The notes beneath the pieces were generated by a model. That model was not told where the DNA came from and made no database searches. It saw nothing but the letters and a program-made list of their open reading frames with translations. Made by a program: the position numbers and the translations under genes. A stretch of 64,000 nucleotides of DNA from Fistulifera solaris (taxonomy: Eukaryota), in the NCBI GenBank assembly GCA_030295235.1, contig AP026142.1:620001-684000 (forward strand). The letters run 5' to 3'. Position 1 is the stretch's first letter, and every line of letters starts with the position of its first letter. Of this stretch, positions 1 to 64,000 are shown in pieces.

Positions 1-3000
1 GTGACTATCATCACGGAGATAGTATAGACATTGAAGATCGCTTTGTCTTTACCCGATTGACTTCTCCTACGCCTTTTCTGGCTACTGACAATATCATTGA
101 AGTACGCCGGCGAACCTAACGGTATTGACCTCGCTGCTTTTCAGGCCATTGCCCGTCACTACGAGGTCTTTAACAACGAACTTCGGCATACGATAACGGT
201 GATGATGTTGACGACGTGGCTGATACTCCCAGACCAGTTCTACCAGTCACGCCACGCGTACTATCCAGCGTCAAGACCCAGATCTAGGCCGACTTCGCCC
301 TTACTTCGGTTGGATTTCCCATGACTTAATCAAGAAGACGCTTGAAAATACCACCCAGTATGGCCGCCTCCCACTTCCTGGAAGCACCCTCCTCAAGCGC
401 CTTCAAGTCATCAAATCCTGCTTTGAATGTTCATCGCCCGTTCTGAAGGCGTCGGCGTGTGATATTGTCTACGCCAACACCCGGCTGTTGACAATGGGTC
501 CACGTCTGCAGTCATTTTTGTTGGTCATGATACCATGGTTACAGATGTTTATGGTATCAAAACCGATAGCCAATTCCTCCGGACCTTAGAAGACAATATT
601 CGGCGAACGGGGGAGCCCCTACTCGTCTCCTTAGTGACAGCGCCCAAGTTCTCATCAGCAACGCGGTTCAAGATGTTCTTCGTACTTTTTGCATCGGGAG
701 CATGGCAAAGTGAACCTCATCAACAACAACAAAACCCTGCCGAACGCCGTTTCCAAACGATCAAGAATACTGCCAATCGCATCTTAGATCGTACAGGTGC
801 ACCACCTTCACGTGGCTTCTTTGTCTTCAATACGTGTGTTTTCTACTCAACCACACGTACAACCAAACCTTGAAGACAGTTCCGTTGTTGGCACTGACGG
901 GTTCGACTCCCGATGTTAGTGTTCTCTTGGCGCTTCTATTTTTGGCAACGTGTGTTGTATTTGAAACACGACTATGGCTTCCCTTCTGATTCTTCCGAAG
1001 GCCTTGGAAATATTGTTGGTATTTCTGAACATGTTGGACCCGCTCTTTGCTGGAAGATTCTGTCCGCTGATACTCAGAAAGTCATTTGTCGCTCTTCCGT
1101 TCGTCCGTACACTGCTGACGACCCTAATTTGCGCGCCGCTCGGACTGCCGGGGAGATGTCTACTACTTCTGCTCCTGTCGTTCTGTCCCGTGAACGATTC
1201 AGTCACCGAGAACAGTCCGTTTTCTCTCAGCCCTCCCGACGACGCAGCGACCATGCCTCCTCCGCCACCACTTGTTGATGTCAGTGATTTGATTGGTCGC
1301 GCACGTTTCTGACGGACGTGGCTTCTGATGGGCAGAAACACCGGCGCCAAGGATTGCACGTCTTGTCGACGATTTCGATTCTTCCATCAAACGAGTACCA
1401 GAACGAATCAAGTTTGTATGTAAGGTTGGTGAAGACGAGGCCGAAGAAGTTTTTAGCTATGCCCAGATCATGGCATACCTAGATCAAGACGCTGGATGCT
1501 CCGGTTTGGAAGTTCAAGCGCATCATTTCGCATCAAGGCCCATTTTGCGATGGAGATCCCGAATACAAAGGCTCTTCCTACAATGTTTTGATCGAATGGG
1601 AGAACGGGGAGATCACAGCTGAACCTCTAAATGTTATTGCTTCCGACGACCCCGTGACCTGCGCTATATATGCCAAGGAAAATAACCTCTTGGATGTTCA
1701 GGGTTGGAAGAGATTCAAAGGCATCGCAAAAGACACAAGAAATTCACCCGACTGGTGAACCATGCGAAGCTTCGCTCCTACAACACTGCTCCGCGCTACA
1801 AGTATGGTTTCGAAATTCCCCGAGACTATGCACATGCGATGCGTTTAGACGAGAAAAATAAGAACACCAAGTGGAAAGAGGCAGTTGCTCTAGAGTTGTT
1901 ACAAATTCAAGAGTACGAGACCTTCAAGGACTTAGGTCACAAGTCTGTTGGGAGGCCTCCTCAAGGGTACAAGAAGATTCGTGTCCACTTAGTTTTCGAC
2001 GTCAAGCATGACGGACGTCACAAAGCACGACTGGTGGCAGACGGACATTTAACCGATATCCCTACTGAGTCTGTCTACTCCGGTGTCGTCAGTTTACGGA
2101 GTTTCCGTCTGGTTGCTTTTCTTGCTGAGCTTAATTCTCTCAAGTTCTGGGCTACTGACATTGGCAATGCCTATCTTGAGGCGTTTACTTCCGAACGCGT
2201 CTACATCGAGGCTGGACCTGAGTTCGGAGAATTAGCAGGCCATATTCTCCTTATCAGCAAGGCCCTCTACGGACTACGTACTAGTAGCGCGCAATGGGCG
2301 GATCGATTGGCCGACGTCATGCGTGAATTGGGTTTTCAACAATGCAAGGCTGACCCCTATATTTGGCTACGACGTAACGGAGACGTCTACGAGTATGTTG
2401 CTGTCTATGTCGATGATTTAGCTTTAGCGATGAGGGATCCCCAAGGGTTTGTCAACCTGCTTATGAAACAGTACAGGTTCAAGTTGAAGGGAACCGGCCC
2501 AGTCAGCTTTCACCTTGGTATGGATTTCACTCGTGACAAGGATGGTACTCTCTGCATGTCTCCCAAGAAATACACCGAGAAGATCATTGCGAATTATGAA
2601 CGGATGTACGGGGAGTCGTTGAAACAGAATGTCACTTCACCGTTAGAGAAAGGCGATCATCCAGAATTGGACACTTCGGAGTTTCTGGATGAGAAAAGCA
2701 CTCGAGACTACCAGTCTTTGATCGGTTCGTTACAGTGGTTAATCAGTATCGGACGTTTCCGACATCATGACTGCTGTTATGACGATGTCCGCGTTTCGTT
2801 CCGCTCCAGCGCCAAGGGTCATTTGGATCGAGTTAAGAGAATCTTCGGATACATTTGAAGATGCGGAACGCCGCCATCCGTTTTCGTACAGGACTTCCCG
2901 GATCTGTCCGATCTACCTAATTTCGAGTACGATTGGTCCAAGTCAGTCTACGGTGATGTGAAAGAGATTCTTCCCCATGATGCTCCCGGAACCTCTCGGT

Positions 3001-3502
3001 ATGCCAGTTGTTTCTACACATTACGTCGATGCAAACTTAATGCATTGCATGGCTACGGGGAGATCTGTGACTGGCATTCTGCATTTTCTTAATCAGACGG
3101 CCGATTGATTGGTATTCCAAGAAGCAAGCTACCGTCGGAAACTGCCACCTATGGATCCGAATTTGTCGCCGCAGGACGTGTGTCGAACAGATCATCGATA
3201 TCCGAAACACACTTCGCTACCTGGGAGTTCCTATTCGTGACAAGGCTTATATGTTTGGTGACAACCAATCGGTTGTCAATAGTGCGACTCAAGTTCATGC
3301 CAAGCTACACAAGCGTCACACGATGCTTTCGTTTCATCGAGTTCGCGAGGCAATTGCATCTGGTATGATTGCTTTCCTTCACATTCCTGGCGAAATGAAC
3401 CCGGCCGATATTCTCAGTAAGCATTGGGGATATTCGCAGATCTGGCCGCGTCTAAAGGCAGTACTGTTTTGGATGGGTGACACCTCGGAGATCGGAGACT
3501 AG
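1..3502 (+). pseudogene. copia pol polyprotein (INT, chromo-like, RT, RNase H), split by many frameshifts
   Basis: Fragments in ORFs 535-873, 913-1278, 1704-2858, 3105-3368 and 3251-3502 join in alternating frames; stop TAG at 3500-3502. Decay and assembly error cannot be distinguished. Confidence 0.85.
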
Positions 3503-3635
3503 CTTACGGTTTCAAGGAGTCGGCTCATATGTGTGATTTTGTGCTGAGTGGTTTTATATGTTTATGTGTCAGAGCGAGGCAAACAGTTATGGAGTTTGGT
3601 GGAATTGGTTCGGATTTAAATTTGAGATCGTGTCT

Positions 3636-3649
3636 GAGAAGACGGGGAG
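3636..3649 (+). other. polypurine tract (PPT)
   Basis: GAGAAGACGGGGAG lies immediately before the TG that starts the LTR. Confidence 0.8.
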
Positions 3650-4167
3650 TGACAAATTGTGTTTAGTTTTGGATCGTGAGCATTCGGGACTTCTAGTGTG
3701 GACGGAGTGTAGTCACTGTCTGAATGATAGTGAGTTTGTGGATCCGGTACTCCAGGTATCTTTTGGAGTTTGCTTCCGCCCCACGTCATCGGAAGTTTGG
3801 GTACAAATACAAGTTCTTCTCTTGACACGTCGCAGAGGTGTGTGTAGTGTGTGGTATATTGTTCTACGTGACGTACAAAGTGGTACGAGAGCTAGGGAAG
3901 TTATGTTAAAGTCTACGGCGGCTTAGTACTTGGTAAATGGCGACGTCGACAAAATCAGGTTCAAGTTCACAAGATCTTGACTTCATTTTACCTTCGTTTT
4001 TTGCAGTCTCACATGAATAACAATAGTGAATTTGGTTTGCCTCGACTTTCCTTGTTCGCTTTATTCTATCGCATCCTGTCTCCTGAAGACAAGCTTTCTT
4101 TCGTTCTCGCTTCCTGTTTTGAAGATTCGTTTCGGGTGAGCTATCTGTGCGCTCCCGGAATTTGTCA
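3650..4167 (+). repeat. 3' LTR, 518 bp
   Basis: Starts TGACAAATT directly after the PPT and ends AATTTGTCA (4159-4167): a perfect 9-bp terminal inverted repeat with TG..CA ends. Confidence 0.8.
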
Positions 4168-4280
4168 CTTTTCATTTTTACTATTTTCTGATTCGTATCT
4201 TCTTGTTTCTCGTACTCACGTGTATCGTTAATTCATGAATACCATATAATTATAAAAATAAATAGTTACTTTATCTTATT

Positions 4281-4314
4281 CACCACTCACCACTCACCAC
4301 TCACCACTCACCAC
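4281..4314. repeat. (CACCACT)x5 heptamer tandem repeat
   Basis: Read directly from the sequence. Confidence 0.95.
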
Positions 4315-4629
4315 CAATGAGTCAAAGGATAAAAGATCCTTGGAAAAAATAGGAAATAGGTGTATAGCAGAATGGGATGATACTTGTATCTTGTATGGGG
4401 TATTGGGTACCAGTAACCAGTATTTGTAATTTGTACCAAGCCTGATACAGTACGGTACCGCATATCGCTTACAGTAAGTACCATTGAAAAAAAACAAGTA
4501 CGGAGTACTCAGTAGTAACCAGAGTCCCGAGTCCCGAGCTATCTCCAACTCCAACCCACTCAATTTCAAAACTCACAAAAAAAATACAAGCAAGAAAAAG
4601 CTCAACAACAACAAACTACCGGTACCACC

Positions 4630-6088
4630 ATGCAGTTTCTACGATCCATCATCATCATCCTCTCCATTGCGGCATTTGCTCTTCTTTCTCCGGAAACAGA
4701 AGCGCCAATTTCTCAATATAGGAACTTGCTTGCGTTTCCGCAACCGATGTGGATATGGTCAAATCTATGTCAAGCTTGCTGATAATTCTGGTTGTAAAAC
4801 CAAGTGTGTTCGCCAGCGTTACGCTCAATTCAATGCTTTCTGATGGATGGACTTATGGAAAATGTCCTCCCTCGATGCTTCCGATAGCAAGACCGAGCTT
4901 CAAGATGCAGTATATATGGTGATACAAGATCTCACATTGGCCAAGGCAGCATTGGCCGACACGTATGGTTGGCCAATTGGAAAGTGGTGCTTTACTTCAA
5001 GCCGTCAAGGATATGAGCAATCTTTTGCCGAGGCTGTATGGTTCAACGAAGCTTTGTCTGATTGGGACACTTCCAATGTAGAGAATATGAACGGAATGTT
5101 CTATGGCTGCAGGAGCCTTCAACAGGGATATTGGCTTGTGGAATGTTGGCCGCGTCACCGACATGTCGTACATGTTTGCGTATGCCACATCGTTTGATCA
5201 GGATTTGTCTGGTTGGGACACATCGAATGTGGAAAACATGAAGGAAATGTTCCCTGGCACAGGAGCCTTGAACATTGGTTCGTGGAACGTTGGTCGGGTA
5301 ACAGACATGTCAAACATGTTTGCGGAGTCTAGTTTTTTCAATCAGGATTTGTCACCCTGGGACACTTCAAAGGTGGTGGACATGAGCTTTATGTTTTGGT
5401 TTGCACCATCTTTCAATGCGGACGTTAGCGCTTGGAACGTATCCCGTGACAAGCATGTCCAGCATGTTTTATGGGGCTTCATCGTTCGAACAGAATTTGT
5501 CGTCATGGGACACTTCGAACGTGGAGAATTTGAATAGCATGTTTTCGTATGCATCATCTTTCAATGCTGACATTGGCTCTTGGAATGTTGGCCGTGTTAC
5601 CGACATGAGCCTTATGTTTTTGAGTGCCATTCTTTTCCAACAGGATTTGTCAAGCTGGGACACTTCACAAGTGGAGAATATGAACCGCATGTTTTCGTAT
5701 GCATCATCCTTCAATGCTGACATTGGCTCCTGGAATGTGTCCCATGTCAAAAATATGAATTTCATGTTCAATAGTGCTGTCAACTTCAATCAGGATTTGT
5801 CAATCTGGGACACTTCGAACGTCATGAGTATGTCAAGAATGTTTCAGTATGCACCATCCTTCAATGGTGACATTAGCTCCTGGGATGTATCCCGTGTGAC
5901 AAACATGTATTTTATGTTTAACGACGCGACCAACTTCAACCAAGATCTCTGTGAGTGGGGAAGCCAATTCGCGTGACCAATTTGTCAACCTTTTCTCCAT
6001 GTTTAATGGATCAGGCTGTCCTGAACAAGGCGACCCTGATTTTTTTGGTCAATCCGGCCGGGTCCGTTTTTGTTCTGCCTGCAACTGA
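4630..6088 (+). CDS. DUF285/BspA-like surface repeat protein with signal peptide (frameshifted)
   Basis: ATG 4630 gives MQFLRSIIIILSIAAFA. About 12 repeats of ~25 aa, FNxDxSxWDTSNVxNMxxMF, run across ORFs 4847, 5103 and 5401. Cys-containing tail GPFCSACN* ends at 6088. Confidence 0.85.
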
Positions 6089-7238
6089 TGTGCGACAAAC
6101 ATATTATTCAAACAAACAAGTACCGTAGCAATAACCTAATTAATTTTATTCCTTCATTTCCTTAACTCGGAATGCAATTTCGACATTCGGACTGATTTTT
6201 TGGTGTCCATTATTTTAATTTTCTCACAAATTGCTCAAGCTGGCCCGTGTGTCACGGAATTGCGGATAGCGGACAGACTACTAGGGATTTAGCCAATTTA
6301 GCCGCACGACCTAATGCGAACTCCGATCCCTAAATCGGAAGCATCCGGAGCGTAACCTCATGGGAGAGGCCCAAGGGTCTTTGCATGATTTGGTTTGATC
6401 GTAAAGAAGGTGGAAGTTGTCAAGCGATGCAATACAAGAGTGTTAGAGCCACATACGTGAGCTCAGAATTTCAAGATAAAACAAGACCTAGTCCGATGGC
6501 AGAGTGACATTCTCGGCGGAACCATCACCCAGTGAGATTCCACCTTGTTCATTTTGTCGGATTTGTAAAGGCTTTATAATATTGTTGTTTGGAAAACTTT
6601 GACTGTTTGTTGTCTTAGTTCTACCAGATACTTCCTCGTCTGTTGTTGCGAAACGTAGCGACTTGGTTGACAGAAAATACTTCCAATATCTGTTCGTCGA
6701 CACGTGAGACCATGCTGAGTAAGCTCTCACGCACTAGTGCTAGTAAAGGGCGAGACCTGAACACGTTGGCGAAAGGTTTTGTGCCGTTGCAGTCAAACAG
6801 ACCCAAAAAATGGACGATGTCGAATTACACCATATCCGGTTTCTCCCCGTTGATAAATTTTTTCCCTACGGGGCCTACGTGAAATTTACGTGTGCTGTGT
6901 AGACATTTGACATTCGCAGCATTGAATCTTTCCTCTTTTCTACCTTGAGGTAAAAGAAGATGATGCCCCTATATAAAAAAGTAAAGACTCTATGTTGGTG
7001 AAATAATAACAAAATTGGTGCAAGTGGTTGTGAAAATCGGCAGGGCGACATGCAGAATGCCCGGGTACCCCTACATGGATAAAATTCCTACTGGTGCAAC
7101 GTAGAATCCACGTAGGCACTCTTCCGAAGCGCATACTACGTACGCCCTCTTCGCATTTTCACAATCAGCGCAACGGTGTTATTGTGGCCGGTCTTTCGCT
7201 TCTACTTCATTTAATCATCAAAAGGTCTAACGAAAAAG

Positions 7239-8769
7239 ATGTTCAGAGGCAGAGACTCGCCCCCTCATGACGGAAAACGGAAGGGAGATTATGGAGATCA
7301 CGATGGATATGCGGACAGTCGTTCATGGTGACTACGACTCGAAGCGATCTCGGCGAGGTGATTAATTATTATAGCGATGATGGCTCCCCTTCGATTAAAG
7401 ATTCGATGATGCGCATCAATAAAGGGTTCTCTCACTGTAATGATTACTTTTTTCTTTTCAAAGGCTACGATTTTCCGGATGAAAGAAGTAGTGATAGCCG
7501 CAACCTGCGTCATGACTCACTAAATTACGACGATTGGAAGTGCTTCGAGGTAATTCGGTTTTTTATTTGACACCAACCATTGCTTTGTCTATTTTTCTGT
7601 TGCTCGTCACTGATGATTTGTCCCGTTGACGTACGAAGTGCTTGACGTGGAACTACCCGGACGACCGCCGCTGCAATCGTTGCGGGGAATATCGCCCCGA
7701 TGAAGGAGACAACCAGCATTACCAGAAGGCAGAAAGATTCTATTCGGGCGTCGTTCCAGCAGATGACGAAACAGAAGTAGATGAGTTTGGGAGAGCTGTA
7801 AAGAAACCAACTGAGAAAAGAAACGCTCCAGAATGGCCTCCTTGTTTCGACTCGGCAGGGTCAGCTTTTGTGTTTGATGCCCGTTCGGGGATGTTTTATG
7901 AGGGGATCAGCGACTTCTTTTATGACCCGAAAAGCAAGTTGTACTATGGAAACAAAAAGGGAATGTATTACAAATACAACAGCGACATGACTCCGCCTTT
8001 TGAGCCCGTGCAAGCGGTCCAAAGCGAAACTGCAGGAAAGTCCAGTAGTATGGACCCAGTGCCGATTCTAGACCCGTCACGACCGGAAAATGGAATCGAG
8101 GGGTCCAAGAAGAGCATCGTGATCAAGTTGAAAACAAAGTCGCTGAAGAGCACAAAGTCGAAATCGCAAGCACCGTCTACAGAAGCACCGGATACGACTG
8201 TTGCGATCACGCAGCTGCGCGTTCACAAGCAGCATGAGCTAGACATAGACAAATGGTCGGATCGTCAAGTTGAAAAGCGGATCGAAGATCGTCAGTTTCA
8301 GCGAACAGCCAAGGGTGAGCCAATGTGTCCTTTGTGCCGCCGTAAGTTTCCTTCGGTAGAAAAATTACTACAGCATGAGAAGGTTTCACAGCTCCACAAG
8401 GATAATCTGGCCAAGGCTGCTCAGGCCAAGAAAGAAGTACCTTCTCAATACGTAGATCGTGCTGAACAACGGCGGAGTATGTACGGCCCGGATGTTCCCG
8501 CATTACCGAACCGGGAACTATCTACGGAAACAGCTGCGAATTCGAATGAAAAGACGCCGATCGTTGACAGTCTCGACAATGAATCGAATATTGGCAACCA
8601 GCTTCTTCGTAAAATGGGATGGAAAGAAGGGGGTGCGGTAGGCGGTCGATCCGAAGGCTTGTCTGCTGCAGCCGGCCTGGTGAAGGACTGGGAACGAATT
8701 GAACAACTAGCAGAACAAGGAGGAAAAGATCGATCCGGGCGCAGTGGAGGCGGCGTTGGCGCTTTGTAG
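7239..8769 (+). CDS. RBM5/RBM10/SUA-like splicing factor (RanBP2 Zn finger, OCRE, C2H2, G-patch)
   Basis: Intron 7550-7638 joins DDWKCFE to CLTWNYPDDRRCNRC (RanBP2 finger). OCRE FVFDARSGMFY..FFYDPKSKLYY; CPLCRRKF..HEKVSQLH; G-patch NIGNQLLRKMGWKEG. The start is tentative because exon 1 has a frameshift. Confidence 0.8.
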
Positions 8770-8833
8770 TGCATGTTTCAACAATTCGATGTTTAGATTT
8801 GCAAAAAAGCCTATACGTGTTCATCCTTGTGAT

Positions 8834-9547
8834 TTATGTAGTTAAAAACAGTGTCAACAAACCTTTGGCGAACAAGAAAATCTCTTTTCCTCCCAATTTC
8901 GATTCCCCATAAATTCGATCGACAAATGTGATAGGGACTTCTCCGACACGGTAGCCTGCCTTTTTCGCCAAAATAACAATTTCCATTTGAAAGGCATAGC
9001 CCGTACAAGTCACTTTCGGAAGAATATGTTCGATTGCCCTGCGTTCATACAATCGAAAACTCCCGGTCAAATCGGAAACACCTCCCGCATCCAACAAAAA
9101 AGTGGCCAACGTGTTGGCACCTTTGCTGACCACTTTGCGTTTCAAATCCCATCCCGCCACACCTCCACCGCGACGGTACCGTGTTCCACTGACAATTTCG
9201 ACGTTGTCGCGGTCCATGACGTGGATCATTTCGGGAATCACGCTGGGATGATGCGACAAATCGGCGTCCATGAGTACAATGCGATCGCCCTTGGCGACTT
9301 TCAAACCGGCAATATAGGCTGTGCCGAGTCCCAGTTTTCCCGCTCGAGAAACGATTTGCATATATTCTTTGCCATACGATGATTGTAATTGTTGGGCGAC
9401 CTCTAAAGTACCGTCCGGCGAAGCATCATCTACCACCACTACTTCAAAGTCTATGTGCTTTGCGGAGAGTGTTTTGTGCAACAGATAAAATATTATGGGT
9501 AAATTCTCCCGTTCATTGAATGTTGGAAGGATAATCGAGTATTTCAT
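8834..9547 (-). CDS. DPM1: dolichol-phosphate mannosyltransferase catalytic subunit
   Basis: [62 protein letters not shown]; intact 237-aa ORF. Confidence 0.95.
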
Positions 9548-10139
9548 CGTGTTTAATTCTCTGTAAAGATAGATATTTTATAATAGTACTCGTTTGAAGT
9601 CGAATGACACGCATTATTGTTGTGTGTTGTGTGTCGCTACATACTTCGTACTTTTTGTAATCACTCCGTAATTCATACGTAATAATTCATAATCAGTCGT
9701 TTTTCGTTGCAACGACCCCATTCATGAATGTGTCTGCCGTCGACGGGCTGCGTGAAACTGATCTTGCCAGCGCGCGAGCCTGTTTTTCCCACTTCCAGGA
9801 AAAATTCCAGGCAGCCATAGTTGAGAATGCGTTGGGTGGTTCAAGAATGAGCTCCAAAGTGGCGAGCGCGCAACGCAGTCTCTCACGAATGTGGAGCCGT
9901 GATGCAGGCTACTGTCAATTGGAGAGTACAATGGTCTACGGTAGGAGGGAAAAAATACTCATGCCGCCACTCACTCACACTGCTCATCACGTTTTTCCCT
10001 TCATTCGAAAATAAATATTCTTCTTCTTGTTGTCAACTCTTTGGTCTACAAGACGGTTGCTGTGATCACTTTGATCAGGCTCTCTCTCTCTCATTAATAA
10101 GTTGATAAAAGAAAAGCGTCCAGGTAAACGGCATACGGA

Positions 10140-11935
10140 ATGGTGGACGCATCGAGTATGACGATGCTGCATGCAGCCGATGCGACTTTGACTGCCGCAA
10201 ATGAGAATGTAGACAAATTAGAACCAACCAACAACCCAAGCTTTCCACAAACACCCGAGACGAAATCAATTGCTACAGCAAAGAGTGAAAATACGGCGAA
10301 AACGGCTTATACAACCGACACGGATTCGTCTGCCCGACAGAATAAGTCTGACAACAAATCGTTTGACGAAGACGACGAAGAAGAGGAAGAAAAATCGACA
10401 GAAGTAGATGCACATTTTTATCCTCATTACGAAATTGTGTCTCGCTGGAGTGACTTAACGCAAAAACGACTCGATCTCTGTCGACAGCGTGTCGATCTTG
10501 AACAGCGCCTATTTGAATTTGCCGAATTGCGACAGCATCGCGATCGCAGTGAAAAGACGTGGCATTCGTTTCGTGATCCGCGCGAAGAAGAAAAGCACGA
10601 TCCTTCTGCTTTCTTTAACGGTTCGCTGCGTCAACCGGAACCGACTTCTCCTACGACTGAAAAACCGTCCGCTTACCCGACACTGTGTTCCGTCCGTTGG
10701 GAGACGGTTCATTTTCCGGATGGTCAGATCTATGAAGGACAAGTCCTTGTATTACTTAAACGGAGTCAAGCGGAGCCGGACGTGGAAGAGAAGAAGTCGA
10801 GGCGGGGGTTGTTTGGTGGCGGTGCCAAAGATAAAAAGAGCAAACAGGTTCGTGTTTCAAATGGAAATCATTGAGACATTACGCACACATTCTCACACCT
10901 CTCTTCCAACAGAATGCCAAAATTGTGACGACTACGGAGTGGATACGCCACGGTCATGGCTACAATCGCTGGCCAGATGGACAAGTGTATCGCGGCGCTT
11001 GGCACTGGAACAGTCGGCACGGAAGAGGCACGCACGCGTGGCCCGATGGCCGAACGGTCACCGGCTCGTGGCAATCCGGACATTTACACGGTCGTATCTT
11101 TTTCTCGTGGCCAGATGATAGTACCTTTGATGGGAACTCGGTCTTGGGTAAGAAGCATGGCAGAGGTGTGCATACCTGGAACGGAGGGAAACGAGTCTAT
11201 TCGGGAGAGTATGAAAGCGGTTATGAACAAGGATTCGGATGTCTGGTCGAGCAAGAAGGAGGTGTTGATGATGAAAGTGGCTCGCAAATCCGATATCGAG
11301 GCAATTTTAAAGCCGGAAGACGCCATGGATACGGTGTCCAGGTGTGGAGCGACAAAACCTACGATGGCGACTGGGAAGCCAATGTTGTTCACGGAAGAGG
11401 TAAACTCACCTGGCACAGTACTGGTGCAAGCTATACAGGTGACTTTCGAGCTGGTCGCTACCATGGAATGGGAAGTTATCAGCACCCCACAGGACGAAAA
11501 TATGTTGGTCAGTGGTACAAAGGCCGAAAAAATGGAACTGGAGTGCAGTGCTGGCCGAACGGAGCCATGTACAGCGGTCTTTACTGGCGTGGAAAGCGTC
11601 ATGGATATGGGGGCATGGTCTACGCTGACGGAAGCTTATACAAAGGAGGATGGAAGAAAGGACGACGTAGTGGATTTGGGATCAACATCTCATCGAATGG
11701 TCGAGTCATCCACTGTGGCTTATGGAGTAATAATCAGCCCGTACCTTTGCCTGAATTTCCTTTGAAAAGACCTTTATTTTGCAAGGGCAGCAGTGCCGAC
11801 GATCAGTTTCTACTGTTCAAAACCCCGAGTCATGCCGTATCTTCATGGAATGAAGCGGAGCACGCTCTGAATCGAAAGTTTTTTCCCATTGACGAGAACA
11901 CACCGGTATCACGACAGTTGTTTGCTGTTTTGTGA
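10140..11935 (+). CDS. MORN-repeat protein
   Basis: Intron 10848-10912 joins ORFs 10140 and 10871 in frame. About 10 repeats of the form YxGxWxxGxxHGxG. Confidence 0.85.
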
Positions 11936-12264
11936 TAACAAGAGTATTTTTGTAGAAAAAACGACGACCTGATCTCGAAATCGCCTGGGCAAAGATGATG
12001 TAACGAGCTTTCACATCAATAGCGGTGAAAGATGAATCATAGCCTATTTCTTGAAGAGATAGATATCATGAATTTTAAGCCTTTGCTATTACCTTTCTTT
12101 TCTAGCATGTAGGTCTTTAAGAGTTTTGTTTCTTTGCGGCTGTCTCTCTCTTTTTACCGTTCAAGTCGGGGAGGTGCGAGAGTCACGAGCATTTGGCGGC
12201 ATAGTCTCAACCGTATCATTATTATCATCCATCAGGTATTTCTGACTTTTCTCATCTTAGTCTT

Positions 12265-12771
12265 CTACAGATCAGGAAGCTGGATGATTGGATTTTCCAC
12301 TAATTCCGGGAAATTCTGAATGATGAAAGCAATGGTGATGATAAATACAGAAATAAAGCCGATCCAGTTCTGACGATACGGGCTTAATATTTCACCCCAT
12401 AACTTTTCATCCGGTACTTGCTTTCCGGACTGACGAGCCGCAATACGAGCGGCTTCCCGCTCTTGTTCACGCTTTAAAGCTTCTTCGTCTACCCAATAAT
12501 CTTGACCTTTCTCTTTGGCGTTGCTGGAGATCAAAGGACGGCTTTCGGATTGTTCCCAAAACGCCGCATCTTCCGGAGATCGACCCGTCAGTAAGTCTCT
12601 CACACGATTCCTTCTCTTCTTAAGATCACGTCGGGCCTTACGAGGAGGTGGAGCAGAAAAGAGAGTTGTGGAAGGCAGCAGCGAGTTGGGCTTCTTTGTC
12701 GAGTGAACAAAGGCTGTTGCTTTCGCTGCAAAGTATACGAGAACGAGTGCGGTAACTCCCAAAGTTCGCAT
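12265..12771 (-). CDS. plastid-targeted small membrane protein of unknown function
   Basis: Signal peptide MRTLGVTALVLVYFAAKATA-F (ASAF-like), then a transit-like stretch, and a C-terminal TM helix WIGFISVFIITIAFII. Confidence 0.7.
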   Translation of the reverse strand: MRTLGVTALVLVYFAAKATAFVHSTKKPNSLLPSTTLFSAPPPRKARRDLKKRRNRVRDLLTGRSPEDAAFWEQSESRPLISSNAKEKGQDYWVDEEALKREQEREAARIAARQSGKQVPDEKLWGEILSPYRQNWIGFISVFIITIAFIIQNFPELVENPIIQLPDL

Positions 12772-13212
12772 GACTAACAATGATTATTTCAGATCGTTTA
12801 TCAATCCAATCCTTTTGCGCTTCGTTGTTCTACTATTGATTTTCCAAGAAGATGCTGTCAAACAAGGTGTGTCGTCAGTGTGTCAGCCTTCTTTGTTGTG
12901 CGATTCCGCGAGAACGAGAAAATGCGGAAGCATGACAAACGTCAGTAACCTTGTCCTTAGCGGTTTTGGTCGTTGCTAACTATAGCATGAGGAGAGTCAG
13001 TAGTCTTTTGTACTGGAAAATAAAAGGTCGACCCATGTCGAAAAAAGCGAAAAAGGCAAAATCTAGCCGCAAGAGCTAGCCGAGTTTCTATTATGACAAT
13101 TGTTGGCTGACGGCTGGTGGCCAGTCTTGACTAATCTTACCTTGTGCCACGGAGTTTTCCATTGGTAATTATCTTCTGTTCTTTGGGCTTTGGGCCTCTT
13201 CCGATCGAGAGA

Positions 13213-13240
13213 CTCATGGCTCATGGCTCATGGCTCATGG
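13213..13240. repeat. (CTCATGG)x4 heptamer repeat
   Basis: Read directly from the sequence. Confidence 0.9.
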
Positions 13241-14147
13241 TCTATGTAATCGCGAACAAGAGAAAAAGGCAACACAATTTCCCTTATTTAATTGTCTACC
13301 TTATACTCCGGACTCCGGACTCCGGAGTCCGGAGTAGTTGAGAGTTGATAGTGATACCTGTACTCTGTACTCTCAAGTCTCAAGGGGCGAAAATTAGAGA
13401 AATAGAAAATAGTAGATAGGGAGTGTAGAGAGTAGAGAGACTATCTTCTCTCTTCTCTCCAGGCTCCAGGCTCTGGGCTTTACATTGGACTTCGACTACC
13501 TGGTATCAACTTCAACTCCACATCAAAGATCTAGAGACTATGACCCCGTAAGCCGTAAGGCTTCCGGACTTCATGTCACCGCTCGCTGCTCGCCCGATTT
13601 GTTCTTGCTTGCATGCCTTGTTCAAGCTTGCGGCAGATGGCGGCAGCCGGCAAGATCAGGCCGATGATGGATCCTCGATTCTTGATTGGGCAGCGCTAGC
13701 AGCTGTCGACCGTGCTCCGTGGAAAGTTCAACCTTCCACTATGTCTTTGTCGAGTATAGAGAGTGTGGAGTGTGAAGTTCTGCGTTCTGCAATCTGCCAG
13801 CATGGATTTACCTTGCTTATGGTTTCCGATGTGTGATCTATTTTCCCTGTTGTCTCTTTTCCCTCATTCGCTGTCGGAGTTCCAAGTTCGCTTTTTCTCC
13901 TAATCCACAACCTCACTTTAATCGATACTCAAAAAGAATTTAGTCTCAAGGACGGTTGGGATGGTACATTCAAAGTAAAAATAATGTCCTCAACGGCATG
14001 GACATGGTAGGAAAATCTCAAGACTTCGGTCATCTGAAAATGCTAGATTCGCCCCCCCCCCCAAATGAAATGAACCACCCAGCCACCCATCATTTGACGA
14101 CAAAAACTTCTCATAAAACTGTTTTTTTTTTCTCGATAACTTCATTT

Positions 14148-14172
14148 GATCTGATCTGATCTGATCTGATCT
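14148..14172. repeat. (GATCT)x5 microsatellite
   Basis: Read directly, just upstream of ATG 14191. Confidence 0.9.
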
Positions 14173-14190
14173 GTCACATCGAAAAGCAAA

Positions 14191-17100
14191 ATGTTCCCAC
14201 AACAAATTCAATTTGATTCTTCGGAATCGTCTCGGTCTCTCTCTTCAAAGCACGATGGTGAAAGCACTTCCGATCCGTCGCAGTCGAACAACACGACCGG
14301 CCGTTCTGATGGTTCTACATCAAATGGAAGCTTCACGAAGAACTTAAACGACAGTTGTCAACCGCACCAAATTGCTTGTTTACGTCAGTCTACTTCTTGC
14401 TGGCGTTGCAATATCCGTGGCGGCGTACTTCTTTCGCGAAAAACAAAGAACAGAGCGATTTCGGAAGCAGAAGTATGTAAAACAGTTTGTGTCGTTTCAA
14501 AGTGTTTTTGACGAATAAATAAAATGTCTCTCACGTTTCATTTTGCGCCAGTTTCGCGAATTTAGCAGCTGAAATTATCGACGTCTCCGAAACAAATGTA
14601 GACAACACAGTGGGCCAAGTTCATAGTCTGGCAATCAGTATTTCTTCGCATGCGACCACCATGGATAAAGATGCCGTGTGGCCCAATGTCACACTCCCTC
14701 ACTTCCCTCGAAGCGTGAGCGACGCCGTATCTCTGACGGGTTCCGAGCTCTTTGGATTCACGCCCATGGTCCCTGTTGCACAGAAATCCTCCTTTGAGAT
14801 ATACGCTGCTGCCGAGTGGATCAAAAATAACGAGGGGTTCATTCCTACTGAAATGCACAATGTTGACGGTGAAGCCACGACTGACGTGTCACAACAAGGT
14901 GTCTACGCTCCATTGTGGCAAGTCGCTCTAAAGCCAACAATCTAGACATAATGCTTCTCGACATGACAACGTTTCCCTGGTTCCAGCAGCTGGAAATGGA
15001 TATTCTCGAGGTCCATCACGCCGTCATGTCAGGCATCGTGGATGTTGAATACTTGTTGAAGGCGACCCGGTCGGTCGAATTGACAGAATGGCATCCACGC
15101 TCTGTTATCATGCAAGACATTCCCATGAGCATGGCAACCGGAGAAAACGCCAGAGACACTGAGACTAACGACGAGTCCGGGGCGGTTTTGTGTTCGCTGT
15201 ATTGCCCTGGGAGCGGTTCTTCCAAAATGTCATTCCCCACGAGTTGCATGGTTTTTTAGTCGAAATCAATGACCATTGCGGATCGATCGTCACATACCGG
15301 ATCGACGGCCATGAAGCCACTGTTTTAGGGAATGGCAACTTACACGATTCCAAGTACGATTACTTGCACTTGGATAGCGATTTCGCTGGCTCCGCTAGAT
15401 ATGATGGAACAGACTCATCCGGCTGCTCATTGCTATTACGTCATCGACGTGTACCCGACGGACAAGCTCAAGGAACTTTACACGACGCATACCCCGATTT
15501 TGTTTGCATCGGCTATTTTGGGCGTCTTCCTTTTTACCATCGGTATCTTCTTCTGTTACGACTGTGCTGTTGAAAGGCGGCAAAGACGCATAGCGAGTAT
15601 CGCCAAGCGCACGAACAATATTGTCAAGTCGCTCTTCCCCAAGAACGTACAAGAACGCATCATTGCAGAGGCGATAGAAGAAACCGAAAAGGCAGAGCAG
15701 GCCGGAAAACTCAAAGGAAAGGGAGCATACCATCTCAGCGCCGAAAGACCGACTCAAAGAAACACTGGCGAATTCCTTGCAAGGTAATAAAGGTCATCAC
15801 GCAAATAAGAACGTACCACCAATTGCGGATCTTTTCCCTTCCACGACAATCATGGTACGTAATACAAAAACGAATATAACGTTGCTCAATGTGACCGAAT
15901 ACATCTAGTTATCTCACGGTTTCGACGTTCTTGGTCCATTTCACAAAAGTTCGCAGATTTGGTCGGTAAGTATGAAAGATTTACGTCGCGAGCGCTCTCT
16001 TCGGTTTACTCACCTACTTACCCTTTCTGTGCTTCGACAGGTTTCACTGCGTGGAGTTCAATGCGCGAGCCTGCGCAAGTCTTCCTTCTTCTTGAAACAA
16101 TTTATTCCGAATTTGATCTAATTGCACACAAAAGACGAATCTTCAAGGTCGAGACTGTCGGAGACTGCTACGTCAGCGGCATGTGGTCTTCCGGATCCTC
16201 GTCAGCGACCACGCTGTTGCCATGGCCCGTTTCGCCAGAGACTGCCGTGCCTGCATGTTGTCCCTGATGACACAGCTCGAGATCACATTGGGACCCCGAC
16301 ACCGGAGAGCTCGGACTGAGAATCGGATTGCACAGTGGCCCAGTGACGGTAAGCCTAGTATATGCACATTGCACCTGTCATCCTAACCTTAAAAGTTTGC
16401 TAACCCGCCCCTGCTTAAACGAACAACTGACAGGGAGGGCGTTCTTCGCGGTGACAAAGCCCGCTTCCAGCTTTTTGGAGACACTATGAATACCACCGCA
16501 CGTATCGGAAACGACGGAAAGAAAAACATGATCCACATCTCAGAAACCACAGCCAACATCTTGCAGGCATTTGGTAAAGGTCACTGGACTAAACTGCGCG
16601 AAGACAAGGTCAATGCCAAAGGCAAAGGGGAAATGACCACGTACTGGCTGGTCAAGACGGACGGTCCAAAGTCGACATCCTCGGGCATCTCGTCCAGCGA
16701 AGGTACTGGTACCGGTACCGAACGGACCAAGATGACGATGCCAACAGTGTGGACACCAGAGTTGTCTTTCAAAGCGAAGAAGTCAATGTTGCCGATTCAA
16801 ACATCTTAACCGACAAGGCCCTGCGCTTAGTCAAATGGAACTCGGATGTCATCGGCAGGATTCTCAAAGATGTCATGCAACGACGACAAGCGGTGAATGT
16901 CTCTGCCGATCTCGAAGCGGTGCGTCGACTTGAGAAGGACTCTTCCATCGGACATGTCTTCGGCGAAATCACTGAAGTGTTGGACCTTCCGAAATTCGAT
17001 GCTGAGGCAACGGCACGTCAAAGTGCACTGAACCCCATTGCGTTGGATCAAAGAGCAGTGCAGCAACTTGAGGCGACGTCCACGCAATCGCTACCTTATA

Positions 17101-18178
17101 CCATAACAACCCGTTCCACAACTTCGAGCACGTCAGTCATGTCATCATGTCCGTCACCAAACTCTTCTCACGAATCGTGGCCGAGGTCTCTGGAGACAAT
17201 CGTACCCTCCACGATCACACGTACGGCATTACGTCGGATCCACTCACACATTTTGCCGCTGTTTTTGCAGCTCTCATCCATGATGTAGATCATCAGGGTG
17301 TCGCCAATGCTACTCGTCGACGAAAACAATCCCCTTGCCACCGTCTACAACAACAAGAGCGTCGCCGAGCAGAACTCAGTGGACATTGCCTGGTCGCTCC
17401 TCATGGACGATGCGTTCATTGATTTCCGGAACTGTATCTACACAACCCCGGGCGGGAGTATCGTCACTTCCGGCAGCTCGTTGTCAACTTGGTCATGGCG
17501 ACCGATATTATGGACAAGTCTTTGAGTCAGGCTCGCAAAGATCGATGGGCCAAGGCTTTTTCCGACAGCAGTGACGAATATGGGAGTTCGCTGGAGAAGC
17601 TTGAGGAAGAAAATGAGCGAAATGTCAATCGCAAGGCGACCATTGTCCTTGAGCATGTCATTCAGGCGTCCGATGTCTCCCACACGATGCAACACTGGCA
17701 CATCTACCGCAAATGGAACGCTCGCCTCTTTGAAGAGATGATGAAGGCCTATCGTCAAGGACGTACACAGGTAAATCCTGCCGATCGTTGGTACGAGGGT
17801 GAAAAGGGCTTCTTTGACTTTTACATCATTCCTCTGGCGAAGAAGCTGAAAGATTGCGGTGTCTTCGGTGTTTCGAGTGAAGAGTACTTGAATTATGCCG
17901 AAACGAATCGCAAAGAGTGGGAAGCCAAGGGCGAAGCTATCGTTGCAGAGATGATTGACAAGTTTCAGGAGGATCCATTTCCTAAAATCACCCATGAAGG
18001 AAATGATTTGTGTTCTTACTTCTCGATAAAAATGGATAGAATTCTTCAAGCCAAGTACACAATCTTTTCGTCTTTGCTTTTCAATATTGTTAATTGTAGA
18101 AGTTCGATCGTCAAACGAAGAATCGGAAATGTTCGAACATTTGCTCAAGCTGCTTTCGAATACGCCTTTTTCTATTGA
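14191..18178 (+). CDS. receptor-type nucleotide cyclase / cyclic-nucleotide phosphodiesterase fusion (heavily frameshifted)
   Basis: N-terminal TM, extracellular region, TM ILFASAILGVFLFTIGIFF. Class III cyclase motifs FADL-GFT, KVETVGDCY, RIGLHSGPV, RFQLFGDTMNTTAR. PDE motifs PFHNFEH, HDVDHQG, ASDVSH. Several GT-AG introns. Ends are approximate. Confidence 0.85.
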
Positions 18179-18338
18179 TGCAAACATTAAGAACTATTTG
18201 GTATATTGAGCTCTTAGTTCCAACAAGTGAATGACCAAATGATACGTAGTACTCAAAGTACGTGGTATCTTCCTTTTGAGCGGCAGTCAAAATGTCGTTG
18301 TCATCGTCATCATCCGAGCGACAATGGGCCTCGATGAT

Positions 18339-18360
18339 TCATGACTGAAACGCAGTCGTG
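18339..18360 (-). promoter_or_regulatory. bipartite intergenic element, dyad half only
   Basis: Minus strand reads CACGACTG-CGTT-TCAGTCATGA; function unknown. Confidence 0.6.
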
Positions 18361-18536
18361 GTGAAAGTTCGTAAGCAAGAATAAAAAACGCTAGGAGTTA
18401 CATTGGAATCAATCTAGGCGTGCAATAAAATTTCTGCTAAACGTGATTTCTTTGTGTTAGCGGCATATGTTCAGCTTATCAAATTAGCCAAATTTACGAA
18501 AATAAGGTAGAAGGGTGGCTCGAAAAAAATCATGAT

Positions 18537-18589
18537 TCGTGACTGATATGCAATCGTGGTTAAAAGTCGCCATCACTTTGGATCTATAG
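18537..18589 (-). promoter_or_regulatory. bipartite 53-bp intergenic element, full copy
   Basis: Minus strand reads CTATA-GATCC-AAAGTGAT-N13-CACGATTG-CATA-TCAGTCACGA; function unknown. Confidence 0.65.
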
Positions 18590-18737
18590 TAAATCGAAAG
18601 AATAGAATCATCATCCGCGAGGATCTTCGAGGCCAATGGAGAGAATCTGAAGAAGCTAATTGTATAAAGTTCACCGTACATTGCTTGTTGAAAAATTAGC
18701 AATGTAGGAATAAATGTTAGTAGTCTAATGAAGAGCG

Positions 18738-21327
18738 TTAGCTTACTTGCTCGATACCCAACTGCGCAATGATCGCATCGTAACGCTGCTGGCTCGGCAT
18801 ACCATTCTCAAGAGATAGTAGCGCAGGAGAGAGTCGACGAAAAGAATTCAAGAATGCCATGGCTGCCGAGCAATCTTCGCCTCCTACGGCACTATCCTCA
18901 GGAGTATGCAGGATCTCTCCTTTGTTTCTCTTGCGGGGTCGATATTCAAAGTTCTCCAACTCTTCGGCCTTACGCTTTGCATCCTCGATAACCAATGCTG
19001 GGACATTCGCCATTTCGGCGACCTGGATACCAAAAGATTCCAAACAGGGACCCGGTTTCACTTGATACAAAAAAGTAAGCCCTTGTCGAGCTTTGTGGGC
19101 AGTCACATGGCAGTTTTGAACAACTGCGTGGCTTTCTTCTAATGCGGTGAGCTCGTGGAAATGAGTTGCAAAGACAGTGATGCAACCAATTTTGTCAATC
19201 AGAAACTCGGAGATCGCACGCGCCAAACCATAGCCGTCGAACGTACTGGTACCACGGCCCAACTCGTCGATGATAATCAGGCTTCGCTTCGAAGCAATAC
19301 GAAGGATGGAGGCAGCTTCGAGCATTTCCGCCATAAATGTGGAAATACCGCGTTCTTGCAAATCACCAGCTCCTACTCGAGCCAATATGTGATGGCAAAT
19401 ATTGATCTTCGCCGACGAGCATGGAACAAATGAGCCAATCTGTGCCATAGTCACGATGGCGCCAAGCGCGCGAATGTAAGTTGACTTTCCACCCACTTGA
19501 AATCACAAAGAACGTGTGAGATGGCTTCTAGATAGTTAAGAGGAACGGCTGTACTTACTGTTCGGCCCGGTCACGATTAGAAAGTTCGACTTGTCAAGCA
19601 CCAGATTGACATCGTTGGGAATAAATTCAACATTTTCCTGAAGTTCTACGCAGGGATGTCGCGCTGCTTTTAATTCAATACCTCCACCCTCTTCAAGATT
19701 GGTCAATTGCGGTCGACAATATCCATGGGGGCTATAAGCGGCGACATTGGCCAGAGCGCACAGAACATCGAGGAGTGCTGTGGCGTCACTCGCTTGCTGC
19801 AAAACTTGCTGGTATGTAGCGGCCACTTGCAAAGCATCGGCTGCAATCTGCGTCTGGTGGCGATTGTATTCGGCCAGTAGGTCTTGCTGTTGAATGGCCA
19901 ATTCGCGGAGACGCTTTGTACTAAAGTAAACCCCATTTTTCAACAAGCGATGGATCTGCACCTGTGGTAGTTGTTGCTGTAGAATCTTGGAGTCATTCGT
20001 ATTCGGAAGTCGAAACTGCCAGCTTTCGCTATCGGACTCGAGTCGCACTGCCCCGGTGTTACCCGTAATACTCGCCCACCTATCATTCATGTCATCATGG
20101 CAAGCTTGAAGATCATTTTGAACATTCTTCAGTTCACGAGCAATATCTTCAAGCTCAGGTTGGTAGGTAGCTTGCACTAAGAATTCACGCGGTGCTGCGT
20201 CCAGATCGAGAACAGCGGTGGCTAACTCAACTGACTTGGATAAAGCCGACACTGCCTCTTTCAAGGGAGTCACAACTTTGTCTTCCAACAAAGGAGGCAT
20301 CGTGTCAGGGCATTCATTCATGAGCTGTTCCAGCAAAAGAGGCAACTTTTGCGCGCTAATCATGTAGAGTTCATACAGCGTCTTGAGAGCATCTTTGGTA
20401 CGAAAGGATGCGTTTTCTTCGTTACCCTGTCCATATTCGGCCAAAGCAGCCGCCAGTTTACCCAGATCTTGACCTTTGAGCAGTCGCAAACCTTCCGAGC
20501 GGACCGCTTCCAATGCCACCGAATGATGCACCCAATATTCCACAGCATCTTGTCGGGCCGCCAGTGCTCCTAAATGTACTAAAGGCTGCCTTAGCCACAT
20601 CTCGAGTAGCCGCTTCGCCATCGGTGTCAAACAGGGCTGACTCAACAAATTTGCTATGGAATTGTTGTGCGTCAAGCCACCCGTGTGCGCCGCCGCTCCT
20701 TCCCCCCTACGGGTGGCCACAAATGTATAGCTTGAGCAGCGGTCCGATCCAAGTAAAGATGCGATTCCAAAACACCCACTTGCAATGCTTCTAATTCAAC
20801 GTTTGTTTCATCCCACCATCCGTGTGCTTGCAAGAAAAACACCAAACCCTTAGAAACCGCCGAATTGCCGCTCACTTCTGTATCTCCGGCGACTTGCAAA
20901 TACTGCTCTTCCGGCAGCATATCTTTCAACACGGAGGGCAAGCGTTCGAGAGCGGCGGCAGACGCGGACCATGATGAATGATACTGAACGATGTTTTCGG
21001 CGTCGGCCTCATCGTCGGTTGTGACAAGAGAATATTCCGTTTGACGCGATTCGAGCCAGTGGAGTAATTTCGGGACGACAGTGTTGTTCTTGGACATAAA
21101 ATCGGCCACGTGAATGACGGAAACGGGCGCGAGGCGGAGCAACAGGGCGTCCGTATGAAGAAAATCTTGTCGCGGATGATCCCAATACGAGTAATACGTC
21201 AAAACTTTGGCCTGCAGCACACAAAGAGTCACTTGCACGCGCTGACTGTAAAAGGATCGGCATTGTGGGCTCCTGTGGGCTTGGAAAGCACCAACGCGAC
21301 CGTCGAATGAGTTGATAAATCCGTCAT
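18738..21327 (-). CDS. MSH2: DNA mismatch repair protein MSH2
   Basis: [26 protein letters not shown], Walker A TGPN/MGGKSTY across intron 19496-19558, [36 protein letters not shown]. Frameshifts near 20720 and 21230; start tentative. Confidence 0.9.
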
Positions 21328-22253
21328 TTTTGTATCTGAAAAGCTTCTCTGCTCCGAAAGACTTGGATGTACTTGTTTCTTCTTTCTGTGCTATGGCTTT
21401 TCTTCCTCTGCAGTCTAATAAAGGTGCAGTACGCTGGACTTTCGAATGCAATCGTGATGCAATTGTTCAAATAATGATATTTGTACCAGGGAATGGCAAA
21501 GGGCTCTCCCTTTCGCACCTCCCTCGCGCCGCAACCCTTCACAGAAACAGGCCCCATCGTTTTTGGTGGGAAGTCTCGCACGCAAGGCTCGCGTTTATCG
21601 CGCCTGTCGGCCCAATTGGAAGCAACGTAAAATATGTTGCACGCCTGCATCTCTATCGCGCGCATGAGGATACTCCAGTAAGATCAATAGTTACGAGCTA
21701 GGATCGCTCCACTCCGCATTCAGATCATCCGATTACTTACAAATATCGATTACGTATTCCGTAACAATCTTCACCTAAGTCTTTTAATGCTACAAGAAGA
21801 ACAATAGATGAAGTAGAGATCTTGTGCAAAAAGCTGTGTATCTCAACCCAAGGAAAAGATAGATTTCCAGGTCTTGAACGTAGCCAGATCATTTGATTTT
21901 TAGATCGCAGTCGAATGTTATTCATGGCAAAAAAACGGGCAACTCGATTTCGTTGCAGAGATGATTGCCAAGCTCGAAGTGGAATATTTTCCCAAAAACA
22001 TTCATAAAACATCAGCCATGGATCCGGCGATTGCAGCGACGATACTTCGCTGGATGGATATGCTTTTCCACAAAGTAAGAAAAATATCCTTTGGCAACTT
22101 CATAATTATCGTCATCGTGTTAGTAACATAAACAGAGTTGTCTTCAACTATTAGAACCGTCGTCCAATCCACCGGGCAATACCAATCAACCAAAGACTGT
22201 GATTCGACGCGTAGTTCCGAATAAAGTCTTTCAAGAAGGTTACTTGGGTATTG

Positions 22254-23062
22254 CTATTTCCCTAGCGATGCGAGTCGATAGCGCTGAAAGTTTTGTAGTT
22301 TCTTGATTGGATGACGCAATAGCCAGCCTGCCAGAAAGGACAAGAGAACCAAGCAATCTGTGAGTCATGTCCAAAATTCAATTATATAAACAAAGTTTCG
22401 TTTTCTAGGCTCCTTGTCATTTCCTACCATTTCCCCGATCTCGACCGTATTCATCTTCAAATTGCACCGCCTGTTCGTAAAGAGCATCAAAGTCATCCGA
22501 CAATTGTACGCGCGAGTTCTTGGCGAAATAGACGCCCTCATCCCACTGTGAGTAAGTAATTCCTTCTCCACTGACTAGTTTTTCAACTTGTCGCATGACA
22601 CTTTTCAAATTCTGCGTACTGAGTTGTTCTTGCGTATGCAAATAGTCTTCCAAATCGTCCATCCAGGCCACTTCTTGACGTAATTGCTGACGCTGTTCGG
22701 CGGTGAGTGCTGTCGTATTGTGCACGATACGACGCTTTTGGTTTTCGCACGAGAAATATCATGATCGACGTTCCGATGATCATCATCATCATTCAGCATT
22801 TGAAATGGTTCCGGTGTTTTGCTTTGACGCGTACTCCGTCGTACGACGACCGGTGATTTTTCCTTGACCACGGATCGTTTTCGCGGCAAAACTGCTTTCT
22901 TTTCAGAAGCGCAAAACTCACTTGATCCAAGCCTTTGGCTTTCAAATGTTCTTGATTGTATCGAATGTTCGCGGCGCGTTTTTCTTCGTACGTGTTGTAA
23001 TAAACACCATCTTTGGCCAAGTGTTGTTGTGTCGTTGTTGACGCATTGTTGTCAAGAACCAT
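22254..23062 (-). CDS. hypothetical protein (frameshifted, one intron)
   Basis: Coding-like segments YEEKRAANIRYNQEHLKAKGL and WMDDLEDYL..GRDRGNG splice to WLLRHPIKKLQNFQRY..*; no family recognised. Confidence 0.6.
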
Positions 23063-23327
23063 GATGTAAGCACAAATAATAGGAAGGGGAAAGGGAAGAG
23101 TAAACTAGTTTCTTTGACAACTTAGTCACCAGGTGCAAGAACTTTCCTGAGTTTCGTCGAGTGGTTTGTTGTTGTGCAGGCTAGTGCTATAGAGTGCTAC
23201 GTGAAAATAATAATGGGTATGTGAAAATGGGTGTGTGACGTTTCACAGTATTTTAACGACATTCCCTTTATTCGCTTTCGTTTCGTCCGAGGCACGCAAA
23301 AAAGCTTCCGGTACCCAACGTAGCAAG

Positions 23328-23430
23328 AAGACACCACACGCCCAGATTTTCTGGGAATGTCAAAACACCACTCACCCAGATTTTCTGGGAACGTGAAGAC
23401 ACCACACTCCCAGATTTTCTGGGGACGTAC
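23328..23430 (-). repeat. three copies of the 34-bp minisatellite, inverted relative to 36551-36950
   Basis: CCCAGATTTTCTGGG at 23341, 23375 and 23409 (period 34). Confidence 0.9.
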
Positions 23431-23689
23431 AAGGTACATACGTACAAAGTGGTACGGTACCAGGTACGGTACCAGTACCGGTACCGTACCAGGTACCGCC
23501 GGGTAGTAGGCCATCGAGGCGAGGATTATCATCGCATCGTCCGTGCAGCGTTCGAGCGTCCTTTTATGGCCCCACTTTGCACAAAACCGCATCGCAATTG
23601 AAGAATGGAAAACACTACGGAGTATTTGTCATTCGTTCGAAAAACTCTTCATTGAACAGCAGCAATACTATTGTATATTAGTTTTTTTG

Positions 23690-25548
23690 ATGAACATAAG
23701 GGCGACTATTACATTGCACCGGCAGTTGACAAGCCGTTTCTTCTCGACCGAACGACAACGTCGTCGTCGTCTTCCGAATGATGGCAAAGTGTTGCAACAT
23801 TTTCTTTCCGACGGCCGTACTCCATCCGCAACTACTACAGCTTCATTGTTACCTCCTTACCGCGGGACGTTTCATATTAAAACGTACGGATGTCAAATGA
23901 ATGTCAATGATACCGATATTGTACGGAGTGTCTTGTTCCAGGCGGGATGGCAGGAAACCTTGCAAGAACACGACGCCACTGTTTTATTGACCAATACGTG
24001 TGCGATTCGGGAACATGCGGAAACCAAAGTATGGGATCGCCTCAAACAGTTGCGAGCATTGCAACGCAAATCTTCTTACAATAGACACGCCATTGTCGGG
24101 GTTCTCGGTTGCATGGCGGAACGACTACAACAGGATTTATTACAAGACAATTTGGCCGATTTAGTAGTCGGGCCCGATGCGTATCGTGATTTGCCTCGTT
24201 TGTTGAATACACTACTTGATGAAGAAGAAGACCAAGCATTTAATGTACAACTCAGTTTGGAAGAAACGTATGCCGATATTCAACCCGTGCGACGATCGAA
24301 AGAGGATGTCAGTGCCTTTGTTTCCATCCAACGGGGATGTGCGAATCGATGTAGTTTCTGTATTGTACCCTTCACCAGAGGACACGAACGCAGTCGGCCG
24401 ATGCAGAGTATCTTGGATGAGATACAACAATTGCATTTCGAAGAGAACGTCAAGGAAGTCACGTTGTTGGGACAAAATGTCAATTCCTATCATGATACTA
24501 GTGAAACAGCGCGACTCGCGCGACCTTATCAGGATTATCGCATGTCGAATGAAGGCTTCCATTCTCGGATTCGGCGACAGGATGCCGGATACTTTTTTGC
24601 CGATTTGTTGGAAGCCGTCAGTGACATTTCTCCCGAATTACGGGTACGCTTCACATCACCGCATCCCAAAGATTATCCCACTACATTGTTGACACTCATG
24701 GCCGAACGGCCCAATATATGTCAACATTTGCACATGCCGGCGCAGTCGGGATCGACCACTATGCTGCAGCGCATGAAACGCGGTTATACCCGAGAGGCCT
24801 ACTTGCAATTGATGAATGATGTCCACAGCATTCTTCCCGATGTGGCCATTTCGTCCGATTTTATTGCCGGATTCTGCGGAGAAACCGAAGAAGAACACGC
24901 GGATACGCTCTCCTTGATGGAACACGTTCGCTACGATCAGGCGTACATGTTTGCGTACAGCATGCGTGAAAAGACGCACGCGCATCGGACGATGCACGAC
25001 AATGTACCGGAGGATGTTAAACAACGGCGTCTACGTGAAATTATTGACGTCTTTCATCGCACTGTACAGGCAAAGAATGAAGAACGAGAGGTTGGTCGGC
25101 TTCGACTCGTTTTGGTGGAAGGCGAATCGAAGCGGAGTCAACCAGGGAATTTACGTTGGCATGGACGGACAGATCAAAATAAGCGGTTGGTGTTTGCGGT
25201 GGCGGAGAATCGACAATGCTGGACCGATGATGATTTGTTTGGGCAAAAGGATTGTTAATGGATGCAATCCCGGTACCGACTGGCCACTTGTTACCCGGTG
25301 ACTATGCCGTTGTGGAAGTGACTGAGGCGAAAGGTCACACTTTACGAGGTAAGCTGTTGTGGAAAACCTCGCTTGCTCGATTCCAGGCATCGGGGCTGTC
25401 TGGAATCGATATGGAAAAGTCAGGAGCACGCAGCTTCCGTTACGCGTCAACTGAGTCTGCCAACGGAACCTTCCGCTACTTTGGTGCACTGCTAAAGCAA
25501 AGCTATTTTAGTTTAACTAAAGAAAGCCACACAATTCAGGAATCATGA
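23690..25548 (+). CDS. CDK5RAP1: tRNA 2-methylthiotransferase (MiaB/CDK5RAP1), probably mitochondrial
   Basis: TYGCQMNVND, NTCAIRE, radical SAM CxxxCxxC (GCANRCSFC), FTSPHP, C-terminal TRAM region after a frameshift near 25250; Arg-rich N-terminus. Confidence 0.9.
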
Positions 25549-25690
25549 TCTTTTGAACCAGGGTATCTTTGAAGATCCATTCGTTCTGCTAGGTTGGTAA
25601 GCCCTCATTGCGTTCAATAAACAAGTGCACTTTACTTTGTTTGGAAGGATGCGCCGGAAAACCTTACGAAATTGTCCTTTTCTGTATTCC

Positions 25691-25743
25691 CTATATGCCC
25701 AAAGTGTTGTCTGTTTTCCGACACGACTGCATTTCAGTCATGA
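25691..25743 (+). promoter_or_regulatory. bipartite 53-bp intergenic element, full copy
   Basis: CTATA-TGCCC-AAAGTGTT-N13-CACGACTG-CATT-TCAGTCATGA. Confidence 0.65.
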
Positions 25744-26122
25744 ATCTCCATCGTTCCGAGTCAGCCTGTCATTGAAGTTCGATTTGTTCTGCTAGATTGG
25801 TAAGCCGTAAGCCATCATTGCGTTAAGCCAAATGCGTTTAGCTTTGGCAGCATTGACAATACGTGCCTCTTGATTTTCCGGGTCGGATAAACTCTTGTGA
25901 ATTGTGAAGTGATGTTTTCCGTAATTATGATCACGACTGGATTTCGGTGACGAGTCATGAATGACAGATCCGCCACGTGACAAATGAATGAACGACGTGA
26001 TGATGTTTTGATGTTGCGGAAGCATAATCTCTGTACTACCAGTACTCCGTTCTATTTTCAAAACACAAACCAAATCAAAACAGAATAACACAAATCGAGA
26101 ACTCTCGTTTTTGCGTAGCATC

Positions 26123-26995
26123 ATGGTAGCTGCACTACCCGTCCTTTCATGGATTGGCGCGGCGGTGATAGGCACAGCACTCTTTGACAAGTTCCTGAAA
26201 CCCAAAGTGCCCTTTTACAAGTTACAAATCGACCGTTTGCCGCGTTTGCGCTACATGGATGGGCAATGGAAGACGCAACTACCGACGCGAGTCACACTAT
26301 TCAATGAAAATTATGTATCCATCGATATTTATGCAGTTTCGTTTGATTTGTTTTATGCGGATTGGTGGGATGGAAGTTTACATCACCTCGCACGTGTCGA
26401 AGATCGCCATCAACAAATTACACCAAGGGAAGATTTACTTCATTGTACATCTACTTCAATCAATTGTACTTCATCTGCAATAATAAAACAACCTCCCGTT
26501 TGGCAAATACAGCCGCGGTCGGACTTTGACTTTCAAGACGACATGTATGTCGTCTTGTCGGCTTCTCTTTATGAACTCCTGACATCGTACCTGTTCACCA
26601 TGACATCCCAATTATGGAGAGGCAGTGGACAGCTTGTATTGCCATCCACAGGTGTGGCGCATTTGCAAGTCGGAAAGATTCCCGCGACCGTCGCTCTCCT
26701 TTGTGACAATGTCGTAAATACCTGGGCCATGGCGGTCGAAGCCTTTGAGTGCCAGTTTCAAGACATCCAGTTGGCGTGGGCCGACTTGGACGAGACAGCG
26801 GAAAAGACCATGCAGAAAGCATTGAATTGGCCTTTGTTTCCAGAAACGGGAGGATTCTTTTTGAAGGAATGGACAGTCACGGCCGATGATCAATTGGATG
26901 CATTTCGGATCATCACGCTCGAAGATCCACAAGTGGAGAAGGAAACGTGCCATAATAAACAATCCATGGATATATTATTTAACAAAAGGCAATGA
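26123..26995 (+). CDS. hypothetical protein with N-terminal hydrophobic anchor (possibly LEA_2-like)
   Basis: Open 290-aa frame with an N-terminal hydrophobic helix; the pattern VTLFNENYVSIDIY resembles LEA_2 only weakly. Confidence 0.6.
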   Translation: MVAALPVLSWIGAAVIGTALFDKFLKPKVPFYKLQIDRLPRLRYMDGQWKTQLPTRVTLFNENYVSIDIYAVSFDLFYADWWDGSLHHLARVEDRHQQITPREDLLHCTSTSINCTSSAIIKQPPVWQIQPRSDFDFQDDMYVVLSASLYELLTSYLFTMTSQLWRGSGQLVLPSTGVAHLQVGKIPATVALLCDNVVNTWAMAVEAFECQFQDIQLAWADLDETAEKTMQKALNWPLFPETGGFFLKEWTVTADDQLDAFRIITLEDPQVEKETCHNKQSMDILFNKRQ

Positions 26996-27102
26996 ACAAA
27001 GATAACTCAAATAGATTTGTATGATAAGCTACAACAGGTAAAAAGGAACGTTCAACATGCTCTAATAGTTTCATTCGATAACCGCGCTTCAACACTTAAA
27101 AA

Positions 27103-28095
27103 TTAAAGCCCCGCCTCTTTCTTTAGCTTTTCAAATTCATCGTCCACTGACTTGTTGTCACTTTTTGCCGATGATGAACTCGATTCTTCCTTGGCAGGAT
27201 TGAGCATACCCTTCAATTTATTCAATTCATCATCTACACTGGACGCCGCCTCCAACAGTTTGAATTGATCCTCCAAAGATGATTTACTACCGGGAAGTGC
27301 CTTGGACATTTCCGACGAAATTTCGGCCGCGGCTTCCAACGCTTCAACTTTTTCTTCCATTCGTTTGAAGGCATCCATACTGGTCGAGCCCGTCAAACCC
27401 GTCAACATGTCGTTGACTTTCTGTGTGGACTGTGCCGTTCGCGCGCGAGCCACCATTTGTTCCTTCTTCGATTTGGCATCCAATATAGCACTTTCCAATG
27501 TTTGCATCCCTTCATAGAGCTTATCGATACTGCTCGCCTGTGCATCAATCTGTGCTTGCAAGGAAGCCGCTTCATCCAATTGTTGCTGTCGTCGAGTCAA
27601 GGCCTCCTTGGCCAATCCTTCGTTCGAAGCCTTCAACGCGAGTTGCGCTCGCTTGTACCAATCTTCCGCAACGGCGTCGCATTGTTCTTTTTGTTTCAAT
27701 AAACGACGTTGTGTGGCGGTGACTTCAGCGTACGATTGACGGACACTGACCAAGTCTTTCTAAATAAATGGCGTGTCGAGGATAGAAAGTGTCGAGGATG
27801 ATGGAATGATGAGACAGTTGTCTATGGACGTATAGAAACACCTTAATTCGACTTAACGTACCTGCATATCTTCTACGGCTTGCGTCATAATTTTCTCAGG
27901 ATCTTCTAAATTTTTGAGAATATTATTGAGGTTCGATTTGGCCACACGAGTGAATCGATCAAACAAATTCATTTGCAAAGAGGTCGACGACGAAGGGATC
28001 GAGACACTTGGTCGAGACGCGAAACTATTGTGCGGAACAACAGTGAAAGCACTGGTGGTCGCCAACAAGAGAGTGGCAAATCCCAATCGCACCAT
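27103..28095 (-). CDS. VIPP1: VIPP1/IM30 (PspA family), plastid-targeted
   Basis: Presequence ..ATTSA-F; mature start MNLFDRFTRVAKSNLN..LEDPEKIM; intron 27760-27861; AFKRMEEKVEALEA. Confidence 0.92.
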
Positions 28096-28751
28096 TTTTA
28101 AAAAAAAGGCGACGACAAATAAATGTAGGTCGTGAAAGGTGAGTCGATTGCGCGTAATAAAGCACTCTTTTTCTAGAAAGTCAACCAAACTCTCTCCGGA
28201 TGCTGTTCCGTGCTGCACAAGACAGAGTCAGATTAAATTGACGCGTGTTCGAAACAGGAGTGTCAAGTCGACCTTTAAATAATGGAAACGTTGCAACAGC
28301 CAGCACACAATCGCGACAACGATGATCGCGACGCGAGGACGAGATTTTTCAAAAGGTGATGACGTGGAAGTCCATGCCCATGCGTCTGCAGAGTTTGCTA
28401 CGAAAGCTACGTGCTATGGTTTTAAAGTGTAGTCTTGAATGTTTTTGTTTTTATCGACACATGGCAACGGGATATATCTTACCGGCACCGCATTCTGTCT
28501 CAGTAGTATTTCTTACTAGTAGTACGTATAAAGACTACATTCCATCACTCCGAAAGATACTTTTCGAGCTGCATTTGTTCCGGCGTTTCGATTTCAACGT
28601 GATTTCACGTAGATCGAGTAGGTTTTTTACATTGACACCACCTCGATCTTTTTCTCGTTCCTTTTGCAGTGCAAGGTCATAGTTGCAGGAATAATTCTTT
28701 GTTTGCTCTGTTGCTTTTCAACGACTGACTTATTCGCTCTGCCCTTTCAAC

Positions 28752-29260
28752 ATGATGTCCCCTTTTGCTCGATTGACGGCTACCAAGATCGCACCCCGGT
28801 AAGTGCATGCAAACTGAGAGATCGTTGCGAATCTTGCCTTGCTTTTCACAAAAGACAAGGATCGCTGCCTTTTGCTTTGCAAGTTCATCAGGGTACATTT
28901 GTACACACGTTGTTACCATTGAAGTATTTGCTTGCCTTTTACTCATAACTCTCTCTCTCTCTCTCTCTCTAACAGAGTCGCGACGCGCGCTCAAAGCACT
29001 TCTTCGGTAGCCGTGCCCAAAAAAAACTTTCAAAAGGACTGGTTGAGTGATCCCTCGACATATCCCTTAATTGCGATCATGTCGATTGCTGCCAGTGGTT
29101 GTGCGGGTTTCATGGCGTACAAGCTGACGTACTGTCCCGACGTTCGTATCACGAACAAGACCAAAGTAAGCGCGAAGACAAAATGATCTATATACTTCTT
29201 TAGGGAATCTCGTACTCACACTCGATTTCTAATCAGGGTAAAGTCCTTCGTGATTGGTAG
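28752..29260 (+). CDS. B12D/NDUFA4-like small mitochondrial protein, paralog 1
   Basis: Exons 28752-28798, 28976-29165 and 29237-29260; WLSDPSTYPLI-TM-PDVRI motif. Confidence 0.75.
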
Positions 29261-29603
29261 GCATTGCATTGTAGCGATACCATTCCTGCAGTTAACTTCA
29301 TCGCAAGAAAGAACTAGTCAATCCAGTTGAGTGAACTACTGTATCTCTCTCGTAAATGTATCAATGTGTGCTGTATCCACTACTAGTTTGGCTGTATTAG
29401 ATATTTTTCGTGCCGTGTCGTGTGAGGTGCTATTGAACAAACAACTGGTTCTTTCAATTGGCTTGCATTTTGATTGTAAAAAAAGCCTCAAAATAAAGTG
29501 CATGAACTGAAACGTTTACTTCGTGGATGTTTGACGCTTCCTTGGATGCTGAATGTCAACGGATGGAAGCCATAACCTGTACTTCTGTTCTTGCTTACCA
29601 TTT

Positions 29604-32600
29604 CTATACAGGTCCTCCTGTCTCGCTGAGAGCATTACCCAGCACGTCCAAATACTGTTTCAGGTCGTCGGCTCCAACACCAAGTGCTATCCGAACAGCA
29701 TCATAAATTAAAAATTGGAGACTCACAAGGAGCATATAAAAAACGAGACGTAGAGGCAAGCCCCGGAAAAAGCCAGCTGGTCCATCCCGTTCCAAGACCA
29801 GCTGACCCGCCGCAATCGGACTCATATTCGACTTGGTTTTCTTCATTTGACTGATGGTTACGTCGGCGGGGTTACTAACGATAGCTGCAACGATACCTCC
29901 CAAAATTCCACCCACCAAACTAATTCCCAACGACAGGTTCAGCTCTTCTTTGGCAGCTGGAAAGACGTTGTACAAGTAGGTTGTGCTCAAGTCAAAAACA
30001 GTAAACTTGGCCGCAGCAAATGGAATTTCTTTTGCCAATACAACGGGTACAGCAGAGAACAGAGAGAAAAATCCTTCTTCAGCTACCATTCTGTTGTAAA
30101 CTGCCAAGATATTCGGAGCATAGTCTTTCTGAAAGACGGATCGGATCCTTACAGCCTCAAAAGGACTGATGACGAAGGACCCAAGAAACGCTCCGACGGA
30201 AGCCGCGGTCAAAATAATTGGGACTTCAAGCCCTGCACTCGCCGGACCAGCGAGCTCAAAAGGAAGCGTCTGGTATATTCGGTCAATGAATATGATATGC
30301 CTCCCCAGGTTAGAAAGCCCAACAACGTCGGTACCCATCCCGTAAAAAAAGCCCGTCGGACCGGAGTCGGCAAGTACGCGCTTGAAGGCTTCGATAACAT
30401 CCGGGTAGCTCTCCGGGTCTGTTTGAACCTTGACATCCGCATGAGAGTGAGAACAAACATTTAAGCAAGAGGCTCAAAAGTACGTACCTTCGTTTTCACA
30501 ACGTCAATCGGCGTTAAAGCGAGATGGACCCCTCCACAACAGATAGCTCCTGAAACAACAAATCGTAGGAATGATCCAGCGCCAAGCTGCATATCTCGCT
30601 CGATTGGTGATCTGCCTCGAGGACCAAAAATCAGGTTCGAAAATGACTGATGTGTCTTTAACGAAACTTTTCCCGGTGTCACTGTACTCGGGGTCAACAG
30701 CTAGAGTGTATCTGTTCAAGTCGGTGTCAAAAACTAAACCCACTCCACCAGGAAGAAGCTGAAGAATTTGTGTTGACGTAGATCTTGAATTAGTTCCGAA
30801 GGATGGTAAGATATCTTCCAAGCTACTGTCAGCGGACCTGATGGTACGTGGCTTATAGATTTCGGCGGCACTTGGATTCGGAATGGCCGAACCACTTTTC
30901 AGAATCTTTTGTTTAGCTTGGACAAAATCGTCCTCAGATTGAAAAGCATTAAAAACATCTTTTTCTGCCACGGGAAAGGCTATAACTTGAACAGGATCAT
31001 CGTAGCACCCTCTTCCAAAACATCCACTGCTACCGCTACCTCGCCTAGCCGCGAAATTTATAATCGATTCAACGGAGTTGGGGTCACTTGGGTTTGGCAT
31101 TTTCGCCCTCATCTCTTTGGTCGGTATTGATGTGGCAGGAAGCGGCTGATCTGGGGAGATCACTCGAGCCATTAGAGGATCGTTCATGTTTACACGCGCT
31201 GTTAGTGGCGGAGGTTCCACATAAACCTCAATAGGTTTCTCGCACCCATATCCGGTTCCATTGTTTAAGATTATTATATCAGAAACCTCATACTCCAACA
31301 CAGCAGTAGCCGTAGCCGTCACTCCCCCGTTTTGCACGGAAGCTTCGGGTGGCGCAATACGGATTCGAATTATTTCTTTTCAGTGTAACCAGAGCCAGGA
31401 TTCAGTAGCTGTATTCGTTCGATACGTCCTTTGTTGGGACCACCACGAAAAAGAAAAGCTTTGGCTTCGGCTATTTCTCCTTCTTCTCCACTTTCAAATC
31501 GTAAACTAGCAGGCGGTGATACTGTTACTTCAGGCGGTTTGGCATAGCCTGCACCTCTGTTGACGACATCGATCCTCAATATTTTACCGTTGGGCGATAA
31601 AATGGCTCGTCCTGTAGCCGTTTGGAAGGACTCTCCAGCGTCGGGTGGAGGAAACCGAACCTCGGGAGGACCATAGCCAGGGGCATAACCAGACCCAGGA
31701 TCCAAAATACGGACGGAGGAAATGCTGCCGTTGTCTATAGCTGCCAAAAGTTTGCTGATTTCATCGACTGGTTGGTTTTTCTCCATCAACGCAAACAAAA
31801 GCGCAATTTGTCGACGAGCCTCTTTAATTTCTCTTTCCATCCGCGCCTCTTCTTTCTCAGATAGAGGTGACAGGCCATCTTTTTCTCTGGATTTTCTTAG
31901 CGCTTCGGTCGACGGACAATATCTTTCCAACAGAGATAGCAAAAGGCGACGAGGTCCATCATCTTTTGCACGATATTCTTGCAACCCAACTTCGACACTC
32001 GCAGAGAATGCACCAAACTGATTTAGCCGGAATTTATTGACCTCTTCTTCCGACGCTGTAATCGGAATTATTCTAGCCCGCTCGTACCACCACTTCTGAC
32101 ATGCCTTGTCGAAGCAAAGAAGAAACCGGCTCAAATATGTGACGAAACGGACATTGTAACCATCCTTTTCCACATCAAATACTGTCACTCCCGTTCTTTT
32201 GTTCACAGGGGTAGCTTCCCATTTTTCTAATGTTGCTGCATTCGCAGCGTCTGTCGCTCCGAGCACACTCGCTGCCGCAATTAATGACGAGGCAAAGAAT
32301 AAGCGCCGTGATGTAGAGTCGTTGTGAGGCTCAATTGTGTTGGAGGAAAATTTCAGGTGGCTTTCAAAAGCATATCTGCAGCTTGAGTAAGCTGATTTGC
32401 TGAGAAGTCGTCTTTCTTATCTTGCTGAATATCCTCGGTCAGTAAACTCGCTTTCATCGGCGTCCATTTCGCCACACAGGCCCCTCGCCTAATTCGGATC
32501 AGTTTTTTTGGTTGAAACCTTTTCGTTTCGCTCGATGAAGAATGTATGAAAGGATGACGATGACTTTGAGCCGAAAGAAATGCCATTGCTGATGAAAAAA

Positions 32601-32625
32601 GACATAAAGTCATCAAGGACAGCAT
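29604..32625 (-). CDS. mitochondrial-carrier-family (phosphate-carrier-like) protein with a long N-terminal extension, probably plastid-targeted
   Basis: Three MCF signatures: LTPIDVVKTK (intron 30429-30487), SPFEAVRIR, NPADVTISQ. Signal peptide ..SSAMA-F, RR motif and GxGY repeats upstream. Several frameshifts, so continuity is inferred. Confidence 0.75.
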
Positions 32626-33117
32626 GGCAAAGCGCACCTGATGAGCACCAACAGGAGTGACTTTAGAGCGCTCTTTAACTGCCCTTGGATCCAGCCGCCT
32701 TCTCATGGTAGACTATTATATCTTTACAAACAATTGTTTACTGCTTGGAATGCCGACTTTCTCACAAACAAGTTCTTTTTTTGCGCTGCAGTCGTATGTC
32801 TCTCGTCGAAGATCGAAGATCGGTGTTTTGTGTTTTGCTTTCTCATGTTGTGGCACTGTGCCAAGATAGCTGCAACGGTCATAAAACACGAGTGACACTT
32901 AAGGTCTAATGTAGTATGGCACAGAGTATTTAACGGTTGTTTAGCGTCGCGTTTAATAAAATAACGTGAATCGGTAAGGCGTCAGTACTTTATGCAAGAT
33001 AGAAAACTACAGCCACGTGTCACGGCTTTATTGAAGCTAGAGCCTTAGCAATAAAAGCAATCCAATTACCGTACTCCTTAGTCACCTGTACTTGACTCAA
33101 GACAAGTTCAAATTAAC

Positions 33118-34626
33118 TTAGCGCGCTGTTACGTCCTCCTCCGCGGGAATTCGTTCTATTTCAATCCGAGGCATCCTCATTCCTGGTTCAGACTCGACCA
33201 AGTCTGTTACTTTAACGTCATCCTCTTTTTCTTCTGCTGCTTTTCCAGTAGCTGCGTCCAATTCTGGCCACCAAAGTGGAAGGTATGGCAAATATCTATA
33301 TTCACGATCTCCAATCTTAACCTTGTTTGTATGTGACCATTTGCCACCCTCCAATAGACCCACGGCTTCCAGCCGCATCAAAGCCAAGACAACATTCGTC
33401 CCCTTCACTGGAGGGCTAATGATCTTACCGATTGTTTTGTCGGTAGCCGTTTCCACCAACTTCGCTCCTGCAGTACAATCTTCTTCAATTTCTTTGACGC
33501 GCTGTCGCGATCTCTCTAGCGCTATTTTCAATTCCATTGCCGCTTCCTCATCCACAGCGTCGGTCGACGGTTCAATTGATCCAGTGGCTATCGCCACGAG
33601 GTTTCCTGCCGTGAGAACGGAGAGACGGGGAAGCCGAGTGGGTAAATACTGCAGTTCCTCGGGTGTAAACTTGCTCCGTTCTCTGCCTTCTTGTAAATTT
33701 GCCGCAACACGCCATGGCGATGGAACATCCGTATGAGGATCCAACAGCATAATGGGCATGATTCGTTTGCGCAGAACTCCCGTATGATGCACCCGAGCCG
33801 TCAGTTCCTGACCCAAATAGCAGCCCTTATCGAAACTCACAGCGTTCAAGTGTTCCTGATTGGATTCTAAAGCCACCAAACCCTTCAATTCCGAGGCCTT
33901 CGGCGACACCTGCTAAACGACGCACCAGTTCGTAATTTCCAGGCATCGAGGGAAACGTACTCCTCGCGAGGGCATCGGAAAATTGCTGCACGGTGATATG
34001 GCGTGTGCTCTGATCTTCCGGCAGCTGCAACACTCGCATTCCCAAACTAGGATGACGAGGATCGAGTCCGGCCAAAAAGCCGTCCGGTGTGCCTTGACTA
34101 TTCAATGTTCCGTAAATGACCGCCGCGGCCATATCTTCTGTCCGATCGGTGATTTCTACCTTAGTTCGTCGCATTTTAAACAGTTTCATATGCTCCAGTA
34201 ATTCATGAACAGTTTCATTGCTGACTTCGACGTAATATTGTTCTTCATTCAACTTCCACAATAACGAATCCGTGACAATCCGACCTTTATTGTCGAGAAA
34301 GCAAGTTGCGCGGAGTTGATCGGTGAATTGCACATCGGGATCCGTTTCTGGCTGCATATGACGCGGAACACCCGGACGTAAGGTACCTTTTTTCTCGGGA
34401 CGAGGGAGGATTGGGTGCACTTCTCAAATCGGAAGTCACCAAGTTTTGCAAGAACGATGTAGCGCCGGTGCCCGCGACTGACAAAATGCGACGGTAATGA
34501 GGCTCCAAAATTTCGTGTCCTCGTCCCCAAAGGCGACCAAAGTTTCCAGTAACTGTTGTAACAGAAGGGGGCATTGTTTACGTTTATTTACAATTATAGT
34601 AACGACACGGGTACTTGAGACTTCAT
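33118..34626 (-). CDS. IBA57: IBA57/CAF17/YgfZ-family Fe-S assembly factor
   Basis: [38 protein letters not shown], signature [16 protein letters not shown]; frameshifts; start approximate. Confidence 0.88.
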
Positions 34627-35032
34627 GAATGATAAATGGATAAAGAATGATACTCAGTAGATGTGATGATGATCGAGAGGAACGATCAAGAACACAAAAA
34701 GCGGGAGGTTTGTCGTGCGCTCGTCGATATTTTGCGGGGAGCTCACTATCGTCACTCGTCACTGTCGCACCACGAATGACCAATCAAGTGAAGGTTCCGT
34801 TGTGGAGCGTGACGTCAGACATCACACAATTCTACCTACAGTCGGGAAAACCTTGTTCCGTGGCCGATGTAAACGTCATCATTTTTCGCCTTTTCACTTT
34901 GGTTGGTGACAACGTTCACCCGCAAAAAGACGTGCGAGAGCGTCGGCATCTGCTTTTGCCTTTCGTCGAACAAAATCGCTGTTTGTTGATATTTTCCACC
35001 AGAATACCATCTCAACGACCTCTATCAGCACC

Positions 35033-35486
35033 ATGAACTCTTTGACTCGTGCCGCAACCACCACTCTTCCTCGGTATGTTCGTTGTATTTTGTAAGAGAC
35101 GCCGACGACTTGTCGTGATTTTGAATTCTTCGCTGCTGTTGCGGGGCATCACGAACGATCGCTTGTGCTCTCATGTATTCGTTGATGGCTCGAAAGAACA
35201 AATGACCCATCACACGAAAATTTTTTATTTATACTCCATGACTAACTCATTGCCTTTTCTTTTTCAATGATACAGGGTCCGCAGTGCCGTGCGCATGCAG
35301 AGCACAATGCCCCAAGCCGAGTCGTTCCAAAAGACGTGGTTGAGTGACCCCTCGACGTACCCCATTATGGTGATTCTCGGTGGAGCTGTTATGGGATGCA
35401 CGGCCTTTGCCACCAACAAGTTTGCGACTGATGGTAATGTACGTGTCTCCAGCAAGGCCAAGGGCAAAGTCATTCGCACCTGGTAA
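35033..35486 (+). CDS. B12D/NDUFA4-like small mitochondrial protein, paralog 2
   Basis: Exons 35033-35073 and 35276-35486; WLSDPSTYPIM-TM-GNVRVSSKAKGKVIRTW. Confidence 0.75.
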
Positions 35487-36550
35487 AGAAATACAATGCT
35501 TTTGGGGAAGTAGTGACTCCGTGGCTTTTAGATGAAATCGCTATAGAGAGCACTCTTTCTTCATTCACCATAGTTTTTGTGTTTGTTTCTCTTTCTCGTT
35601 TTTGATCGGCTGTTGTGACGACTTGTTAGCTACCGCGCGCATGGAATAGATCAAAATCCGCTAGCAATATCATGACGATTTGCAAAAGTAAATGGTGATC
35701 GAGGTCAGCCGTATCAATCATTACTATGAACTAGACTAGAGCATATCGTATTGCAGCAACTCGTCTCCGTAAACACAAAACCTCAAAAGGCGTTACCAGA
35801 TCCTGTGTCGTACTCTCACATCTTCCAAAAACTGTCGTATCAGGCATAACATTGTAGAATGTTTTTATTCGTCAAACGTTTACGCTGTATTTCATATTTC
35901 TTTACGGATCAAACGGAAGAATCATCAGCAATAGAGCGTCTCTGAAGCAATGATCCGCTACAAAATGTTTCAAGAAAAGGTAAACAATCGACCCAACCGC
36001 ACGCAGCTACGTGGATCGAACAATACTGTCAGAGAGAAAAGCACTAGATCAATGAACGACTGAAATGCAGTATTGGCAGTGTTCCGCCTACACCCTGGAG
36101 GTATAGTAGTTAATACGAAAGAGAACGATTTTCCAATTTTTTCGACGTAAATGAACAAGGCGTGCATCATAATGTCTTTCGGGATATCTGTATTTTGATT
36201 GAAGCACTGCTAGTAAACAGTGTTTACAGGACAGACGGAAATGAGTGAGCATCGATTCGCATGTTAGACTGACACTCAGTCGTGGAAACACACCGCTCAC
36301 ACCCTGCGGGTAGTAACTTTGTTAAGATATACCAACTTTTCCAGCTAATTGCATGTTGCTTCTAGCATACAAGTATATTGTTAGTAATTTATGTTTGCAG
36401 AACTGACGGAACGTTTCCGTCTCTATGACCCCCGTCTCAATCGCCCATGACTCATGGCTGAAATCCAGTCCCGATAATCCGAAAAGTTTTACTTTCGCTG
36501 TGACAAGAGACAAGAGGGTGTGGGGTAAAATTTTGAGAATCCATAGACTT

Positions 36551-36950
36551 CTCATAAAAATATGGGAGTGTGGCGTTTTCACGTACCCAGAAAATCTGGG
36601 AGTGTGGTGTTTTCACGTACCCAGAAAATCTGGGAGTGTGGTGTTTTCACGTACCCAGAAAATTTGGGAGTGTGGTGTTTTCACGTACCCAGAAAATCTG
36701 GGAGTGTGGTGTTTTCACGTACCCAGAAAATTTGGGAGTGTGGTGTTTTCGCGTACCCAGAAAATCTGGGAGTGTGGTGTTTTCACGTACCCAGAAAATC
36801 TGGGAGTGTGGTGTTTTCACGTACCCAGAAAATCTGGGGGTGTGGTGTTTTCACGTACCCAGAAAATCTGGGAGTGTAGAGTTTTCACGTACCCAGAAAA
36901 TCTGGGAGTGTGGTGTTTTCACGTACCCAGAAAATCTGGGAGTGGGGTGC
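36551..36950 (+). repeat. 34-bp minisatellite, 11 near-identical units plus 1 degenerate
   Basis: Unit CCCAGAAAATCTGGGAGTGTGGTGTTTTCACGTA recurs every 34 bp from 36586 to 36926. Confidence 0.97.
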
Positions 36951-37090
36951 TTATTGTGCGAACGACGAAACGCGAAAATTTGTCGAGAATAAAGACACCT
37001 CTCGGCGTCTGCCCATGCTCGCTTCGCTCGCGAGCAATAAAAATCCAAAACGCCGAAAAGGTCCACCAGCATGGAGTGTGGTTGCCGAAA

Positions 37091-37175
37091 ATTCAATGGT
37101 TGCTAGTATAGACTGTCTAGGAACAAATGGTGTTCACTACTAGGTTCTTGGCGTCTATACTAGCAACCATTGAAT
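37091..37175. repeat. perfect 23-bp inverted repeat with 39-nt spacer
   Basis: ATTCAATGGTTGCTAGTATAGAC (37091-37113) and GTCTATACTAGCAACCATTGAAT (37153-37175). Confidence 0.95.
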
Positions 37176-37282
37176 GATCTGTTGAGTTCAGAAACCTTTT
37201 CATCCACGTTTTCTTGTCCAGTGTATCCAATTCAATAACCGTGCTGTTTCGGTGGTCAAGCATCACATCACAAACACAACAC

Positions 37283-37416
37283 GCCTTCTTCATCAACATC
37301 ATGGACACCCCATCGTCCTTCTTGTGATGGTCACTTACCCCCATAGTTTGCCTTCTTAATCAACATCATGGACACCCCATCGTCCTCCTTGTGATGGTCA
37401 CTTGCCCCCATAGTTT
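37283..37416. repeat. 67-bp tandem duplication
   Basis: GCCTTCTT(C/A)ATCAACATCATGGACACCCC..CATAGTTT at 37283 and 37350, with 3 mismatches. Confidence 0.92.
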
Positions 37417-37417
37417 G

Positions 37418-37505
37418 CCCAGAAAATCTGGGGGTGTGGTGTTTTCAAGTCCCCAGAAAATCTGTGTGTGTGATATTTTCGACTTTCCAGAAAATCTTGG
37501 GGATG
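37418..37505 (+). repeat. three degenerate copies of the 34-bp unit
   Basis: CCAGAAAATCT cores at roughly 34-bp spacing. Confidence 0.85.
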
Positions 37506-37740
37506 TCTTACGTGCAATGTGGAATTATTCCTTTATCATGTCCTTAACCTTAACTTTTCCGCCTCTCACGGGCGCTGCCACAATTTGCATAGTGCAAAAA
37601 AAAAGAACGGCGACCATGATGCGACAAATAAAAGAATGACAAAAGACAAAGGCGAGTGTTGACGAAGAAAAAGGTGCACCGTCAAAAGAAAAAAAAGAGG
37701 CTGGGGCAATCGAAAAAGTCATTTTGTTTGAAAGCAAACT

Positions 37741-39664
37741 ATGCTTGATGTGACAATGATTCGACAGCAATTGCTGGAGGTTGCTGGAGTGAGTCCTTCC
37801 TCGCATTGGCTGGAAGATTGTCGTACGGCTTTGCAAGTCAGCGGGCAAGGCACCAATGCCGACTCATATTTGTATCAAATTCTTTATCATGATCTCAGAG
37901 ATGTTGTACGAGAACTCGACCAGCAAGAGAATTACGGTCCTTTGTCGGAAGCCGCCATCGCCTTGCGACAGGCGCAAGCTCAATCGATGCAAGCGTCACA
38001 TCAATACAAAGCTTTACTATCTTCCTCCTTTCGTCTTTTGGTACAGCTAGAAGAGATCTTGGATGTCAGCGTCAATGCACAAGCGCGTTACGAAAACGGA
38101 CCCGCATCCAGTGCGTCTCCCACGCCCGTGGGCAATCAACAGAAACGGTGCCTGAAAATGGTATACTCAGACGGATACGACCATAACGAAATATTGGTGG
38201 CCGCCGAAACATCACCGATTCCTTCCCTTTCCGTGCAGTCCAGGGCGGGCTGTAAAGTCATTTTAAGCGGACCCATTCAATTTCGGCATGGTATAGCTCT
38301 GTGGAATAGTACCACCACCTTGGTTCTGGGTGGAGAAGTGGAAGCGCTGGTCCAAGTACAAAAGGCTGCTATTGAACAAGCCAAGCGGGTGGCAGGAGTA
38401 GGAATTGACCCAACAATTAAGGCTCTTTTATGGAATAATCATCAGCCGATAAGTGAAGATGGAGAACCACAAGGTACGATAGATCCTCCTTTTTCTTATG
38501 AGAAAGCGTAAATCGATTGTGTTTGCTTACTTGCTCTCTTTGTCCGCCCCCACAATCAGATGAAGCCGAGTTTGAAAGTCGGGATCTGCCTCTGTCCGTG
38601 CCTCCTACTTTGAATACAGGTACCGGAAACGGACCGCCGACTGTGCAAACTAGGAACGTTGCCCAACAAAGCAATCTGTCACGTCCTGGTCCAGTGACTC
38701 TGCCTACATCGCACGCGTCTTTCCCTTCGACGAGCCCAGTTCCTTTACCATCCGCACAAATAGGCAGCCTTCCTACTCATCCAACAATAGCTTCACCACA
38801 GCAACCTCCGTCAAATAATGTTACTGCCCTTCAAAGTTTTATTACTCAGTCGAATCGGTCCACTGAGCCAACACAATCGAGAAATCCTTACGCCAGCCAT
38901 CAAAGCAATCGACAAGAACATGCTCCTAGAAGTACCCACACGTCACCTGTCCCCTCGTCCAACTCTAAGAGCTACGTAGATCTCGTGGATTTGACCGACT
39001 CGGTGGAATCGCCACCAAATACTGATGATCTTGATACTGTTGAGGCTAATACCAATGGTGATGTGGAGATCTCTTTACAAATGACGACAAATGGTACAAA
39101 GGAAATCATACCCTACGATCAACTGCTGGACATCATTCAATTGGCGATCCGCGATCCAGATGCGTATCGACAAGCGTTTGGAGTGACGTGGAACGTGGAA
39201 TTGCAGCAAGTTGGTACCAAGGATTATTTCAATATTGAAAAACGAAAGAATCGTCCAAAAGAAGATGAGAAAAAGGTACGTTGGTTCGTCACAGCAAATG
39301 CTTGTTCGTTTTTTGGCGTGTCCCTCAACTTCGTGGTTGTCAGCACGAATACGTTGTTACCGCAAAGTTCAAAGGCCTCGGAGACGGTGCACCAATTACT
39401 TTTAAAATTGACTCCTCATCAATTGTAGAGCCGTACTTTCAACTGTCCCCATCGGATATGCGTCAACTCAACCGAGATGATAAACAACGAGCCAACACAT
39501 TGGTCCGGGAAGGAGGCAAACTACTTCAAGCCGACATGTATCAATTGCGGTTATATCAAGTATCATTACTCCTATCACCGGAAGAATTCTTTCAGGATAG
39601 AGCTGCATTAGCAACACTCGATGGGCAAACGCCACTACTGCTATTGGCCAAGAAGATGATGTGA
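37741..39664 (+). CDS. RMI1: RMI1-like OB-fold protein
   Basis: WLEDC..LYHDLRD, VQLEEILDVS, RCLKMVYSDG, GCKVIL..FRHGIAL..VLGGEVEAL match the RMI1 N-terminal OB pattern; introns near 38473-38559 and 39276-39343. Confidence 0.8.
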
Positions 39665-40394
39665 CTGCACTTTTGGCTATTCGCTGCGAACCCCATCGAT
39701 TACTCGCTTAGGTATTCGCTGTACAAAAATAACTTGGCTCGCTTCAAATCGCTTGTTTCTTAAAAAATCTACTAGTAGGTCGTACATTTTGCAGCACCAT
39801 GCATTTTCAATACTCCGTAGCTCTTTATAGGACAAAGGCCGGCTTCCGTCAATCGTTTTTAAACTCTCGTTTCGTGGTCTGCTTCATGGTCTCAGCAAGA
39901 AGAGTCAATCGAATTCGTTGCCGCAATCAAAGCATGAGTTGAACCGTTCGTCAATTTCTTGAGTTCGTCCTCCGATTTCTTTTTTGTTGTAGAGAAATGT
40001 GAGGCTCGTTGCGTGTCCGTCATAAAAAAGACAAAAGACTAATACTGGTACGCCTATGGTCGGTCTTGGACTTCAAGTCACTGGTTGAGACGGCACACGG
40101 CACTGCTTTCGGTCATGGGGTGAAGGTCATTGTGGTCAGTCTGGTCACTTTTGATATTATAAAATGAAAGGTGCGCGACAAAGGACATGGCAAAATCCAA
40201 CATGCAAACAGTACCGCCAGTTTTTGTCGTTTCACCAAGTCGCACGAACGAGAAGCCCGATCGTCTTTACACTGTCACTCTTGGCATCCGGTCCCGCTCA
40301 CGTATCCACTGTACAATATAAATGTTACTAAATTGTACAGCGGCACTCGTTCTCCAGGACTTCTTGCTGGCTCAGCTCAGCCAACCCGCAAAAC

Positions 40395-43300
40395 ATGCCT
40401 AAGCGGCAGCAGCGTCTCCCCCGAAACAGACGCATCATCATTCTATTACAAGGACTAATATACATCTCTAGCGTCAACAAAAGAAAAGATTACTGGAGTA
40501 AATGCTCTCTGCAAGATAATATGAAAACACTATCACTAGGTTCGACTAGCGAGAACGCGGCGAACAACGGTAATGTTGGGAAAGATCTCACGTCGTCGAA
40601 CACAACGACGACGTCGCAACGAAGGCGGACCGTTTCGTTTACTTCCGGAAAGATTGACTGGCACAAAGACATTTCGTATGCCGTCAAATCCGGTCGCTTT
40701 GAAACGGTGCGAGGTCATTTGAGTCTACAGCTGTCGGTTTCTTCGAATACGTCATCCGAAAGTAACCGCCACGACGAGAGTCATAAAAATGGGTCAAAGG
40801 GAGGTTTTTGGAGTCGATTATCCGGATTAAGTTTCATTGACAGCTCCAAAGATAGCACAGGACTACTAACACTTGACGAGGATGGTAGAACGCCGCTTCA
40901 TGTCGCGTTAACCAGTCGGCGGACGCCTCCGGATGTGATTTTGTCCATGATTCGAGTCGAACCGAAAGCTGTGGCGGTGGCCAATGGACGAGGAAGATTT
41001 CCATTACACTTTGCCGTGGTTCATAAACAACACATAAAGGTTATTGCCGAGCTGATTGATACATTTCCGGCGGCTCTGTCCGCTCAGGATACCAAAGACA
41101 TGTCGCCCTTGGCGTACGCTCTAGATGGTGCCCGTCGGGAAACAAATTTAAGTGAAGCTCCTTCCACATTTTGGATGCCCGTGACAGATGATTCCGTGGA
41201 AGCGCGATGGCAAGAAGAGCAGGGAGAAAGGTGGGGAATCGTTCACTGGTTGCTTCTGTCGTCGGCGACATATCCGCAAACCAGTTTGTCGGTGGGGGTA
41301 AAAAACCAATGCTGGTCGATGCATTGATTTATGCGGCTCCGCCTGCGGTAATATCCTTGCTGATAGGCGCTTCGGTGGTGCTCTTGTCACATGCCAATCG
41401 AGCCACGGCATTTGCCGGATCGACATTGTATTCCTGTATTGCCCGACACTATCCATTGACGATTCTGATGAGTCTGGTCTCCCAGTGCCCGAAAGATGTA
41501 CACAAAGTTCGAGATGAGACCGGGATGGGCTTGATCTCATCGCAGTTCATTTCGGGCTGCTTCAAACAAAATAGAAAAACGCACGAATGGAGTGTTTCGG
41601 GAGCGCTATACTCTACACTGTTAGAAGCGATAGACGACGAGTTTTTGCGAGATGATGATCTTGCGTTTTTGGATTGGTGGAAAAGATTGAATACCTGATA
41701 GCGTTCAGTACGGGTGTCAACAACCCCGAAAAATTTCCCAAAAATCATTTACTACATGCCGCTTTGAAGAATATCGACACGCCTCCCTTGGTTGTTCGAA
41801 TGTTGTTGGCTTTGTATCCGCAGTCCATACAATTACTCGACCAAGAAACACTTGCACATCCACTATACATTGCGGCTTCGAGGCCTGAGTACATCCCCCG
41901 CAAATACGAAGTCGAAATGTGCGGCAGAGAAAGTATTCTTGAAATTGTCCTTTCTCACGAAAAACGTCTGATCAACAAGCGGCACGAACTTAGGTTACCC
42001 ATTCACGCAGCAATCGGTTCGGGAAGAGTATATTCCGACTACAGATGCTTAGTTACGTCGCGTCCGGAGTTTCTTCTGCAACGTGATCCTGAAACAGGTC
42101 TATATCCGTTCCTCCAGGCCGCTGCCGTGCGTCAAAAACTAGGGCATTTTCGATTGGCTTGTGTAGCCCGAAACAAATATTCATATGCTGAATGGACGAA
42201 TATGTCTGATTTGGAAAAGGCGAATGCTATTCAACAAGTGACGGAAGAAGAGGATCGGGCTTTATTTGAAAGTATCTACCAGTTGCTACGGTTAGAACCG
42301 TCTGTTGTAGAACGTCTGCATATATTGCGACGACGCCCTCCAATAGAAGGTCAAAACATGCAAAGCACGGATATGGTATCATCCCACTTCATTTTCTGGT
42401 TGTACGAAGAGAATGAGATGGGAAAATGGATTACAAACGAGACACACAGTCAACTTCTTCAAAAGATTCTTGACGGATCTGTGTCTCTTGCTGAACTTCC
42501 CGCTCCATGGGAGTCTTGGTGGGCGATAATGAAGGACTGTATACGAGAGTGCTGTCCGAACAAGCTTCCAAATGATAATCGAAAACTTTCCATTCCAGGT
42601 GACGATGACCAATATTTACTGCATGCTGCTCTCTTGAACTGTGACACACCACCTCCGGTTGTGTCGATACTTCTAACATTTTATCCTCTGGCGGCATCGA
42701 TGTGTCTACCCGGAACTTCGTTGCTACCATTACACATTGCCGCCTGGACTACTAATTACGCCTCAAGAAGCTTCGAAATTTGTGGACCACAATCACTGGA
42801 ACTTGTCAGTATTGCGAATCCAGATGCAGCATCCAAAAAAGCAGACGGTTTCCTCCCCCTTCATATAGCTATTCGCAGCGGAAAAACTGGAGTTGCTTTC
42901 GCGAGCTGGTGAATGTTTACCCTGAAAGTATGTATGAAAAGGATCCTATTACAGATTTGTATCCTTTTCAACTCGTCGCGATGGATAGGGATATGACACC
43001 TAATCTTAGATGCTACTTTCAACGCGCGGCTCGAAATAAGTATGGCGACTCCACATGGAAAGCGCTGACGCCTTTTCACCAATCAAAGCAAATCCGACAG
43101 CTACAGCAGAAAAACAAAAGAGCCGTTCTGGATACGTTATTTGAAATGCTTCGGAAAAGCGCTTCGATCGTGGAGAATTTGATGAATAGTACTGTTGAGA
43201 AGGGAATGGCTTTCGACGTGCAACCGAAAGTGCCAGTGTTTGCACAATCTCAAGCCGCACTAACCGCCCTAGAAAGTAACTACGACGATAAAGGTGGCTG

Positions 43301-45542
43301 GGATACCTCAGAAAATGAAACATTTGCGGACGGGACTGAGTTCTCGGACGATGGGGATGGAAGTGTCACCACAGCAACACATTCTGTCGATGACACGTCG
43401 TCCATCTTACAGCGTAGAACACAGTCGCTGATGAAGCACCTAACACGTAGTAAATCACAACGGGGAAAGGCGGATGTATTTGAATGCGATACGTCGGTTC
43501 TATCGAATGTCGATGTCTTATCAGTCATGTCTAGCTCCCTACATACTGGACGAGGGGAACATGCCCAGAGAACTGCGAGTCAGCGGCGATTGATGGGACT
43601 AGATTCCGGCATGAGCGCTGTTCAATGTCAGGAAGGGTCACAATCGGAATCAGACTTCGGGGGCAGCGATCACTCAGACCTATCTTACGTGGGAAACGAG
43701 GAATCGTCTAGTACAGCAGAGTTTGCGGAGGAATCTTTGTCGGATATCAAAGTCTCTGATATGGGCGGGTTGAAGGATGGTAGGGGGGATGATGGATACC
43801 CTCCTTCGCACAGTAGAAGTAAAGTAGATCCATCATCAGACGATAATATGAATGAAGACGAGGATGAAGATCTGATTGTTACGTTTATCGTAAGACGACA
43901 GCCGAGATTTAAGACAAGGAATGATCGCGACGTGAAGCTTTCGGTGAAACTTAGTAAAAAAAACAAACAGGTCGGAACTTAGTTTTTCGGCTCATGGAAA
44001 GCCTACCATTGGTGCAGATGCGCAACGAATATTACAGGCTTCTTCGCATTCGGTGAGCAGCTACCGCTCCATGGACACGGAAGCAAAAAATAAGTTGCAG
44101 GAGAAAAAAGGGCAGTTATGGACTTCAAATCAGCTTACTCAGTATAATAATGCACTGGCAGCCATGAACCAGTCATTAACTGAATCTAGCGGTGTAACAT
44201 TCCAGGACCCGACAGAGGGCAGTCTCGAGGATGACATAATTGGAACGAAAGAACTCTTACTTGGGGCTTTGGATGATTCCGAAGAAGTTGGTCTTCCAAT
44301 CGCGACTCCTTCATTGAACAAAAAGAAATCTAATATGGGAGGACTATCCAGGAGCACCAGCGACGACAGGCAGCAAAAACTGCCTGGTATCGCAGCTTAT
44401 CTGTCATCATCAAAGTCGCAGCTGACGAAGGGGAAAGAAGATACATCTGTGTTTTCCAACACCCCATCCACTTTGTCTTTTCTGGCAGATGGTTCACAGT
44501 ATGCTGAAGCTAGCACTGATCGATCGAGTGTTATGGCTACAGATATTGATAACACTTCGTTTTCTAACTCGTTCAACGACCTCAATGCATCAGATCCCTG
44601 TCGTTTAAACCCCGACGGCAGTTTCTCTAGCGGTACACGGGCTCTGGACGTCAGCGCAACATTCTCCATACCTGAAGATAATGAAGAAGTCATTTCAGAA
44701 CAAGATAAAGGCGTGTCGTCGTCTTCTTCTCAAACCTCAACAGAAGGTCCAACTACACCGCATGATCTTAGCATCACATGGACGCGCAATTCGACAGCTG
44801 TTGCAAGGAAAACGGCTGTTAGCTCAGAACAACCGATATTGAAAGCCGATCTTATTGCCATGGATGATCTAGTTCAAATATCCGAATTGGAGAACAAGCA
44901 GCCTAGTCCCGGAGAGGGGAGAAATCTTCGCGAAGTAGACCCAATCGCTCTTGCTCTCGACAAGAAAGCCGTGAATCGAGTAATCCGCGAAGACGCCGAA
45001 GCGCACCATGCAGTTATCGCCAACGCAGAAGTCCAGCACGGTAACGCCTCGCTTTCGGTGAAAACGGGCAATTTTCAACAAAATCAAATGTACTTCGACA
45101 AGAAAGCGATGCGATGGAGGGTACGCTCTGACGCCAGCGAGGGGATTCAGTCTCCGCCTATTGTCGATATTTTGAAGCCGAGTCAAACGTCGAAGCAGTC
45201 GCACTCAACAAGGCCAAGCAAGTCGCCCCGCGTTGGTATGCCATTTGTCGATGTCATGACTAGAGACGAAATCAAACGTCGCAACGCAAACCTCATGATG
45301 CGTGGCGTCCAAAAACTAAGACACCAAGCAATCGTGAGTTGCGTAGTCAATGGCGACACATGTTTGATGTCGCGGAAAAGAAACTGGGCTGTCTCCTTTG
45401 CGACAATAATAGCAGGGAGGTTCTAATGGTACCTTGCAGGCACCTCGCTATTTGCAGAAAATGCTCCTCCAAGAATAAGCACATTTCGTCTTGTCCACTT
45501 TGCAGTAAGCCCTCCACCGACAGAATGATACTCTTCCAGTAA
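40395..45542 (+). CDS. large ankyrin-like repeat protein with C-terminal RING finger (frameshifted)
   Basis: DGRTPLHVAL, GRFPLHFAV, LPLHIA, DPETGLYPF repeats; Ser-rich middle; CLLC..PCRHLAICRKC..CPLC (IAP-type RING). True start may be ATG 40521. Confidence 0.75.
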
Positions 45543-45733
45543 AAAACACAATCTCAGTTGGTGATCACAAGAAATTGCGAGTCATCTTTAACCATGCTAG
45601 ATCCATTCATAGAATAGAACTCATAGATAGCTCTTTGATGAGTTGTCGTGTTTACCTCCTCATTACTGTGCATCGAACTACTTATGACATTATGATCTTC
45701 GTAGTATCATGTTAATTTAGTTGAGAACGGTCG

Positions 45734-48226
45734 TTACATACTCTCGCGAACAAGTCCTAGCAGTTGCTGCGCTTCCTCCACCAAAGCCTCGCTAAAAGTA
45801 GACGACCTGGCACACATTTCCAAACAATCTATTTGCTTTTCCCCGGAAAGCCTCTTCTTGTACTCTGCGGACTCGGTGACCATAGCAACTAAAATGTCGA
45901 TACAAGTCGAGGCAATAGCTTCTGACCACTGATAGTTTCTCATAGTTTCCACGAGATCATCCACAATTTCCGACTGACCACTTCGCGCTTCTACCAAAAG
46001 ATGGATCGACTCACATACTTGCTCCTCCAAGGATTGATCTTCAGCCGAGGATATTTGGATGCGCTCGATTAAAAGCATGGCATCGGTCCTGGCGCCTGCA
46101 AATTCCTGCGCTTTCATGAGAAGCTCGAGCATTGACTCGCTCTTGGATATCATTCGAAGATTGGATTGCTCGAAAGAAAGATTTTTCAAAGCGAAGCAAG
46201 CACTAGCCTGAACTGTCGCGTCTTGTTGATGCTCTCTCATCGCCGCTTCAATTACCATGATAGTACTTCTGTCCACCTGAGAAACATTTTGATTTACGAC
46301 GTCCACTGCCAGGTTGGATAACAAAGAGCAACCATCTGTTTGAATAGAGACCGACATCATGTTGCAGTGCATCACTTCCACCACAGTTTCAGAGATGCCG
46401 AGTTCATCCATTCGTTTGGCACCTTCTCTGTCGCAGGAGAGCGCCCGCAGAGCCTTGATTGCAAACGCCACCATTTTCTCTTCAGCCAGATATCGATGCA
46501 GAGCGCTATCGATCAAGGTACACGCTCCTTCTTGAAGCAGCATGGCTCTAGTATTCTCCCGCAATGCCAAGTTGGCCAGGGCCTCCAGACTCCTTTCTTG
46601 CACGCATAGCGTATTAGGAAAGTTATTCATCGCCGCCGTGATACTTTTGTGACCATTCGCCGTGAAGAGTCGCGTGCAGTCCACCGAAGTGTCGGCAGAA
46701 AGTTCGGCAATACGACCAATACAAAGACACTGAATATCTTGTACCGTGACATGCGAGTCCATGGACTCGATCAAGACGTCAATGATCAGCTCGGGATCTT
46801 GTACATCTATCATATCCGCCAGCAAATTCTCCACATTGCCAAGAGAGGCATTGTCCAAAGAGGGCGAAGTGGACTGCCGAATGTACTCTTCGTCACTTTC
46901 AAAGCTCCCCATGGAACCGGTTGAGTTTGTGCGAATTGATAAATGCCGCGAGACTTCCGGGCGCTTCACCACAGACGGATTGCGCGTCGCCCGACGTCTG
47001 GTTGGCACGCTGACAGGATTTCGGATCTGTATATGACTTTCTTCGGAAGTCGAAGGCAATTCCGTCAATTCGGAAGAGAAACTATCTTCGAGAGACTTTC
47101 GGGTCGGAAAGCGTCGACCTCGCACGGGTCTTCGGCATCCGTCATCGGAATTATCGGTGGGGTCCGTTTGATTCAGCGACAAATTTCTTCTGTTCATGTT
47201 GTGATTAGAGACTTCTTCGAGCGAAGCTTGCGAATCCACTTTGAACGAAGGATGCCCCGAGAAAGAGTCGGCGGAATCGACGCTACGGAAACTTGAGTGA
47301 CCGTCGACTTGAAAGCTCCGGTGACTCGATTGCCGAGCACCCAAGCTATTTTGACTCGAATATCGATCCTTGAACGAATCTTGTTGAAATGAGTGACAGG
47401 AACCCAAAGAGCCGATGCTACGGAAACTCAATTCTCGATCTGTCGCGCTGAGTCGACCAGGCCGACCGGAATTGAAGTTCCGCAGACTGGATTGTCGTTC
47501 CATGACAGTATCGCGGTTGCTTCCTTCAACTTCCTGACTCGCCAAGCTCGATTGTCGACCTTGTACGGGCGATCGGACAATTTGTCGTGGGATGCCGCCG
47601 TGCGGACTTCGTATGTGACCCGATGCCGTGTATTCCCTTCGCGGCATTCCCTTGGAAGCCGAATGAAACGAATCTTGTCTCGCTTCGGCCGTCCGTGGAC
47701 TTATACAAGATTCGCTGACCGCACGATCCACCGTTCGACCCGCTGCGGGTGGAGCTTGCACCGTGATAAAGTTTTTCGAAGGGGACGCGAAGGAAGCCGC
47801 GGACGTCGTCGAAGCAAACGACCGCGTCGAAGCATCTGATTTCCCCGACCAATTCGATACCTCGGATTTACCCGATCGGCCCGAATGATCGGACTCCTTC
47901 TGCAAGGCATCTTTCCGCGTGAGTTCCCGTTTATTGTGGTCTCGATTGAGTGCAGGATTACACTTGACACACCACCCGTTGAGACTTTGACCTTCAATTG
48001 TTTGCGGTTTCTTTTGAATCCAGAGTGGATTTAACCGCGATTTCTTGATTTCGAATAGTTTCGAAGGAGTCCCCGGACACGTCAAGCAATAACCTTCTTT
48101 CTCTCGAATCGCGCGTTTCTTCTCTTTCGAAATAATTCTCCCCGTTTTGTCGAGTGAACTGGCTTGATAGGAAAGCTCGTAGGGATCGTGCCCGGACCCT
48201 GATATTATTACATCGGCGTGACTCAT
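45734..48226 (-). CDS. armadillo-repeat protein with N-terminal Cys4 motif
   Basis: Intact 830-aa ORF; CLTC..CVKC; Ser-rich linker; ARM-like GCSLLSNLA and ACFALKNLS. Confidence 0.8.
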   Translation of the reverse strand: MSHADVIISGSGHDPYELSYQASSLDKTGRIISKEKKRAIREKEGYCLTCPGTPSKLFEIKKSRLNPLWIQKKPQTIEGQSLNGWCVKCNPALNRDHNKRELTRKDALQKESDHSGRSGKSEVSNWSGKSDASTRSFASTTSAASFASPSKNFITVQAPPAAGRTVDRAVSESCISPRTAEARQDSFHSASKGMPRREYTASGHIRSPHGGIPRQIVRSPVQGRQSSLASQEVEGSNRDTVMERQSSLRNFNSGRPGRLSATDRELSFRSIGSLGSCHSFQQDSFKDRYSSQNSLGARQSSHRSFQVDGHSSFRSVDSADSFSGHPSFKVDSQASLEEVSNHNMNRRNLSLNQTDPTDNSDDGCRRPVRGRRFPTRKSLEDSFSSELTELPSTSEESHIQIRNPVSVPTRRRATRNPSVVKRPEVSRHLSIRTNSTGSMGSFESDEEYIRQSTSPSLDNASLGNVENLLADMIDVQDPELIIDVLIESMDSHVTVQDIQCLCIGRIAELSADTSVDCTRLFTANGHKSITAAMNNFPNTLCVQERSLEALANLALRENTRAMLLQEGACTLIDSALHRYLAEEKMVAFAIKALRALSCDREGAKRMDELGISETVVEVMHCNMMSVSIQTDGCSLLSNLAVDVVNQNVSQVDRSTIMVIEAAMREHQQDATVQASACFALKNLSFEQSNLRMISKSESMLELLMKAQEFAGARTDAMLLIERIQISSAEDQSLEEQVCESIHLLVEARSGQSEIVDDLVETMRNYQWSEAIASTCIDILVAMVTESAEYKKRLSGEKQIDCLEMCARSSTFSEALVEEAQQLLGLVRESM

Positions 48227-48916
48227 TACTGTTTTCTATCTTTTGTTGGTTAGGAATGAAGAAAGTTAAGTTAATGTTGAATGTTAACAGAACGGCAACG
48301 ATAACGACGAGGGGCGGGGGAGTAAAACGATCGAGGTCCATAAAATAAAACCAGGTACCGTATGCAACTGTGGGAGTTCTAACGACAAGAAATCGCGAAA
48401 AAGACGAGCCAGCGGGAGAGTTTTTAGTTTGCCCAGAGTCTTTGAGGAATTCCAATGAACACTGTATTATACATTAAATAAATTTAGCTAGGTAGTATAT
48501 GACATGGTGTAGGCTTGTGGTCATCGCTTATCGGTCATTTCCCCAGACTCCGTGCTGTGTACAATAGGATTATAGACTTCTTGTGGTAACGGACGGTCAG
48601 TGATTAGTAACACTTAATAGTGCAAAAAGACATAGAGTATGTGACTAAGAGATGGACATCATTGTATCTTTATGCGGGCTGGATTTTTTTTACGAAGCGT
48701 CGAGCCCAGAGCCCCCAGCGGCCATGTCGTTCCCACAAATTAGAAAATACCGTGGCTTTTGTGATCCAATGACAAGAGAGCCAGAGACAACAGTTGGAAA
48801 GCTTTAGAAAATGGATTTTTTGTCATGAAAATGGTTTTAAATTACCAAGTTGGTATGCGTCTCAATTCATCGCGCAGAAATGAAAGCACAATCTTCCACA
48901 AACTAAACTGGACGCA

Positions 48917-50997
48917 TCAATCGCGACTCGAATCCAATCCTTTACGAGATCGTGGACGTGATTCCTTTTTCCGTGAAGTTCTTCGGTCGCGAGAGTCTAC
49001 GGAATAGCTCCCTGACGAAGAGGAGGAGCTATAATGTCGCCTCTTTTTTCTTCGAGAATACGAAGACCTGCTGGACGACGATGAAGAGCTATGGGAGCTT
49101 CTACTGGAATGGGAACTGCTTGATGACCCCAATGATGACGAGGAGGAGGACGACGACGAGGAAGAAGATGACGAGGAGGAGCTGCTGGAACTTGACGACG
49201 ACGATGTTGAGGTTGATGAGTCATCCTCGTTCTTTGCTTGTTGCAGTTGGCTTGCTTGTGCCATAATGATCTTCGGCGCATTCTTTAGAAAATCACGCAA
49301 ATCATCGGTAAGTGGGCCTAGCCCAATCGAAGTAAAGAAATTGATTGCGTAACGTGTATTTCGAACATTGTCTTTCGAAAACATCCCCGAATACCAGCTT
49401 TGTTGTTCAGGATCTTGCGTTTCGAATCGTTGCTTCAGTTTTGCGATACCCAACGCTTCGGCGATTTCTTGAATTAGAATTTTGATAAAAATTCGACTTG
49501 ATGACGTTGTTTCCTCTTCGTTAATGCGAATCGTCGACAAGACACTCCACGGCATGGCATCTGAGTGAAGTAAATGCGCAAAGACCTTGGCGACATTTCG
49601 CAACTTATTTGTTTCCAGTCGATGAATCGTGTTATATTGGGAAATGAATGCTGCCATAAATGCGTCTCTCCAGCGATCATCCATAAGACAAAACCTGGCG
49701 GAGATCAGACCGTAATAACGTAGAAATGTGCGTTCCTGAGAGCAACACTCAATCAACATGTTTACTAACTCCTCCTCACGACCAGCAGGTATATTAATTC
49801 TCGCAAGCTTGTGAGCGCATTCCTCAAAAGTAGCACTCGACATGATTGTCAAGTAAATCGTACGGCGCAAATGAACGAGATCAGCTTCTGAGAGGTCGTG
49901 CACGACCAATTGATTTGCCGTAGGTGCTACTTCTTCTCTCCCTTGGTCATCAATTCCATCTTGGGATTCATCATCGTTACTTTCGTCGTTTTCACTATCA
50001 TCCGTTTCGCTCTCGCCATCATCGTCACTGTTAAGTCCTAATATCTCCGCTTTAATTTTGCTCCACACTTTCTCGTTCTCTAAGTATTGCGAATCCAAGT
50101 CAAAGATATCAAGATGATCATCGCGCTTGATATCAGGATCATCCAAATCAATTTCGAAGGTGATTTGATCACTTTCTTCAACGAGATCCAAGTCATCAGA
50201 AATAGGATTCTCAAGATCACGGAAACCATTCTTTCGCATGGCCAACAAGTGTTCCATTTTGACCTCAACGCGTTTGCTGAGACCGCCTTCGTGAAGAAGA
50301 GCTCTCAACCTCTCCAAGACCGCTCGCACGCCCGCCGGAGACACTTCCAGTAGCGTGCGGCCTGTCGTTGTCAATAACTGAATCGCCACTTCGACAGAAT
50401 CATCGGTCGGATCTCCATCCAGTAAGACGGATAGAATCTGCAACAAAACCAGTTCGTGTACTACCGACTGATGGAATAAATGACCGAGAAAAACAGCAAC
50501 TGCAGAACAATTTGCCTTTTCTCGTCTTCGGAAATGTCTCCTGAACGCAAGGATCGTGCGATTCACCACCAACTCCCCCACTTCCGGCAACTTGCTGTTG
50601 ATGACAGCCAAAAGGAAGCATATACGGGAGCGTACACAGGAGCACTCACAGCTGCTAAAAGCAACGACTTTGCAAGAACCCCACGGAGACGAATCAAGTT
50701 GACCTTCTCCATAATCTCATGAATGAGAGGTTTCAACGTTGTGGCATTCAATCGATTGATGGTTCCGTGAATCACACGCGTTTGCTCTTCCCACGTACTC
50801 CTTTGAATGTGAAGACTGTCTGGCGCTTCCGCCGCATCTTTCAAGGCTTGCTGACGCTCCAGTTCCAGCTGACGGCGTTTTGCGGGTGGAATGTACACGC
50901 CATCTTCGGCTGCCGCCATCAAGCTGCGCTTGTTGCAGCCCATGTGTTCCTCGGGTCGCTGACTCTCGTTGGCCGTTTCTTTCGGGCTTCCGGCCAT
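48917..50997 (-). CDS. CWC22: pre-mRNA splicing factor CWC22
   Basis: GVYIPPAK, NLIRLRGVLAKS, PTDDSVEVAI, RRTIYLTIMSS, ECCSQERT, SSSRIFIKIL, RYAINFFTSIGLG; one frameshift near 50610. Confidence 0.93.
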
Positions 50998-51154
50998 TTC
51001 TTGAGGACGAGTGCTTTGCTTTTGACAAATGCTCTATATCTCTCGACGGTTTAGTTTGCCAGAGACAACAACGAAGGCGGAAAATCGAATCGCAGTGATG
51101 CTAACAACACAAAGGGGCAAAGGAGTGTGTCAAGCTGATGGTATACCAGACGGA

Positions 51155-51206
51155 CTATAGGTCGAAAGTGTTGTCCGTTCTTCTCCACGACTAGACTCAG
51201 TCATGA
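51155..51206 (+). promoter_or_regulatory. bipartite intergenic element, full copy
   Basis: CTATA-GGTCG-AAAGTGTT-N13-CACGACTA-GAC-TCAGTCATGA. Confidence 0.65.
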
Positions 51207-51727
51207 TTCACGAATCATGATTCACGAAGCGTGTACAACCCCTCTTGCTCATCGGAGGTGCACCGTCTTCCTGCGAAGGACTGAAAGGTTCGGATGTTGT
51301 TGTGTTCTTCATTGCTTATCCGTTTTAAGCTATTCTTGCACTTCAAGCGTGTACCAGCTTGTCTCGTAATCGAAATGGAGCAATGAAGAAACGGACGGAA
51401 CAGACCCGGCAAATGGTCAAGAAGTGTTTGCATGGCGATTATTGGCGGCGGACTTTTCCATTTCGAAATCTAAACGGAGAAGGCTGTGTTGAGCCTGTTT
51501 AAGTAGGCGCGCAAGGAAAGCCAGCCGTTATTATTATTATTAACTTTCAGCTGGCAATCTTCTTTTGTTGTCGAAACTCAATTGACTATTGACAGCTAAG
51601 CGACCTGGATCTAGCTTCTGCATTTGAAGAAAAAATGAGCAACAATTGATCCTAGGTAGGCAAGAGAGGATAACTTGTTAGATAATCAAGAACAACAGAT
51701 CAGACTCATGTACTATTTTTTGTTTAG

Positions 51728-52740
51728 TTAGTTAGGAGGGTAGACAGGTCGACTCGGTAGCTGGGGCGGCGACATAGCTTGGGGCGGACCCGGCGGCGGA
51801 GCAGTCAGCCCCTGAGGCCACGCGGTTTGGGGTGTCAACACCTGAGGAATGATAGTGGGGTAACGAGGATCGCTTCGTAATTGCCGTACGTCTGCAAAGT
51901 TGTCCACTACCACATCGCCTGGACCCTCATCGTCGCTGTATTCAAGGGGACGGCGACGACTTCGGTCAAGCCGTCTTCAACGAATTTGTTGTTGACAATA
52001 CGGATCGTTCCTCCTCCGGGCATTTCGCAAATGAAATGGTATGGTTGACTTCCACCACCACACTTTAGGTCAAACTCCTGTGGCGTGTTATTGGGCCCTT
52101 GCAGTACTTGTACTTTCAAATTGAAGGATTTTTTACCGACATAAAACGACCATATGACGAGCTGAACACTTTTCACACTGGCGTCAAATGACCACGTGCG
52201 AACAGCACCTCCCCCTTTCGGTTTGATATTACCTCCCTGCACCTTCGTTTTCACATTATTTTCCCACACCGCATCCGTATAGGCGGCAATGGCCTTGTTA
52301 CGCTCCTTACCGGCTGGCATGACACCCGCGTACATTGGGAACTCTGGATCGAATGTGCTCACTTTGACGACCTGCGGAGGGTACATTTTCTTGAACTTGA
52401 GTACAGCGCGGAAAGGGAATTTGATTCCATCTTCCGAGTCAATCACCATCGTGTGCGTCGTTCGCAAAGGGCCACACCAGAGTTCTACCTTTGCCTTGAG
52501 CGGACGGCCTTCGGTCGTAAAGTACAGTTGGCATCGCTCTACTCCGGGGGGCATTTGGAACGTTCGAACCGTGTTTCCACCGTCAAGGCGTTGCAGCGGC
52601 ATGTCAGGAACTAATTCAAAGGGTATGGCTTGCAAATTCGAAGCCGATGTTTTTGTCGGAGTCTGAATAAGGAAAGCGACAGCCTTCATCATATAGGAGG
52701 CAAACACACATATTCCAAAGACTTCACGGGTAAATTTCAT
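51728..52740 (-). CDS. signal-peptide protein with two internal repeats, unknown function
   Basis: Signal peptide ..AVA-F; repeats GGNTVRTF..GRPLKAKVELWCGP and GGAVRTW..KVQVLQGPNN; Pro-rich tail after a frameshift near 51920. Confidence 0.7.
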
Positions 52741-53265
52741 CTTTAGAGTTGATTGAATTTTGAAAAAAAGCCGTAGTTAATCTGCCGAAGGATCGGAATC
52801 CGATGTGCAGCAAACGAACTGTTTATGATGGATTTTAGTGATGGATTGGTGGATGGACTGATCCGTGATGATCGTCCGTGCGTACTTTTGTGAGCGTTGA
52901 AAATTGAAAACAAATCCGAAGTTTTCTCGGTTGGGATACTACAAATATAGATTTAAAGTGAGCGATTAATTAACGGGTACGACATCAACATCCAATGCGC
53001 CAAATGACGTATGTTTTTCTCAGAAAAACGATCCATCACTGTAAAGTTGATAAGTGGTGGAGTGTACTGTGACTTGTACTGTACTGAACACGGAAGGGAG
53101 CATGTGAACCTTTGAAGCGAACGATCTAGCTAAACTAGATAGTCTCTACCTTTTTAATTGTCACGCGTAACAAACTAGAACCATGAGATAGGCTAGAAGG
53201 AACAGGTCTTTAGTTAAGAAATAAAGCAGCATCATTCATCGAAACTATTGCTAATCGTTATCGAT

Positions 53266-55599
53266 CTATCCATAATGAGCAACCATCGTTTCGATTTGGT
53301 CCAAAAGCTTGTGGCATATCTCTCCGCACTGATCAGGAAAATTGCTGGAGGCTGTCTGAGCAAGCTCTGAAACGTTTGATGCTTGCATTGCCTTGAGGTT
53401 TTCGTGAATAGCAAGTTCGTAAAGAACTTCACACGCGTGTTGCTGAACCTCCACTTGGTGACTGTATAAAACCATTGCCAATACAATAGCGTCCAGTCCT
53501 TCTTCCTCTACGATTCGGATTTTGCAAGACTGATCGATGGCGAGGTTCGTCAGTAAAGCACAGCCCATCTCTTGAACAACGGCAGAGTTATCAACGTGCG
53601 CTTGCATGGCATTGATGATGGCAGCAATTCCGCCTACGTCAACAATAAGTCGCGAATTCCTTTCTTGAAGTGCCAACGTAAAGAGAGCGCGGCAGCACCA
53701 TTCCAAAACACCAATAGCGTCCGCATGGACCCACATGGCTCTCACGAGAACATCCACACCCCCGCAGTCTCCAATCAACGCACAGCTACCGGGGATCCCA
53801 GCGAGGTTCGACAACGTCCAAGCCCCTACTTCTTGTACACCAACGGCATCCCTGTGAATTTGAAGAGCCGCAATTGTCGCATCAACACCCCCAATGTTCG
53901 TAATCTCAACCTTATTTTCGTCACAGTTGGCGGAAAGGTTTCGAAGACCTCTTAAAGCCTTTTCTTGCAACTCGGAACTCGATGAATGCATCACCATTGC
54001 GATGGTCAATGCATTGCCGCCTCCATCGTCCATGATTTTGCTTTTCATCGATGAAGGATGCGACGAAAGATTTGCAATGACAAGACATCCTTTCATCAAA
54101 ATGAGTATATCGTCGCTGTGCTTGGTCATCGAATTCACCACTTTCTTGACAACACCGCTTTGCACCATCACTTCAACATTCAACTCTAAAGCTGCAAGAT
54201 TGGCCAACGCTGCTAGGGCTTGCTCTTGAAGGTCAGCATTTTCGACGAATGATTCCAAATTGCGAAGCAGGATGTCGACAGCTCCCGCTTCAACAAAAGC
54301 GTGTTGGTTTTGTGGTATCCCGGTCGCATTCCATATCGCCCCGCAACCGTAGACTTGTAAATCGGCAGACGACGCGAACGCATTCATTGCTTCAACAATT
54401 ACTCCTATTCCGCCAACATTCGATAACGTATTGCTCTCCTCTTCTGAAAAATGTATTTGCGAAAGTTTCAGCAGTCCCGCGAATATCACGTTTGTATTAC
54501 CTTCATAATGTCTCATAGTGTTTAAGATTCCGACAAAGTCGGATCCCATGTTTTCAATCTGATCGACACCCGCATTATCTGATTCTTGATTTGAGATGAC
54601 CTCATGAATGGCGACAGGTACGTCTTCGTCGTAATGATGGCTATCGGAATGTTGCTCTAGATCGGTCTCAACGTGTACATCCAGCATCGACTGAGCATAT
54701 GTGAACGAAGTGGCGTCATCCGATATTCCAGATCCGATGGATCTCGAACTTCCAACTCTGAGACTACGATTGCTTCGACTGTATCGCCCTACGGAGCCAT
54801 CCGATGCTGCAGGAGAATGAGGAACAAACGCCCCGCCTCGATTGAGTACTCGTTGCGCTTGGCGCTCCATAAAGAGCGCTTCCTCGGTCGCAATTTGATC
54901 CAGCTGCTCCTGACTCAGGTCCGAAGGCATCCACATGTCGATCTCATCATGCGTATGGCCGGGATGGATGTTATGGATTTGATTTCGGAGATCGTTGGGT
55001 AAATGATGCGGCGGCCGAGATTCGGAGGCAGTACCGGCCCCGATTCCAACCGGTGTCGAAAACGCCCGGGGTACTCCTCGGACCGGGCCTCGCGTACTGA
55101 ATGAACCATCGGATTGCTCATCTCCATTCATACGAGCCGATGAACCAGAATGCGAAGATGCACTCTGCGAACTCGGAGATATCATAGGTCCGGACATTGT
55201 ATGGCGGATCACGCGATTTCCGGGTGATTGTGTACTTCGAAAACTACTCGGTGCGGGAGGAGCCCGAGATGTCAACCCGAACGAGCGCTCGGAACGTCCT
55301 AAATTTAGCTGCGATAAATTAAATCGTTCCAAGTCTTCATCTGTTGCTCTTCGCGAAACCGCCGGAATATCTTCACCGTCGCTCGCGCTATCTTTGGATG
55401 ACAAAGGGTGACAATTCAGGCAACGTCCCTTGAGTACTAATCCGTGTTCGGTAATAGGTATTGATTTGAATAGTTTTTTCTGAAAACATTTCCTTCCGCA
55501 AGTAATACATTCTCCTCGTTTACGTCGTTGCTCTTCTAACTGATCGCGACTCATGACAGAGCCTGTGGCGCTATCGAAAGCATTCCCAAAGCCGTCCAT
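53266..55599 (-). CDS. armadillo-repeat protein with N-terminal Cys4 motif
   Basis: Intact 777-aa ORF; CITC..CLNC; about 8 ARM repeats (GCGAIWN, ALAALANLA, GAWTLSNLA, GCALLTNLA). Confidence 0.85.
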   Translation of the reverse strand: MDGFGNAFDSATGSVMSRDQLEEQRRKRGECITCGRKCFQKKLFKSIPITEHGLVLKGRCLNCHPLSSKDSASDGEDIPAVSRRATDEDLERFNLSQLNLGRSERSFGLTSRAPPAPSSFRSTQSPGNRVIRHTMSGPMISPSSQSASSHSGSSARMNGDEQSDGSFSTRGPVRGVPRAFSTPVGIGAGTASESRPPHHLPNDLRNQIHNIHPGHTHDEIDMWMPSDLSQEQLDQIATEEALFMERQAQRVLNRGGAFVPHSPAASDGSVGRYSRSNRSLRVGSSRSIGSGISDDATSFTYAQSMLDVHVETDLEQHSDSHHYDEDVPVAIHEVISNQESDNAGVDQIENMGSDFVGILNTMRHYEGNTNVIFAGLLKLSQIHFSEEESNTLSNVGGIGVIVEAMNAFASSADLQVYGCGAIWNATGIPQNQHAFVEAGAVDILLRNLESFVENADLQEQALAALANLAALELNVEVMVQSGVVKKVVNSMTKHSDDILILMKGCLVIANLSSHPSSMKSKIMDDGGGNALTIAMVMHSSSSELQEKALRGLRNLSANCDENKVEITNIGGVDATIAALQIHRDAVGVQEVGAWTLSNLAGIPGSCALIGDCGGVDVLVRAMWVHADAIGVLEWCCRALFTLALQERNSRLIVDVGGIAAIINAMQAHVDNSAVVQEMGCALLTNLAIDQSCKIRIVEEEGLDAIVLAMVLYSHQVEVQQHACEVLYELAIHENLKAMQASNVSELAQTASSNFPDQCGEICHKLLDQIETMVAHYG

Positions 55600-56241
55600 T
55601 CTTGTCGATATACAATGCCTGCGCTAATACACTTTCCCTCGCAAATACATAAACCGCTAATATAGTTTGTTGCTTCTTTTGCCTTTTATATATCCTTTTG
55701 TTATGGTTGCTTGGAATCAAATCAAGTGTTTGCTCGAAGAATAATCTCGTTGATAAGCCGTCCCTTGCTTGTGGCTATTCCCATGGTCACAGCTGTATCT
55801 CGGAATGCGTTATCATGTTGAGCTTCGTTTCTTCCACTCCGCAGTGTAAATTGACCTCCTCGATGGTCTTCCTACTGATTGTGCTATACATTTGGTGGGC
55901 AAACAGGACCAAAAGCGACGCCGTCGCACAGTTCGTCATGACGGTCACGCGTCCTACCGCGCGCGCGTCATACACATTTGTAGTCTCCTGTTGGATCATT
56001 CTCGTTTTTAGATTAAAGAGTGAATATCGTTACGACATGATTTTATCGGAATGTCTTTCACTCTGACTGAAATTTATGGGAGAAACTTGGGACTGCGGTC
56101 CAGACGAATGACTGGAGCGAAACACCAACAACAACAACTTTTTGTGTTTCACCAACATCACATAGGACGTCGATCCATACTCTCCGTCTCATTTTATGCT
56201 TTCAAGCGAATAAAAAAATTACTATTTCATTGTTGAATCTA

Positions 56242-57920
56242 TTAGGGACACTTCCGGTTGACGATGGCAGATCCCCATTCTTCGTACTCTTGTTTGGAGA
56301 TCCACATTTCGTGAAAGTTTCCCAAACTACCTAATATACTTCCGCCTAGCCAACTTAAAATGGCCCGCTCGGACAACGAAGGTGTCAGCAAGCGCACCCT
56401 CCAGCCCGGTGTGTGAGCATGAATCAAAGATTCAATCTGATCGCGCAAATAATCCGGGACAGCCTGCTCGGTAGGTCCCAAACAGGAGCCTCCTCCACCT
56501 AACACAACGTTTCCTAACAGCGCGGCTTGTTGTTCCCGGTCACATCGGTACGCGGCGTCGCACACCATCGAAGCCACTGGGAAGGCCGTCAACTGATCGT
56601 CCAAAAGCGTTTGTAAGTGTTTAGTACAAGCACGATTCATTTGTCGATTAGAAAAGAGTCGACTTGGCTGCTGCTTTTGTTTCTGTGTTGCTTGCTGTTT
56701 GTTGCGGCGCTTTGACAATCCAACAGCAGCTTCCTCGGAAAATTTGTCATCCTTCTCTGACTTTTCTTCGTCGTCGTCTTCATTGTCGTCAAATTGCGAC
56801 TTCTCAATGATTTTCTTTAAATTCGACCGGCAATCTTCTAAATGCTGCTCCCGCAATTCGACAGTCGCTGGCGAGCTACCCAACACCAAATCAGCCGCCG
56901 CGAAACGATCCACGGAGGGAACATCCAGCACGGTTCCGTCAGGCAGTGTGTAGGATTTGCTGGGCGCATGGAACGCGGTATCCGTAATGTTGACCGCAGC
57001 TCCCGCTCCAAACTCCCGGCATTCTCTAGCCAATTCCATCCGTGCCGCGAAATGGATCGATGGACGCCGCTGTGGACGCGGCAGAGTCTGCCCTTCCGGA
57101 TCCAGATACTGTTGTACAGGTCGCACCTGATAGAGAGGTCGAATGCCATCGTGCGCGGCCGGCTGTTTCGTTTTGTACAATGCATCCAATCGTTCTAATA
57201 TTAATTGATCCATCGCACGAACACCTGTGGGAGACCGACGGATCCCCTTGGTCTCCGCGAATCCTTCAAAGACTGGTGTCACGGTGGTTCCGGAGTGTCC
57301 GATATCCACCACCGTCGCCGTCGTGCGACCACATCCGTAACACATCAAGACAGCGTCTTTCGCGATGAAAGCGGCGGGGACGTTCATCTCTTCCATTAAG
57401 CATTCAAGCGTCTGCTGTCGAATAGCGGGTGTATTGTAGGATCGCTCAATCATCAAGAAAGGATGTTCTTCGATTTTGGCTTGTTGCAATGCCGTGCTGT
57501 ACCCATGGTGCAAGAAATCGCGCAGCAAATCCAAACCATCCGAGCCTTGCGTTGAATCAGGGTCGTACATGAGTCCGGATGTAGGATTGATAGGATTGCA
57601 TGTTTCCCAATTTCCGTCATCAAAGGTTTTGCGTTGAATCGGATGAGTATAAAAATCATGATGAACTCCTTGAATTCTCCGTAACTTGTCTTCTTGACGC
57701 AACACAGCAACATTCTATAATGTAAATTAGGGTATCATAAGATGATGAGTATTCCAACGCGCTTTATAGAGAAGGAAGGAGTGCGAGAAAACAGAATGAT
57801 ACGCACCGACGGAAAGTAACTTCGCGGAGCGTCATCGCCAGCCCAGCCAATCTTGGTCGCATAATGACCAATTTCGGCAACTACAGCTCCTATGTCATCA
57901 CCTCCTGCAAAAGCTGCCAT
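56242..57920 (-). CDS. ARP4: actin-related protein 4 (ARP4/BAF53-like)
   Basis: GGDDIGAVVAEIG..GWAGDDAPR; intron 57715-57806; TATVVDIG; C-terminal WLGGSILGSLGNFHEMWISKQEYEEWG..KCP. Confidence 0.85.
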
Positions 57921-58101
57921 TGTCTGTAATTGTTGATGATTCTAATTGATTTGCGCTGAAAGAAGGGACGAATTTTTGAATTTGTTTTGCCAAACTGCGA
58001 GGCGGTTTTTGTTATCATGAAAGTTTATTGCGTTTTGCTGCGCGTCGCTCGACGGTCGACGCAAGGGCCTACAGAAACCAGAGCGACAAAAAACGCCTAC
58101 A

Positions 58102-58153
58102 CTATAAACCGTAGTGTAAGCGACGTTTCTCCACGACTGGATCTCAGTCATGA
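58102..58153 (+). promoter_or_regulatory. bipartite intergenic element, near-full copy
   Basis: CTATA-AACC-GTAGTGTA-N13-CACGACTG-GATC-TCAGTCATGA. Confidence 0.6.
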
Positions 58154-58334
58154 CCTGAAACGAGTTTGTCTGGACTCGAATAACAATTCTCAGAAATATT
58201 CTTGTCCTTGATGAATGTGAGGTGTCTGGAAATCATATCTTTATAATTATAACTATCGAGTATCCACAAACACTTTTATGGCGTTGCTTAAACATTTTGC
58301 GACGCTAGTTCCGGACCCTTCGCTGGAGTATTGA

Positions 58335-58387
58335 CTATAGGCTCAAAGTGTTAATTCTAGGGCTACACGACTGGAACTCAGTCATGA
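58335..58387 (+). promoter_or_regulatory. bipartite 53-bp intergenic element, full copy
   Basis: CTATA-GGCTC-AAAGTGTT-N13-CACGACTG-GAAC-TCAGTCATGA. Confidence 0.65.
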
Positions 58388-58645
58388 GCTACAACGGTTT
58401 ATTGCTGCGTAAAATTTTTAGGTTGTAATGATAAAGGACTTCTTGATCAAACAATCGTCATTGTTACAATATATGAAGGTGCCATTCTACTCTCTAGCTG
58501 TTGAATAGTAAATATGAGCAGATTGATTCGTCTCGCACGATTAAAGCGGTTTTCTTTTGTGAAAACGGCAAGTTGAAAACGTTTGCGAAAACCGCACCTT
58601 GAAACCGTTTCCAACAAGATAAAACGGCACCTTCACGAATCAAAA

Positions 58646-61600
58646 ATGTCGTCTCCTAAACTCAAAATGAGCTCACAAAATTTCCCATCGAGCAATCGAA
58701 ATCATCACAACACACAACAACTCTCGATTCATCATGAAGTTCCTTTCTTTGCTCATCACGATGGCATCCGCCGCTCCGATTCCTCTCGATCGCTTTCAAG
58801 CGATGCTGCAGACCGAAGTCCAGCACGAGTTCGCTGTGAATCATCCTCACAGTCGTCAGCTACAGGACGACCTGTGGGATGCCGCCTGCAACATGAGTTG
58901 AACGTTGCGGCAGAACGCGAAGCCCTCGAGCATACTCCGTCACCCTTTTTGGTGTGCGATTTCACCCTCGGCAAGACCGGTGACTTGTGTCGCGCCGATG
59001 TTGGTGCTGAATTGAAGACAGACGATCTATTGCCAGTCATTAATAAGTTCGATCAAACGTGCTTTATTGTGGAAGCGCTCCCGTCGGTCATTGCTGGACC
59101 TACCAACTTGGCCGCCATTCCTCTCACGGCGGAAATGAAAATGGGGCAGAATTTGGTCGATCAAATCGAGCAACGACAAATTCAGCGCATGGATGCTACA
59201 TTCTGCCTCGGACAGGTGCAAACCGATGAAGAAGCGCATGATTTAGCGGCTCGTGTGCTCTCGGAACGCGAACGTCACTTGTCGGCCTTTGTGGAAGGTC
59301 GTGTGTACCGTTCGCAAGAACGAGAAGGGTTTTGGCGTCGTCGACTGCAAGAAGATATGGACGAGGCTATCTGTGAAAGCGTTTATGCCGAGATGGAGCT
59401 AGATATCAGCACGAGCAGTCTGTCAATCGAGTTTACGGAGGAACACACGCGATATTCGGAATGCCTTCAAGCTCTTGTGGTGCACCTTGCTACACGGCCG
59501 GAAATTTGCTTTGTGGGTGGTTATCAACGAATCCAATTACTCAATGATGTATCCAGCGGCATTGTGCAAGATGGTGAAAACAAGAACAAATTGTTTCATC
59601 AGCGGGGTTTGAACGGAACTGGTCAAGTGGTCGCGATGAGTGACACTGGTAAGTCATGATTCCTTTGCTATTTTAAAATGAACATCGACTGAGTCGCTCA
59701 CACAAAGTATGCGTACTTCTTCAGGTGTTGATGTCGATAATTGTTATTTCTATGACCCCCAAACATCAGTCATGAAGACAAGAAGCATTCGTTTCGATCC
59801 ATCCGCCCGCAAAATCATACAGTACTATACCTTTGGTGATGGCTACGAGGGACCCAGTGGTCATGGAACGCACGTAGCCGGAACAATCGTAGGCCATCGT
59901 GGAGATGGAAGAGACGGTCGTGGAGATGGGATCGCTAAGGGAGCGAAACTCGCTGTTTTTGACATGCAAGGACCAGAAGGCATGAGAAGACCGCACGTGC
60001 TCGAAATGTTCGAACCAGGCTACGTTGCCGGAGCTCGCATTCATTCTGCTAGCTGGGGAATTCCCAACGAAAATCGTTACACTGCTTTTGACCGTGACAT
60101 TGATAAATATCTGTACGACCACCCTGATTTCCTGTTCGTGGTGGCTGCTGGTAATTCAGGAAGCGGTAACATCCGCAATACCGTTGCTTCTCCGGCCACA
60201 ACGAAGAATGGCATTGCTGTCGGTGCAACGGACAATTCAATCGGCGGTATACTCGCCGAATTCTCGAGCCGGGGGCCTACGTCAGATGGTCGCATGAAGC
60301 CAGATGTGGTTGCACCAGGGTTGATGATTACGTCGGCGAGAGCCGATCCTTCTCTCCGTGGAGAATGTGATGAGTCAAATGGGCTTGTTCAAATGTCCGG
60401 AACTTCGATGGCTACACCTCTTGTAGCAGGCGTGGCTGCGGTTATTCGTCAATACTTTGCTGAAGGGTGGTACGAAAATGGATCAAAAAATCAGATGATC
60501 GGCTACCAGCCCCGTGCGAGTTTAGTCAAGGCTATCCTTATCAATAGTGGAGAAAATTTGCGTGGAGTTAGCGGATCATACCCGACGGAACCCTATGACA
60601 TGCAGCAAGGCTTTGGTCGCGTCAACATGAAGTCGTCATTGCCACATGGTGGTGACGGAAGCGACATGAAAGCCATTTTCGTCAATGCTCAGCGTATCTC
60701 CAGTGGTGATGAAATTACCTACAACGTGAAAATAAACGATGCTGCCGTCTGCAGTGGTCCACTCAGTGCAACTTTGGTATGGACAGATCCTGCCGGTGCT
60801 CCTTTTTGCAACATGGGGTGCGTACTGAACGACCTCGACTTGTTCCTAACGCGAAAAGGCAGGGAAGGAAAGATCTTTCCCAATAATCTCAATCAAGCTG
60901 ATTCCACCAACAACGCGGAACGTGTACGAATTGAGAATCCACTGCCCGGTGACACTTACTCTGTCCATGTGAAAGGAACCGAGCTTCTGGCGTCGCAAGA
61001 TTACTCGTTAGTTATTTCAGGTTGTCTGACCGATGCCACGATAAAGGATGATGTAACTAATGACGAGGAATCGGTCGCAGAGCATGATGCTGACTGTGAA
61101 GATGGTTTTGGTCTTATCAGCATCAATGATAACATGATGAAGAACTGCACCTGGCTGTCTGCAAACATTGACGAATATGGGTTCTTGTGCTCATACACTG
61201 ATATTGTGTCTGAGTGCCCTTCAACTCTGCAATCGATGCTCTTATAAACAATTGGAGATCGGACGTGGCTTCATAACAGCAAATCTTGGCTCAGGTACTG
61301 CCCCACTCCGTTGGTATGGTATCACATTTGATTTGAAAACCCGAGCTTCGCTGACTTTTCAAGGATTGAGCTTGTATCTAAGTTCCAAAGAAGCATTCCG
61401 GGTTCAAGTTTTTATAAGCAACGGTGACCGCAATTCGGTTGAGAAGAATCCTCTTGCTGCATGGATTCCCGTGTGCGATGCCGTCGTCACAGGCGCCGGG
61501 ACAGCAAAAGAAATTAAAATTGAGGGATCAGAACACTGCCGTCCCTTTCCTATGAACGAAAACTCGTTTTTCACGATTCAAGTTGAGGTCGAGGGCACCA

Positions 61601-61914
61601 GACCGGGTCTGATTCTATCGAAACACAACGATGGTATGGATCATGTAGTACATGTGAATGAGCACATGGTGATTCGTTCTGGTGGCGCCGCGTTTGGCAA
61701 CGAAGGATATACCCTAGATGGCTTCGTGAAATACACTACAGCAGATGATGATAACTGCAGGGATAGTTCAGGAAAAGTGGAAATTCAGGAAGTAGGAGCA
61801 AAGAGTTGTGCCTGGCTTGAAATGAATTTTCACAGATTTCGTCATCTTTGCGACACAACTCAAGTAGCAAGTTATTGCCCAAGGACTTGCGGCGTGTGCA
61901 AGGAAAAACAATAA
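58646..61914 (+). CDS. subtilisin-like S8 protease (KP-43/TagC-like) with Cys-rich C-terminal repeats
   Basis: Catalytic triad SDTG (across intron 59649-59724), HGTHVAG, GTSMATP; AAGN oxyanion residue; TLVWTDP..NDLDL..NNAE; frameshift near 61225. Confidence 0.9.
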
Positions 61915-62010
61915 AACAAAAGAAAATATTGTGCAGCAACAAATACTTTTAAAAATCGCAATAAATTTTAGAAACAAAGAAATCAACTGGAAGATTTATA
62001 CTCGTAGATA

Positions 62011-64000
62011 TTAGTCCCTCCATGGCCCTTCCAACCGCACTTTCACGTCCACCGGCGGCGTTTCCTTGCAAACGACAGTAATTTGCAGTTTCGTAAGGAC
62101 TTCGATCTCCATTGAATCCCATTCAATAGTCCCCTCACAGGGGCGCCCGTCCTGAAACCTTCTCCGCAAAGGACTCGCTTCGAACCGTCGCGTGCCTCGA
62201 TGCTCGCATATGTGACCATTTCTTTGTGCTCTTGCAAGAATAACTTCACATTTACACCCAAAGCAGGCACGAAAACAGAGAACGTTGACTGCCCTACAGA
62301 TAAGACAATACCAAGCTGTCCCTGCATGGGCTTGCTTTTGACGTACAACGAAAGAAAAATGACATCGCACCTCTCTTGAGCATTCTTGGAACCCATCCTC
62401 TTTTCGTTTGCATGCTCGCAAATTTGCTGTATTTCTTCTGGCTTCAAATGAAAGTTTTCAACAGCCTCTGCACCCTCTATCGTTGCTTGAAGAAGACGAT
62501 GGACCATTACATCAGGGTATCTTCTAATGGGGCTTGTGAAGTGGGTGTAATAAGGAATGTTGAGAGCAAAATGTCTCCATAGCTCTTTATCTTCTTCGCT
62601 TCCTGCCGCAAAATATTCAGCAGCTTTGAAGGGACTCATAAGCATCTGAGTGATGCACTGTAATATTAATGGTTGATCGCTGTACTCGCGGCTGAGGCGC
62701 ACTAAAGACCGATGTAAATCTTCGCTAGATGAAACATTCAATTCGTGCCCTGTCGCAGCAAATACAACAGCAGCAAGCTCACTCAAACCATCTATTTCGG
62801 GCTCTTTGTGACAACGGAGAACGGCTCGACTTTCGGCATGCATTATGAGCTTTTGTGCTACGAGGTAGTTGGCAAGTAGCATATATTCTTCAACGAGCCG
62901 ATTGGAGTCTCGAATGGGATACGGGGCCGTAAGAAGTGGAGTTTGTCCATCCGCATCCATCATAAATGTCAACTTGATTCCATTGAGAGCGAGGGCACCA
63001 TTTTCGAAACGGAGACGTCTCCGGGCCATCGCCACACGATGCATCAAGCGCACGTCAGCGGCAACTTGATCCACTGTATGATATCCCTTCGGCCGCCTGT
63101 CTACTGGCCACTGCTCGCTGTCCATCTCCGATTCGGCTTCACCCGTTGCTACTTTATTTTCGATGATATTTTGCGCTGTCGAATAGTCCAACCGAGCGCA
63201 CGACTTGATCACCGTTCGCCCATACCAAATAGAATCCTTCGAACGTACCATGGTGCCATCGAGATTCATCCTCCAAACACAAGAGAATGCTAGTCGCTCT
63301 ACGTTTTCATTGAGACTGCAAGCGACTTCACATAAAGGTCTAGGAAGCATTGGAATCGTTCTGTCGACAAGGTAGATGGTTGTGGAACGTCGGATTGCTT
63401 CGTCATCCACAGCCGTTCCAGGACGAACAAAGAAGGAAACATCGGCGATGTGCACTCCGACTTCCACTGTACCATCGTCCAGCATTTTAATATGAAGGGC
63501 ATCGTCCAAATCTTTGGCAGTGGTGGGATCAATCGTAAAGATACGTTCGGTCCGGTAATCCCTTCTCTCAGCATACATACTGGGAGTTGGCTTCCAACCC
63601 AATTGATTCTTTTCACCGGAGCTTGTATCTTCTGTGTAATACAGACCACTTTGTACCGCTTCATCCACATCCCGTAACACTTGTGGAGGATGATCTCCGT
63701 GATTGACATCAAACTCGGAGAGTAGAGCCGTTATCTCATCTTCCAAGACACAAGCCGATCCAATTTTGACAATACGAGTACAGGGCGGCCACTTGTGCGT
63801 TTGTTGCCAGTTTCCGTACTCATACTGCGCTTGGAAATAAGTCGTAAGAACCACATCTACTTTTTTCTTACTGAAGTTGCCGTCCTCCTTCATCTTGAGT
63901 TGCTCCTCTTCACGGAGTTTCGTCAAGATGTCACGTGTCGACGCCGTAGGACATCGGAATTGTGGCAGTGACTTGTTGTTGGGAGTCAAAAGAATAGTGC
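62011..64000 (-). CDS. DIS3L2: DIS3-like exonuclease 2 (RNB domain), 5'-truncated by the window
   Basis: IFTIDPTTAKDLDDALH, VGVHIADV, MLPRPLCE..CSL, LVEEYMLLAN, HFALNIPYYTHFTSPIRRYPD. Confidence 0.88.

Follow-up and report, generated by a model that had tools for sequence, protein, structure and literature searches.

Gene setting of the module

The window analysed here is a 64-kb stretch of diatom nuclear DNA, which encodes a diatom pyrenoid-shell protein (Pfam PF25192) amid ordinary eukaryotic genes. Stop-to-stop open reading frames (ORFs) of at least 150 aa cover 63.7% of the window and leave a remainder of 36.3%, and a fragment of a Copia-type RT attests to mobile DNA there as well. Very little is known of how promoters, boundaries or replication origins are marked in the nuclear genomes of diatoms. 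Between the genes of this window, a module of about 55 bases, with four short conserved boxes set at constant distances, is repeated in small tandem arrays. Five loci carry it (A with two copies, B with two, C with three, D with one and E with two), and every count and statistic on the module refers to this single 64-kb window and these five loci.

Array A lies between the convergent stops of a cyclase/phosphodiesterase (PDE-domain) gene, at about 18178, and of a MutS gene, at 18738, with 161 nt to the PDE-domain stop and 149 nt to the MutS stop. Array B follows a radical-SAM gene and precedes a gene at 26123-26995 with its ATG at 26123, whose homologues are found at 45-93% identity, the orthologues in relatives being 73-93% identical; copy B2 is located 170 nt upstream of that ATG. 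Array C is placed 560 nt beyond a B12D-like small gene, facing the 3' end of that gene, and about 1.24 kb from the next ATG, that of an RMI1-like gene, across a 34-bp satellite that adjoins the array at copy C1. At locus D, 158 nt separate the single copy D1 from the ATG of the presumed first exon of a minus-strand MIF4G/MA3 gene. Finally, array E lies between a minus-strand actin-related gene, whose true first exon starts at 57920 (minus strand) with its ATG 182 nt from E1, and plus-strand ORFs leading into a subtilase, where ATGs at 58514 and 58646 come 127 nt and 259 nt after E2.

The copies, together with one repeated segment of locus B and the tail of D1, are the following (E values from the profile search with nhmmer):

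A1, 18529..18592, minus strand: near-complete copy with ACTATAG, AAAGTGAT, a T-rich spacer, the dyad CACGATTG-N4-TCAGTCACGA, ATCATGA and a T7 run (E 1.8e-13)
A2, 18329..18377, minus strand: dyad with a ATCATCGA tail, without the left boxes, 198 bp from A1 (E 1.6e-10)
B1, 25690..25755, plus strand: near-complete copy (E 1.2e-13)
B2, 25906..25965, plus strand: dyad with 2 mismatches and a GTCATGA heptad, GAAGTG box displaced by 5 nt, without CTATA, 210 bp from B1 (E 6.1e-9)
Locus B, array unit 1, 25559..25614, plus strand: non-module segment, repeated at 25762-25824 with 82-94% identity
C1, 36440..36501, minus strand: degenerate dyad CGGGACTG-N4-TCAGCCATGA with GTCATGG, AAAGTA box at -22, without CTATA, adjoining the 34-bp satellite (E 2.3e-7)
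C2, 36251..36314, minus strand: CACGACTG-N4-TCAGTCT, with AGGGTGT replacing AAAGTGT at -21 and CTACC at -29, 189 bp from C1 (E 2.4e-9)
C3, 36049..36109, minus strand: decayed full-length copy with ACTATA, AGGGTGT and CAATACTG-N4-TCAGTCG, CTATA at -31, about 209 bp from C2 (E 9.8e-10)
D1, 51152..51216, plus strand: near-complete single copy, inner spacer 1 nt shorter (E 7.5e-12)
D1 tail, 51201-51228: 14-bp unit present twice, (TCATGATTCACGAA)x2
E1, 58100..58160, plus strand: near-complete copy with TAGTGTAA as second box and a CTATA-to-dyad offset of 30 nt (E 4.2e-12)
E2, 58331..58399, plus strand: near-complete copy, 234 bp from E1 (E 1.7e-11)

A discrete family of ten copies

The recurrence of the module is well above what the composition of the window would produce. 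Its right box, CACGACTG-N4-TCAGTCAYGA, has 7 matches in the window with up to 3 mismatches, where 0.08 are expected, and none of 100 shuffles reached that number; D1 escapes this count because its inner spacer is 1 nt shorter. The left box, CTATA-N5-AAAGTGWT, occurs 4 times exactly and 7 times with up to 2 mismatches, compared with 2.35 expected, a number reached in one of 100 shuffles. A profile of the whole module recovered ten copies at the five loci, with E values from 1.2e-13 to 2.3e-7, and the next hit, at E 0.41, is the palindrome read backwards. The scan with a weight matrix was also bimodal (copies at 22.9 or above, background at 13.5 or below, mean null maximum 13.6). Both profile and matrix were trained on the copies themselves, and the separation that they give shows a discrete family and is no independent test of it. 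All nine copies named in a sequence-only reading of this DNA were recovered at their positions, and their total rises to ten with C3 (36049-36109, minus strand), which was found by both the weight-matrix scan and nhmmer.

Moreover, 6 of the 8 CACGACTG words and 5 of the 7 CAGTCATGA words of the window fall inside copies, and the half-sites showed no enrichment as free-standing motifs outside the copies in the window. Altogether, this clustering of words in copies and the bimodal profile scan define the unit as a composite module. In this regard, the exact pattern occurs 5 times in the 64-kb window, compared with 11 matches in prokaryotic genomes amounting to 596 billion bases and none in a search of viral contigs. 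The 11 prokaryotic single matches are attributed to chance and all fall within the right-box part of the profile that was searched. Chance also accounts for right-box matches at six metagenome loci, where that part of the profile was again the one searched: the left boxes are present in none of the six, and five of them have a G+C content of 0.60-0.71. Candidate extra copies at 13109 and 14876 were rejected on inspection of their sequences, and a possible decayed copy upstream of B1 (25530-25555) was left uncounted, since its sole support is a stretch of 19 nt that resembles the A1 tail.

Anatomy and geometry of the module

In motif orientation, the module comprises, in this order, ACTATAG, a gap of 4-5 nt, AAAGTGWT, a T-rich spacer of 13 nt, CACGACTG, a gap of 4 nt and TCAGTCAYGA. 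Its right part forms the imperfect palindrome CAYGACTG-N5-CAGTCRTG, with 8-bp arms and a 5-nt gap whose centre varies, and the most constant letters are those of the inner dyad, GAYTG-N4-TCAG. In several copies (A1, A2, B2, C1 and D1) the dyad is followed by TCAYGA-like heptads in a 7-bp register. Folding of the dyad gave a single 5-bp hairpin, with no compensatory changes among the five predicted pairs.

The distances between boxes are nearly constant. As had been noted from the sequence, CTATA and CACGA are separated by 31 nt in four copies (A1, B1, D1 and E2) and by 30 nt in E1. Measured to the dyad, the CTATA offset is 31 nt in five of the six copies bearing CTATA (those four and C3, for which the value holds once the anchor is shifted by 2 nt) and 30 nt in E1. 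The AAAGTG box lies 21 nt from the dyad in A1, B1, D1 and E2, 20 nt in E1, 22 nt in C1 and 26 nt in B2, and the AGGGTGT variant of C2 and C3 is also placed at 21 nt. The second arm of the dyad is found at +12 in nine of the ten copies. The box starts therefore fall at about 0, 10, 31 and 43 bp, equivalent to about 0, 1, 3 and 4 turns of B-DNA, which suggests that all the boxes would face one side of the helix.

Conservation follows the boxes. When the five near-complete copies are aligned, 25 of the 54 columns do not vary, 17 of them in runs of at least five (permutation p=0.00055), which fits the earlier inference of conserved boxes with length-constrained spacers. The accompanying statement that the spacer sequences largely differ has to be corrected for the second spacer, which is T-rich and partly alike in four of the five near-complete copies.

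Tandem arrays and their origin

Copies within a locus are always on the same strand, with periods of 189-234 bp. The same-strand pairs proposed before were found with spacings of 198, 210, 189 and 234 bp, except that C3, at about 209 bp from C2, turns locus C into a triplet. In locus B, a further 45-56 bp of the units are homologous outside the module (82-94% identity, z=16), and units C2 and C3 share a weaker stretch outside it (z=4.8) in addition to their common AGGGTGT variant. Such homology of the DNA between copies within B and C indicates that the arrays arose by old tandem duplications, made locally, of a unit of about 200 bp. The remainder of the unit is no longer recognisable in A and E, yet the dyads there are 85-95% alike. 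That the module was kept while its duplicated surroundings decayed is the strongest argument for purifying selection acting on it.

When all five loci were compared, no homology between loci was found outside the module. The absence of homologous flanks claimed earlier is thus upheld between loci and does not apply within B or to C2 and C3. The arrays are not a satellite, since units are alike in the module alone, plus part of their body in B and C, and Tandem Repeats Finder reported no array at the module loci except the 14-bp tail of D1. In locus E, a contig of run X1 represents a second haplotype that diverges from the window sequence past 58228, in the interval from E1 to E2; this divergence may be an insertion there, in which case the E1-E2 spacing may be unconstrained.

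Position relative to genes and a neighbouring candidate transcript

Nine of the ten copies are outside all ORFs of at least 150 aa, and the remaining copy, C1, is overlapped by a spurious ORF that the 34-bp satellite creates. For five independent loci to fall all in the non-ORF 36.3%, the calculated chance is about 0.006. The intergenic location in convergent, tandem and divergent contexts, as described from the sequence, is therefore borne out. With respect to the closest 5' end, the module points forward at B2 and E2, backward at E1 and both ways at D1.

A further candidate feature was detected next to D1:

51289..51702, plus strand: candidate unannotated transcript downstream of D1, from contigs of runs X2 and X3, presumed to be RNA

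The X2/X3 contigs cover 51289-51462 and 51533-51699, and one of them ends at 51702 with 22 A residues that are not encoded by the genome. If these runs are RNA, as is presumed, this non-templated tail marks a polyadenylated plus-strand transcript, in which the longest ORFs are of 39-50 aa. Four runs of one study were compared, as contigs, with 50800-59800; those of runs X2-X4 have no cover at 51056-51288 (D1) or at 57723-58625 (E1 and E2), which has no bearing either way. Two aspects of these loci had been missed by the sequence-only reading, namely that the pairs are tandem duplications and that several copies lie 130-260 nt from gene 5' ends.

Possible roles of the module

The most probable role of the module is in the control of transcription, as a site bound by proteins. 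More specifically, the reading that we tentatively prefer is that of a selected, orientation-independent, multi-protein promoter or open-chromatin module of intergenic DNA. In such a model, a dimeric factor would recognize the imperfect palindrome CAYGACTG-N5-CAGTCRTG, with further subunits on the in-phase TCAYGA heptads of some copies, and one or two partners would occupy the boxes further upstream, AAAGTGWT at two helical turns and ACTATAG at three, so that all proteins would contact the same side of the DNA. The resulting complex would keep the region nucleosome-free, and RNA polymerase II would start nearby in either direction, as in a bidirectional promoter. Arrays would grow through tandem duplication of units of about 200 bp, of which the module alone would thereafter be retained. 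The earlier suggestion of a multi-protein DNA site fits the clustering of conserved columns in boxes, the constant offsets and the survival of the module in decayed duplicated DNA, and of its variants the Pol III option is not supported, as detailed below.

A promoter role is suggested by the five gene or transcript starts that loci B, D and E have within 130-260 nt of copies, on either side of them. Moreover, both arms of the dyad read NCAGT, which fits the initiator consensus BBCA+1BW given in the part of PMC5287114 covered here. Other observations argue against a promoter: array A is located between two 3' ends with no known 5' end on either side, array C is far from any gene start, and the orientation of the module to the nearest 5' end is inconsistent. 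In addition, ACTATAG makes a poor TATA box when G/C-rich bases follow it. If the window is typical, its five loci would also imply thousands of copies genome-wide, a density that is more usual for dispersed repeats. We know of no factor with this specificity, and none was found in the literature searched.

Contexts such as those of arrays A and C would be explained if the module were an architectural multi-protein platform rather than a promoter, that is, a chromatin boundary or nucleosome organiser, a transcription roadblock or a replication-origin element. Such a platform would account for every context, including the convergent array A and an array C distant from 5' ends, and for a module orientation that is independent of the genes. 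Also in keeping with an architectural role are the constant distances of the boxes, probably along one DNA face, the array periods (189-234 bp), which would be close to one nucleosome repeat, and the frequency of one locus per ~7-15 kb, which suits a structural element better than a gene-specific regulator. The array periods, however, are not constant, the possible insertion after 58228 in the X1 haplotype may mean that spacing is unconstrained, and four of the five loci adjoin a gene 5' end; on balance, we judge an architectural role unlikely. Diatoms are not known to have an origin or insulator consensus with which to compare it, and none surfaced in the literature searched for one. In its more specific form, the module would be the platform of a general chromatin organiser of the diatom lineage (a boundary or nucleosome-depleting factor) or of the origin-recognition machinery, to which we also give a low probability. 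Were it true, the element would mark a large share of intergenic regions regardless of gene orientation, its tandem arrays would set nucleosome-scale spacing, and no sequence-specific architectural or origin element would have been defined in diatoms before it. The density of copies (ten in 64 kb) also invites comparison with a dispersed transposon-derived repeat, in which the module would be the conserved end or recombination site of a small non-autonomous or repeat-carrying element, either a rolling-circle 3' end with its hairpin, a core site of a tyrosine recombinase or the tail of a 5'-truncated retroposon, which would be conserved because the mobility machinery needs the module or would look conserved merely because it is young. 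In this line, the dyad is hairpin-capable, with 8-bp arms, a 5-nt gap and a variable centre, homology stops abruptly just outside ACTATAG, the left part is missing from A2 and B2, as it would be from 5'-truncated copies, and short tandem heptads trail the dyad in some copies, with the 14-bp unit of D1 present twice. Tandem arrays are common in some transposon families, and the Copia-type RT fragment shows mobile DNA in the window. Nevertheless, there is no between-locus homology outside the module, array copies are direct and not inverted, and divergence is concentrated in the spacers, unlike the neutral decay of repeat copies. The copies of locus B multiplied by local duplication and not by insertion, and no transposase, recombinase or Rep ORF was found nearby. 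A transposon end with target-site duplications, which the earlier reading had named as a finding that would speak against it, was looked for: no flanking direct repeat of at least 11 nt brackets any copy or array, and the bracketing inverted repeats, 15 nt at A and 12 nt at E, are locus-specific and of chance size. For these reasons a transposon origin is considered improbable, and its particular forms fare as follows. A TIR transposon or MITE is rejected in view of the direct repeats, the lack of consistent flanking repeats and the absence of a body common between loci. Helitron 3' ends carry a hairpin about 10-12 nt before a CTRR end, with a host T adjoining and family-wide internal homology; a T does follow the CTATAG end in four of the five near-complete copies, but the reverse-read hairpin is about 32 nt from that end and there is no homology on the internal side, which makes this identity improbable. 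For a retroposon (LINE/SINE) tail, which would show variable 5' truncation, a simple-repeat tail and a flanking target-site duplication, the missing left boxes of A2 and B2 and the heptad tails stand against the lack of direct repeats of at least 11 nt and the spacer-concentrated divergence. As for a tyrosine-recombinase site, which would have inverted arms about an overlap of 6-8 bp and a cognate recombinase, the 8-bp arms and 5-nt gap are present and the window contains no recombinase ORF.

Two further explanations receive still less weight. Highly improbable is that the module represents the promoter and conserved 5' end, or the upstream element plus TATA, of many tandem short non-coding RNA genes with fast-evolving bodies of about 130-180 nt, like snRNA, snoRNA or piRNA-type units. 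Each array unit, of 189-234 bp, could accommodate one small gene, a short putative polyadenylated transcript without a long ORF follows D1, and a fixed spacing between upstream element and TATA is a hallmark of snRNA-type promoters. Yet Rfam gave no hits at gathering scores in the whole window, and permissive searches at loci A, B and E returned C/D-box noise (E 0.45-4.8) and unrelated chance hits; the best C/D-box snoRNA candidate, snR87, scored 21.9 bits (E 0.45), below its gathering score of 37, and was discarded. ARAGORN found no tRNAs, the five predicted pairs show no covariation, and the folding, on both strands, of 14 regions located between copies or next to them gave z values from -2.28 to +1.69, with one of 28 below -2. 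T-runs after the copies are at inconsistent distances, the first T4+ being about 33 to 150 nt past the dyad, and the bodies have nothing in common between loci. A Pol III gene, of type 2 or 3, which would have internal A/B boxes or a tRNA-like fold, is consequently rejected, and the Pol III-type promoter of the earlier reading is not supported, there being no tRNA or Rfam genes, no consistent T-run terminator and no structured RNA adjoining. An snRNA-type promoter was set aside as well: the dyad-to-CTATA distance (31 or 30 nt) has the right geometry, but no small structured RNA gene (snRNA, 7SL, MRP and similar), expected some 25-30 nt past the TATA box, was found adjoining. The idea that the module has no function, being a chance similarity or a neutral leftover of recent duplications, can appeal to the single window and to the duplication of the within-locus pairs, and is hardly credible given the 7 right-box matches against 0.08 expected, the 5 exact patterns in 64 kb against 11 in 596 billion prokaryotic bases, the sharing of boxes but not of flanks between loci and the clustering of conserved columns. 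The probability left over is reserved for explanations other than those considered.

If its properties hold genome-wide, the module could be used as bait for its binding proteins, could supply diatom engineering with a compact candidate promoter or insulator, and could flag transcription units missing from the annotation, among them the short putative polyadenylated RNA beside D1. If it derives from a transposon instead, it would define an unclassified family keeping just about 55 bp.

Comparison with known systems

Within Rfam and the literature covered, the module matches nothing described, and both searches agree with the earlier failure to recognise it. Publications on diatom motif words, core promoters, conserved non-coding sequences and cis-motifs, with subscription journals and supplements outside the scope, contained no such element. 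In the parts covered, PMC5485032 deals with syntenic conserved non-coding elements and not with a dispersed motif, and PMC11267843 contains none of the module words save one AP-1 site.

By analogy, the closest functional parallels of the module would seem to be snRNA-type promoters, or others of fixed geometry, and the bipartite sites bound by general regulatory factors of yeast. With the snRNA-type promoters of plants and animals it shares short boxes, length-constrained but sequence-free spacers and non-homologous flanks, and, when read in reverse, a dyad element at a fixed 31 bp from a TATA-like box. Unlike them, it has no recognisable small RNA adjoining and no terminator pattern, its density is far higher and its boxes are unrelated. 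A TATA-like box 31 bp upstream of the dyad, whose arms fit BBCA+1BW as given in the covered part of PMC5287114, also recalls TATA-plus-initiator core promoters, where transcription would start at the initiator about 30 nt from the TATA box, and bidirectional promoters, and both D1 and array E are found between divergently oriented transcription units. However, its ~20 specific conserved bases far exceed any initiator, and the module also occurs between convergent 3' ends (array A).

Other likenesses concern DNA-binding platforms and mobile elements. Yeast Abf1/Reb1-type sites and the long elements of yeast origins are multi-box and intergenic, have fixed spacers, and occur at promoters and 3' ends free of orientation; the module differs from them in lineage, in sequence and in forming tandem arrays with a unit of about 200 bp. 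What it has in common with Helitron 3' termini and tyrosine-recombinase cores is a short palindrome of variable centre near an abrupt end of homology, in many dispersed copies, whereas the module has no internal homology, no consistent terminal or target features and no Rep or recombinase gene nearby. Finally, a stramenopile bZIP protein binds TGACTCA, according to the covered portion of PMC11267843. The main dyad, CAYGACTG-N5-CAGTCRTG, is neither AP-1 nor CRE and tails are absent from four of the ten copies, but the tails of the others include AP-1-like palindromes: TGAGTCA in C1, TGAATCA in A2 and A1, and TGATTCA in D1.

Repeats adjoining the module copies

Copy C1 of the intergenic module (36440..36501, minus strand) is adjoined by an array of a 34-bp satellite with consensus AAAATCTGGGAGTGTGGTGTTTTCACGTACCCAG, which comprises 11.6 copies at 95% identity (36557-36949) and generates spurious long ORFs. 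Short arrays related to this satellite were found at two places:

23331-23428, short related array
37418-37502, short related array

Repeats were also observed on both sides of the pair of module copies that forms array A (18329..18592, minus strand):

18324-18338 / 18623-18637, 15-nt inverted repeat, 87% complementary
near 18606-18614 and 18308-18316, repeated word GGATGATGA

Since nothing comparable was found at the other module loci, these bracketing repeats are probably due to chance.

Haplotype difference and transcript

Contigs of one sequencing run (X1) revealed a second haplotype between the two module copies of locus E, E1 and E2 (positions 58196 and 58228), seen as an A>T difference at roughly half depth; past 58228 one contig diverges from the window, a departure that may represent an insertion. 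None of the haplotype differences listed for this run falls inside a module copy, their number being too small for a test.

A short transcript without annotation is covered by run contigs:

51289-51702, plus strand, unannotated transcript

A contig end at position 51702 carries 22 non-templated A, and the longest ORFs of the transcript reach 39-50 aa; it may represent an RNA that is non-coding or encodes a small peptide, transcribed divergently from the MIF4G/MA3 gene.

Gene models

57807-57920, minus strand, first exon of an actin-related gene, encoding MAAFAGGDD...FPS and matching positions 1-32 of Pfam Actin with E 1.7e-6
35271-35486, plus strand, small ORF with a match to PF06522 (B12D / complex I MLRQ subunit family) at E 4e-5, scoring above the curated cut-off

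An intron follows the actin-related exon, and the gene start therefore lies ~350 nt further upstream than the first ATG in its long ORF. The surroundings of the B12D-like ORF appear otherwise gene-free.

Mobile and repetitive DNA

1686-2855, plus strand, Copia-type reverse-transcriptase fragment (RVT_2, E 1.5e-28)
4844-5973, plus strand, DUF285 repeat ORF run, tandem periodicity 144-151 bp
13213-13240, microsatellite (CTCATGG)x4
13305-13333, microsatellite (ACTCCGG)x4

Both heptamer microsatellites, perfect or near-perfect, lie within one intergenic region.
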